A DNA stretch of 64,000 nt from Amoebophrya sp. A120 (GCA_905178155.1 CAJINV010000008.1:3683420-3747419); one strand, 5' to 3'; shown: positions 1-64,000, counted from the first letter of the stretch. Translations and numbers: made by a program. Notes: generated from the sequence alone by a model not told the origin.

Positions 1-1557
1 TCTTGAATTTTTTCGCTCGCAAGGCAACTACTATTTCGAAAATATCTCGTTGGAGCTTTTCTTTTCTCGCACGGTGTATTCGCATTTTTGCTTTGCGAAC
101 GAGATTTAACTGTTGCGAAGGGGGAGCTTCGTTTTCGAAAGTGTTTTATGACGATTGAAACCTGTACCAAATTTTCTGTAGGTCTGTAGCTTTTACACAT
201 TTCACTATCCGTACACTGTGTTGATAACAAACTCGCTGTCTGTAACAACGAAATTAGCTTTCCAAGATTTCAACTTTCTTTGTACCTAGTACCATTTGCG
301 AGCAATTTCCTCGACTGCGCCTTCTAACTCTCTTTGAAAATAAGTCTATGTAAATTTGTAGCAGAAACTAGTTGTCATTTCCAATTCACTTTGTCTAATT
401 TCACTTTGTTGAATCATAGGCCGCTATGATTCTTCATCGCTTCTCAAACTTTCTACCTTTCAAGAATTCAGGAACCTTGCACAAAATAAGTCACACTATT
501 TGCGAAGCGTGTGACTTGTTCAGGTCACTCGTCAGAGGAGAAAAATTCCCTTGTAAAGAAGCCTTCTAGAAGGCTTCGTAACAAATGAACCGAGGAAGCG
601 GATGATGTGTCAACAGACTTCTCCGTCTTGTTTTCGCACAAAAAATTTGCGCACCACTAGCATTTAATGTATGTACACATCCACAACTACGCTGACACGA
701 CAACCCCTGCTGGCGCAGCTCTAATATTATTGAAATATATTGAAGATGAAACTTCTATCTTGTATTTGACGATTTTGCGCAACTCAAGCTCGTTTGTATC
801 TGTCGCAAAAATCATCTGAGGATTGTCTTCTACCTTTACGATGTAACCTTCTACTTCTTGTACAGCAGCTGACAAGCTTTGTAATTGTTTGATGTAAGCA
901 CTTAAACTCAACACCTAAAAGGATTCGGGCGGCGAGCTTGCTACAACGACCTGTGGGCGTGTTCTCTAGGCTGTCACTCTTTTCGTACGTAACGATTTAA
1001 TATGCCGGCGCATGCATTGAGTGTTGCTAGGTTTCGCACATCGCTGGGCGGTCTGATCGTTCGCTGAGGGAACCGGAACTGAACCAGCGGAGAGAGAGAG
1101 CATGCACCGATGATGATCGGATTGTCTTTGTCTTCGTATGTGTATGATCGCTAATATTATCGCTCGGCCTATCCCTACCTACGAACAGAAACAGTTTTCG
1201 TGTCGTTTGCTCTCTTCTGGCTACGATTTCGGTGGCGATTGCTCGTTCGATTCACTTCGATGTTCACCCGTGCCAGAGCGCTCGGATATTCAGATTTCGA
1301 ATTTTTCTAGCATCCGGCAGAACGATGAACAGCTAATTTATTTCACCGTCGCCGTCTCTCTTGTTTTGCTAGTTGCAGCCAATCTGGCCTTCGCTTTGGT
1401 TTTTTCTAGCTTTTACGAAGAAATAAAGTGCAGGCACGGCGGTAAAGCAGGCCAGGCTCTCGTATTTGATACCAGTGTCACTCACAGTCACGACACCACG
1501 GGACGTATTTCATCCCCAAACCAGCAGTAGGCCTAGAGTAAAGACCACTTCGATAAA

Positions 1558-3806
1558 ATGGGGGACGAGGTGCCACAGCAGCTCATCTTCGAGAATGTGT
1601 CGCCTGCGACACGTTTGCTCGAAAAGCGGCGGCAGATGTACTAGATTTAGTTTATTTACGCCATTGCCACCTGGGCAGTCGAAATGCAATTCTGACGTCC
1701 AGCACAGTGAGAGTGCTACTTAATTTCTCGATCACAAACATTCGTCTTATGCGTTAAAAGCATGCGCGTAATGCCGCGTTTTTCGAATAAATTATCCTAA
1801 GTACAACTTACATTCGCAGTTCGATGAAATACAAAGCTTCAAAAAAATCTAAATCTTCGTAGGTACGAAGTTCAAGACGCCTTGGAAGCCCAGAAAGCCC
1901 GTTTTGCGCAGGAAGAAGAAGCGTTCGCGAAAAAGGAGGTGCAACTCCGAGCGAAAGATCTCCAGCTGCAGCAGCAACTCATAAAATTCAACAAGTTTCT
2001 CCAGGACAATGAAGCGAAAAGGAGAAGAGCAGAGACAAGGTAAATACTTGGTCTAGACGAGATTCATTCATTCGCGTTTGTAGTTGGTTCTCAAGCGAGG
2101 TGAAAAATCGCGGGCAGAGGCGACAATGAATTTTCTCATGCATGATCAGGATCATAGTGATAGCTTTTCGATCTGAGACTCGAAGATGAATCATGAAGAA
2201 AATGAGGACTGATGCATGAAACAAAACAGAGCCTCCGAGGAGCAGGCGCAGATACTTCAGAAAGAGGATATCAAATGTAAAAATAAATGTCTGGGTCTGG
2301 AAGATTGCCAGCTTTGTCATGCATATTTTGCATGACTCCTGATGTCTGTGATGCGTGCCCTAGCATCACAGATTTTGTGAGGGCTTCCTGATGCCTATAC
2401 CGCATGACACATGCTCTCTGCGTGTAGCAAAACTTAGACTCTCTTTGCTGCTCATGCAATACAGATTTTTTTATATTCCAAAATCAGCATGACAAGTTGC
2501 ATTCTTCCAGACCCAGACATTTTTACATTTGATAGAGGAGGAGATAGGGCAACTCCAAAAGAGGCTGGACGAAAGCCAGAGTTTGTGCTTGGAGCTGGAG
2601 GAGGACGTGTTGAAAAACTTGAAATACGAAGAATTTCTGGAGCTCGTCAAGGAAAACTCCGATGACTACAGCGAGATCCAGGACCTCGTCACAAGGTTTG
2701 AACAAATTAAATACTTGCAATTGAAACCAGAGTGGCGCGCATGCATGAGAATGGACGATGATGACAAATGTATAAATGCACGACCACGACTGACATCTAC
2801 GAATAAATGCAGATGTAATAACCCTTTATCAGGCACGAGACCCTGGAGGCGGCTCATCGCGACCTGATTGAGAGTCAGCAGAAGGCCGAGAACATGAACG
2901 AGGGCATAAGGAACGAGTACCAGAATTACCGCAAGGAGAAAGCCATGGAAGTTCTAGCACTAACCAACAAAACGGCGGCGCTCCAGGCGGAGCTCGAGGA
3001 CGTGGAAAAAAAGTGCTTGCAGCTGGAGGCCCTGGCGGAACACAGCCGTCAAGAAGAGTCGCAGCAGTCACTGTTTCTGGGCCAGATCATTATGAGTGTG
3101 GACAACCTGTTCCAGAGATGTACAGATTTTTTTGTTGATGTGAGAATATATAAGTGTTCTTGTATTTTTGGAATTCTGTACACGAAGTTTTAAATACCAC
3201 ATTATGCAGAAGCAGAGCCCTCGCGCAGGAGAATTGCTCGGGAAGATAAGGAGCGAGCAACTGCTATCAATTCGAACTCAAGGTAACCTGAAGCGACCCG
3301 CCATTCAGCACAGCAACGAGCTCGGAGAGAAGGCGTCCGCGATCGCGGCGATACAAAACGCAGACTCCTACGCGCCCAAAGTAACCTTCGCGGTCAAGCA
3401 ACTCCACGTCATTAAGGCGTATTGACCTTGTTCAGAACGATTATTTTCATTTCAGTTAATTCGTTGCTTCACGTTCTTACGTTATATTATTGGCATGTTA
3501 TGTAACCTCGGTTTAAGAAACGCACTACAGCTTTTCATTTAGTTTTTCGTAACAGTAGGATGAGGATTGCTGATGTGCATCGCAAGAGTAAAAATGCCCT
3601 GAAGCCATTTGGTTTTGGTACAACTAGAGTGTTGCGAAAGATCTGCAGCGATGTTGTCATTCCTAATCCTAAGGTACATAAAGGACCTGCGTGACATCCA
3701 GGATAGCATCAAGAAGGAAGGCCGCGGTCGCAAGAAAGAGGTGGTGACCGAATTCGGCACCAAGATTTCCGAGCCGGAATTTGTTTTTGAACGGGTGGCG
3801 AAATAA
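1558..3806 (+). CDS. CFAP73/CCDC42-like coiled-coil flagellar protein (DUF4200), 7 exons
   Basis: Spliced translation MGDEVPQQLIFENVSPATRLLEKRRQMYEVQDALEAQKARF...QLQQQLIKFNKFLQDNEAKRRRAE...KYEEFLELVKE...LGQIIMSVDNLFQRC fits the CCDC42/CFAP73 pattern. GT-AG introns 1638-1862, 2040-2229, 2696-2832, 3120-3282, 3419-3673, plus introner 2269-2534. Confidence 0.85.
2269..2534. mobile_element. Introner family A (non-canonical intron, MITE-like)
   Basis: TIR tatcaaatgtaaaa..atgtctgggtctggaag / cttccagacccagacatttttacatttgata; DR gagga/gagga; removing the element plus one DR restores QKEEEIGQ. Confidence 0.93.
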
Positions 3807-3870
3807 GAGGAAACGGAGCTGATGTGGAACGAATGTTTGCCACTACAGCGCAGGAGCTAATTACAACGGA

Positions 3871-4127
3871 TTGAGATTCAGTTTAATACAGATTCAGATT
3901 CAGTAGAGCAGGAGGACGAGGAACGTCTTACTTTCTTCACGGTGTACTCGTGTTGATATTGAGCCGTTCTTCTAGCTTGTTCGCAGCAAGAGCTTGAGAT
4001 TCAGATTTAACAGATTCAAAGCAAGAGACAACGGAATTGAATACGAAGTACATCCGATCAGGCCATGGCTCTGTGGTCTGGGGTGCTCGTTGTCTACTTG
4101 AGATTCAGATCTTAGATTCAGATTCAC
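3871..4127. repeat. Degenerate minisatellite: three blocks of ttgagattcag...agattca
   Basis: Blocks near 3871, 3993 and 4097, downstream of the CFAP73-like stop. Confidence 0.55.
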
Positions 4128-4833
4128 CGGACGAGAGTCCAGCATGTCCTCTGTGTGTAGTTTAATTGATACCGCGCAGCAGGATTTCTGCGAAATTTTG
4201 ATGGAAAATGCCACCGTCTGTATCTATAGAAAATGAAGGTCGTCCGATGCCGGAACGGACATGTACTAAAAAAGAAAAAAAGAAGCTGTATCATCGATCA
4301 TGCGCATTTCTCCTGGCTTTCGCTAGTCTGGGAGGCGTGTTGCTGAGTATTCATATTGTTGCAGTCGCTCTTGCAGCGCCTGCATATTGGGTAGGTTGAT
4401 GATGTTCATGTTCAATGAACGCCCCTGGTTGTTGGATAAGTTTCCTATGCCACCAAGAATGAGTAAGAATGTCGGAACAACAAGGTAGAAAGTCAAAGTG
4501 CCACAGCCACAGGGACATCACAGTCATTCACCAGAGACGATTTGTGTAGTGTATTCCTTTATTTGACGTCCTCGCTATTAGCCAAATTTAAACGACCTTG
4601 TTGCATAATGAAAGAGCAAGAACAACGAACAGAAGCCTTATGCGGCAACACGAGTATGATGATATCGACAGACTTGTGTAGAAAGAAGTAGAACAAAAAA
4701 ACAACAAGAACTATTATGCTGTTGCTGCCGCTTCTCTGGGTGATCCACCAGTGATTCTAGATTTTTTACAGAAGAAGTGCAGCGGCTGCGAGAAGCGACG
4801 AGGGCCGTTGATTTATTCCACGAAGGAGCTAAT

Positions 4834-6179
4834 ATGACGTCTTCGCGCCAGAAGCACCAGCGCGCCGAGCATAGCGGAAAGCATGGTGGGAAAGAGAGCG
4901 GCAAGGGCGCGGTGGTAGGAATCGTTTTCGCCGTCGCACTAGCCGCCGGTCTCTACATGTTCCGGGGTCCGGTGGGCTCCTTCGTACTGCCGAAGTTTGT
5001 CCTTACAAAAACCATATCAAATGCAAAAGTGTTTGGGTCTGGAACAAAGCAACTTGTCATGCTAAATCTGAATCATGTGAAAATCTGTGTTGCGTGGTTG
5101 CCAAAAGGAAGCTGTCCACTTTTAACCTAATCCAGAGGCAGTGTCTCATGCAGCGTAGGCATGATAGAACTCTCACAGAATCTGTCATGCTTTCTCCTTC
5201 AAACCAGACCTCATGGGTCATGGGCAACCTGCATGACAAGTCTGGCACTCTTCCAGACCCAGACACTTTTGCAGTTGATAAGCCACCAGCGCAAAAAAGC
5301 CGGACGGCGAATTCGCCCTGCTGGGTTGGGCAAACTGGCTGGAAAAAGTGGGAACCAGTGCGGACGTCGTCAGATGCTGTTACGCGGTGGTACTCACTTT
5401 TTTATATTTTGTTTATTGACCACTCGTTTGCGTCATTAATAATCCGTTGCCGTTTCATCTCACTGCTCAATCAAGTTCTTCTTCTGCTAGCTTTATGCGT
5501 GACTTTCACTTTACATGTTGACGCCGACAGAACATTTTTTCTCTGCATGTTAATATCGGCGGTCGTGTTGAGACAAAGCCAAAACTTGAACTTCATCACA
5601 GAACTTCAAAGAGATGCACGATTCCTGGTGCAGCACAAACTCGAGCCTGTCTATGATGGACGACGGGATAAAGATCCTGTCCCAGTGCAGCGAGAACCTT
5701 CGGGGGCGCACAGAATACCCAATCGAGAGCTTCCACGCCGACAAATACGAGGGTAAGGTCAGGCACTCCACACGGGGAAGCGGCGCCGTTTTCCTCATTA
5801 GCGAGTTCAAGAGAAGGGCAAGCAGGCTGAAGACGGCGAAACCGAGTGATGGTATCTACCTAAACCCTAAACTACTAGAGAAGCAAAAGGGTTCTCCTCA
5901 ATCTAAGCTAGCATGATTTTGAACTGATAGTGATAAAGCAAACTTGTTTGTCCCAGAACAAGTAGACTTCATTCGATGCTGCTACTTGCCTAGGAGCGAT
6001 GTTGAGATGATAAAGATGCATCATTTTGCTACGATCATAGCACCCCTACAACAACAGCAATCTCCCCTATGGCTGGTAGTCCAGTGTGCAAGATCTTGGA
6101 GGGCTGCGCCAACGACAAAACGAAAGGCGAGAAACCCTGCCGGGAAGTGCGGAAGTTGCTCGGCGACTGCTTTGCATAA
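4834..6179 (+). CDS. Hypothetical Cys-containing protein with N-terminal TM anchor, 4 exons
   Basis: MTSSRQK...AVVGIVFAVALAAGLYMF. Removing introner 5015-5280 and GT-AG introns 5387-5601 and 5852-6084 gives an open frame ending ...VCKILEGCANDKTKGEKPCREVRKLLGDCFA*. Confidence 0.65.
5015..5280. mobile_element. Introner family A, inverted relative to the copies at 31008 and 38872
   Basis: Same TIR; the interior is the reverse complement of 38872-39135; DR aacca/agcca. Confidence 0.92.
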
Positions 6180-7434
6180 CAGGAAGAAGCAGGAGGCCAT
6201 TTTTGTGGAAGTGTAGCTTTGCACAGCAAGAATTAGGGGACCGAACACATCAAGGCACGACTTGGGCAACTGAGAACAAGCGACGGCCACAGGACCGCAC
6301 TTTCGTGGTGCTTCTTTTGCTCGCGACGCGACTCGTGTAAATGTATAATGCATGTCAACACATTGAGCGCTTCAACATTTCTGGTCGCAAACCAGAGCTG
6401 CGACATAGGGAAACGCGAAACAATAACACCTGGTGTGTGACCTCTTCAAGCCACTGGCACTGGAGGTATAGAGAAAGAACCCAAAGACAAAGAGTCAATA
6501 AACTTGAGCGATCTTTTCACGCACGTCTGCGCAAAGATACGAAAAGACGTCAAGCATAGTGCGACACTAAAAATCTCTCTGGCGGGCCGCGAATTTCGGC
6601 TGGGGTGCCTATGATCTGCGGTGTATATGCAGATTGGCAGACACGGTTGTGACAACTCTGAAGATATTGAACTATCGGAATGAGCAGCCATCTTTTTTCG
6701 AATCAAGAAAGCTGCGAACTGCTGTAGCTGCTTTTCATCGTAAGTACTACCAGAAGTAGAGCGGAAATTACAGGGACCACGAGAGAGCGCGGCCGCGGGC
6801 GGGGCAGAAGTTATAAACAAAGTCCATGCAACTCCTCCGACTTGCGAATGCTGGCGATGAATAAAGATAGAATCTTCGTTGAGGGTCTGGTCGTTGCTGT
6901 ACAAGGAAGCCCAAGTGCGCATTCTGAAGAGGAGGGAGTCAGTGCTTCCTTTTTCTTAGTGTCTAGTTCCGTACGTCGATACGAAACAGAGCGAAAAAAA
7001 TATGCTGGTGAAGATCCAGATGAGAGAGAGAGATCGATCTACTTGCGCAAACCTCAGGCCCCGGTACAAGTCAACATTGGGCAATTACCGGAATAATGTG
7101 TGCGTTGCGAACTCGCATCCGATTCCGAACCATCATGGCAGAAGCACGTTAACGCTTGCTTTCACGCACGAAAGAACTCCGTGTCTCGTTCCGCGTCGTG
7201 GCGCTCCCTGCTCAGTGCCCTGCCGAAGCGTTCTTTGGTAGGCATCGATTGTCTTCTTGACGGGTGGACAAGTGCAGAAGCTAACCGACGGGGAAGAAGC
7301 GCCAGCGGAGAAATAAACGAAGGTCCCTTATTTACGCGAGTTCTAGTACTCCTTGCACCTGTGTTGAAATTGACTACGGAGAACCTCCGAAAAATTGCAC
7401 ATCCCCGCCGACCCGCACCACCAGCACAGTTACC

Positions 7435-10400
7435 ATGAGTGCGACGCTTGCGTGGGATTCGTTCCTTGGGGTGGGGCAGCAGCCCCCCGCCATGATGACC
7501 AACGCGCGCATTGTTGCCTTTGACCGGCAAAACTTCGTCTTGGTGGGGGGGCTCACCGGGCGAAGGAGCAAGCGCGTTTTCAATCTGCGGAACTACGGAG
7601 AACAAGGCTGGCAGTGGCGCGATATCACTCCCAAACTCGGGGATGCTTTTGAAGAGGTATCTATACATAGCTGTCGAAGTAGGAACAAAAATCAATCATC
7701 CCGCGTTCTGGTAGTCGTATTTTTCGTTCTGCAATAAAGGTGAACATATGTGATCGCATATATCAGTTTGCACGAAACATGGTTCTCAACTCCAGGTTTG
7801 CAACCAGGCGATGTGCGCCCTCCGCTACGAGGACAAGCTGCCGAGAAACAAAGTGAACCTGACGCGGGGGCGGTGTATGCTGTTCGTTTTCGGTGGCCAA
7901 GTGCAGGGTGGCGTGAACGACGCGGGCCGGCCGGTGCTCTCAAGTGCGACCTATTTTCTGGATTTGGAAAATCCGATCGGACCAATCTGGCGCAAACTCT
8001 TTTGCCCCGAGGCACCGACCGCAAGAGAGGGAGCCTGTGGTGAGTCGGTGTTTTCTATTTCTTTGATGCGCGATGATCTTCTTTTCGTATAAGAAACCGA
8101 CCTAAAAATGCTAACATAGTCCTAATCCTCTCGCTCTCTTTCACATTCATCATCGAAGCCAGCCACAAGCTTTGGCCCCTATGTCACTTGTGTCTACATC
8201 AAGTTGATGTTGCGACAACAACATCATCACCTAGCGCTGGTACACCGCGGTGAGATCTTTCTCTTTGGAGGCCGTGCCGCCGCTATGAGCAACAGCAACG
8301 GAATCATGGCGGATATGTGGAGCCTCGACATCGACCAGTGCGATATGAATGCCCAGGTGCAGTCCGCCGAGGCATACGGAGGAGGTGAGAAAAAGAACCA
8401 AGTTAGTGATGCAAATACTAATGCGTTTTACAACTACATGCAGTTAGAAGAGCAGATTCTGATTCACAAAGATGTTCTTGTCAAAGGAAGCGATGGCCAT
8501 TTTCTATGGCTCCTGCACTAGTAGCTGTAATTAATGTACAGCGGATGAGCGACGTGGACGTCGTACCTATTTAGCTTTTGATTCTTTCAGGTCTCGGCGG
8601 CTCAACATGGGTACCACACGCCACAGCTATGCACAAAAAAAAAACGCCTTGTAGCTTCGGAGTGTTCATCATTACTTGTCCCCGAAAGTTTCACCTTCTG
8701 GCGCCTTGAGCTGGTTTGGCATGCCTATATAATGGAGCCCACCAGCGATTGCATTGGCATTTGCACGGTTCACCGCTTTCACGACAAACAAGCCAAGTAG
8801 AACATCACTGCCGAAGTCGCAATGTGGTCGTTTCTCAACGCATGCATACGCCTCAAGTCCGGACGGTACCCGAAGGGGCGCTACGGCCACGCGATGGTGT
8901 CCATCGCGGACAAGATTTACCTGTTCGGTGGTATGAGCGACCAGAAGCTCGGGGACTTGTGGTGCTACACGCCGGCCACGACAAGTTTTTCCTCCTCCGG
9001 CATTCTGAAACGGTCCACGGCGACGTCGTCCAGCAGCGGCAACTCCTGGAACCCGGTGCGCACGGTCGGAAAAACGCCGGCGGCGCGGTCCGGGCACGGG
9101 ATGCTATACGTGGAGCCGGACTCGCTAGTGGTGTGGGGCGGGATGCTGAAGGACGCACCCGGTGGCTTTCCCGTGATGGGCACGACGGTGTACGTGTTAG
9201 ATCTGCAGTGCCTCTATTGGACCACGCCGTACGTGCTGGGCGAGTGCCCGCCCCCGCGAAAGTCCATGGCGGTTTCCGACTTCACGGGCGGGATATTCGT
9301 GTGTTACGGGGGCGCACCCTGCGGCGACGTGTTCCGCAACTGCATCGAGACGCCGCAAAGAGCTTTTGTGTACACGCTACGCAGCACGCTGGATGACGCG
9401 GTGAGCAGCTCCGTCACCAATAATAACGCGGAGAACAGCGCCGGCGGCGCGGCCAAGGGTGGAGATGCTGAGGCGGGGGCTTCTACTTCACAAGCGCCGC
9501 CGGCAACCGGGGACGTGGGCAACATTTCCGCCAAAGCTAGCGAGCACTTCTTGACGGAGGGCCGAGATCGGCTGCTATCCCTGAAATTGCAGCTGGAAAG
9601 ACGGAAGAAGGAGGTGATCGAGCTCGTCTCCCAACTGCACAAGGAGCAGGCACAGCGGGAGCAGAAGGACAGGATCCTGCGCAACTTGTCCAAAGACATT
9701 TTCTCCGTCGACAACGAAATGTCGTACCTGCAAAAGCGGAACAAAATCCTCTACCGCATCGGCCTCGCGGAGCAGTCCCTGCGAAAATCCTGTGAGTCCA
9801 GCTGTCAGAAGTTGAAGGGACTGGCCTCCGTCGTCGAAGCGATCATGATCGCGAAGGAGGGGGGCGACGACTACATCAAGGACCTGCTCAGTAGCGCGAC
9901 AGCAGGCGGGGGGGCTAGTGCTGGGGGTATCAAGAAGGGAGCACCAGGAGGACAGCAAGCCGAGTCGGAGGACGACGAGCTGATGCGCAGGATTTTCTGT
10001 AGCCACCTACACAGCAGCAACCTGGAGGAAGGTGGGGACCATCAGCAGCAAGTAGAGCCCAACGCCGACGGCAGCTTCACCGTGGCATTAACCGCCAACG
10101 CGTCCGGCTCCAAAAGTGCGGCGGGTGGGAATGGCAAGGACGCGGCTCCGGGGATGAAAAGCGGGAACAACAAGGGGGGAAGCAATCCGAGCTCAAGAAG
10201 GAACTCCAGTGCCACCGCAAACAGTAACTTCGAGGACGAGGACGCCGCGGCGGAGGCAGTATTCATGATTTTAGGAGGGAGTTTTTGTAGCGTTCTTGCA
10301 GTACTTTTACTAGATGTAAATTGATGCAGAAGGAGGGCATGATGTTCTGCTATCATGCAATGTTGCCTTGTAGTACCACGTAAAAGGAGCAAAGAGTAGG

Positions 10401-11193
10401 AGGACACGACGTAGCACCTAGCACCTTCGTAGTGACTCAGACTGTGGTGCAAGAATCGTCAACATGATCACTGTATCTTCGTCTGACAGGCCGAAGCCGA
10501 GCTGGAGGAGCTCGAGAAGGAGCACAAGGACCTGCTGAAGCAAGTTCTGGCCCAAGAGAAGAAGCACAGCACGGAGGAGCGCAAATTGGGCGACTTGTTG
10601 CAGCAGCTCCGCGTGGACCTGGGCGTGCTCGATGACACGCAGGCCCTGCACGAGCAACGCGGGCAACAGCAGCAGCTTGGAGCAGGGTCGTCTTCCCCGA
10701 ACAAGCACAATCGGTCCGGGTCGCGTATGTCCCCCGATCGGGTCGAGGACGCGCTATCGCCTAGACTGTCAGACTATGCATTGCAAAAGTGTCTGGGTCT
10801 GAAAACTTGTGATGCTGGGTGGCGTATCATGAGGAGGTCACAAGTGCTGGCGCAGCATGACAAGCCTCCGAGCTTATAGGTGTTGCCGATTCTGCATGAC
10901 AGCATGACAGAAAAATCATGGGGTTCTTGGGTAACGTGCATGACAGATTGCAGAGTAATGCCAGACCAGCATGACAAACGTGCACTCTTCCAGGCCCAGA
11001 CATCTTTGCATTTGATACAGACCGGGGGGAGAATTATCCGTCGGGGAATGTTAGCGTGCCGCCTTTGAAGTTCTACAATGACGGCGAAGTGGAGCAGGAC
11101 GAGGACGAACAAGCGGGTGATGCTGGCGACAGGCAGCAAGAAATTACTTCTCCGCTAGTGGAGCTAGACCCTGGAGGCGCAGAGTTTATATGA
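7435..11193 (+). CDS. Kelch-repeat protein with C-terminal coiled coil; C-terminus truncated by an LTR insertion
   Basis: Kelch motifs FVLVGG, LFVFGGQ, IFLFGGR, PKGRYGHAMVSIADKIYLFGG, PAARSGH. GT-AG introns 7657-7795, 8040-8234, 8385-8590, 10259-10489; introners 8628-8848 and 10775-11017. The stop (TGA 11191-11193) is supplied by the LTR. Confidence 0.8.
8628..8848. mobile_element. Old, eroded introner
   Basis: Termini tatgca...tgcata; DR decayed (acagc/cgcct), but removing element+5 nt restores WVPHAxxKSGRYPKGRYGH in frame. Confidence 0.55.
10775..11017. mobile_element. Introner family A
   Basis: tatgcattgcaaaagtgtctgggtctg / caggcccagacatctttgcatttgata; DR cagac/cagac; frame restored (RLSDRGENYP). 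Confidence 0.9.
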
Positions 11194-11552
11194 CACATAA
11201 ATCATCAACCAACGATAAGAACCTTGATCCACTCCAAAGATCCAAAGCACACCTAAACGGGCACGATCGTCACTAATTCAATTCTACTAGAGTAAGATGA
11301 CTACTGAACCTGAAACAGGCTAAGACGGGCACGAACGTCACGGCAAGAATAGTGAAGGTTCCCGAGTGCCCCAGTTTTGCCTGGGCACGCAGTACCATCG
11401 ACCTTTACTCTTCCAATGAACCCCAGGGCCCTTGATGCCAGTCAAGGCACACACACAAATAATCTCTCATGCATATTTGTACCACCTCAACTAGGTGTTG
11501 TTTTTACTCGTAGTGGGTTCGACCTCGTCGTTGGTTAGTTCGCATCTTCACA
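11189..11552 (+). repeat. 5' LTR (364 bp, TA...CA)
   Basis: Matches 17866-18233 except one A/G substitution and a 4-bp (ccag) indel, compared by eye. Confidence 0.96.
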
Positions 11553-11566
11553 GAGTTATGAGCCCA
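11553..11566 (+). promoter_or_regulatory. Primer-binding site, internal (half-tRNA) iMet type
   Basis: gagttatgagccca directly after the LTR resembles the Drosophila copia PBS GGTTATGGGCCCA, which pairs with the tRNA-iMet anticodon arm. Confidence 0.75.
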
Positions 11567-11671
11567 AATTACCACTAAGATTTACTTCTGATTGCGAACA
11601 TTTAAAATTACACTTTGCGCCTAATTATCAGCATTACAAATTTAGAATCATAAATACCCCAACGACAAACC

Positions 11672-14600
11672 ATGGGCGAGCTGACTGCAGCGCAGAAGCA
11701 AAACAAGAAAGAGAAGACTGCGAAGGAAAAGGCTGCGAAGGAGAAAGCAGCAGCAACAGCAACTTCTGGCGAGCCTGAGGGCGAACAGCAAACAGCCGGT
11801 GATGACGGAACCATCACGCCGAACCCAGACAAGAAGAAAAAGAAGAAAAAGCAAAACACTTCTTCTACCGCCGACACCACTCTGACGCTGCAAACTGCGC
11901 CTAGCGTTGTGGCGAAGTTGTCGCAGATGGGAAAACTGCTGGGCGACTTGAAAGACGACAAGGGCGGCACTGTCGTTGCTGACCTCCGGAAGCAGCTCGA
12001 GGACGTCGCGAAGGAAGAACAACAGCGCGACGCGGATGCGAAGAAGCAGTTGCAGAAACCAGCCACGAAGACCAGTACGAAAAAGAAGAAACAGAAGAAA
12101 CCGAAGCGGAAGGATTCCGATTCCGACATTCTGTCTTCTTCGGATTCCAGTGGTGGCAGCTGCGACGAAAACTCTTCTTCCGATTCCTCAAGCGGTTCTG
12201 CGAGTTCCGAGGAGGACGAGAAACCGAAAAAGCGAAAGAAATCGTCGAACGAAAAAGACGAGAAGAAGATGGTCTTGTCGCAACTCCCGCTCTATCAAGA
12301 TGACTCGTTACCGTTCACCGAGTACTTGTCGCTCGCGCAGGAGAAGTACAAGCCGAGCCGTATCCTGAAAGGGATTGAATCAAAAATCCAGCATACTACT
12401 ACCCTGCGACAGTACTTAGCGGCGAAGAAGCGGAGGACAGTCCGCAAGGCGCATAACAGTTCGAAGCGCCTCCGGCGCATCATCAAGATCTTCCGGAACG
12501 AACTGCAAGACCCCGATGCAGGTATGGAGAAACTGGAAGATTGCAAGCAGGACCAGAACCAAAACCCACAGGAGTGGTATAAGAAGTTCTGCGAAGCTCT
12601 TGCTGAATTGCCTGAGGACAAACTGCCGTTCTCGGAAGTCGTCCGCTACGCCGAACGGAACGCGCAAAAGAACGTCAGGGGCATCATCGTCCAGGACAAA
12701 CCGAGAAACGCGACGCAGCTGGCGGCTGCGATTGGCAAAGCGGAGAAGCTTTTCGGGAAGAAGAAGAAACCTGATGTCGCCTTCCCTGCCTTCCACGACC
12801 CGAAGGGCGGCCGCAAGCACAAGGGCGGTCGTCATGGCAAGAAGGGTAGTGGCAAGGGCGGTAAGAAGGGCGGCAAGGGTGGTAAACCCCGGAAGCCGTA
12901 CAACCCGGACGCCTGGTGCGATTACTGCAGCCGCGCCGGCCACTGGGAATCGGAGTGCCGTACCAAGCAGAATACCGACGGCGGCAAAACTGGGGCACCG
13001 GGGAAGCAGTACAACTCGTATGCAGCATCCGGCGACCACAACAGCGGTGGACACCACCAGCAGCATGGTGGATACCACCAGCAGCAGCAGCAGCAGGGGA
13101 ACTACAACCAGTACGGTGCCCAGCACCAACAACAACAAAATCCGTACCCCCCGCAGCAACTGCAACAACAGATGGTCCACCAACCGGCGAACCCGAACTA
13201 CAACCAGCAGGGCGGATTTTTCTGTGCCGTGGCTGTCGAAATCTCCTGCCCCGACCACCCCCACAGTGCGTTTGCGACTCCCGCGACAGCAAACACGGTG
13301 GAGATGTTCTTGATGCTGGATTCTTGTGCGAGCAAGCACATGGCGGGACCGGTGCGGGTTCTGCATGAACTCGTGAAAGCGCCGGCAATGTCGTTTAGCA
13401 CGGCAAACGGACCGACCACCAGTACTACCACGGGTTCTATCTGGTTGGAAACCTCACCGCCGATCAAGCTCCAGAACGTTGCCCACGTCCCTAGCCTCGG
13501 CAACAGGGTGTTGCTGAGTTATCCGCTTTTGCGCAGAGCCGGTATCCCGATGTCCTTGGACAAGATGCAGTTCTTATCCTACGCGATCCAGCTCGTGGAA
13601 GGATGCACCCAGATCAAGCTCCCGGTGCGTATCAACCACAAGGAACCGATCCAGACGGCGTTTGTAACCTGCAGCGAGGAACTCATGCAGGACTTGTGGT
13701 GCGCCACCCATGATTACTTTAATTCTTTGATTGGTTTCGATAGCTCTTTGCGTCTTCAGTTTTTCGAAATCGATTGCAAAAATCTCAGCACAAACGAGAT
13801 AATCGCAGAAGTCGTTCACAACCGTCAAAAACGACTTGCACTACTGGCGCCCATCATCAATGACGAGATCAAAGAAAAACTTCGCATTTTGTCAGCGTAT
13901 CTCGATGAAAGAGTAGTAGTGCTTGATGGCCCGAGTCACCACCAGCATCGGACATTTGAAATCAAAGACGACGATGTCAGGTGGCTTGCATCTTGTGCCT
14001 ATTCTTTCCCCGCGCCAGAGGTTCCACCAGAGGACCAATCGCATGAGCCTGAGCCTGCTGTATCTTCGGACCCCACATCTTCAAGCGCGCAACAGGAAGA
14101 TCGTGGCCAGGATGCAACCCGCAGCGCCTCAAGCGATTCTGAAAATGCCGACCGCTCTGAGCTACCTACTTCGGATCATCTTGGCTCTGAGCAGCCCAAG
14201 GCCAAAAAGAAGAAAAAGGCCAAGAACAAAAAGCGCAAAAAGGCCGACCAGGACCAGGACCAACCAAAGCGAACGCGCCCGGCGAAGAAGTTCAGGCGAA
14301 CAGATTCGACCGAGGCCCCGGCTTTCGAGCAAATTAGTTATGAAAAGATATGCCAGCTTGGCGCTTGCCTTTTTATGCCTACTTTCCAAAAGTTGTGGGA
14401 AATTGTCCGAACGCTTGACAACTCCCAGCGCTCCAGAAGTATGGTTATTCACTTCTGCAAGCACAACTTGACGCGCCTTAAGACCCATGCCTTTCCCCAC
14501 CATAAAGTCGGAGGAGTTGAAGCCAATTCTTTGTCCGACTGGTGCGCCTTAGATACGTTTTTTCCGTTAGGTAAGGAGTTTAGCGTGCTACATGGGATCA

Positions 14601-17600
14601 ACATCCATTCCCGCGCCAGCACCACCACAACTTTCAAACGAGCAGTCAAGATGCAGGACACTGCTGATTTTTTAGAGTACTTGAAAACTGTTGGCATGAT
14701 GGGCAAGAACATTCTTTGCGACCAAGGCAAGGAGTTTGACAACATAAAAGTGCGCGAATGGTGCCAGCTGTATGGCATTCAGCTTTTCCTGACGCCTAAG
14801 GCTTCTTGGGTGAATGGAACTTGCGAGCGCCGCCATCGTCTTTTGCGTGCTGTTTTGCATCGTCTTTATTACGTTTATGGCCAAAAGAGTTCTATCATCC
14901 CGCGCCTGGTACAACAAGCAACAAACGCGGTTAACATGACGCCCACCGCTGCGCTTGACGGGCTTGCGCCTGCGCAGGTGCAGTGGGTCATAAATCCGTT
15001 TAAGCTCGAGCCTAATTTTGTAGAAGATTTGACAGAGCAGCAAGCAGTTTTAGTCAACGAGCAAAGTCCTGAGTCCGATTACAAAATCCGTTGTAGGGCC
15101 CGTGCTCTGGTCGAAGAGCTGAAGCACGACAGACAGCTTGTAGATGAGACGCGGAAGCTGAGGGAACTTCAGCGCAATTTTTATCATGAATCCGACGAGT
15201 GCAAAGTTGGTGAATTGGTAGAAATTTTCGACAAGGACAAAGAAGCATGGTTAGGTCCCTGCACCTTAATCCATCGCCAAGTGAACAACAACTCAGTCAC
15301 TTTCGTTGTGGATCATGATGGCAGGTATCGCCGTTCGCATGCGTCTCACGTACGTAGGCACCTGACGGCCACTGCTATGACTTTTCCACCCATGTTACTC
15401 AAAAGCCTCTACAAAACGCACAACGTCCCTGATAGCCATCCGGACACGCCCCAGGGCGAATTTCTCGACGAAGAGACAACCATCAAAATAGTTCCGGATG
15501 GTAATGCGAAGGTCGCACCAAAAACCCTCGATGCAGCTGACAGCATCAAAGCCGACCCAAAATCGAGCACCGATGCCCCCGCCGCATCAAGTAGCAGCGC
15601 AAGCTCGTCATCTCGTGAACCTGACACGCTCCCGCCGCCTGGCAACGGTGGCCCGGCTGTCTCACTTGATGTTGCACCCATCGAACTAGAGAAAAAGTTC
15701 CGTCTTACCAAGGACTACTATCAGGGCGTTTTCGACAAACTCAAATCTGAAGAGGTGCAGCGCGTACGCCAGTTGATCGCGACAACTGAAACAGCGCCGG
15801 TGCGTGGCGCTTGGATAAAACGCAACGAACAACGTGAGAAAACGCTACTCACAGTGCGCGCGTTAATCGATGCTCAGCCCGAGTATTCGCATTTGAAAGA
15901 AGCACAAAAGCACAAAGTCGCTTCTGACATCGCAGAACGATGCCGACAGCTCAACATCAACGACATTAACGACAATACGCTTGCAGCCATGCTTGCGCCC
16001 CTCATTTGTGCTGACTGGGAGCCTGGTGAAGTTTGCTACAAAGCTATCGCTGTCCCTGATCACAAGTCTGGTTTTGACACTACAGAGCCCGCTTGGAAAG
16101 AAGCCATTTCTAAAGAAGTCAAAGCACATTCTCACGTATTCAGGCCTGCTACACCTGAAGAAGTCGAACGGTTCAAACGCAGCGGCAGCAGAGCAGTACC
16201 CTGCAAAATGTTGCTTAGTGTAAAGCGCTGCGGCAAACGTAAGGCCCGGATCGTATGCTTAGGCTTTCTGGACAAAATGTCTGGGAACCAGAAGTATGCT
16301 ACTGTGCCTGATTTAAGTATTTTGCGTATGTTGCTTTGTATGAAAGTTCAGTCACCTAGGATGTTTGCATTCCCTTCCGACGCTACTTCAGCCTTTTTGC
16401 AAGCAAAGTACCCAGTTCCGGTCGTGATCGATCTCGATCAGCGATTGCAAAACGAGCTAGGCTACCGCCTTGGTGTGGTAGAATACGCCATGAATGGCCT
16501 GCGCCTTAGTTCCCGCGCCTGGGAAGACCACCGCGATGCCGTTCTTGTCAAACAAGAATGGAAGCGCAACCCCATCGAGGCCACTCTCTGGACTCGTGCC
16601 GGTGTTTTGTTGTTAGTATTTGTAGATAATTTTTGGTTTTTCGGTGACAAGGAAGAAGTTTTGAAGTACCACGAAGAACTTAGGCCCGCGCTAAAGTTAC
16701 AACCCGAAGAGGTTCGCGACGAAGGTACGCACCTCGTCTACGATGTCCTTGGCATCGAAGCCCGCGAAAACAAAAAGACCGGCGACATGGTCTTGAACCA
16801 AGACAAATACGTGCAGAAAATTCTTGATCGCTTTGGCGGTGACACAGGTCGCAACACTTCCACGCCAATGGATGCGCCTCCTGATGTCTCTGCGCCTGAA
16901 GTGCCTGAATTAGTCAAAACCAAGCAAGAACTAACTGGCTCCTTACAGTATTTGTGTCAAACCAGGATGGACATAGTCGTAGCTTTAAAGATGTGCGCCC
17001 GCGTGAAAGCTACTCCCGAGTGCATTTTGGCACTCAAGCGCATCGTGCGCTACTTACGGACCCGCCGAGGTCTCCGATACAAAAACCGAAGTGAAAAGTT
17101 TGGAGATCGTCTTATCCTCACCGCGTGGAGCGACTCCGACTGGGCTAGTTTCGGAGATAGAAAGTCTAATTCCGGCGTAGTGATCTGTCTGAACGGAAAT
17201 GCCATCGCATGGCGTTGCGCAAGTCAAAACAGCGTTAGTTCTAGCGTTTCTGAAGCTGAGCTCTATGGCATGAGCGAAGCCGCGAAAATGGTTTTACGTT
17301 TTCACTATTGTCTTGAATCTTTGCGCCCGTTTTGGAAAAAGTTCTTTGCATCACACAGCCTTTTACTGCCTATTCAACTTGGATGTGACAACTCCAGCGC
17401 AATTTCGTATACTGAAAACCAAAACGGCACCAAAAGCGCTTTGAAACATATCGACATCCGTGGCATGCAGATGCGCGATTTGCAAGAGAAACAACTTATC
17501 AAGTGCGTTTATCACTCGACCAAGATTAACAAGTCAAACGGTTTGACTAAGACTTGTCCTCCTATCGAGTTTCGTGCATTTCTCGAACTAAACGACATAA

Positions 17601-17614
17601 TCGAGTGGGATTAA
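11672..17614 (+). CDS. Copia Gag-Pol polyprotein, 1980 aa
   Basis: Zinc knuckle CDYCSRAGHWESEC; protease MLDSCASKHM; integrase CALDTF..CDQGKEF..NGTCERRHR; RT KARIVCLG, DATSAFLQA, AMNGLRLS, FVDN; RNase H WSDSDWA, SEAELYG, CDNSSAI, KHIDIR. Confidence 0.96.
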   Translation: MGELTAAQKQNKKEKTAKEKAAKEKAAATATSGEPEGEQQTAGDDGTITPNPDKKKKKKKQNTSSTADTTLTLQTAPSVVAKLSQMGKLLGDLKDDKGGTVVADLRKQLEDVAKEEQQRDADAKKQLQKPATKTSTKKKKQKKPKRKDSDSDILSSSDSSGGSCDENSSSDSSSGSASSEEDEKPKKRKKSSNEKDEKKMVLSQLPLYQDDSLPFTEYLSLAQEKYKPSRILKGIESKIQHTTTLRQYLAAKKRRTVRKAHNSSKRLRRIIKIFRNELQDPDAGMEKLEDCKQDQNQNPQEWYKKFCEALAELPEDKLPFSEVVRYAERNAQKNVRGIIVQDKPRNATQLAAAIGKAEKLFGKKKKPDVAFPAFHDPKGGRKHKGGRHGKKGSGKGGKKGGKGGKPRKPYNPDAWCDYCSRAGHWESECRTKQNTDGGKTGAPGKQYNSYAASGDHNSGGHHQQHGGYHQQQQQQGNYNQYGAQHQQQQNPYPPQQLQQQMVHQPANPNYNQQGGFFCAVAVEISCPDHPHSAFATPATANTVEMFLMLDSCASKHMAGPVRVLHELVKAPAMSFSTANGPTTSTTTGSIWLETSPPIKLQNVAHVPSLGNRVLLSYPLLRRAGIPMSLDKMQFLSYAIQLVEGCTQIKLPVRINHKEPIQTAFVTCSEELMQDLWCATHDYFNSLIGFDSSLRLQFFEIDCKNLSTNEIIAEVVHNRQKRLALLAPIINDEIKEKLRILSAYLDERVVVLDGPSHHQHRTFEIKDDDVRWLASCAYSFPAPEVPPEDQSHEPEPAVSSDPTSSSAQQEDRGQDATRSASSDSENADRSELPTSDHLGSEQPKAKKKKKAKNKKRKKADQDQDQPKRTRPAKKFRRTDSTEAPAFEQISYEKICQLGACLFMPTFQKLWEIVRTLDNSQRSRSMVIHFCKHNLTRLKTHAFPHHKVGGVEANSLSDWCALDTFFPLGKEFSVLHGINIHSRASTTTTFKRAVKMQDTADFLEYLKTVGMMGKNILCDQGKEFDNIKVREWCQLYGIQLFLTPKASWVNGTCERRHRLLRAVLHRLYYVYGQKSSIIPRLVQQATNAVNMTPTAALDGLAPAQVQWVINPFKLEPNFVEDLTEQQAVLVNEQSPESDYKIRCRARALVEELKHDRQLVDETRKLRELQRNFYHESDECKVGELVEIFDKDKEAWLGPCTLIHRQVNNNSVTFVVDHDGRYRRSHASHVRRHLTATAMTFPPMLLKSLYKTHNVPDSHPDTPQGEFLDEETTIKIVPDGNAKVAPKTLDAADSIKADPKSSTDAPAASSSSASSSSREPDTLPPPGNGGPAVSLDVAPIELEKKFRLTKDYYQGVFDKLKSEEVQRVRQLIATTETAPVRGAWIKRNEQREKTLLTVRALIDAQPEYSHLKEAQKHKVASDIAERCRQLNINDINDNTLAAMLAPLICADWEPGEVCYKAIAVPDHKSGFDTTEPAWKEAISKEVKAHSHVFRPATPEEVERFKRSGSRAVPCKMLLSVKRCGKRKARIVCLGFLDKMSGNQKYATVPDLSILRMLLCMKVQSPRMFAFPSDATSAFLQAKYPVPVVIDLDQRLQNELGYRLGVVEYAMNGLRLSSRAWEDHRDAVLVKQEWKRNPIEATLWTRAGVLLLVFVDNFWFFGDKEEVLKYHEELRPALKLQPEEVRDEGTHLVYDVLGIEARENKKTGDMVLNQDKYVQKILDRFGGDTGRNTSTPMDAPPDVSAPEVPELVKTKQELTGSLQYLCQTRMDIVVALKMCARVKATPECILALKRIVRYLRTRRGLRYKNRSEKFGDRLILTAWSDSDWASFGDRKSNSGVVICLNGNAIAWRCASQNSVSSSVSEAELYGMSEAAKMVLRFHYCLESLRPFWKKFFASHSLLLPIQLGCDNSSAISYTENQNGTKSALKHIDIRGMQMRDLQEKQLIKCVYHSTKINKSNGLTKTCPPIEFRAFLELNDIIEWD

Positions 17615-17851
17615 CCGAGAACGTTCCGAGTATGAAAAACACCACAGACCGCCAGCAACCCTTACTGGACACGAACGAACGAACGCGAAGAAATTCGGCG
17701 CAAGGGGGACTGCTGATGACTATCGAAGAGAGTTTTATTATGCACCAAATTTATTCGCTTCCATTTACGCCTGCATTTATTTTTCGCAAGTCTCGCAAAG
17801 ACTAGAAACAAAGAACCTGCAATACAGATTTTATTTTTTGACTTTGGATTT

Positions 17852-17864
17852 GGAGTGAGGGGGA
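17852..17864 (+). promoter_or_regulatory. Polypurine tract
   Basis: ggagtgaggggga, 1 nt upstream of the 3' LTR. Confidence 0.85.
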
Positions 17865-17865
17865 C

Positions 17866-18233
17866 TATGACACATAAATCATCAACCAACGATAAGAACC
17901 TTGATCCACTCCAAAGATCCAAAGCACACCTAAACGGGCACGATCGTCACTAATTCAATTCTACTAGAGTAAGATGACTACTGAACCTGAAACAGGCTAA
18001 GACGGGCACGAACGTCACGGCAAGAATAGTGAAGGTTCCCGAGTGCCCCAGTTTTGCCTGGGCACGCAGTACCATCGACCTTTACTCTTCCAATGAACCC
18101 CAGCCAGGGCCCTTGATGCCAGTCAAGGCACACACACAAATAATCTCTCATGCATATTTGTACCACCTCAGCTAGGTGTTGTTTTTACTCGTAGTGGGTT
18201 CGACCTCGTCGTTGGTTAGTTCGCATCTTCACA
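17866..18233 (+). repeat. 3' LTR (368 bp)
   Basis: Direct repeat of 11189-11552, followed by TSD gttta. Confidence 0.96.
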
Positions 18234-18333
18234 GTTTAGAGAAGGAGGTACTACATCAAACAACCTGAGCCGCGAGCAGTTGTCTGTGGAATTCCACCAG
18301 ACATCACAAGTTTTGCTTGACGAACAGGGATAA
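18234..18333 (+). pseudogene. Displaced original 3' end of the Kelch gene
   Basis: The reconstructed empty site reads GAEF-REGGTTSNNLSREQLSVEFHQTSQVLLDEQG* in the Kelch frame. Confidence 0.75.
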
Positions 18334-18915
18334 GACCGCTCAGGTTGGCGGCCGCGATTAATAAAGACATTTCCCCAGCACCACTTTATTCCGGTTCGCC
18401 TGCGGAACCCTCTAAATTATTGAGACTGCTGCGGCGGTGACGTTGTCCTGCTGGTGGTGACACGAAAGATAGAATTCGCAAGAAATCTCCCCATGCGTGT
18501 AGTGCATTTACATGAACGAAGCTAGTACGGCTCGCGAGGATGTTCCTTGATCTGGTTTTTGTGGTCAGGAGCTAACAAATACGTTTTGGATCATTCTTAC
18601 TGCTGCTCTCGTTCTCCTCATCTGGATGGAGTGAACTCTATGTTGAAAGAGCCTCTCGCCAAAGCAACGCAAAGTATTGCTTTACTTCGTGGCCCGGAGT
18701 GTTGGAAAGAGAAAGAGTTCGCGAAGTGCATATGACAAAATGGCAGAAGTGCAGTAAATCCCGTCGAGAGGAACAAGGAGCTCGTCATTTGTTGCAGAGC
18801 AGAGATGAGAGAGTTAGAGTTTCTGGTCTGTCGCAGGTGTATAAGAACGCAAACACGAACACCGTTTGGCCAGTGAAAGTACTTACTTAAGTGATTTCAA
18901 AGGGACGAAATTAAG

Positions 18916-21900
18916 ATGAGTGCTTCAGCTTCTAAGACCTTCGCCATCACGGGGGGTTTTCCCTCCATTCGCAAGCAGTTCGAGGTTCGGGGCTGGAAAC
19001 CCGACGACGAGCCGGACAGCTCCAGTTGGGACCTGAAGTACACCATTCGGAAGAAAGACATCGACTTTAACGCCTTGCGGGACCTCCAGGTGGTAAATTA
19101 CTTCCCCACAAATCACGAATTCACGACGAAAATTTCCTTGACGAACAATTTGTGGAACCTGTGCTGGATGGACCCTCCGGAGGCTCACGAAGTGAGGATA
19201 AAGAAGAAAACCCACACAAACGGCACGCTAGAGAAGAAGAACGGCAAAATCCAGTCTGGCTGTAACAAGAAAAGCGTAACCGACAGGAACGGGGAAAGAC
19301 TAGACAGAGGGTTTTATTCTGGTGCAGCCAGCACAAGAACTGGGACTGAAGCAGAACCAACGCCAGAGAAGCAGCACGAAGATCAGGATACCGTCTGTGA
19401 GGAGAGCAACCAGAACCACGATAAGAGAGGACAGGGTGAAGGAGCAGGTGCTCAAGTAGAACTGAGCCAACTACATTTTGAGGCAGAAGAACAAGATGAA
19501 GAAGAAGACAACGACGAGGAAATAACCGATGAGCCGTTTCCCGGGTCCAATTCGGCAATCGACGTGGATACGTTCTATCCCCGCTGCTTCAACTTGAACA
19601 ACGACACGGACGCTTTTATCGAGGACTTCAAACGCGGCAAGTGTCTCGCGGTGCTGAAAACGTTCCTGCAGCTGGACGCGCTCGTGTCTGGCGGGATGAA
19701 TGGAGAGGAGGACGGTAGTGCTGAAGATGAGGACGACGTGATGTTCGATCGAGACATAACGACCTGCTCCAAGAAGGGCGCAAAACCTCCAAACAAAGCC
19801 AACAAAGGTGGAGCAGTGTCTAGTGATTCTACTGGTGGGTCCTCTTCAACATCGTCAGCAGCATCGGCCTCGTCTAGTAGTAGCGGGATCATTCCTGAGC
19901 CCGTCGTGCACGCGGCCCTGGAGGCTCTGGAGCGGAAGCTGAAGCCCATTGACGATTGTCTGGACGACGACCCGACCGCCGGGACGGATTACGTAACGAA
20001 AATGCCCGCCGAGTTCTGGGACAAGGTGCAGCAGGTGAATCTGGATAACCCTGCGAAACACCTGCCGAAGTACACGCGCCGGCGCACTTTGGCCTGCTCG
20101 CTGCTGAACAAGGTGGTGGTCGAGAACAAGAAGAAGCGGAAGAAGAAGAAAAAACGGAACAAAAACTCATCAACGTCGCTTGATGTACAAGCGGATGATC
20201 GACCAGATGAACAAGATGCCACCGCGGCCGCCAAGAAAAAGGCGGCAACCGACGAACTGCGCGACCGGGTTTTGGCCTGCCTGGCTGAGTACGCCGAGCG
20301 GGACCCGCAGTTCCACTTGTACGGAGACCGGAACCTGTGGATTCTGAAGCCCGCGGGAAAATCCCGGGGCCGCGGGATCTTTGTCACGGACCGGCTGGAG
20401 GAGGCGCTGGACTGCCAGCGGGGCCAGGAGGCGCTGTGGATGGCGCAGAAGTACATCGAGAATCCGCAGATCATCGAGAAGAAAAAGTTCGACATCCGGC
20501 AGTGGGTGTGCATCACCACGTGGCAGCCGCTGGGCATTTGGTTTTTCGACCAGGCCTACCTGCGGTTTTCCTTCGACGACTACGACAAGTCCGATGTGGG
20601 CAACCGGTTCGCGCACTTGACCAATAACAGCGTCGCGAAATACGCGGATCGGTACGACGAGGGGTCGAAGGACAGCACCATGATCACGAGCGCCGAATAC
20701 AGCGAGTTTTTGGCAAAAAACTACCCTAATAGCGAGGGAAAAATCATGGCCGCGCAGGGGGGTGGAGCTGGAACGGTAGCAGGGCCTACTTTCTCGGAAG
20801 CGCGGGCGAAAGTAGATGTTGAGGGCGATTATACAAGCGACAACTCCTCGGAACATGATGATGATGAAAGCGCCGTGGACGAACAAGTTGACGACGCGTC
20901 CAGCGATGCGAGTGAAGGCATCGAAGATGCTGATGTTTTATCAGCGTCTTCTGAAGACGAGGAGGGCGAGGACGAGGAAGAAGTCGACTCTGGATCTGAA
21001 GCCGGAGCTGGAGCAAACGTTGCAACGGCGCAGGTCAAGACAGCGTCTAGTACTAATAAATCGCGGACAAGAAAAGCTACGTCAGCCACAACTCGCACTC
21101 CAGTGACTGTGCAAAATGGGGCGCCAAGTAGGAAAGAACTCTCATCAAAGTCGGCCAATAAATGCCGAACCACGACAAAGATGACCAGAAATGACAAAGA
21201 TCGTGGCTCACCGTCAAAAGGAAAAACGGCCTCAGGTGGTCGCCCGTTCTGCCTCTGGCGGGACAAGATTCAGCCGCAGATGGAGCGGATTGCGTACCTC
21301 GCGCTGGCGTCCTGCCAGGACCGGATTCTGCTGGCTGACCGGAGGAACTGTTTTGAGCTCGTTGGGTTCGATTTTATGGTCGACGAAAACTTCAATGTGT
21401 GGCTGATAGAATGCAACTCCAGCCCCGATCTGAGTTACTCCACCAGCACGACCAAGCAGTTGGTAAAAGAGGTCCTGTCCGACTTGGTCGGGCTCATCCT
21501 GGACGCGGAAAAATTTCCGCGCGATGCGAGCAAGAAGGGCGGAAATTTAGCTTCTCGCAAGCTGAAAAAAAGCTTCAGTGCTGCAGATGATTTTCCCTAC
21601 TGCAACTCCTGGAAGTTGCTCTACCCGGAGCTGCGCCGAAAGGAGCAGAAATTGCTCGGGCTACTTCCGAGCGCGGAGGAGGTGCGCGCGCACTTGGTGG
21701 TTACCGGCGTCGAGAAAAAGCTGCACAAAAGCAAGAAGAAGCTCAAGAGCCTCGCGGTGGTGGTTCGAAATCTGCTGCATGGGCGGAACGGGGGACAAAA
21801 CAAAACAAACAAGGCCGTGGATGACCAACAGCAACAAGGTACTATTGGCACCGCTGAAGGTGACACCGACGAAAAATCTGGAGCTACTTCTTTAGAAGGA

Positions 21901-23136
21901 GCCGAAAAATCGCCTGCAAAAGATTCCACCGCTACAAGCAGTGCCGACGCTGGCGGAGCGTCAGGAGGCGGTGGAGAATCAATGCAAAAGTCGACAAGTA
22001 AAAACTCCACCACCACCTCGTCATCCAGAGCTGCAAGCAAGTCCTTCAGCCACGTGCTACCCCGGTATCTGCAGGAGAGACCCCGCGCCAACTCGGTTGG
22101 AGCGGCTTCTTGTGCGGTAGCTGGCGCAGGAGTCCCGCTTGGTGCCGCGGAGCAGGTCGACACTGGTGGGGGTGTCGCGCTGCAGACTTCCCAAGAGGCA
22201 GATCTGATGAGCCACCGGGTGTCGGTTCCGATCTCGACCTTTGACCCATTTGGCGCTTCGTGCAACGGCGGTGTTGGCATAGGCATGCTGCCAGTGACTG
22301 CAAATGCTGCTGCAATCGAGCATGATGCTAGTATGGGTTTGTTTGCGGTACGTGGAGTGGGAAAACCACAACAACCTGCTCCGGCGTCTTCATCTTCGGC
22401 TCCTACGGCCCCGTCCTCGGGGAACGTACAACCAGGAGCAGAACTACGAGGCTTCTCTCGGAAACCAACCGCAACCTCATCGTCCACATCATCCTCGTCG
22501 CGGGAATTCCTGCAAGAGGATCGCAATGCAATGAAAATGAATGCCAATGCCGTTCCCGGAGCCGGAGCTGTTGATTTTGGAAGTTTTCTGCGCCCAATTG
22601 GAATAAATACGACGTCGACGACCATTTCTGGTAGTACATCGGCCGGCACGGGCACCGCCAGCGCCCCCTGCGCCGGAACCGGCATGGCCAGCATCTCAAC
22701 ACAGCAGGATCACGCTCTGCTGCAGCGACTGCAGCAGCAGGAGAGCAGCTGTACGGGCGGTGCGCTCAAAACAACCCACGTCGAGCAGCAAAGTGCTCCA
22801 CCAGGGAAAAACACGCTGATCATGGCAGCTGCCGGTACGGCCCTGGTTCCCTCAACGCGACCGCCGCTGCCCCGCGCCGGTGCTGTCGCGGAAAGGAGTG
22901 GCAATGCCTACGCAAGCGGCAGCGGCTCGGCTCATGTTCAGCATCGTGGGGCAGCTCTTAAGTCTGCGGGGCTGCAGATGCTGGCTGTGGAAGGGGGGAG
23001 TTGTGTGGTCAAAAGAACATCGCAGGCAATGAATGTTGCTGCGTCTCCAAATGTTGCCACAATTCCGAAGAACATCGGGGGCAACGTGCTGCTGAAAAAC
23101 AAAATACGGACACAGACACTCACGTTGAACCTGTGA
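18916..23136 (+). CDS. Tubulin-tyrosine-ligase-like protein, TTLL3/TTLL8 (glycylase) type
   Basis: [72 protein letters not shown]; long low-complexity insertions. Confidence 0.9.
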   Translation: [1406 protein letters not shown]

Positions 23137-23486
23137 TCATCGAAGTGAGTGCATCTCAAGTAAGATGATGAAATAGAAGATCGATGAAGAAGACCACGAA
23201 GCGGCGCAAGAATCTGTTGAGCGTTGAACGAGATGCTCCTTGTTCCTTACAGCTGGTTGGTGGCTGAAGCTGGGCGAGAGAGAGACTAGGCCACGCACGA
23301 CGGAGCGCAGCGGGTTGGGTTCTCTTTGTAACGAAGCGGTACAACCGGGACCGGGAGGAGCTTCAACATCGTACGTGTTGCAATATATAAAAAGAGAGGC
23401 CGTGGACCTCGATTCGTTGTATGTAAGTACATTTTCATCCACTCCGCGCCTGCGGCTCCTCCTCCGCCCTTTCACCATTGCACAAA

Positions 23487-26400
23487 ATGAGATGCAGATG
23501 TCGTCGTGTTTGTTCTCTCTGGTCCGTCCTTACCTTGCTCTCCACTAGTTTTCTGGTTTGGTGGACGGTTGTGGTCGACGAGAAAGACGACGGAAAAAAC
23601 GTGGCGTTCGTGCGTGTATTTATCCACAGAAGTAGCGACGAGTCCATATCGACCGGCGGGCGATCGGATGGGCGAGGAGGGGAAGAGGCTGAAAGTGTCG
23701 ACGAGGAGCGTGACATCACGCAGCAGCAGGAGCGCTTCGTGCTGCTCCGCAAGTTCCACCAATCCAGCTCTTTTTTCGGCGGTCACAGCCACAAAGCGTT
23801 ATCCGACGCAGTGGACGACAACAATGCCGAGGCAACCACCGCTGGCGCGATGGTGTTCGCGGAAAATGGTGACGCAGCAGCTGAAAAATATTCTGTTGAG
23901 GAAACAGAACCAGGGTTGTCATCGGGTTCAAGCTCACCAAGAGCTGACGAGGTGGACGCAGGCCATGATCAAATACACTACGATAAAAATATGCTGGACC
24001 CCGCCGCGGCGCTTGTTTCTGACGAAAGCCATCGTGTGCGTACCGCACAGTCAACTTTTCGATCTGCGAAGTACCAGGAGCCATTCTTCTACACCACAAG
24101 TAAGAAACAACCCTATCAGCAGAAGATGCCCATAGAAGTGCCGGCATCAGACGACCGCGGCTCAACGACGTCTGCGGGCGACAGCAGGGCAAGCGACGGA
24201 AATGATGGGAATAAAGAGAGGAAAGCGGGCTCTTCAAACTTGAACTCAAGGACTTTCTACGTCAAGGGCTCGAACACTGTCAAGAAAACACTGCGTGTAC
24301 GCCGGATCAAAGTTTTCGAGGACGAGGTTGGAGAAGCAGGACAGGAGGACACGACAGGTAACGTCGCCAGCAAAGCAAAAGCACCGCGAAAGCAACTGCC
24401 GCGTCGTGCTTTGTCCCCCCAAAATCTGTGCCCGCAGGGTGTTGCGAATTTGGAAAAACAGGCTCGCACACGCACGGTTCCAGCGTCGAACATTTTTGTG
24501 CCGATACCTCCCGGCGACAAGGCTGAGAAGGAGTTTCGCGAATCCGTATTTGCAGAAACGTACAACGAGTCGCTTTTCCCGAGGAGTGCAAGAAACAAGG
24601 GAAGCAAAGCGACAGCTTCTGCGACGGTTTCCTCCTCCATCAGCGATCGTGTGAAAAATAAAGCTTCTCCCGGTGCTGGGGTGGTGGACGAGAGCACCAG
24701 AGCGACTACTAGACACCACGACCAAGCCTCAACCAGACGTCCACATGTAGTTGATAATCACGACCCGTTAAACCAAAACCAGCCTAGGGTGACACTGTTC
24801 GATCACGCAGCGCAAGATGCGTCCGTCGCGCTGATCTCGAAGTTTTTGGAGGAGAAGAAAATTCTGCAGCGCGGCTCCCCCACACTCCTCTCCGCCTACC
24901 TGGAGCTGAACCCTCGGGCCTTTCGGAAGGACGTGTGGGCAGTGGCTTTACTCTATTTCTGCGGTGGGCTCACGCTTGACGCAAAAATGTTTCGGCCGCC
25001 GTTTACGAACGAAGACGAACGATTCACGCAGTACAAGAGACCAAGTGTTGAACCCAACGCCGTCGCGTCTGGCGCTTCCGAAAGGTTGAACGACGTCGAA
25101 GGCGGCGGGTTCCAGCTGCGGCCTTTGCTTGAAAATTTCTTCGAGTTCCAGACACTGGGCGATGTTACTAGGGGAAGAAGTAAACAAGTAGGAGATGATC
25201 GTGACGAAGAGCAAGAGATCGGACGGGGCCACCAGGAGCAGGGTCCCAAAACCAAAAATGGAACAAAAGGCAGGAGCGCCAAAGTACCAAGGCACCAGCG
25301 GCAGCCACAATCTACGAACCCAAGACTGCCTCCAAGAAATCACTTTTCGCAGCGTCGTCCGGGCGAAGTGGCGATTTGCTACGATTTTCCGTGGCACGAC
25401 CACCGTACGGTGATGCGTCACAAAACCACGACGTCGACGTCGAAGACCAAAAATCCTTTGCAGCTGATCTTCCTGCAGAACGCGATCTGGGCGACCTACC
25501 CGCGCAACCCGGCGCTGCTGTTTATTTTGCAGCAGCAAATCTGGAATATTTTCCAGCATTCCTACGGCGAGCAGATCTCGAGAGAATTTTTCCGAGCACA
25601 CAAGCTCCTCGCTTACTCGAGCTTGGTGGAAGACAAGGCAGCGAATGTTGGTCCGCGACCTCATCTTGGAGGTGGGCACGGCCGCGCACAACTGCGTGCT
25701 TTGTCCAGCAGTAGCACTGGTGATATCGGCGGTAATGGCGTTCTTGAGAAAACCAACTCCAAGATGGTGAACAGCACAGCCCTAGCTGCTGGAGTTGTTT
25801 CCGGCATCCACCTCGGTAGAAACTTTACGAAAGAACGCGAGGAGCAACAGGCTCGGTGGAAGAAGTTTGAGCAAGCGAAACGGGACGAAGTGTTTGGTTA
25901 TTTGTCTATCACCGGCCCGGGTGCGTTTGCCCAGGGTCTTTTTCGCAGTGCCTGCCTGCGGAAAACCTTCTTGCCCCGGTGCGTCGCGGAGTGGAATATT
26001 CCAGGGGTCCGGGAGCAGGTGTGTGACGCCGCGGTGAAGATGCATAGCAATGATCCTGCACGAGGATCATCTTCATCACGGACGGAGGCGGAGCATCGAA
26101 CCTCCTTCGCCGCCGGCAGCTCCGCGGGCGATGACACTAGCCGCGCACCAGATGAGCGACGTGGTCCGTTCGTCACTGAAGATGACGTTCTCGAAAAGCG
26201 GGAGCTTTGCAAGGCCGTGCAGAAAAAGGAGGTGCTGTGGTACTTTGCGACCTTTGCCAAAGAGTACCAGAAACGCTTCATGGCCGGGCTGGTCGGCTTG
26301 GGCGGAGAGGACGTCGAGGAGAAATGGAATGCATCTTCCTGCGACCACAGCCAACTGATGCGGGAATTTTACGCTGCGGATTTCAAAAAGCAAGATCATG

Positions 26401-27563
26401 CTACGGATTTCACGAATCATCTAGCACTGCCCGGCGGGAGGAGCGGTACAAGAGCAGCAGGACGAGGTGGCACTTCTACTACAAGACAGGGCGCAAGAGG
26501 TCATGTAACGGGAGCAGGAAGAGGAGCTTCGGACGTTAACCCAAACAAGATCGCCGCGGTCGAGCTCTTGTTGGATTTTCGCAGCGACATCTACCTGCAC
26601 AAAAAAGTGGACTTTGCGAAAAATCTACTCATCGCGAGCTCCATGAGCACGTGGCGTCGACACCACACAGCGTACGACGAAGCAACTCTGCAGACGAGCA
26701 AGAATAAAGGGCGGGAGAAGGGTTTTGAAAATAAAGACAAAAGCTTTTCTGGTCGTGCAGGAGCCCTTTCAGCGGTGGTGAAGGATGGTGAACAGGGGGG
26801 GAATAGTGCGCACGCCAACAAAGTTCTTCGGGGAGCTCCAGGTTTAGTCCAAACCAGCGTATTAAGACCGTCAAGTGCAGTTGCCGCACGTGCTACCACA
26901 GCGAGAAAAGCCAGTCTTCGACGGTTTTTCAAGGCGAGAATGCAGGCAGATGAAGGCGGGGACGACAAGAAAAATAGAAATACCCACAAGAGAAGTAGAC
27001 CTCCCGACGAACTCCCCGCGGGTGTTTGGCCGCCCGGAGTCTGTAGCACTTGGAACGCTATCGTGTTTTACGGCGAACTCTACTGCCACGAGGTGGAGCA
27101 CTGCCCCCAAGCATGCGGCGAAACAGACGGAACGCTGCAGAAACTCGGATTACTGCACAAGCTTCCTACGACGAGCGACCGCCCACACTTTCATCAAAGA
27201 AGCAGGGACCAAGAAGCAGGCAGTGGAAGCCGCGAGCAGGAGGTGGAAGAAATTGAAAATGGAAAAAATCCTTCAGCTCGCCTGGATGTGGCCGAGGCTG
27301 GTACTCCGGCAACGACGTTGGGAGATTCTCAAGGCGCCGAGCCGCCCCTACCGGCCTCGACAAGTGCCACCGGGGACTCGGCTGCTACCGGGTTCAGTAG
27401 CATGACTTCCTGGCTCAGCGATTGGGCCTTTGGAGGCCAGAAGGAGGAGGAACAAGATCCGCCAGGTGCTAGTGAAGTAGTGCAAGAAGAACCTCTCGCC
27501 CCTTCACCATCTCGTGGGGTAGAATCAAGACCAGCATCTGCATCAGGAGCTCCTCCTCGGTGA
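23487..27563 (+). CDS. Type II membrane protein with a divergent GT32/OCH1-like glycosyltransferase domain
   Basis: N-terminal TM; scattered motifs AFRKDVWAVALLYFCGGLTLDAK, QNAIWATYPRNPAL, ITGPGAF resemble DxD sugar-binding GTs (the DxD is degenerate). Confidence 0.55.
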   Translation: MRCRCRRVCSLWSVLTLLSTSFLVWWTVVVDEKDDGKNVAFVRVFIHRSSDESISTGGRSDGRGGEEAESVDEERDITQQQERFVLLRKFHQSSSFFGGHSHKALSDAVDDNNAEATTAGAMVFAENGDAAAEKYSVEETEPGLSSGSSSPRADEVDAGHDQIHYDKNMLDPAAALVSDESHRVRTAQSTFRSAKYQEPFFYTTSKKQPYQQKMPIEVPASDDRGSTTSAGDSRASDGNDGNKERKAGSSNLNSRTFYVKGSNTVKKTLRVRRIKVFEDEVGEAGQEDTTGNVASKAKAPRKQLPRRALSPQNLCPQGVANLEKQARTRTVPASNIFVPIPPGDKAEKEFRESVFAETYNESLFPRSARNKGSKATASATVSSSISDRVKNKASPGAGVVDESTRATTRHHDQASTRRPHVVDNHDPLNQNQPRVTLFDHAAQDASVALISKFLEEKKILQRGSPTLLSAYLELNPRAFRKDVWAVALLYFCGGLTLDAKMFRPPFTNEDERFTQYKRPSVEPNAVASGASERLNDVEGGGFQLRPLLENFFEFQTLGDVTRGRSKQVGDDRDEEQEIGRGHQEQGPKTKNGTKGRSAKVPRHQRQPQSTNPRLPPRNHFSQRRPGEVAICYDFPWHDHRTVMRHKTTTSTSKTKNPLQLIFLQNAIWATYPRNPALLFILQQQIWNIFQHSYGEQISREFFRAHKLLAYSSLVEDKAANVGPRPHLGGGHGRAQLRALSSSSTGDIGGNGVLEKTNSKMVNSTALAAGVVSGIHLGRNFTKEREEQQARWKKFEQAKRDEVFGYLSITGPGAFAQGLFRSACLRKTFLPRCVAEWNIPGVREQVCDAAVKMHSNDPARGSSSSRTEAEHRTSFAAGSSAGDDTSRAPDERRGPFVTEDDVLEKRELCKAVQKKEVLWYFATFAKEYQKRFMAGLVGLGGEDVEEKWNASSCDHSQLMREFYAADFKKQDHATDFTNHLALPGGRSGTRAAGRGGTSTTRQGARGHVTGAGRGASDVNPNKIAAVELLLDFRSDIYLHKKVDFAKNLLIASSMSTWRRHHTAYDEATLQTSKNKGREKGFENKDKSFSGRAGALSAVVKDGEQGGNSAHANKVLRGAPGLVQTSVLRPSSAVAARATTARKASLRRFFKARMQADEGGDDKKNRNTHKRSRPPDELPAGVWPPGVCSTWNAIVFYGELYCHEVEHCPQACGETDGTLQKLGLLHKLPTTSDRPHFHQRSRDQEAGSGSREQEVEEIENGKNPSARLDVAEAGTPATTLGDSQGAEPPLPASTSATGDSAATGFSSMTSWLSDWAFGGQKEEEQDPPGASEVVQEEPLAPSPSRGVESRPASASGAPPR

Positions 27564-28380
27564 CGGATCATAACTGTGGCGCAAGCCGCGGCCGCCCGCT
27601 GCCATCGGCATGGCAATTCGTCTTTGTCCGCTTGGTCACTTTCAGTGCTTTTTAGAAGCCACAAAGATTTCTAAGTAATTCTACCTGGTGCGGGGACAAG
27701 AAGCCGAAATGTCCACCATGTTAAAATGCAGACGCTGAAAATAAACGCCGTCAAGGATGACGAAGAAGGATGGTGAAGGCGTCCTTGTTTCCCTGGCCGC
27801 GTTGCAAACCTTTATTCTGAGTCGGGAACTGCTACGGCAGGTGGAACAAGTTGAAATTCTTCGCTTGTCGTTAAAGTGCAGCACACACGATACGAAGCCA
27901 AGTACGACCCAGAAAAGGCATACTGAGTATCAATCCGTGTATCATCTCCAAAAAATAATCGTAAACATTCATTTCGTCCTGGCAGCAGCAGCACTTCCTT
28001 ATTTATGTTTTGCGGAAGATGGGTGAACGTCTTTCGTTTGGCGTGTTCGTTTTATCGCTCTAGTCGCTTGTTTGATTTCTTTCCCACGACCACCAGCCAA
28101 GAAAATTTGCAGATTGATCATCGTTTTGTTCGGCGTGTATTCCGTCTGCTTTATCACGACGGGTGTCACTGATCTTTGCTCTAGATACACTCGCCAAATA
28201 GCTCGTGCGTCGATGTATGAAACATACGGAACCAGCAGCACTGCTGCACATCTCCATCTGTCAGTAGTAAAAGTTCTTCCACGTCGTGTGCCAGGTTCTT
28301 TTGTAGGGAAAACGACCTAGTACCTGCACCGTTTTGCCAGCTCTGCGCAAGACTAGCCAGCGAACGTGCGAAGTAGTACG

Positions 28381-31300
28381 ATGCTCGGCGGCGGTGCGCA
28401 GGCGCATCCGGCGTCTGCTGGGTCGAACAGCAAGCCCAGTCCGTCACCCTCCGGGAGCCCGACCTCGAGTCGCGGGGGCTACAGCAGCTACGAAGTTCAG
28501 AGGGCGAACAAGAATGCGAGCCACACCTACGCGGCCATCGGGAACGGCACGTTTGGGGCTCTTCTGAACCAAAACGGGCGGTACGTCTGGTGCTGTCTCG
28601 GCTCCTTTGGCGGCGACCCCATTTTCAATTGCCTAGCGAACAACGAATCCGAAGACACGGGATTTTTTGACGTCGTTCTGGAGAACAACAGCGCGAACAA
28701 CGCTTCCCACAGCGGCTATGGTGGCGCCGGAACTACATCAAATCCGCTGACCAGTTCCGGCAGTAAAAATTCGACCACGGGCAACATGGGTGGTGGTGGC
28801 GGCGGCGTGGGAGGGAGTTCGTCGTCTTCATCTTCTCGTGCTGTGCATGCGACGCAGCACTATGTCCCCCTGACCAACGTGGTCGTCACACGCTTGTCGA
28901 CCTTCAGCGGGGGAGGTGGTGGTGACCACTCGTCCGCCGACTCGGTTTGCGAAATCATCGATTTCGCGCCGAAATTTTCCCACTTCGACCGCATGTTCCG
29001 CCCGTTCCAGCTGTTCCGCATCATCCGCAAGGTGAAGGGCGATCCCTGCGTGAAGATACGCATACGGCCGACCTTCGGCTACAATTCGACGGACGGGTTC
29101 CGGACCCGGGGCAGCCACCACATTCGCTACTGCGGCCCGACCGTGACCTGGCGCGTGACGACGACCATTTCCGTGCAACACATCATCGACGAGACGCCTT
29201 TCCTGTTGAACAGCGACGAGCCGGAGGTGATTGTGTTCGGGCAAGACGAGAGCTTCGCCAGTTCGCTGCGCACCGTGGCGCGCGAGTTCCAGGAGAAAAC
29301 GGCCATGTACTGGCGGCAGTGGAGCCTCAATCTGTGCCTCCCCGTGCTGGATTCCATCGTGCCCAGCGCTGTGGTTGTTCCGGCGGGGAATGACAGGCAG
29401 TCCAGCTCGAAGATCGCCGCGGGCGGAGGAGGTGGCAGTAGCGCGAAAGTAGGAGCGAGGGGCGGTGTTGTTGGTGGTCAAGAACGCCAGGCTCCTGGTG
29501 ACAGCGCCGTCACCAGCGCACCTGTATCATCGCAGGAACTATCGCCTGCTCCTGCGCCGGCCTGGACCTACCAAGGTTTACTTGTTCGGGCGGCAATCCA
29601 TATCCTGCGCAAAAGGGTCCTCTGTGAGTCGCAGCCTTGCATTGCAAACATCTCTCCTAAGGCGGGACGAAGTCAGCACATTCATCATCAAACTCTATTT
29701 TTTGACTTTGTCATACAACAATTCGCCCTAGAAGTGGTCCTAGTGTGATAGATACTGATACTTTTGCAAAACTGCATAAGCCACCTGGTCCAGCAACAGT
29801 GTGAGGAGAATGGGGGGCTGCTGTCCTGCCTGACCATGGGCCATCCGCTGTACAATGTGGCGAACGCTTACGGAACAGGAGCGAATGGGGACAGCTACTT
29901 GTTAAACCAGAACCTTTTCTGGCGCGATGCCCGGGTTTGCCGCTTGATGGACGAATGCCTGTCCATCCGCGTGATGCGGGAGTCCGGGCTGTTTGACGTG
30001 TGCCGGAAATTTCTGGAGTTTCTGAAAAACGTGGTGGTCACGTCCTTTTCCGTGTTATCGCAAGAAAAAAGTGTTACAGTTACACATTGTGTTGCAGGCC
30101 AAGCAAGACAGACGAGCTCTGTCATGCCGGATATGCATAGGATCCTCCTTTCATAGGTATTTTCCCGTAGGATTTCTGCATTACAATTTTTGTCTCTCAT
30201 GCAGAGAAGTTTGTGTTGCTGAATTCACTACAAATGTGTAACTGTAACACTTTTTTCGTGGGATACGTGTCGTCTCTGTCGTTGGAGGAGAGCGTGCCTC
30301 CGGGCATGAAGCGGCTGCACAGCGCGATGGTTGGTGGAACCAGTGCTGTACCTACTTCTGCTGGAACGAACAACGGCTCCTACTCGTCCGCCGGCGCAAG
30401 TAGTAACCACAATCTGCTCTTCGTGCAGCATACGTACGGTGCCCTGCAGGAGACCGATATCCCGGTTGAGCGTATGCCCTACCTAGCCGGGTACGAGGGC
30501 AGCTCCGGGCTGGTTGCGGCGGGCGGCGTGGAAAAGTGCACGCTAGAGACGCTAGAAAACCACCAACAAATGTACGGGTTACTCACAATCGCGCTCTCGC
30601 ACGCTTTCTTCGACCTGCGGTTGGAATACCTTTGTTCCCCCAAACTGTTCGAGATCCTGGAGTCGCTGGCGTTGAACGCGATGGAAGCATTCTCCTACGC
30701 CGCAAAGAGCTTCCTGAACAATGGCACATCTTCTTTCGGCGGCGCGAATAGTACAACACAACAAGCGAACCACAAACATGCGTCGTCAAGTACTAAAGCA
30801 GGAGGTCCTCCTGCCCGGCTTCCGCCGAAAATTCTGAAGAAAAAGCGCCTTCCCTACTTTGATGACGATGTGGACTTCTACTGCATTCCGAACTCGAGCA
30901 AGTCCGGCGGAGGAGATAGAAGTGCTGCGCAACTTTCTTCTATGTCGGCCGCGCAACAGCTGCACCCTGCGGCCATGCAGCAGCAAGTTTCCTCGCCGGT
31001 GAGCATCTATCAAATGCAAAAATGTCCAGAGTGCGCGATTTGTCATGCAGCTTTTCCATGACCCATGAGGTCTGGAATGCAGGACCTGGCATGACAGATT
31101 CTGCGCGATCTCTCTCATGCCCATCCTGCATGAGAAACTCCCTCGCGACTTGGTCAAAACTGGACGACTTTTGGTAATCATGCAACACAGATTTTTGCAT
31201 GCTTCAGATTTAGCATGACAAGTTGCATTCTTCCAGACCCAGACATTTTTGCTTTTGATAGCATCAACAGCAACTCGCAAACCTTCGTCGGCACGGACCC

Positions 31301-33162
31301 GGACCAGAACAGTTCGTGGCCCCCGGGGGGAACAATCGTGGATCACCCTGCAGTGGGCGGTGGAGCCCCCGCTGCCTCATCTGGTAGTCCGTATTGGTAC
31401 AGCAGTCCCGGCGGAGGTGGGGCAGAAAACTTGAACTATACTGCTACCAACGCCGGAGCGTATCAACATGCGGGTACTAGTAGTAGTCCTAACCCCTACG
31501 ACACGGCCGGAGGAGCTGCGATTATACTGAACCCCAGCAGCACGGCCGCTGCGTCCTCGTCTGGAGGCGTCGTTCCACTGTATTCGAGCACCGCGGCAGT
31601 GGCAGAGCAGCAGGGACAACTAAGCGCCGGAGGAGCGGCCTACGGGAGTTCTTCGCAGGAGCAGCAAAGTTCTTACAACCAGCACACGATGATGTTGAAC
31701 CCAGAAGACGAGGAGGAGGATCTTGATGAGGACTTTCTGGAGAAGAATGTGCGCGTCATTCCGCATACCTTCGAGTCCGTGCTTATGGCGCTCTCAACTG
31801 TTACATTCTCAACTGTTACATTCTCAACTGTTACATGAATTTGTGATGCGAGAATGGCAAAACTACAAGGGGGAAGATTGTGCCTTTTGCGTGACAGATT
31901 TGGCGCAGATTGTCAGGAGCCTGTTTGGCCCTTCGGGAATTGGTCATGCGAAGCAGCTTAATCATGTCGATTCTGATTGGATTTGGAATTTTGCATGACA
32001 AATCATGTAACAGTTGAGAATGTAACGCTTGAGAACGCCATAGCGCTTCATTGGGCCGCGGCGGACCGGGTCTCCCGCGTCGCGGCGCAGTTTGTGCCGG
32101 AGACGAACAAAGCCGAGCTTTGGCGAAAACGCGCGAACGAGATGCGGGCGAAAATCGAAAAATACAGCTGGAACCAGGAAAGACAGTGCTTCTGTACGAA
32201 AATTTATTGTGCAAGATGGATAGAAGAGAGTTGTTAGTATCACGACCAGGAGATCATGCAAAGAAACCAAGACCAACTACTACCAAGGAACACACACTAC
32301 AAGGTGAAGTTGATACTTAATTATGAACACACGACACGGAGACCACGCACACTCAGAACATTTTTAATCAGGTACGCACTGGGGCGGGAAGGAGGTGGGA
32401 CCAGCTTTGCTCCGTCTTGTCGAAGTGGGATTCCTCGTATGGCATTGAAAGCAAAGGAAGCTAAAAGTTTTTTGATCATCTTGCAGCAGCTACTAGAGTA
32501 AATGTGTATTTTTTGGACCAAGTCTGTGTCTGTCTGTGACCGAGCTATCCGAATTCTGTGCGCCAAGGATGAGGAAGCCATAGGCGACGTAGCATTCTGG
32601 CTGCAAGTAGTGCGAGCGGAAAATTCAAATCATAAGGGCATGCAACCTGCTTTTGGTTTTGCTTTTGCCAATTTCATATTTCTCGGAAGACGATCCGCGA
32701 TTCAGCGCCACCGTTCTTGCCTTCGAGGAGGATGCTTTTAAATCAGCGGTATTCAACAGCAATATACTGAAGAACATTGAAGTAGAAGCTATCATGGTGT
32801 CATTTTTGTTTACCTGTTTCGCACAGCACTTTAGCCCCATTCATGGCGATGCATGGCGCACAGTTCGTTGCGCATCAACTTTTCCGATTCCACCCGACTT
32901 CTGCACGATAAAGGTAATCGCGCCGAATACGTTTACATCTAGTACTCTCATGTGGTACGCGGAGGCTCTGCGCCTGGCGGGCAAGGAAACCCAGGCCCGG
33001 AACCTGGTGGACGCGGTGGCCCAGGCCTTCTACGAGTTCGGTAGTTTAGGGGAGGCCGTGGATTTGAGCAGCCAGAAGCCTTACGGAAACTTTCCCTGCA
33101 CCTCTGCCATTTTGTCCTTTATGCGCGCCGCCACACGCCTCGGCAAGAACGCGCTCGTGTAG
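28381..33162 (+). CDS. Glycoside hydrolase family 15-like (trehalase/glucoamylase-like) protein, 8 exons, ~1103 aa
   Basis: YAAIGNGTFGALLNQNGRYVWCCLGSFGGDPIFNCL, IIDFAPKF, HWAAADR, VGFLSEDDPRF, SLGEAVD...GNFP. Removing six TAT..ATA elements (+5 nt each) and GT-AG intron 32194-32371 leaves 3312 nt in frame. Confidence 0.85.
29601..29778. mobile_element. Short introner (tatcctgcgcaaaag type)
   Basis: Ends cttttgcaaaactgcata; DR atcca/agcca; restores AAIHLVQQQCEENGG. Confidence 0.8.
30056..30265. mobile_element. Introner with 31-bp TIR
   Basis: tatcgcaagaaaaaagtgttacagttacaca / tgtgtaactgtaacacttttttcgtgggata; DR cgtgt. Confidence 0.92.
31008..31260. mobile_element. Introner family A
   Basis: Family A TIRs; DR gcatc/gcatc; frame restored. 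Confidence 0.92.
31784..32042. mobile_element. Introner with long TIR containing tandem tctcaactgttacat units
   Basis: tatggcgctctcaactgttacattctcaactgttaca / tgtaacagttgagaatgtaacgcttgagaacgccata; DR gtgct/gcgct; restores FESVLHWAAADR. Confidence 0.9.
32438..32678. mobile_element. Eroded introner
   Basis: tatggcattgaaagcaaa / tttgcttttgccaatttcata; removing element+5 nt gives VGFLSEDDPRF. Confidence 0.7.
32790..32910. mobile_element. Short eroded introner, now readable as a GC-AG (or GT-AG) intron
   Basis: tatcatg...cacgata; 126-nt in-frame removal gaa|gc...aag|gta. Confidence 0.5.
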
Positions 33163-34189
33163 GATCGGGGCGAAGATGATCTTCTTGTTGAGGTCGTCCA
33201 AACTGATTCTGAAGTCGTGTAAAAAGTCTAAATGCATCATGACGCGGGTCGTTCATTTTCCATTGTACGGGACCACCTAAATTACAGGGGTGCACACCGG
33301 AGTAGACCACCTACATAGAGTGGAGGTATAATTGCGCCACTCTGTCATTGACTTGGAGGCTGTGGCAAAGTGGAGTTCTTGTAACGCAACTTTTCTATAG
33401 TAACGGCGGCGTTCTTGCCTTGTCGTGTAACCATATTTGCAAAAAATGTGCCGCAAGATAAAGAAAGATCGCATCCTCGCGAATGAACACAAATAAATGG
33501 CGCTTATGCTAGTATGCCGGTCAGCACTGGCAGGAGTGTCGGGACCGACCTCGGATTCTCAGCAGGTGGTGCAGCAGTTCGAATCCTCTGCAAGAGTTCA
33601 TTGATCCGGTCGAGGAAGTAATATCACGTGATTGAAGATACTCCTGTAGCTATTTGTCTCGTTCTCACATGAAGATGCTACTGCTAGGTTATTTCTTGCA
33701 TCGCTTTTGAGGGCGGATCAGGAAGATCATGGTGAGGCTCATTATGAATGTGATCAAGAACTTATTTGTTGTGATTGTTTTATAATTTTTGGGTCATGCC
33801 GTGTGGTAGCGTCATATTAGCGCAACCATTCAGATTTATTTCTGTGTAATATGTAGTTGCAGTTCCACTTTCAGCTTCGTCGGTCCAGCGAACAACTCCA
33901 AGTGTGCCATGATGAGTGCTTTTAGTTCTATAAGTAAGTCGTGAAAGCAAAAGAAGACAAGCTCAAGCAGCCAAAAAATCCAACTATGAATATGTTTTCC
34001 ACCAGTGCGGCCTCAGGAGTGGTCCGACTACCTACCTGAATGCACCTTCTGCCGCTAACTGCTCCACCATTGATCATCTACATCAAGATCAATCTTAGTC
34101 TTGTGCTTTTTGGCTTTTGCAATTACTTTAATTCCATCTCGTGACTCAGGAATCACTGCAGTCAAAGAAAAAAGCGATATTAGACCATC

Positions 34190-36949
34190 ATGAGTCAAGA
34201 TTTGCCTGCCGCACGACCTGGTGGGCGCGAGGACATCATCACGGGACGAAACGGAAATTGCCAGAAATTTCAGGAAGCCATTCGGGCGATGCCAAAAGTT
34301 GAGTTGCACGCGCATCTGAGCGGTTCCGTGTCGCAAACCAAGTTGCAGGAAATGCTGGCGAAAAGGGTGGAAAAGGAAAATTTGGATGCGAGGACTCGGG
34401 GAGGTGAAAGAACGCCGGATGGGGAAATCGACACGCTGTCCCAGAAGCGGCCAACTCGCGGCGCTTCTACAACAACGTCAACGTTCGAAAAGTTCGACGT
34501 TCGAAGCATTATTTTTGGCGGAAATAAAACTACGTCGCCCGATGCTGCTCCTGTTTCAACATCTGCACCAAAGTCTTCAGAGGCTGCATCTTCTGCTTCA
34601 TCACGAGAGCAGCTTCTGTACAATGAGGCGATGAAAAAGTGCTTCTCCTACTTCGACCTGGTCGCGCAAGTCATCACGGACCTGGATGCCTATCAAATGT
34701 AAAAATGTCTGGGTCTGGAAGAGTCATGCTGTTTCTGCATGACACAGAAGGTCTGGCATGGAAGCTCTAGCATCACAGGCTTCGAGAAGCTTCCGCAATG
34801 CCGAATCCGCATGACAAATCCCCCATTTTGGTGACAGAAAGTGAGCAGCTTTTGCTGCCTACGCATCAGAGATTTTTGTGTGTTCTGAAATGCGCATCAC
34901 AAGTTACATCCTTCCAGACCCAGACATTTTTACACTTGATAACGCCTTGCGCGAGGCAACGACGCATGTGTTCGAAGAGTTCGCGGACGAGGGTATCCTG
35001 AGTAAAAACGTCCCCATACCAGAGCCAGGATGGAAAATCTGCTAGACAGATCAGCCAACTTTGGTTGTTTCGCCTGACACGTTTGTCCTGGCAGTGTGGT
35101 CCTGTTTAGCTAGTTCAGCAGCATCACAGATCTAGCACACCATGCTACTTCTAGCATCGCAAAACCCAAAACACGACTAGAAAAAGCTTCTCATGTGGCA
35201 TCACATGAGACACTTTTTTGTCATGCAGATTTCCATGACAACTCTGGGGTGGGGATGTTTTTACTCAGAATAGAGGGCTGCGTGTATTTGGAAATGCGGA
35301 CCACCCCGAAAAAGTTCACGCAGCCGGCAGGTCATCAAAAACCGCACACCGGCCCGGCAGGTAGTGCTAGTTGCAGCAGGAACATGACGATTAAATCCTC
35401 AACGTCCTCTTCTATAATTCCAACAACCTCGGAAGAGGATTACATTTGTGTTGTTAAGGAGTGCGCAGACGAGATTTTCCGGAAGAAAAACCTAGTCGTG
35501 AAACTACTGCTGTCCATCAATCGGGGCACGATCCGCTCGAAACAGGACGCGGAGGACCAGGTCGCGATGGTGTCTCGCCTCCTGGATAGATTTTTTTACG
35601 ACCAAGATGGGAGCTCGGAGGGTCGTCAAGATCATGTACAAGCAGGTCAAGAACATGATGATCGCGATCTCCATGCCGTGTCCGGCCCCTTCGTTGTCGG
35701 TCTGGACGTTAGCGGCAATCCGGCGACGGACTCGGTGGTGCCGTTTCTGTTACCCGTTTTGGTCGAAAAGTACCGCGAGCTGGAGAAAATGGGGAAACCA
35801 AAACCGCCAATCGCCTGGCATCTCGGCGAACGGGAGGATCATTGCGTTATTTTGCCGCCCGGGGGACCGAGGACCGCCACGATGAACAAGAACAGAAAAA
35901 TGGGCGAAGGTGGTGGTAAGCACGGCAAAAGCAGCAGTCCACCGCGACGGACAGAAACTCCCGTCGTGGAGGCGAGCACCTCTGATGTGTCTGCAGCTGT
36001 TGCAGTACCAGGACATGGACATCTGAGCACCACTACCACTACGACTACAAGTAGGACAACTAATGTATTGACAGGGACAGGGGTCGTCCACGACGGTGGC
36101 GATCATGATGTTCCCGAACACGACCAGGAGCCGCCTGAGAGGAAGCGGCGGAAAGAAGTTCTGGTGTCTTCACGGTCCTCAGGCCGCTGCGCAGAAGTAG
36201 TAGTAGATGAACTTCAACTTCTTTCTTCATCCTCCACCCCCGCGGCGGAAGTAGAAGTAGATAAAGTTCTGGACCACGTCGACGTGCTAAACATTCGTCG
36301 GCTCGGACACGTGTGCTTTCTCACCGCCGAGCAGCGCCGCCGGGTGTTTGCCATCGCGGACAGGAGGACAGCAAATGAGCTGCCGTTTTGCGTGGAGCTC
36401 TGCCCGACCAGCAACGCGGTCACAAAGTGTCTGAGGAATCTAGCCGACCACCACTTCCCACTCTGGTACGCCGGGTCGTCGTGCAAGAGAAAAATAAACG
36501 GCGGCGAGGGCGGAGCCATGTCAACATCGTCCTCTGGCGAAGTAGCAGCTCTCCCTGACAAGAACGCGCCGTCGGACGAGGTGGCTTCGGCCTCAGCACC
36601 TCCTTCGCAGCTGAGAGTCGCCCTCTGCACCGATGACACGGGGCTGTTCTGCTGTACCATCAGCTCCGAGCTAGAGGATATGGCCGTCGCGTTCCGCTTG
36701 TCTCTGGCCGAGCTGCGGCAGCTCCAACTCGATGCCATAGACGCGAGCTTTCTGGTCAGAGGTGGGCCTCCACCAGGCAATCACGCCAAAGGCGGGTGTC
36801 GCGAAGCGACTTCAGTCATAGCGGGCGGCGCATCGGCTACAACCCCGGTATCTGCAGGAGAGACCTCGCGCCAACTCACTTGGAGCGGCTTCTTCTGCGG
36901 TAGCTGCCACAAAGACAATTCCAAACATCGGGGGGAATCTGTTGCTTAA
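34190..36949 (+). CDS. ADAL: Adenosine deaminase-like protein (ADAL/MAPDA family); last exon interrupted at ~36841
   Basis: MPKVELHAHLSGS, EGCVYLEMRTTPK, KLLLSINR, VVGLDVSGNP, WHLGE, RLGH, VELCPTSN, LCTDDTGLF. Introners 34691-34941 and 34994-35272. The present stop at 36949 lies inside cassette 1. Confidence 0.9.
34691..34941. mobile_element. Introner family A
   Basis: Family A TIRs; DR atgcc/acgcc; restores TDLDALREAT. Confidence 0.93.
34994..35272. mobile_element. Introner family B
   Basis: tatcctgagtaaaaacgtcccca / tggggatgtttttactcagaata; DR gaggg; restores FADEGCVYLE. Confidence 0.93.
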
Positions 36950-37914
36950 AAACAAAATACGGACACAGACACTGACGCTGAACCTATGATCATCGAAGTG
37001 AGTGCATCTCAAGTAAGATGATGAAATAGAAGATCGATGAAGAAGACGAGCCGGCGCAAGAATCTTTTGAGTGTTGATCGAGATGCTCCTTGTTCCCTAC
37101 AGCTGTTTGGTGGCTGAAGCTGAGCGAGAGAGAGACTAGGCCACGCACGACGGAGCGCAGCGGGTTGGGTTCTCTTTGTAACGAAGCGGTGCCATGAGGA
37201 GCTTCAACATCGCACGTGTTGCAAGAAAAAAGGAAGGACACGACTAAGCATGTACAAAAACTAGTTCTGGCCGTCGATCCCGGTTCGTTGTACATTTTTA
37301 CCCATTCCCCTGCGGCTCTTGCGCCCTTTCACCATTCATTGCCCAAAATGAGATGCATATGTCGTCGTGTTTGTTCTCTCTGGTCCGTCCTTACCTTGCT
37401 CTCCACCAGCTTTCTGGTTTGGTGGACGGTCGTGGTCGACGATCCTGACGACGGAAAAAACGTGGCGTTCGTGCCTGTATTTATCCACAGAAGTAGCGAC
37501 GAGTACATATCTACTGGCGCGCGATCGGATGGGCGAGGAGGAGAAGGGGCGGAAAGCGTCGACGAGGAGAGTGACAAGCAGCAGGAGCGCTTCGTGCTGC
37601 TTCGCAAGTTCCACCAATCCAGCTCTTTTTTCGGCGGTCATATTAGCCAGAAAGCCTTATCTGACGCAGCAGACGACAACAATACCGAGGCAACCACCGC
37701 TGGCGCGATGGTGTTCGCGGAAAATGGTGACGCAGCAGCTGAGCAATATTCTGTTGAGGAAACGGAACCAGGGTTGTCATCGGGTTCAAGCTCATCAAGA
37801 ACTGACGAGGTGGACGCAGGCCATAATCAGCGCTACGATAAAAATATGCTGGACTCCGCCGCGGCGCTTGTTTCTAGCCATCGTGTGCGTTCCGCACGGT
37901 CGACTTTTCGATCT
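36842..37914 (+). pseudogene. Cassette 1: diverged copy of TTLL fragments, intergenic DNA and the GT32-like 5' end
   Basis: Aligns by eye to 22061-22123 joined to 23056-24069. Confidence 0.93.
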
Positions 37915-38871
37915 GCGACTTCTTTCATAGCGGGCGGCGCATCGTCTACACCTGCGGACATACCAGAATCTAAACTGCGTCCCTGGATCAAAACGTTTAG
38001 ACCAGACGAGGAAACGTTTAGGAATATCTCTAAACTTCTAAACTTGAGTACCTGTAGGTAGTGTCTGTAGTAGGAGGCTGTAGCTGTCTTTGTGAAAGGT
38101 TTTAGCTGTAGTTGTTGGACATAGTCTAAAACGATCTAGGTAGGAACTAGGCAAGAGAAGTGGAACAGACTGAGGCAGAAGAGGGAAGGAAGATTCTCTT
38201 CGGCACTCTGTCATGTCCCTTCTCTGTAACTCTCTCTCTCTCTCTCACTCATTTCCCGCAGGTTTTTATATATTCATTGTTTTGTTGGATGTCGAGCCAT
38301 TGCCAAAAAGCGTACGCGAGGCCGATCCGTGACCAAGATGGCAGTTTGAGCAGGTGCACTAAACACGCACTGCTGAAGATCCGCGCGCGTTTCGATTCTG
38401 TGAAAAGATCCACACGATTGAAGACCTGTTGCTGTCTTTTTCCGCAGTATTCGCTTGTGACTAGTCACCTATGATGGCCGTGCCGCCTGTACTTTTGGTG
38501 AGAAGAATGACTCTAAGGCCCCGCCCTGCGTCTTCGGATGTTGTGGTGGTTAGGTATGGCGCCAGTTTTGGGCCAAGCTCAGCGCTTGTTTGCAAAAAAA
38601 AAAACACAGGAACTACAGCACAGGAACGAAAGAAAGTTTGCCGCTGTACCATACGGAACATTTCACAACTTTGCAACACTGCCAGAAAGTTTGTTTCTAA
38701 GAACGCTAACCCTTGCACACATCAGCCTACATACTCTTTTAGACTTTTGAGACAGACTAGAAAAGTAACGACCGGACCGGGGCCCTCCATCGCGCGCGGA
38801 CTTTTGGCGCTAGCACTAGCAGCACACCCAATAACCCACCCGCCGGGGCAACATTGTCTGACATCCGAGCC

Positions 38872-39135
38872 TATGAGATGCAAAAATGTCTGGGTCTGGA
38901 AGAGTGTGAACTTGTCACGCAGGTTTTCCATGACCCCTATGAGCTGTAATGGATGACCTAGCATGACAGATTCCGCAAGATCACTGTCGTGCCTATCCTG
39001 CATGAGAAACTCCCTCCCAATTTGGTCGAAAGTGGACAGCTGTAGGCACTCACGCAACACAGATTTTTGCATGATTCGGATTTAGCATGACAAGTTGCAA
39101 TGATCTTCCAGACCCAGACACTTTTGCATTTGATA
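38872..39135. mobile_element. Introner family A inside cassette 2
   Basis: Family A TIRs; DR gagcc. Confidence 0.92.
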
Positions 39136-40729
39136 GAGCCGGGGGCAATGGTCGGGAATTTTTTGGATGACCTTTCCGAGGAGGAGCCTGCGGGGCGTGG
39201 CCGCTCCGTAGCGCCACCGGGCAGCCAGCACTCGTCCGTGTCGGATATCGTGGAGGCCAGCGGTCGTGGACTTACGCAATCACGCCAAAGGCGGGTATCG
39301 CGAAGCGACTTCAGTCATAGCGGGCGGCGCATCGGCTACACCTGCGGTTAATTTTCATTCTCAATCGATAAAGAGCTAAGTTCGCCCGAGCTGACACACG
39401 ACTCGGTGTGCACCTGGTCGATGACCTCGCGCTGAGGTCTAGCACTGGCGCGTTCGTAGCGCGAACACAAATTCCGCTCTAAATGCGGGTCGCGCAATAG
39501 AGATGCACCTACGAGCTGCGAGAAGAAGGCAGCTGCGAGCTGCTCTGCGCTTTCACGACGCGCACAACATTGCTCGTAGGGAGCTGTTTTGGGTAGGACG
39601 TGCGTGCGCACGAGGTGATTTTGTATCATTCCCGGTCGCCGCATATCACAATACCCAATCGCCGAGTGCGTCGACCGTCTAAGGTGCTGCCCGGCCCAGC
39701 CACCATATTCTAGGTGGCCGGGCAGGACGAGGAGCTGAGGGTCACGCGACGACAAGAAGTGGAGCGTGACCCCTACCACGGGCGCATGCCGTGCGGGGCG
39801 GATCCTCGCACGGACTGTATCCGGTCGGGGAGGGCTCACCACTCCGTCGGCCCCCCGACCACCCCAACATCGGGCGTAGCTTGTTTCAAGTACAAAGAGC
39901 TGCGGCTTTCAACTACAGAGATATCGGCGCTGCTGCGGGTGTTATCGGTGCCATGCAGCACCCTTTTTCTCATTCAGTCTCATTCTTGAAGTTCTATCTG
40001 AAGCATCTATCAGCCGCATTCTGCGGTACTCTCGTGCCAGGTGGCTGTAGAAGTACGCTCTTGCGATAATTTACGACAATCCTCTCGAGATTGAGACGCG
40101 AAACCCTGGGTGGTGTTATTATTACGCTTCATTTTAAATGCTACTTCGAGCACAATACAGTGCTAATTTTAAAATTTAAAATTAGCTGGCCGCGAAATCA
40201 TATCGATTTTCTAAAAATTGCGATAGTTCCCCCCTCTATTTTGAAGGGGAAAACGCGCGAAACTTCAGTCATAGCGGGCGGCGCATCGGCTACACCTGCG
40301 GACAAAATTTTTGGTTAGCAGACCAGAATCTCAACTGCAGCAAATCGTCTCAACGTTGAGCCAGAAGGTAGCCAACGTTGGGAAAAGTGTCTCAACTACT
40401 CAACTTAATAGAAGTAGAAGTAGAAGTAGTTCAAGCGTACAAGTAGAAGTAGAAGTGGGTGAGGCTAGATCGATCTAGAAGGAGTCGTGGTAGAGAAACT
40501 GCAGCAGAAGGGAAAGCACAGTGACAAGCAGGCAGAAGATGGAAAGAGGGCAGCGCCGTCTCTTTCTTGTCTCTATCTGGCTGTGTCGTTTCTCTCTCTC
40601 TTGTCTCTATCTGGCTCTCTCATCTCCTCCTCATCTCTTTCTCTCTCTACCCTCTCTTTCACCCTCTCGCACATCCATATCTTTGGTGTGTCAGAAATCT
40701 AACTTGAAGACACAAAGAAGACAAGACTC

Positions 40730-40870
40730 GTATTGCTCGACTGCGCTGTAATTTTGTCCACCGATTTCGACGATCCGTTTGTATTGCTCGACTGCGACGA
40801 TCCGTTTGTATTGTTTGACTGCGACGATCCGGTTGTATTGCTCGACTGCGACGAGCCATTTTGTCCACCA
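40730..40870. repeat. 27-bp tandem repeat (gtattgctcgactgcgacgatccgttt), 3 copies plus a partial
   Basis: Units at 40781, 40808, 40835; partial at 40730. Confidence 0.85.
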
Positions 40871-41264
40871 GAGCCCGATCCATGTTGTCCAAAGAACCAC
40901 AGGAGGGCCCTTGTCGTCGCCTTTCTCTTTTTTTGCCATTTTCTACATGAGGCCGGCTTGTGGTTCGATGTCAGAACCACACTCCGACCACTGCGCGCAG
41001 CTGTCCAGCGAGCAGTGCCCCTCTCTTTTCTCCAGCCAGGTTTGTTGTAGTTAGTACACTTAGGCAGGTTGTGTTGTAGTTAATCGAAAAGCATCAGTAT
41101 TGCATTTTGAAGTAAACAAAACTAACTACTACTTGTACTTGACTACTAAAAGCTATAACGGATTTAAGTAAAGCCATCGGGCTCGAAGATACAAAGTCAC
41201 AGGGAACCACCACCCGCCTCCGGGGCATCAATTACTTAGCGCGAGTTGCTGCGGCGCGAGAAGC

Positions 41265-42358
41265 ATGAGCTCCGCAGAAAAAGACCCGCCGGTGCGTGGG
41301 CGCTCCGCAGCACCCCCGGGCAGCCAGCACTCCGTATCCGACTGCGTCGAGGCCGGCGCTGGGCTGACTCCCTTGGTCGCGAGGATCAAGAAATGCAGCA
41401 CATCGGTCGGGAAAGAGCTGATCATGCGCGCGATCGACAAAGGGGAAAAGGAGTTTGAACGTTTGAACCTGCGAGAGGCGTGCGGGAAGCGGCGTCTCTT
41501 CGCCAATGACCTTGACGACATGCTGAAGCCGCAGGCGGACGAATTGCTGCAGGCCTCCCTACCAGCGCAGGGCCTTCTTCCCAAGCAACAGCGTCTTCTT
41601 CCGGGTCCGCTTATCAAATGCAAACATGTCTGGGTCTGGAAAATTTCGGGAGTTTGTCATGCAAATTGGACAAGGCCTCCCATGCCTGTGATGCATTCTC
41701 TAGCAACACAGATTTCTCACAGGTTTGCTCATGTCTATTCTGCATGAGAAGTGCTCTTTTTGAGTAGCAGCAATCACGCAATACAGATCTGCAGCAATCA
41801 CGCAATACAGATCTTTGTGCGATCGACAGCTAGCATCACAAATCCCATTCTACTTGCCAGACCCAGACATATTTGCAATGAATGCCGCTTGTGAACATGC
41901 AGGTGCAGGGGCTTGGCCCAGGGCAGGGGCTTCCTGGGCCCAGGGCAGGGGTTGCTCCCTTGGGCCCAGGGCAGGGGCTGCTTGGGCCCAGGGCACGTGG
42001 GCCCAGGGCAGGGGTTGCTTGCCCCCAGGGCAGGGGCTGTTTGGGCCCAGGGCCGGGGTTTCTTGGGCCCCCCCCGGGCAGAGTTTCGGCCCAGGGCAGA
42101 GGTTGGGCCCAGGGCAGGGCTAATGTCCCGCAGGCACTACAAAACGCGCCAGAGCATGCGGACTCGCCCGCGTTGTTTCTGCTTTGGCTCGTGTTTTGCC
42201 ACCCATATTCTCGCCTGCTTGCCTACCCCCCTACTGGGTGGCTCGCTTCTTTGCAGTTTCTTCGCATTTCAGTCATAGCGGGCGGCGCATCGGCTACACC
42301 TGCGGACAAAAATGGCTTCAGTTCGAATCAGATTATCAAAACGAAATCAGATTATTAA
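41265..42358 (+). CDS. Putative cassette-4 ORF of unknown function with GPGQG repeats (interrupted by an introner)
   Basis: MSSAEKDPPVRGRSAAPPGSQHSVSD... joins in frame across introner 41612-41884 to LVNMQVQGLGPGQG repeats; a homologous fragment lies in cassette 2. Confidence 0.45.
41612..41884. mobile_element. Introner family A inside cassette 4
   Basis: Family A TIRs (right end atg); DR ccgct. Confidence 0.88.
41905..42120 (+). repeat. tgggcccagggcagggg minisatellite (about 10 degenerate units)
   Basis: Directly visible; translates as GPGQG repeats. Confidence 0.85.
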
Positions 42359-42620
42359 AATCAGGTTAGAGATAAAATCAGGCTACTGAAATCAGAATAT
42401 CAGTGAAATCAGATTGATTGTCATCAAGGTAGTAAGTGCAATCAAGTTGTAAAAGAAAAAGCAACCAGGTAAGTCAATCTCAATGCTTTACCTCTTTCTC
42501 CTTCTTTCATGAAATATTATCCCAAACAAAAAAACCCGTGATGAAGACTCAGGACCGACGAAGCCGCTGGCGGTCGCAAACTCACCCGCCTTGTCTGATC
42601 GAAAGAATCCATGCCGTGGA

Positions 42621-42702
42621 TCTCAAACGCAAATATGTCTAGATCTGGAAGAGTGTGGTGCCAGACGGACCTTTCCAGGCCCAGACCCGTTTGCGCCCGA
42701 TA
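42621..42702. mobile_element. Internally deleted family A remnant (82 bp)
   Basis: tctcaaacgcaaatatgtctagatctggaa ... ttccaggcccagacccgtttgcgcccgata; no DR left. Confidence 0.55.
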
Positions 42703-43618
42703 ATTCGCAGCAAAGAACCAAACTCCGAACACCGGCGTGGAACTCGAAAAGACGAAGAGACAGCTTATGTTCGACTATGAGGAAGGCCACGACCCCGGGT
42801 CGGGGTCGGAAAACCATGCTCACGAGCAGGAGTGTCTCCAGCTCAACCTGAGAAAGTGCCAAGAAAATAAAGCAGTACGACCTGTGTGGGCCGAGGGTGA
42901 TGGTTGTTGAGGAGCGCCCTCCTGACGTTTCTTCCTCTTGGCCATTGTCGCTGACACGAGTGATGCGGGCGGGGGTTGATTGGGGGGTCTCGGGAAGAGA
43001 AGCCGGAACTTTGTCCCCTTCGAAAGAGGCAGAGTTCCGGTTGCCGCTGGGGGGAAGACAAGCAAAGCCACTTACTTGAAGAACGAATGACATCGCGCTG
43101 ACTTCCCTGTAGCGGAAGCCGGGGCATCGCCTCTGTCGAAAGACGAGGCGAAGCTCCGGCTTCCGTTGCGGGCGGGGAAGCCAAGAGCATCAACTTCTTT
43201 GAAGAAAAAAGGGACTGCGTTGAGTTCCACGCAGCGGAAACCGGCCCTCCGCTTCTGTCCGCTATGGGGAAGAGAAGCGGACTTATATATTGCCACGCAC
43301 GTTGTGGCAGATACCTGGCCGCATGGCCGGGAGTAGATGGCACAGCAGCAAGGCTGCAGTCCTCCGGGGGTCGTCGCGTTCTGGTCGGCACTCGTCAAGA
43401 GCTTCGCCGACCAGGAATCGAGGAGAGCGACGTGGGGAAGTGCACCGCAGTGTGGAGGTGCTGGAAGGCGGGGATGTGGGGAGGGCGGAAAATACCTCTC
43501 CACCTCTTCACCACTGGGGAGGCACCCCCCCACACGTGGGGACGGAGGTACCTCCCCAGTGTGGGGGGTAGGGAGGTGGGGAAGTTGATCCGTGGGCAGG
43601 TGATTCACACCATAGCCC

Positions 43619-43855
43619 ACTTCAGTCATAGCGGGCGGCGCATCGTCTACACCTGCGGACAAAAATTTTCAAGTGCAGCATCAACACGACGATCACTCTT
43701 CTAGTGCCACGAACAACAGCATACTTCCCACATCTGCTCGCGCAGAGAATAAAGATGATTGCAAAATGAACACAACGAAGCACAGCCCGAGAGGACAAGC
43801 GTCTAACTGTTTGCGAACAGAGTTGCTACAAAGGATCCTTGCGTTTTCTTGTTAA
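43619..43855 (+). pseudogene. Probable original ADAL 3' end, displaced by the cassette array
   Basis: In the ADAL frame, the last repeat continues TSVIAGGASSTPADKNFQ...CLRTELLQRILAFSC* for 79 codons, ending in a plausible terminal helix. Confidence 0.65.
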
Positions 43856-45407
43856 TAGTACATACGGCGCGGGCGCAACGATCTAAAAGTAAAAGCGAAT
43901 CGAATAAATGAATTACGTGCGCTCGTCTCAGCGTTAACTCCGATCATTTTTTGCTTTGCGGCACGCGATTCATTTTGCAATAAAGTAACGCTGTCGACGT
44001 CCTGTTCACACTGGCAAAAGCGCTGCTCTTCAATTTTTGCTTGATCTTGATGTGGAGATCATCGCACAGACGTAGCGTAGCTGTTGTACTCCGATCTGGA
44101 TGGTAAATAGGACGAGATCCGCCGGCCTCTTTGTCAGGATAACTCAACAGTCGTTTTCAGGCACCAAAGATCCTTCAATTTAGCGGCTCTAAGAACAATT
44201 ATTTTGGATCGACGTGTATTGTTTTTGATTTTACCCACATGACAGACCATCAGTGACGTCCACTTTCTTACGTGGTGATATTTTCCATCAATGTGAAAGA
44301 AGTTTCTTCCAAAAAATCACCTCACAGAGACTACACTTGTAACGGTGAATGATAGACTTCTCTATAGTAGCCAGTACACTAGTTTCTAAATCGATCCACA
44401 AACGACAATAACAAGATTTTTTTTGTACTAGATAGTTGAAACATATTTATACGATTGAGGTTCTCCTTCTCTCCTCCCATCGTGTAGCACCTAATTTTTT
44501 CACTATAGTTTTAGGTCGCCACTTTGTACGACTCGGAAAAAAACTGCTATATAGGAAGCAAAGACTTTCTGCAGTGAGACTGACAGTGTGAGCACTCTCT
44601 TAAGCTCGTGTAAGATTGTTTTCAATATGATAGAGGACCGAAGAATAGACGGATGGCGGAGTTTATTACGGTATCTTTACTAGAACTATAGCTGTCGCAC
44701 AGTTATCGTATGTTTTTACTATCCGCGAGCTGAAAATTTTTCTACACGCATAATGTCGATACACATATACGAATATAGAACATCCCTCCGATATACAAGC
44801 AACACCAACACGTTCATGCCAGGGGGAGTCGCTTCAAGAGGCATACTTACACGAGGACTTGACAAGAAAATAAGATAAGAATCTCCAGGCAGGACGTAGC
44901 TACACGAGTAGTCTAGGGCTTCATCCAAGAAGAAGAAAAGTAAAACACCTCTATGCTCTCCCGCGGCACCTGTACAGTGGCACACTTCGGCTACGGAACG
45001 ATGCCAAGGAACGAGTACAGTATCGGCGACATTTGTTCTCCCCAGCAGAAAAACAACACGTTTTTCGTAGCTTTAACCTTTTCATCCTTTTTTCGAAAAA
45101 GACGCAAAGACGCCGCTTTCATCGGCGGACAACATAACGACGCGGACGCTCATAATAAAGACCCACCACGTGATATTTCTTGTATTTGTTGACGGCACGA
45201 CACCCACACCGTTTCTGTTTCAGTCCGATGGGTAAAACGGATCCTTCGCTCTTTTTGGAGCCCGTGGCGGACACAGCATCACTTTTTTTTTCCTGTGCGA
45301 CCGACGACCCTTAAGAATAAGATCGTAACCTAGTACTACACGACCCATCTTCATGCCTGAGTCGCGACCGCGTTGGCGTTCCCCGTCCCCGCTCTACACG
45401 ACCCATC

Positions 45408-48400
45408 ATGCCTGAGTCACGGTCCCCGCTGAGGATGAACTTTTTAGAAGCAGGCTCCCCGCCGTTCCTTTGTGCCGCGGCGGTAGACTCTGCACCCACG
45501 CGACCCGCAGCTCGTCCGGAATTGGATATGACAGAAACTGACATTGGTGGCGCTGGCGGCTTGAGTGCATGCACACCAGTAGGTGACGAGCACCCTTTGC
45601 AAGGCCAAAGTGAGACTGTCACCGTCGCGCGCGCTCCTGCTTTGATGCAAGCGCAACCGGTGCGCGCCAGTGCTGTAGCTCCTGATGCCGCGGCAACTAC
45701 CGACTCTGTTTCCGCTGTAGTACCTCCTGTTTGCGGACCGTCACTGCCTGCGTGTGCCACCGGCGCTTCTCCCGGCGTGCTTCCTACGCGCATCCGAGTA
45801 GAAGGGGGGTTTACCCTTCTTGGCGACAACATACCCCCCGAGATCCTTCGCCAGTATGACAAAAAGTCAACCTCGATGTCATCCAAACAAGTAGAAGTCG
45901 GCGCGCAGCGGAAAAAGAAAATGAATCCCCAAGATGAAGAAGAACGAGGACCAGCACAGGAAAAAACTGTTCCCGTTCCATATCAACGCCAGCATCTGAT
46001 GCGGCAAACGTGTCAAAATCTAGGGAACGACCAGGAGAGTAGTTGTACAAGAACTGGTGCCCTCAACATCAAAACAAGTTTCTCCCAGGAAGATGATTTT
46101 TTCCTGCAGGAGGAGCAGTCTGTGTCTGTGGTTGCGGCGCACAAGAAGAACGTAGCGCGGCACCAAGAACATGAACAGGACGATCCAGATGCTGAGGATG
46201 AGCAACTAAGAATCGTCAACTACCGCAGAAAAAGTAGTGGGACCGATCCGGCGAACAATGTAAAAACAACTACTAGTACTACGACTTTGATCATGCGGCG
46301 GAAATCCACCTCTGCGAGCCTGAAGACCGGTGATGCTTGTTCTAGTTCACCACTAGGACAAAAACTACAACCACAGCAGCACGACGTGCTGCGTGGCGGG
46401 CAGCACAAGAATATCATGATGATCCACCAGATGAACAAACGGGAAGTACTAGCTGGTCAACGTGAGCAAGGTGGTAAAGGAGTAGTGCAGCATTATAATC
46501 AGCAGCACTACACGACGAGAGTTGTAGAAGTAAGCACACCCGCAAACTCTTCCCCATCTTCGCAGTACTTCCCCAGGACGCCCTGCAGTGGTTCTCTCCA
46601 GCACGATTGGGTATTTTCTGCCTCGCGGCGCAAGTGGACCCGCGGCAGCAGCAACCAGGAGCTAGTCCTGACGCCCGTCGCGGGAGGGGCCGCGGGAGCA
46701 CGTGAAAGAAGAAAAGTTGGTGCAAGAAGTGGAACAACAAGAACAGCAACAGGTCAACAACAGGATCTTCCAGACCACATTTGTAGTTCCTCCCCGGTTT
46801 CCACCACGTCTTCGGACGTGATTCTGCGGGCCTGCGTCTCCAACGTGGTGGACGACTTGGACGCGTGGACGCTCTGGCGCGCGTGGGACGCCTATTACAA
46901 TGAAAAATGCCCCCACTCCCGAATTTGGGAGCATTTGTATTGCAAACCTTTCCAAATGAAACATTCGCCCTCTTGCATCTATCAGCATCACAGGTTTCCG
47001 ATCGTGAATAGCAAAGATTTGTATTGCAAAAGACCCCAGCAAGAGCGGCGCTTGTCATGCAAGCGATGCGATACACGCCTAGACTCTGCATCAGAAAGGT
47101 TCGTAAGTACTCCTTTCATGCATGACAAAAACTTTTCACTTGGAAACTTCGCATCACAATGTTTTGCAACTTTGGGGGTGGGGGCATTTTTCATTATGAT
47201 AACGCCCTGCACGGGCTGTCGCCGCAGGATTTTTTTGACTGCGAGGAGGAGGAGAAGGCCATCCGGGAGGTCTTCGCCTTCCGTGTATCAAAAGGAAAAA
47301 TCCCCCCTCCCCATATCGAAACGAAGTCTCTGATGCTGGATTTCCGTACACAAATGAGATTTGTCTTGCAGTAGAGGACTGCAGGCATATGCCAAGCCTC
47401 AGTCGAGAGGTTTTGACGTAGGCGCCTAGCATGACAAACGTGTATGCTCTAAGCCCAACAGCATCACAAACCGCCTGCAAAATGTGGGGCGCTCTCTGGA
47501 CTTGGCTTCTTGCAAGACAGACACGATTTGAGGTCACAAATGCGCATCACAAATTTTCAGACGGATACGGTTTTAATATGGGGAGGGGGGATTTTTCCTT
47601 ACGATACCGTGCGGCGGAAGCGGCGGAAAAGCACGACAGCGTGCTGTTTGCGGAGCTCGGCTTGATCATCGCAGGCGGCAAATCGTGGTCGGCCGAGAAG
47701 CTGCAGAAGCTGTTGGACCGGCAAGCCGTCGTGGCGCGCGGTATGCACAGCGTCAGCTGCGGTGGCGCGCAGACGCCCAAAATGTTGTTGAAACTGGCCC
47801 GCAACGAAGGCAGTGGCTTGGTTGGTCATCAACAGATGCAGGACAACATCCAAGAACGGGGCGGCCGCGGCAACGCTAGTCCAGTCGTGCTGGAGTACAA
47901 CAACCACCGGAAGGGAAGCAAAGGAAGTGGTGCCTGTGGAGGTAGCAAAGAAAGCGCAGGTGGTAGGAGGTCATCTGCTCGTCTCATGTTAACGGACCAC
48001 GACCCTGGCACTTGCAAGGGCGGAAATACTGCTTCTGGTACTTCTCGCACATCACCTGCCGGCGGACCGTGTGAGGACAAAAATCTTGTTGGCACGAATA
48101 ATATTACGATGAATACTGATGATGTTTTACAACAAGATGCTGTTGCTGGACCTCCCGCACCACTACTTCCCATCCCGACTACCAGTATGAATCTGTTGAT
48201 GCACGAATCTAGCTTGGCGTCGCGGCTCCTCTCGATGAAAAATGCCGATCATGCGACGTCGAACTCGGTCAGAACTGCAGGGCAGGCACCGGGCGGCCAC
48301 GACGGTTCTTTGGTTCATCTTCCCAGTGGAGTACCTACTTCGACGAGCAACAGCAAGATGCTGCACAAGAACGAGAAAAAAACGAAGCCGCTCCTTGGGA

Positions 48401-51400
48401 AGATTCTACCTGACGTTGCAGCGGAGGTGGTCCCCGATCAGGATGTCGAAAACGCTCCCGCCCTTTGGCAGACTGGCAGCGGGGGCTGCGCCACCTCGTC
48501 CACCACGGGCGCATTATTGCGAGAAGATGCCGGCCAATGCCAGAACTTGATGATGCCTTTGTTGCAGGCGGGCGCGGACGAGACGCCGAGTTTCTCGGGC
48601 TCTCGCAACCGGTACGAGGACACCGAGAAAAATGCGGTTGCTTTGTGCGGCGCGAGAGCTGCTGGTGGAAGAAACGAGACCACACGACCGGGATTGTTGT
48701 TCTTTGACAAAGTAGCAGAGAAAAACAAGGTGGACCGCAGTGCAGGAAACGAGACTCCGAGGTTCTGTCTTGACCAAAGGGAGGAAAAGTTGGACCGAAG
48801 GGCAGGTGGACGAGGAGACGAGACGCCGAGGTTCCATCTGGAAAAGCTGGAAAGCGTGCTCAGTGAGGATTCGGAGGAGGGTAAGCTGCAAAATGCACCA
48901 CCACAGGACGAGAGTAACGCACTCATCGGTCCGGTTCTCCAAGTAGTTCAGCCGGTTGTCGCCGCGATGAACAATATTGCAGCTGGTGTTTTCCTCGACG
49001 AGGGTAAGGGTTTGAAGCAAAGAGAATCTTCTACTTCGCTCGAAGTGGAACCGGCCCGACGCAACCTTTTTCCTCCAGCAGCGCGAAAATCGGGCTCCGC
49101 ACTCAATGAAGATGAAGCGACGTCTATCCTATGTAAAAACGTACCCACACCAGAGTTGTCATGCAGATTTGCAAGCACAAGAGCATTTGTAATGCGCATC
49201 CCCATGAGAGACATTGCCCATCGTGTTTTGGAACTTGTAATGCTGTAAACAGGATAAGGAGACGGATTTGTTATGCGGCGTCCCTTGCTAAGCTGCACTA
49301 CACTACAGTCTGCAACTTGTCATGCGAGACTCCCAAAAGGTCTAGGTTTGTGTTGCAAAATCCCCATCTTGACTATGGTGTGGGGACGTTTTTACAAATG
49401 ATAACGTCAGAGAATCTTCAAAGTGGAGCAAATAAAATGTCAGGTGCAGGAGCTCTAGCACAACGTCCAGAAACTAGTCTGGAACATCAAACCACAGCAA
49501 AGCCCCGGCCCCTACTGCCGAAGAAGAAGATGCTACAGCTCCCTCCAGTGGTAAACAAAACCTTCTTTGACGATGTCTGCGCGGCTCCACTCACTGATAA
49601 GACGCCGACTTGCTCAACATCCTCGAAGCGCGGTCTTTCTGCTGAAGCTTGGGAAGAATTTCTGTTCGGAAAAGTAATAGTGGGAGGACGACCAGTTGTG
49701 GACGAACAAGAGCAAGAGAAAGGTGAGCGTCGAGCCGGCGTAGAAGTTGTCCCCCACGACGAGCAAAATGTCCTACGGAGAACTGGGACGACGCACTCCA
49801 ATGGTACCGCGTGGTCCACTCACACCTTTGCTCCCGACCCGGCGCGCCTGATGGAGGAGGAAAAGAAAGCCGCCGTCGCGCCGCGGGCCGCTGAGGCCCA
49901 GGTCGACGGGGTACTTGCGTCGAAACAGGATGTTCTTGAGCAGTTTTTTGATAAAGATAGAAAACATGCGCCGAGGAGTGACCCTCCCGCTGTGCCTGCG
50001 CCGCGGATGAAAAGTAGCACACAAACAGAAGCAAAAGAATTTGCTGCTGCGGACGTTTCTTTGTTGCAGAAATCCAAGAAATCCAATTCCAGCCCGTTGG
50101 TGTTATCGAGCAAAGAACAACAATCAGAAGGAGCGACGACCCGTCTAAGCTGCAGTCGCGCGGCGCCGGAGGCATTTTTAGCAGCTAAGGATCATCTCCA
50201 GGAGAATGAATTGCTTGTACAGATGAATGTCGGTGCAGCCGCGAAAAATTCAAAGCAAGACGATCATGATGTCCTTGCAGCCGACAAGGAGGCCGCCGTC
50301 GTTGCGCCGTCTTCAAAGCTTGTACTGCAGGAGAAGGCGTCCTCGATCCTGAACCCCGATGTTGAGAACAAAAAACTATCTTCCCGCAGCCCAACAGGAG
50401 AACATCACGCTTTCAAACAGATGCCTTCTCCGCGCCTCTCAACCGTGTCTGGCTGTGAGGGGTTGATATCGCGCGAGCAGACGAAATCCAGTAAGCGGCT
50501 GAGCGAGCTTATCAAAAGGAAAAATCCCCCCTCCCCATATCAAAACGAGGTCTCTGATGCAGGATTTGCGTACACAAATAAGATTTGTCTTGCTGGAGAG
50601 GAATGCAGCCCCATACTATGCCGAAGTAGAGAGGTTCTGGCCTAGGCGTCTAGCATGAGAAACGTCCGTGCTGTAGGCCCATCAGCATCACAAACCGCCG
50701 GCACAATGCTGCGGAGCTTGTGGAGTTGCCTTGTTGCAAGACAGACGTGATTTGAGGTCTCAAATCAGCAACACAAATTTCCGGAAACATACCTTTTCGA
50801 TATGGGGAGGGGGGATTTTTCCTCACAATAGAGCTGTCGCTTGACCGCCGGATCGGTCTGACGGATATCCTGTGCAAAAGTATCGTACTCGTACTAATCG
50901 CATTCATGCATTACAAATTTCTTTCTCAGGTTAAATCCGCATTACAAATTTTCTTTCTCATGCTGAGGAAATTTGTCATGCGATTTATATATACTAGTAC
51001 GATGCTTTTGCATTTCATAACGGAGGAGCTGGATCAAAAGTGCGACCCCAAGTTGCTCGTTGATCACGAGGTGTACGAGGCCGAGGACGGGGTGCAACTT
51101 CAAAACGAGCTTGTCTCCTCTCGCACCAGATTTCTGCACATGTTGAAGTATCGAGGTGAAGGGGCGGGGGGGCGGAACAAGATGCAGAAAGAACATCAAG
51201 TGTTGAATTGTCTTCACGTTGCGTCAATGGCTCATAGTTCTACCTCACGTGCCCGCGATCTTGCATCCTCTTGCTCACCACGACGAGGACCCTCTGATTT
51301 GTTGTCGGACCACATGAGCAGAAGTTCTACGGGCACGACGTCGACCCATGATCTATTCCAAAGTGGTTTTCGGTCGCCCAGTTTCTGGGACAAATGCTGG

Positions 51401-54400
51401 ACTTTGGATCGCGAGAAACTGGAGAAAAACCTGCAAATTGCCGACGAGGAGGTTCATCGCAAAAACCGTGATAAGTTCTTCTCGAAGAGTTTGCTCGATG
51501 GAATAAATCGTGACCACGACAACTTCGACGAGCACCAGTATCCGAGAACTCCAAGCAGCACCATTTCGCGCAATATTTCTGGGCTCTCCGCTGCCTCTGC
51601 GCAGAGCCAAACGTCTCGTAGCAGCTACCGGAGCGCAAATTTGCACAATATCTGCTGCGCGACCTCTTCCCAAGCGCAGCAGCAGAAGAAGGCTTCTACG
51701 ACGAGGAACAGGCGGACGCTTAAGGATTTTTTCTGCGTGGAGGATCCGTTCGCGCCGAAATTGTTTCCGAACGTACACGAGAGCTACGACTTTTCCTTCT
51801 GGAACAACCGACGTGCCTGGCAAACGGGGAAAAAGATCGGAAATCGGTTCCTCAGTGTCGAGGCGAGCCAGAGTGGCGAAATTCTGTGCTTCACGTCGAT
51901 GCGAAACTTCATGGAGAAGTTACAGGAAGCAGAGGCTCAGCAACGGGGGGAACGAGGACTACTACACGCAGACGACAGCAACAATGCCAGCGGAACTAGG
52001 TCGTGTGCGGCTAGTCCTGGTAGTGCACCGCCAAAGAAGCAGGTGCAGCTCCTCTCAACTAAAGATCATCTTCCCGAGAAGCACGACGTGAGGACACCAG
52101 CACGACAGAAAGCCGCAGAGGCTAGGGCTTTGCTAGCACAAGAGCCCCCACAGGCGGGGGGGAGCAAGAATTGTCAACATCAAGGGAAACAACAACTTTC
52201 TAGTTCACCCACCACACCGAAAACGTCTTCAAAGCGCGACAGTACTGCGTCGAAGCGCGACAGCACGAAGTCGGGCGTTTCGACAGCGAGCAGCGGGACC
52301 AAGCGGCAAAAGCTTCGGCGCCGTGGTCTGACAGGCGAGAAGCTAGGTGAAGACGGGCAAGTCGTTGGACCTGCGGCCGCCACCACTGCCGGAATCGTGG
52401 GTGATTTTTCTGATGTGGTCACATCTGCGGACGATGAGAAAAATCTAGAGAGGACGCAAGCGTCTTCCTCTTCTTCAACATCCCGTGCAGGAGGACCAAT
52501 TATAGCCGCAGGAGGAGGTGCTGATGGCGATGACCGCAGGTCTGGGAACGAGAAGAAGGAGGACTACCACGAGGACGACAATAGTCAGCTGCAAGAAGCG
52601 GACCCCACGACGCTGAAGATTGTCGACCGCACCGCGTTCCTGACCTGCGGGCCCTCGGAGTTTTACATCTACAAGGGCGAATTTTTCGCAACCTTCGAGG
52701 ACGCGGTCAAATTTGGACAGCTGCAGGAGTTGGCAACATCCCAGGGACGGCTCTCGTGCACATCTTGGCACAAGAAAGACGAGAATGATGCTGGCCGAAT
52801 GCAGCAGAGAAAGTTTCTGTATCTGGCGCAGTTACCAGTGGCCGAGCACTTTAACTCGCTCTCGGACCTGGTTACGTCTCTGCGAGACTTTGCAGAAGAC
52901 CAGTGTCGCATGCAGCAAAACCTGCGCCAGCAATCGAGCATCGGTGTGTACTTGAGCAGCCCCACAAGCCGGGCTGCAGCCCCTGGTGGATCGGGCACCA
53001 AGGTAATAGCATCTACTCCTGGGCGGGGTCATGCAGCGGTTGCAGTTGGAGGCGGGCAAAAAGAACTGATGAAAAGTAAAGCGATTTGTCCAACATCTTC
53101 CATAGACACGGCTGCGAAAAGTCTTACAGCATTTGCTCACGGTAAAGGAGCGCAAAAAACGAAAACTTCTGATAACGCGGCACATCATCGCCACAACAAG
53201 TACCACGTTCAGGCAGACCTGTCGCGGCCGCATCGGAAAAGTCATGCGAGCTTGTTTGCGCCGGACCCGGATAATGCCTTCTCGCTCTTCGAGCCGATGA
53301 CACCCCTTACACCCCTTGAAGGTGAAAATGAAGCAGCTGTGCAGGCGTATTTTCAAGAAAACCACGATGGTCCACCTTGTGGGCATGATCTGCCGTCGCC
53401 CAAAAATATAAAAAAGAACCAACTATCGCCTTTCGTTGAGAAGCAGATGAAACAGCGCCGAACGGAACAGAATGCGCTGACGTTCTGCCAAAACTTGCAA
53501 ATCATGATGGCACCGCCAGATGATCGTGGTGCGGCTGCTGGCGCTGCTGGTCGTGGGGTCGAGGGAGCAGCAGCTGGAGCTGCTAGAAGTACGGAGAACG
53601 AGGTTGAAGGAATATCAGACGCTCGCCCTGAAGACGTCGAGGGCTGGGATGAAAGAGCTCTCCTGCAACAGGCTCGGACCACGACCACGACGAGTAAGAC
53701 GAGTGAAGCTGCACTGGAAGCGGGGGACAGTGGTTCGCAAAAAATTTTTCACCGCTCATCTTCACAGGATCACGAAACGAGGAAAGACGAAGCAGGAGGA
53801 AGTACAATGGAACAGCAACAGCAGGAGCCGGGAGACCACAAGAAGGCTTTGGTTACTGGTACAACAGCCTGTGGTCGTCATATGAATAACAAAGCAAATG
53901 GTTCAGAACAAATGAAGGCAATAAAGAACAACACGGAGATGATGACCACCACGGGTCCGCAAGTGCCCCCGCCGCGGAATGGGGCGGTAGATAAAACAAG
54001 CGCAAGTCCTCCTTGCCCCCAGCACCAAATGTTATTGAACAGCAGAATTCCTCACCCGAAGGCAGATTTTCTGAACCTTCGGGCCTTCGAATTTTTCCAG
54101 TACGGGCACTGCCACCTGTTTCTGGGGCCGGCGCACACCGTCACAGACTTTCACTACGACCCAACAGACAATTTTTTCGTGCAGCTGGTGGGGTACAAGT
54201 TCTTCCGCCTCTACCCGCCGCATTCCAAGTGGATCCAACCCAAGTACGAGCAGGAGATGCAAAATCTCGTGCAGCAGAGGCGTTCCAGCTTCGGCTTTTT
54301 GCCCTCGCCGAAAATGGTGGTGTCCACCCCGGGCGGACGAAATTCCATCGCGGCAGCTGCTAGTCCTCCGAGTACTCCGGCGGGGTTCGACGCTTATTCG

Positions 54401-55700
54401 CCCGGCGGTAAAAGAAGTACTGGAGGACCCTCCCCGGTCTTGTGCGGCGCAAGAAAACCAGGAGTGCAGGAACAAACGCCGAGGTGTCCTCGTCCGAGTT
54501 CGCGCGCAGGAAATTCATCTTGTCAAAACCTCCTTGATATCAATATCCGCGGCCACACACAATCAGGAGCATTGGATCCGAGCGGCAGTCCGCTGACTGC
54601 AACAAACACCACAATGAGTACCACACCGGGCGGGACTGTGCCTCTAGAGGACCACCTTCTTCAAAGCGGTTGCACTATTGCAGCTGATGCTGGCATAGCC
54701 AGTAGTACAAGTAGAACGCGGATGAACTCGAACTTTTCAACATCGATTGCAAAGCTGCAGGGCGGGAACAGCTGTGAAGGAGATAATTCCATTTTTGCCA
54801 GCAGTGGTGCCTTGTCTAGTACTACGACAAGAACTTCCGGCAATAGAGAAAGGGATAGTAGATTGACCAGCAGGAGCAGCGATCAGTTTCTTCATGGCTG
54901 TTCCGATACAATTCACGAGGACGTTGTCGGTCTGGTTCCGGTATCTACTGCAAAAGTATCGTATACTTGTACTACTCGCAATTATCTTGCATGAAAGGTT
55001 TAATACTTTCCTAAATTCTATGTATTTGATAGATTTTGATCGTTATATGCAGTTACTTACTGCACAACATCAACATGATCCATGAAAGAGCTTAGCGTGA
55101 GGCTACACAGAAACGCCACGTATTTTTAAAGCGGTTGATGATGATGAAGATGGTGATGATGATGCCGTTACGACTAGTAGTACGCTAAACTTTTGCAATG
55201 CATAAGCGGCAGAGGGAGCTAGTGGTCCTCGTACAACCAGGGGCGCGACCACTACCGGCCGAACAACCACGACCGGCAGCACTGGTTTCATGCTAGACAG
55301 CAACGTGAACACACCGACACCAAGAACGCCACGACCTCGTGGGCGCGACGGGGGGCAGCAGCGACTGCTGTCAGAGCAGACCACACCAGAGAATATTTAC
55401 GCGCCATCAGAGCGCTATTCGGAGGAGTTTCTGCGGAAAAACGCCCATTTCGGCAGAGAGGTCGATCACGAAGAAGTGATCAGCAGGGAAATGATGTTGA
55501 CGAACAAACATTGTTCATCAACGCCGGACCGGCGGCCGGGCCATGTCGAATCCTGTGACGCAATTGACGTGATCGTGAAGCCCGGTGACGTACTGTACAT
55601 TCCCAAACACTGGTGGCACTATGTGGAATCGCTCACCACCTCCGCCTCGCTCTCCTTCTTCCAGCACCGGAATTTATCTGGGTATTTCAATTTGGCATAA
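45408..55700 (+). CDS. Giant JMJD5/KDM8-like JmjC (cupin_8) oxygenase, 7 exons, ~2871 aa
   Basis: ELGLIIAGG, LYLAQLPV, LFLGPAHTVTDFHYDPTDNFFVQLVGYKFFRLYPP (HxD), VKPGDVLYIPKHWWHYVESL. Removing six introners (+5 nt each) leaves 8616 nt in frame. The start codon is uncertain. Confidence 0.82.
46893..47201. mobile_element. Introner (family B-related)
   Basis: tattacaatgaaaaatgcccccac / gtgggggcatttttcattatgata; DR acgcc. Confidence 0.92.
47286..47606. mobile_element. Introner family D
   Basis: tatcaaaaggaaaaatcccccctccccatat / atatggggaggggggatttttccttacgata; DR ccgtg; homologous to 50510-50830. Confidence 0.93.
49125..49403. mobile_element. Introner family B, inverted relative to 34994
   Basis: tatcctatgtaaaaacgtacccacacc / ggtgtggggacgtttttacaaatgata; DR acgtc. 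Confidence 0.92.
50510..50830. mobile_element. Introner family D
   Basis: Same length (321 bp) and TIR as 47286-47606; DR gagct. Confidence 0.93.
50866..51019. mobile_element. Short introner (tatcctgtgcaaaag type)
   Basis: Ends cttttgcatttcata; DR acgga; restores GLTEELDQK. Confidence 0.88.
54942..55204. mobile_element. Introner related to 50866
   Basis: tatctactgcaaaagtatcgta / tacgctaaacttttgcaatgcata; DR tccgg/agcgg; restores GLVPAEGASG and joins the last JmjC exon. Confidence 0.82.
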
Positions 55701-58700
55701 AGTTGCCCCGATTTATTACTATTTTTTTCGTACTCGGTCACTAATCGTTTTTTTTCACGATCACGTTCAGTGGACTGGTGCCAGTATAAGCATAGAAACA
55801 CGGCTCCGAATGCTGAGACGTAGATACGATTATAGCCGTGGGTCCTTTGCTTGTAGTTTTTTCCAGCGCCAAACCGAGTCAAGTCAATATGACGAATAAT
55901 AAAGTTTCTTTTTTCTTCGATGCACGAGTCTATATCGTATGGCGAATCTCAATACAACAATACTAACTACGTATGGAAATATGAATATCTCAACAATCCA
56001 CATCGTGTAAAATTTCGCGAGTCTATATCGTATGGAGAAAATCAAAATTGTCAATCTCAATAGAATCAGGGGGAGTTGCGGCAGAATACTAGTAAAATTC
56101 TAGTGGCAGCATTCAATTAAGTGAAAGAAGTGTGGCGGCAAACGTAACTGATAGCAAGAAGGAATAGGCGAGGAACAAAGTTTCGAATTCGATGTGCAAA
56201 ATAGAAGCCAGCATTTCCATGTGTAGATTGCTTTTGAAGATTTTCTTGTTCACAGATGACTTCCGAGCAGATGCAGAAGTCATCTAAGACGAGAGCTGCA
56301 GCCGCAATGTAGACTTAGCATTTCTTTTTGATTGAAGAAATAAAACAGATAAATATTATCTATCAAGCGACAAGAGTTCATCTTCGTCAACGGGAGCAGT
56401 TACAGTTAGTCTCGCGGCTTGGTTAAAAGGGCCGCAGGGCTTACACCTGTTACCCATCCCATCGACGATGGTCTCTTTTTTTTTCCGCAAAGGTGGAGCA
56501 TCGTCTTCAGCCGTGTTTTTTTGTAAAGTACACCCAACGCAACACTACCCTTTTTTATTTGAAATCGTACGAAGCTAATAAAAGTAAGTAAAACTAAAAG
56601 TAAAAACACGAGAAGGTAGGCCTTGTCCTTGTGGTTACTGTGACAAAACCACCGCAGTTACGTTTTTCTCCGAAGGGATCTCCTTGTCAACTTTCTGTAA
56701 AGATAAAGAAAAGGCTAGAAGGATGAAAGCTCTTTTTTTCTTAGCTCATTTTGTAAAGACCACGCATTACCCCGCGAGCGGAAAATAGACCAAACAAAAA
56801 GAATAGGCTTGGGAAATGGTAATGCAGCGAAATAAATGATCCCTCACCCTCCGTTTTCCACATTTTGTATGATGGCAGCAGAATTATATGACGCAAGACT
56901 AAAAAAGTGAAAAGTTCTTTCCAATCTGTATGTGTGGACAAACGTAGCTACCGTTTACAACTGTTTGGATTCACGTGGTTGACTTTTCCACGTCGCAAAG
57001 CTTAGCACAGTCGTCTTGAAGAACTATGTCGTGAGCTTTTTTTCACTTCTTCAGAATTACTGGATACAAACGTAGCATTGCGGCCAGTTTATCTAAACAT
57101 AAACTGAAATCCCGACGAATGGATAAAAATACGCAGGGACTTATAAATATATATGTCTATCACTTAGGGCTCCTCATTTCATCTGTATTTGCTCCGCTTC
57201 TTCTCGAGAGGATAGAAGAACTAGGAACCACGTCGAACAGTGCTAGTACAGCAAAAGCACGACGACCGTGGTTCGAGCTATAATTCTTCATTATCATTGC
57301 CTTGGATTGAACTTGAAGTGTGCGTTTTTGCAGCATCTTTTGTGGGACCACGAGTAGTTTGATGCTACAATTACAGCACAAGGCAGGAGGACGAGGATTC
57401 GGATCTAGAAGTTTTGACGAATAAATACTGCAGACAAAGAATATAGAAGGTCCTCGCAAAAAGGAAGTTGTCTACGATTGTCTCCAGGAAATGTCAAGCT
57501 GCAAAAGGGTCCCGGGCCCACTCCTGAGGGAGGAGAAATTTTATGAGGAAATATTGTAGAGCATCACTAAAAAGACTAGCAAATAAGAGAAAGCCATGAA
57601 ATGCTGACAATAAACTTTGTTGTAGAAAGGCAGCTTCTGCTTCAGTCCGGGAATTTTTAGAATAGCGCCCTTGTATGTTGAAGACTAAGAATCGGCTTTC
57701 ATCGACATACTTTGTGGCCGTTGCGATGAAAAAACGAACAAAAAGAACAACGGGTGAAAATAAAAACTCATCGAGGCGGTTGGAGCAAAGAACAGAAGAA
57801 ATTGACGACACGCGAGCAATATGATCAGTAGCACATTGCTAAAGGCTAGTACGACATTGAACTTGATAGTTTTTATTTGATTTTTCACTTGAGATTTCTG
57901 TTTCTACAAGGACGCAAATTTTCGAGATTAGATTTACTTCATTCTGCGAAACAAAAAAGCCAAATCCAGAGTAGAGCCGACGTTTTTCCGTGCGTTTTCT
58001 TTGCGGTGAAACTTTCTGCTCCGACTTGATAGGATATTTCTCGCATAGTGCACACGAAGTTTCAGCAACATCTTAGGTACGACAGCGATCTTGCTATGGG
58101 GCGTCGTCATTTAACACACAGCTGCATTTATTTGTTATGTTTGGCGATGCCTCCGCTGTAGTTTCGCGAAACGTCCACCTTACCTTTTTTTACTTCTCTA
58201 AACTGTTTTTTTTTTCGGCTTCGGGTATTCAATGAATACGCATCCTAGTATTTATGTCCACGCGGTTGAGCCGTAACATGTTGTTTATGCGATCGTTCGA
58301 CGAAATCATGGTGCTCATGCTCTTCAAAACGACATTCGTCTTTTTCGAACCACCTCAAACAAGCCGACCCTAGAGTTATTTTCACATAGATCGGATAGAG
58401 TGGTTTGTATCGACAGCGAAACAGCCGCTACCCTACGCGATCGTCATCTTACTTCCCTGTTTTGAAAAGGCTCTTCCGATTGAATTGTCTTGTTTACATC
58501 ATAAGTTACAATTTAGACGACATTTTCTGACCTGATGGAAATGATCGTCGAATAGCTTTTGCTATGTGCGACCAAGCTGTACTGCGGTCCGGCTATCGAA
58601 GACTTCAGTACTACTTACATTATTTCAAGCGGTTTATTTTGGACGGAGATTTAGAAGAGCATCGTGAGCAATTGTTGATGGTATAATTCTTCTGTGACAT

Positions 58701-59821
58701 CAAAGCACGGAATCAGAATAAAACCAACACAAAAGGAATAAACCTCCTGCCATGTTCGTTGTTGGCCACTGAAAACACCAATGAGGAACGTCCACGAACG
58801 CGAACACTGTAACCTGTAAAGCTTTCGTATGGACGTGGACCACAAGAATCAAGTGAACCCATGGGGTTGCGCTATATATTTTCTTTTTTTCAAAGTTTAA
58901 CGCGACCGGCTTCGAAAAAATGAAAAAAAGGTATGATGTGGCCCCCCCAGCTTCCGATGAAAAGAAACCGTAAACTTGGCTCGATTGGCTTTCCTCGCGT
59001 CGACATCCTCATTTTGCTTCGCTTGACGCCGCCGCTGCTGCAGAGGATTTTACAAGAATAGCCGAGCAGCCGACGTTGTGCTTTCATTTTTCTTTGTCCT
59101 TCTGAATGTCAGATACAGACACCCGAAGCCACTACAATATGACCGACTAGAATATGACCCACAGCCACAATAGTTGTAGTGGAGTGATCAAGTTCTGTAA
59201 CGTCCTCATCTTGTGAATCATGGCGCGACCTCGATTTTATTTTTTCTTGTTCTTCTTCAAAAGACCATCTGGAACTGCCAGCGAAAATAAAATGTCTTGT
59301 CGCAAATTCTTCGACCTGATACTGCAAAAGTAATCACCAAAGTTGGGTTACCTATCACATCTTTATCCGGCAGTGAAATTCTGCGAAGTGTGTTCTGTAG
59401 TTTAAAGTTTTTTGTTTATTGAATTGAAGACAACGCAGGGTGGTCTTTTCGTTTTGATGCTTATCGCAATGACGTTTATGAAATTAGTATCGTTGACAAG
59501 ATGGAGCGACGAGATGCAGAAAAAACAATGAAGAGCGGACTAAATTGTATCGTGATTCGTGGATATCTTGAGCGATGTTCATGCAACCGATTTGAGAACA
59601 ATAAGAATCTACATCAATCTCGTTGTGGTTTTGGTTCAATTATTCGCTCGCAATGGGAATGGGGACGATAGGGCATTGAGTGGGGCCCACTTACTACAAG
59701 TTACATGTTGCGTGCTGCAAAAACAAGTGGTTTCGTTTGCGCCACCAACTTTTTGTGTCAAAAGTACTAGCTACGAGTACGAGAAGCTCCACTCTACTCC
59801 ACCAAAGAAAAATAACTACAA

Positions 59822-61252
59822 ATGACGATGAATAAAAGTCCGACCTGCAAGGGCTCCTGGATGGCGAGGTCTACTACGAGGACCTCCGTACAGTTGCGGA
59901 CAACGCCCCTTTCCACTATGGTGCCGTTGTTCCTGTTCTTTTTCATCCCAGCGAGATTTTCAGGAAGTGTCAATGCCCTGCTGCAACGGGAGCGTGTAGT
60001 TGAGACCACGAGGGCCGCAAGGTACGCGCCTTTCGCTCCCGGCGCGCAGGGAAAAATAGAAGGTGATGAAGTTGGAAGCACAGAGGCGCAGCGCGACGAA
60101 TTTGATGAGAGATCGCGACCGGATCTTCATTCGCATTCCGCTTCCGACCAGCACTACAGCCTCCCAGCGCTTCACAGTCTGAGCTTTCGAGGCATCAAGA
60201 ACCTCGGGCATAGGCTTCTGCAGCGCGAAACGAGGATTTTTCAGGTAGCAAATTGTTGAAACTGCTCGTAGTTCGTTGTTGAAATGCCTTTGCAAAAAGA
60301 ACGGCGCATAAGTACTTTATCATGTTAAGTCGTCGCGCTCTATGCATTTTTTCGAAATGTCTGACGGTGACGACACGATTATTTATTTTACACAGTCCAT
60401 CTTTTCCCCGTCCTCTAGCGACAACGAGGAGGCACCAGCGGAGCAGCCGAGGAGAGAGCAGGATGTGGCATCGTCAACACCAAGCATGCTGCTGCACGAA
60501 CAGAGTAAAGACACGACAAGTCTTCAGGGCGAGTTGTACCACCAACAAAAGGTAAAGGACCAGCAAATAAATAAGGTTATACAACAGGAATACCAGGTTT
60601 CCGACCGCATAGTTTCGACGTCCTCTGCCGGCAGAAGTGCAGTGACCGCCAGAAACCGGCAACGAATGAAGAAAACGCGGCCCTTGGACATCCGGTTGAT
60701 TATCATGACGCTCGTTATGCTGGTCACGTGCGGGTTGTTGTTTTACCTGATTCAGCAGAAACAAGCAAAACTGGACGAGATGACCAAAATGGTGGAAGAA
60801 AGCGGGATCGCGCCGCCTGGCGGGCCAGAATCGTCGACTGGCGCGGGGGCGGGAAGTAAAGCCGAGGACGGTGCTGGAGGTGGTGCAACGGCCGCCACGG
60901 GCGGAAAAAACGAAAACATCCTCGCTGTGGGAGACAATGTGCAAGTCGTGGAGGGGGAAACCAGTCCCGAGCCGGGCGCAAGTCCAGCGGACGGAGCAGC
61001 AGGTGAGTCTCGTTTGTATCTATCATGTTTTTGTGTTGTTTTGGACTACTTATTCTAGCTTTACCGCATCCGCATGTAGAAGTAGAAGATCATTGAAACT
61101 TGGAATTCCATGATATGTAGTTTAGTTAGTTACTGATTCATTAAAACAAAAACTGCAAAAAAGGTGATGCTGCCGCTCCGGCCACTGATGCTGCAGCAGA
61201 ACCGCCAGCCGCCGAGCCCGGAGCGCCGGCAGAAGCAACGGCCGCAGGTTGA
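59822..61252 (+). CDS. Hypothetical type I membrane protein, 3 exons
   Basis: Hydrophobic signal-like segment MVPLFLFFFIPARFSGSVNA; TM LIIMTLVMLVTCGLLFYLI; GT-AG introns 60245-60394 and 61003-61163 (approximate). Confidence 0.6.
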
Positions 61253-62186
61253 TGAGCGGGAGGAGAATAGATGTACAGGCCGCGAAACAAAAGACACAAC
61301 CAGAAGCTCTGTAGTTTGGGGTGCAGCCAGTTTAACGTTCTTTCGCCTGGCGGGGGCGATGAGCATGTTCATACAGCGCAGATGAGTATTGATTTTTGGA
61401 GATCCAGTAGTTGGAATCCGAAAACAAGCGGGGGCTTCGCTTTACTTTATCAAGTGATGCGGATGTCGAGGACGGACCACGCGCATTTCTCTGATCGAGT
61501 TGTAGCAGCACTCTCTGCTCTCTCCTTTCACAGCAGTTTCAGTTGTGCGTACGTTTCTGACTGTTTCCCAGAAAATGAAAATATCAAGGAGAAACAAAAC
61601 AGTCCTCCGAGTAAATGGAATCCAGAGCTGCAGCTTATGACTCCCAAGAAGGTTGAAGACTAGGCACTGCTCATTACTGTTCCTTCAGGTCTATATTGCA
61701 CAGAGATGGATATGGCTGCTGGCAGTTTTTGCGGTTCCGAGCCAGCACGAAATAAAGCCGCGGCGCTCTCATACATCAATGTTGCCAGAGCAAGAGTTTT
61801 TTGAGCGATCCATCGTACAAAATCGTGAAAAGGAAAGCTTGGCGTTGAAGGTAGCACATGAAGCAGAAAGCGAAAAAAATCGGATCCTCATTTTCTGAAA
61901 GTTCCAATAAAAAATGAAGTTCCGTGTTATTGATGAAGGTGAATTTTGTCGAAATCAAACAAGCGTTCCCGAGATCATCTGCGTTTCTTCGCAAAACCAT
62001 CCTGCAGGACCCCCCTATTTCTTGCGAAAAATAATTATTTCAGAATTGGCCATTTTTTGCGGTGAGTATTGGTATAATTACCCCCATAACAAGCCCTACC
62101 CCAGACTACCAACATGTAAGAAAAATTTAGAGGGTCAATATTCATCAAGACAAAGCCGGGTGGCTTCTGTTTGGTGCGTGAAGAGA

Positions 62187-64000
62187 ATGTCCTCACGCCC
62201 AACTTATAGGGCGCAACAAGACGAAATCGGTTCCTTGGACGACCTAGACCAGCTAGAGCGTAGCGTCGCAGCGCAGCTGAGCAACCTCGGGCTCAACGAT
62301 GCCAGCGCGCTGCTCAGTGAAGCTGACAAGGCGCTGCTCAAGAGCTTGGACCACAGCGCGGAGGCTGCGGCACGAGGACCAGCACATGTTGGAGGTCCAG
62401 ACGACGAACTGCACGGTTTGTTGCAAACGGACGACGCCGACCTCGCAGCCCAAGTCGCAGCGCTGAGCGACGAGGAGAACGAGCTGGAAAGGGAACTGCT
62501 TGCAGAGATCAATGACGGCAAGGACGAGGTTACTGGTTGTACTGGGCGGGAGATGAACAGCACCAGTGATCATGGGCAGCCAACATCTACTTCGCTACAA
62601 CAACGTGCCCCGAGCCCGACGCCGAGCGGGAGCGCCGTCGGCGAGAATATTAAGCAGAGGAACAAGCTCCGCACGACCGAGGGGGAAAAGTTTTCCCAAG
62701 ATGTTCTTGCTGGTGAGAATAACAAATCAAGATCTTCTGCTACGCCGTCGAGTAAGAAAGGTGAACGACTGCTCCCGCAAGAAAGCTCCGCCGATGCGGA
62801 TCACGACCAGGCTCTGCAGGAGTTACTTGCCGGTGACGACGATGACGACGCCTACGGGGAATTCAGTTTCGCAGAGGTCGAGATGCACGCGTGTTGCGAC
62901 AATCTGGAAAGCTTCGACGTGCTCCATTGGTGGCTGGCAGAGCTGAGGAGGAGAAAAGATAAAGAAATAAAGCAAGGAGGAACTTCTACTACAACTAGCT
63001 TTCCTTACGCGCACCTGCTGGACCGGGAGATGCAGGCGCAGGAGATCGAACAGACTGAGCAAAAAATCGCCAGTCTCACTTTTGAGATCCAAAACGGCCT
63101 TCTGCTGAAAGACGACTACGCTGAAAAAGTGAAAAAGGCGATGCAGAAGGACGAGAAGTTGCGAGTCTGGTTTGCCGAACACAACCGAGAAACTGACGCT
63201 GCGATCTGCGCCGAGAGGATCCGGATCGCGAAAGCCGAGTTTGAAGCTGCGGAGCCCGTTGAGCTAGAGGTCCTGCAGAAATTCGAGGCGGAACTCAACC
63301 AGCGCATTCTCGGCTACAAACAGGGCGCCTTTCGCTGGGTCAAGTTTTGCAAGGCATACTGTCAACACGCAGCGCCTTCGACGTCGGTTACTGCTGGCGC
63401 TTCGACGGGGGGCGTCGTGGGGGCCACCAGTAGCAGTCGGATCAACATATCACCAGTAGTGGTGCAAGATGGGTCGTCGTGCGGTGCAAGAACACCTGCG
63501 GGAGCTGCAGCAGCAGCACCACAAGAAGCACGGGCGGTGTACATGAGACACGCAAAGTGGTTGGCGGAGCAAGTGAAAATTTTAGAGGGGTACAGAGACG
63601 AGATCGCGGTCGTTACGGCAGCAGCACAAAAGGGTGGCGCTGGCGCGATAGGTGAAATTGTCCTCGATGAACAAGCAGGCGGCGCGGAGCAGGAAAAAGA
63701 CGACGAGCCTCCCTGTTGTATAGGCCGACGGCAGCTGGAAGACATGCGGAAAAGCCTGCCGCCGACGTTCAACAAGTCTATTCTCATGTACGGGTTGAAA
63801 GGACAGCACGACCAGCATTCGCGGCGGGTGGGGCGTTCTGTTCGTGATGTGCAGGAACTGCAGGCAGAGCCTGTTCCTGCCAGTAAATCTACACGGCCAG
63901 CAACACAGCAGTCATCTTCATCTACCTCTAGCTGTAAAAGAAGTTCTTGTTCGTCTATGGAGGTGCAGCGTCGCGGCGTCGCTTTCTACTGGCGAGACAA
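62187..64000 (+). CDS. Partial ORF, possibly CC2D1/Lgd-like (runs off the window)
   Basis: MSSRPTYRAQQDEIG...; no stop seen in my translation; ESFDVLHW...IQNGLLLKDDYAEKV...ERIRIAKAEF and LNQRILGYKQGA recall CC2D1 helical/DM14 segments. The family call is tentative. Confidence 0.55.
   Translation, partial: MSSRPTYRAQQDEIGSLDDLDQLERSVAAQLSNLGLNDASALLSEADKALLKSLDHSAEAAARGPAHVGGPDDELHGLLQTDDADLAAQVAALSDEENELERELLAEINDGKDEVTGCTGREMNSTSDHGQPTSTSLQQRAPSPTPSGSAVGENIKQRNKLRTTEGEKFSQDVLAGENNKSRSSATPSSKKGERLLPQESSADADHDQALQELLAGDDDDDAYGEFSFAEVEMHACCDNLESFDVLHWWLAELRRRKDKEIKQGGTSTTTSFPYAHLLDREMQAQEIEQTEQKIASLTFEIQNGLLLKDDYAEKVKKAMQKDEKLRVWFAEHNRETDAAICAERIRIAKAEFEAAEPVELEVLQKFEAELNQRILGYKQGAFRWVKFCKAYCQHAAPSTSVTAGASTGGVVGATSSSRINISPVVVQDGSSCGARTPAGAAAAAPQEARAVYMRHAKWLAEQVKILEGYRDEIAVVTAAAQKGGAGAIGEIVLDEQAGGAEQEKDDEPPCCIGRRQLEDMRKSLPPTFNKSILMYGLKGQHDQHSRRVGRSVRDVQELQAEPVPASKSTRPATQQSSSSTSSCKRSSCSSMEVQRRGVAFYWRD

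Follow-up and report, generated by a model that had tools for sequence, protein, structure and literature searches.

How did the last exon of a single-copy gene in Amoebophrya sp. A120 come to hold a row of kilobase-sized inserts separated by copies of its own coding sequence, and how could the end of that gene, now displaced, still be reached? The window analysed here (GCA_905178155.1, CAJINV010000008.1:3683420-3747419) is a stretch of 64,000 nucleotides, and positions are counted from its first letter. A first-pass annotation, made from the sequence alone, had attributed the array to a trans-acting, site-specific system of DNA capture and integration; overall, that interpretation is partly supported, though not in its inference of a dedicated integration system.

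Six copies of an ADAL coding stretch separate five inserts

The last exon of ADAL (adenosine deaminase-like) in the Amoebophrya sp. A120 window holds five inserts between six repeat copies on the same strand. Repeat positions are numbered with the A of ACTTC as position 1, which lies at 36809, 37918, 39308, 40262, 42266 and 43619 in the six copies. The features are:

22059..24069, + strand: donor locus of insert 1, 13-15 kb upstream (blastn 94% and 85%)
34190..36841, + strand: ADAL up to the first insertion (Pfam A_deaminase, E 6e-07)
36777..36841, + strand: repeat copy 1, positions -32 to 33, continuous with ADAL
36782..36810, + strand: two short DNA hairpins with triloops, immediately 5' of repeat position 1 and extending over it
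36842..37914, + strand: insert 1, a copy of 22059-22123 joined to 23059-24069
37915..37960, + strand: repeat copy 2, assembled as -3 to 43; the read contigs agree with -3 to 45 and lack the TT change
37961..39275, + strand: insert 2, unnamed repeat family, leader and ORF start, truncated inside the ORF
39276..39347, + strand: repeat copy 3, -32 to 40
39348..40261, + strand: insert 3, no donor within the window
40262..40312, + strand: repeat copy 4, 1 to 46, or 51 allowing one change
40313..42267, + strand: insert 4, insert 2 family, ORF from 41265
42268..42313, + strand: repeat copy 5, 3 to 48
42314..43618, + strand: insert 5, a low-depth part of about 960 bp plus an element 3' end
43619..43669, + strand: repeat copy 6, frame shared with the tail
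43619..43858, + strand: displaced ADAL 3' end, 79 codons, likely terminal helix at 43811-43849, two stops

The window contains the 19-nucleotide core of the repeat six times where 0.03 occurrences are expected, a count that none of 100 shuffles reached. The repeat is host ADAL coding sequence regenerated at every insertion, as the first-pass annotation had supposed, and its six same-orientation copies and five cassettes were recovered with sizes within 2 bp (1073, 1315, 914, 1955 and 1305 bp in the assembly). Its repeat of about 45 bp was recovered as a host repeat at each junction, but not as a fixed 45-mer: the duplications vary within 36-75 bp (36, 75, 40, 49 and 48 bp for inserts 1 to 5). 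The junctions shift from insert to insert at both ends, with left ends at 33-51 and right starts at -32 to +3, four of the five right junctions falling inside -3 to +3. Repeat copy 3 also holds 32 bp of ADAL from upstream of the core. Wherever direction is readable, the inserts are sense to ADAL.

Pfam (20) and NCBIfam (15) searches of the cassette frames at E<=10 gave no near-threshold family (best E 0.13-0.22), in agreement with the earlier observation that the array shows no integrase, RT, Rep or Cas ORF. An Rfam search returned a single chance-level match (E 0.36) and none at the repeat, and with no real Rfam match an snRNA, tRNA or rRNA as insertion target was dropped; so was the repeat as an LTR end, the window's Copia element being unrelated to the inserts. 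The repeat was not found in viral and metagenome contigs, and the 64 kb contain no further inserts flanked by long repeats besides LTRs and introners. Folding of 36770-36815, one of six junction windows folded, gave z -2.22, with 4 of 200 shuffles equally good. Unusually strong conservation of the repeat was not accepted, P ranging from 0.002 to 0.33 with the divergence and the version of copy 2 used, and neither was a strict polarity of insertion, which requires one extra conversion event whichever direction is taken.

Most array junctions are seen in read contigs

Eight of the 12 array junctions are seen in the read contigs listed, six in DNA run X1, which is possibly the assembly's own reads and hence not independent, and two more in run X3; one of the remaining junctions is deduced from a contig end and three are absent among the contigs listed. 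Both array flanks lie on long unbranched read contigs. That the array is largely an assembly artefact, in which the repeat has joined up alternative alleles or unrelated contigs that carry it, is the least probable of all the explanations weighed here: in its favour, the assembly was built from Illumina data with closed gaps (PMC7789003), several letters disagree between it and the read contigs, and no contig listed bridges the whole array, but against this stand the junctions just described, an insert depth that equals or exceeds flank depth (20-62 vs 21-29, read depth here not being copy number) instead of a fraction of it, and the use of Nanopore reads to cut chimeric scaffolds (PMC7789003). 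The array is confirmed as real. Its assembled form is another matter, as breakpoints of the read contigs suit a model in which the insert 1-2 block is present twice; the true array would then be longer than assembled, and the number and order of inserts, including the five cassettes first counted, are provisional.

The first-pass annotation had also considered that the repeat might be a transposable-element end dispersed through the genome. Judged from read contigs, the repeat is covered at a depth of about 200-550, where introners reach about 10^5, and the flanks downstream of the repeat, among the contigs listed, are all known inserts or the tail. On this evidence, the repeat does not come from the end of a high-copy element.

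The displaced tail is probably the end of ADAL

ADAL corresponds in Amoebophrya sp. A120 to P0002, a protein of 739 aa whose annotated end extends into insert 1. Two TIR introners of 265-280 bp interrupt the gene at about 34691-34944 and 34994-35274. The ADAL frame runs into copy 1 and, as previously read, the same frame is open for 79 codons from copy 6. The tail is carried by one read contig at depth 29.1 and is covered at 14.2 in the RNA-like run X3. A close ADAL orthologue with an empty site was not found, the nearest having 39-42% identity, and the protein was aligned with four homologues.

An hmmsearch match to ADAL stopped short of the tail, and a first test of the tail helix was not significant (599 of 2000 shuffles). 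In a profile test devised post hoc, once the motif had been noticed, the tail helix scored 8.3 against ADAL's conserved last helix, a value matched by 82 of 5000 shuffles as against 1115 of 5000 for the annotated end. Predicted docking of the tail helix on the ADAL barrel gave 0.87 vs 0.01 for the best of three controls, on a mark that was passed by 51 of 78 solved pairs and 2 of 108 mismatched pairs and that split-gene halves tend to pass through resemblance to solved structures; contact agreement among docking runs was at least 72%, with a partner pLDDT of 59. The helix profile and the docking model suggest that the sequence following copy 6 is probably the true end of ADAL.

The inserts are of mixed origin

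Judged by its sequence, insert 1 is plain host DNA from the neighbourhood, and its junctions show microhomology. It contains the end of a TTL-family gene, intergenic DNA and the start of the next ORF, in which it stops, and about 930 bp of the donor (22124-23058) is missing from it. Insert and donor are identical at 896 of 968 aligned letters, the intergenic part differing at 25 of 316. Microhomology amounts to 4 nt at the right (return) junction, where at least 4 nt would arise by chance in 1.6% of cases, and to 2 nt at the internal deletion. The pN/pS of its ORF (0.37) differs from 1 (P 0.001) and not from the 0.5 of a neutral copy (P 0.17). Templated insertion from a nearby locus with microhomology is seen for insert 1 only.

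Inserts 2 and 4 are homologous but diverged (score 437 vs 262.5 for the best of 30 shuffles); they have their 5' ends in common, with starts within about 15 bp, and differ in their 3' ends. Insert 2 has an introner at 38871-39136 and a pN/pS of 0.28 across 26 codons of its ORF start, and it is older than insert 1 because its right copy has the -32 bp of ADAL, templatable only next to ADAL. Besides an introner (about 41612-41880), the insert 4 ORF carries a 22-bp GC minisatellite; no relative was found in longer proteins, 1.84 billion representatives, viral contigs, the ESM Atlas or PDB sequences (best E for PDB 1.2), and its single-sequence structure model has a pLDDT of 53.7. The first part of insert 3 has a relative about 90% identical in the reads. 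A similarity between inserts 3 and 4 (z 4.2, 20 crude shuffles, 56 comparisons) was not accepted.

Insert 5 is chimeric, with unique DNA joined to the end of an element. Its first part, about 960 bp, lies on one contig (42282-43306, depth 20.3), and its second part comes from a dispersed, strongly structured element, of which it holds the 3' 345 bp (43277-43622), closing with a hairpin and then TT. Elsewhere in the reads the element has other 5' flanks, and a 54-nt relative stands at depth 224. Another copy of the element end has a T-run on its 3' side and not the repeat, indicating that the element carries no att-like site. The RNA fold of the element end is strong (z -4.95, 0 of 100 shuffles); the terminal hairpin gave z -1.8 and was not found in viral contigs, and hairpin plus TT is weak or absent in the other four inserts. 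The 81-aa frame of insert 5 had no Pfam, NCBIfam or PDB match, the window holding a fragment only of the element.

Proposed break repair by templated insertion, and its rivals

A recurrent break site repaired by templated insertion is the best reading of the array, and we place it only a little below an even chance. A nick or break would arise inside the 45-bp ADAL stretch, the left end would be extended to position 33-51, and synthesis would switch via 2-5 nt of microhomology to another template, either the locus 13-15 kb away or a repeat element, before returning at -32 to +3 and re-copying the target. Every round leaves an intact target and therefore the cycle can repeat. Unequal recombination between the repeats could then have doubled the insert 1-2 block. 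The breaks might come from the hairpins at the site or from a nuclease encoded elsewhere, and the 7-kb interruption may be tolerated via A120's non-canonical splicing between direct repeats. Break repair is supported by duplications of variable length with both ends shifting, by the nearby donor of insert 1 and its microhomologies, by the chimeric make-up of insert 5, by the lack of inverted matches above 8 nt at the insert ends and by the lack of other inserts between long repeats in the 64 kb, LTRs and introners aside. Against it, two of the five inserts come from one family with near-equal starts and insert 5 stops at a natural element end, features that fit element-driven insertion better than random capture. 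The clustering of right junctions resembles a nuclease nick, the readable inserts are all sense to ADAL, no source of breaks was identified and the hairpin signal is modest. Moreover, known A120 introner duplications are 2-11 bp (values from 57 of 58 table rows, many of which give none), far below 36-75 bp.

The main rival, which we consider possible though doubtful, is a site-specific non-LTR retrotransposon protein acting in trans (CRE/SLACS/R4/R9-like, SLACS being a site-specific non-LTR retrotransposon with a long target duplication). Such a protein would nick near position 1, use microhomology to prime on the 3' ends of RNAs, its own among them, and nick again at a variable distance of 33-51 bp downstream; the target would be restored by the long duplication. 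It would suit the clustered right and scattered left junctions, the sense orientation of the inserts, and the structured end of insert 5 with its terminal hairpin, T-run and variable 5' extent. Non-LTR elements are present in A120 (PMC7789003), and CRE, R4, R8 and R9 produce target duplications (PMC3636483). However, inserts 2 and 4 share 5' and not 3' ends, the reverse of target-primed reverse transcription, and instead of a fixed shared 3' end, insert 5 alone looks 3'-anchored. Poly(A) and a common 3' tail are absent among the inserts (longest shared 3' word 8 nt), as is any RT or endonuclease ORF or remnant in the array. Insert 1, with intergenic DNA and an end in mid-ORF, is also at odds with it, and the target is a single-copy exon matching no Rfam family.

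An RNA-guided nuclease element (Fanzor/TnpB-like) as the maker of the breaks is improbable. On this view the guide scaffold would be supplied by the structured right end of insert 5 and the guide by the abutting repeat, with each ADAL-proximal copy re-cut and mis-repaired. A 346-nt strongly folded end of a multi-copy element does abut repeat position 1, the ADAL-adjacent insert 1 is younger than insert 2, and one frame has, by eye, a loose Cys-x-x / Ala-Asp pattern before the element end, reminiscent of the TnpB motif. By contrast, the insert 5 frame and RNA had no Pfam, NCBIfam, Rfam or PDB match, the papers listed by a literature search contain no mention of Fanzor, and the target in copy 1 is still intact.

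Slightly less probable again are circular elements that use the repeat as attachment site for a tyrosine or serine recombinase, in the manner of genomic islands and integron cassettes. The repeat-cassette-repeat arrangement is what they would leave, and casposons and att-site elements use one target in tandem (PMC4779613). But the overlap is unlike for each insert and at both ends, the insert 5 element exists elsewhere without the repeat, insert 1 is plain host DNA, and no tyrosine or serine recombinase was found in 28 window ORFs or the cassette frames. The shifting junctions, the host DNA of insert 1, the repeat-free copy of the insert 5 element and the failure to find any enzyme in the array likewise leave the trans-acting, site-specific integration system of the first-pass annotation unsupported. 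Non-autonomous Helitron or Helentron rolling-circle elements, which prefer TT targets, inserting repeatedly with flanking DNA carried along, stand no better: insert 5 ends in hairpin plus TT, its other copy precedes a T-run, and capture of gene fragments is typical of such elements (PMC4067079), but their 11-15 bp subterminal inverted repeats are absent (25 pairs of 100-bp insert ends gave no terminal or subterminal inverted match above 8 nt), the inserts are without 5' TC and 3' CTRR ends, and long duplications are not known for them.

The gene end may be rejoined in RNA

Run X3, taken as RNA by presumption, was the single RNA-like run mapped finely. Among its six mapped contigs none covers 43461-43607, and a 329-nt tail contig begins three letters upstream with non-genomic letters. 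The tail in X3 is thus entered from a non-genomic neighbour, which fits what joining from repeat to repeat would give. A simulated graph of transcripts joined in this way, constructed to fit the X3 contigs, which cannot themselves bridge the repeat, yields contigs of 36, 43 and about 329 nt; colinear read-through fails to do so. Alternatively, spliced-leader addition at the TTCAG in each repeat could produce the pattern together with the clipping of tips by the assembler. On balance we lean slightly towards real RNA joining of the displaced ADAL end. Matches in RNA runs X9 and X10 are almost exclusively to introners and so carry no information on the array.

Non-canonical introns make up more than 60% of the introns of A120, introners are bordered by direct repeats, and U1 snRNA was not detected in Amoebophrya (PMC7789003). 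A fuller account, which we regard as possible but on the unlikely side, is that the exon works as a capture site that regenerates itself: cut repeatedly, perhaps by a mobile-element nuclease, it stacks between its own copies mixed kilobase inserts that are spliced out from repeat to repeat as a giant non-canonical intron of more than 7 kb, with alternative exits restoring the last helix or swapping in new C-termini.

Relation to known systems

The locus would be an example, seldom met in nature, of a single-copy gene capturing DNA repeatedly at the same site. Literature searches, lying outside most subscription journals, listed no account of the locus or of an array like it; the first-pass annotation likewise knew of none at a single-copy eukaryotic exon. 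Its six long direct repeats, without hairpin-forming termini, would offer a direct test of whether such repeats suffice to guide joining, and of the distance range, and its insert families hint at mobile elements not yet characterised. If RNA joining fails, the array is still an unusual hot spot of repair and insertion, of narrower interest.

Templated insertions and small tandem duplications arise by replication-based or microhomology-mediated repair (MMBIR, polymerase-theta joining). Like the products of such repair, the array has an insert copied from close by, junctions with microhomology, a duplication of the target and chimeric cargo; such repair is normally one-off, however, whereas the array would have taken five or more rounds within the same 45 bp of a germ-line exon. 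With CRE, R4, R8 and R9 it shares a long duplication that regenerates the target and permits stacking, but those elements have multicopy RNA-gene targets and insert their own 3'-anchored copies (PMC3636483), whereas the array has a single-copy exon, mixed cargo and shared 5' ends, and no RT was found in it. Tandem casposons and att-site islands similarly show several elements separated by a common target copy, but each such element makes a duplication of set length, has TIRs or att sites and encodes its integrase (PMC4779613), none of which was seen in the array. The 3' stem-loop and T-rich target of insert 5, and the captured gene fragments, may recall Helentron/HINE elements (PMC4067079), although the array is without subterminal inverted repeats and long duplications are not a mark of those elements. 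The introners and non-canonical introns of Amoebophrya (PMC7789003; PMC12130899) come from the same genome and are likewise coding inserts bounded by direct repeats, with possible non-GT-AG removal; introners have TIRs and duplications of 2-11 bp and are dispersed, whereas the array inserts have no TIRs, duplicate 36-75 bp and occupy one site.

Layout of the repeat array

The window's ADAL protein is annotated in Amoebophrya sp. A120 as P0002, and the array in its gene consists of five inserts separated by six direct copies of ADAL exon sequence. The 19-nt repeat core occurs six times, against 0.03 occurrences expected. Comparison of the copies with an in-silico empty site gave duplications of 36, 75, 40, 49 and 48 bp flanking inserts 1 to 5, and remeasuring the boundaries bore out the five insert sizes proposed in the first-pass annotation.

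Copies of the repeat, all in the same direction (start; positions covered, with the A of ACTTC as position 1)
36809; copy 1, up to 33
37918; copy 2, −3 to 43
39308; copy 3, −32 to 40
40262; copy 4, 1 to 51
42266; copy 5, 3 to 48
43619; copy 6, from 1 onward

LTRs and introners aside, the 64 kb hold no other long-repeat-flanked insert of comparable kind, and terminal or subterminal inverted repeats longer than 8 nt were found in no insert. The plus strand of the repeat carries a TTCAG acceptor-like motif (positions 1–7; a pyrimidine tract precedes copy 5) and the minus strand a T-rich CAG acceptor-like motif (positions 36–51); judged from sequence, either could have a role in cis- or trans-splicing.

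The inserts likely interrupt the last exon of ADAL

In the DNA read run X1, the ADAL side (35245–36806) and the tail, the 79-codon frame resuming from copy 6 (43634 onward), each fall on one contig, with depths of 21.3 and 29.1, respectively. The tail frame terminates in LRTELLQRILAFS. Seven distant ADAL homologues share a conserved SF followed immediately by a helix. P0002 lacks this helix, its annotated end extending into insert 1. A first summed-alignment test of the tail helix gave no significant score (599 of 2000 shuffles), and the hmmsearch match to ADAL did not extend into the tail. With a 13-column profile built on these homologues, and drawn up post hoc when the motif had already been seen, the tail scored 8.3 (82/5000 shuffles), homologues left out one at a time 9.2–24.5, and the annotated ADAL end 0.3 (1115/5000 shuffles); the tail's score was reached by 51 of 127,918 six-frame 13-mers. 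Complex prediction placed the tail helix on the ADAL barrel (residues 33–37, 185–186 and 658–675) with a docking score of 0.87, compared with 0.01 for the best control, the annotated end not being among the controls. Contacts agreed by at least 72% between runs, at a partner pLDDT of 59. The docking mark is reached by 51 of 78 solved pairs and 2 of 108 mismatched pairs. The two halves of a split gene tend to reach it through resemblance to solved structures, and this is the point under test here. Taken together, the read contigs, the profile and shuffle tests and the predicted docking indicate that the inserts likely interrupt the true last exon of ADAL.

Cargo of the inserts

Insert 1 is a copy of two ordered pieces from a locus 13–15 kb upstream, which take in the final part of a TTL-family gene, the intergenic DNA and the beginning of the following ORF. 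It diverges from its donor by 7.4% overall and by 7.9% in the intergenic part; GCGA is common to its return junction and the target, and 2 nt are shared at its internal deletion. The captured gene fragment (37348–37960) has kept its reading frame open, with four indels that are all multiples of three, and it reads on into copy 2 in frame with ADAL. The frame of insert 4 likewise enters copy 5 in frame with ADAL.

One family accounts for inserts 2 and 4, which have diverged from each other (they align with a score of 437, versus at most 262.5 in 30 shuffles); their starts are about 15 bp or less apart and their end points differ. The start of their plus-strand ORF is real (10 synonymous versus 7 non-synonymous changes over 26 codons), and the ORF had no relatives in any library searched. 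The 265-bp TIR elements within both inserts are of an introner-type family that has six more members or relatives in the window. The donor of insert 3 is absent from the window. In insert 5, about 960 bp seen as one low-depth contig are followed by the final 345 bp of a dispersed element. In read contigs, other copies of this element have different 5' neighbours, one runs on into a T-run rather than the repeat, and a 54-nt relative reaches a depth of 224. The 346-nt insert 5 end folds strongly (z −4.95).

Tandem and palindromic repeats in the inserts
40763–40861; 27-bp tandem repeats, insert 4
41912–42119; 22-bp GC minisatellite, insert 4
42999–43259; degenerate 116-bp palindromic repeats, insert 5

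Other features of the window

All Pfam-matching ORFs of the window lie on the plus strand. Several introner-type elements sit within coding frames, and their read depth is about 10^5. The 320-bp repeated element, whose two copies are 83% identical and lie between long ORFs, is probably another introner family.

2269, 5015, 10774, 31007, 34688, 34994, 38869, 41609; introner-type TIR elements, about 250–280 bp
42623; introner-type TIR remnant
8801–10324, plus strand; Kelch-repeat gene
11189–18234; Copia-type LTR element, apparently intact (LTRs of 365 bp with 98.6% identity; integrase and RT domains in a single frame of 1986 codons)
47286–47606 and 50510–50830; 320-bp repeated element
50756–55700, plus strand; JmjC/cupin gene

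Insertion mechanism

The right copy of insert 2 includes 32 bp of ADAL from upstream, so insert 2 must be older than insert 1; this is the only step of the order that is fixed. We tentatively favour a model in which the array would have arisen through repeated breaks repaired by template-switching synthesis, the target being regenerated in every round. Variable ends, a local donor, microhomologies and chimeric cargo fit this model. A possible fragile structure is the pair of short hairpins that spans −27 to +2 (fold z −2.22). Pure chance capture is counted against by right junctions clustered at −3 to +3, by two inserts of one family and by the natural element end at insert 5. The same three observations make a trans-acting protein from a site-specific retrotransposon the main rival, but one that we consider unlikely; the common 5' ends of inserts 2 and 4 and the missing tails do not suit it. 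An RNA-guided nuclease is improbable, and att-type recombination and Helitron-like elements slightly more so.

Assembly reliability and array length

The A120 assembly is Illumina-based with a Nanopore check for chimeras, according to section 23 of PMC7789003. Eight of the 12 array junctions are seen in the contig matches listed, a contig end points to a ninth, and the other three fall outside those matches; X1 may consist of the reads from which the assembly was built. That the array is an artefact is the most improbable of the readings. Read contigs disagree with the assembly at several letters in the array (37078, 37754, 37891, 38116, 40859, 41293 and 41360); the assembly letter is mostly T, which suggests tie-breaking among collapsed near-identical copies. 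X1 depth, which does not equal copy number, is about 40 over insert 1, 61.6 at the insert 2 start and 52.5 at the insert 4 start, about twice that of the flanks. Simulating the unmodified assembly as a k=31 graph recovered the insert 3 end but missed five observed X1 breakpoints. When copy 2 was given its read version and the insert 1–2 block was doubled, all six compared breakpoints were matched; without doubling, the ADAL contig ended at 36828 instead of the observed 36806. An extra copy of the insert 2 end and upstream repeat would therefore exist, most simply as a collapsed tandem unit.

The summed depth of the repeat, about 200–550, is far below that of the introners (~10^5) and no unknown downstream flanks occur among the matches listed, which argue that it is not a dispersed element end.

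Possible joining at the RNA level

X3 is an RNA-like read run whose RNA status is a guess; it is poorer in introners than X1, and upstream and downstream DNA is absent from it. None of the six X3 contigs on 43251–43880 covers 43461–43607, the stretch that leads up to copy 6 in the genome. One contig of 329 nt spans copy 6 and the tail with no differences, its first three letters being unlike the genome, and contigs of 36 nt (−3 to 33) and 43 nt (4 to 46) show no break where the genomic insert 3 and 4 ends would join. Simulated transcripts with the ADAL exon joined repeat to repeat to inserts 1, 4, 5 and the tail, a model built to fit the X3 contigs, reproduce them, whereas colinear read-through does not. 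We lean slightly toward real repeat-to-repeat RNA joining. The alternatives are spliced-leader addition at TTCAG in each repeat with short tips clipped, as assemblers do with contig tips, deleted alleles in the culture sequenced, and RT template switching. The repeat sequence offers no GT-AG pair permitting an exact join; more than 60% of A120 introns are non-canonical according to PMC7789003.

Comparison with known systems

No description of such a locus was found in the literature searched, and the available portions of PMC12220804 and PMC8557442 held no closer parallel. The array resembles CRE, R4, R8 and R9 elements in its long target duplication (PMC3636483) and casposons in the tandem use of one target (PMC4779613); the Helentron features compared are those given in PMC4067079. 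The duplications listed for A120 introners are 2–11 bp (PMC12130899, supplementary file 8, 57/58 A120 rows). The array has the defining features of none of the CRE/R4/R8/R9, casposon, Helentron or A120 introner families. A self-regenerating capture site that is spliced out repeat to repeat appears doubtful, and we rate the array as a variant of known processes, either templated insertion or the stacking of long duplications, possibly with non-canonical splicing.
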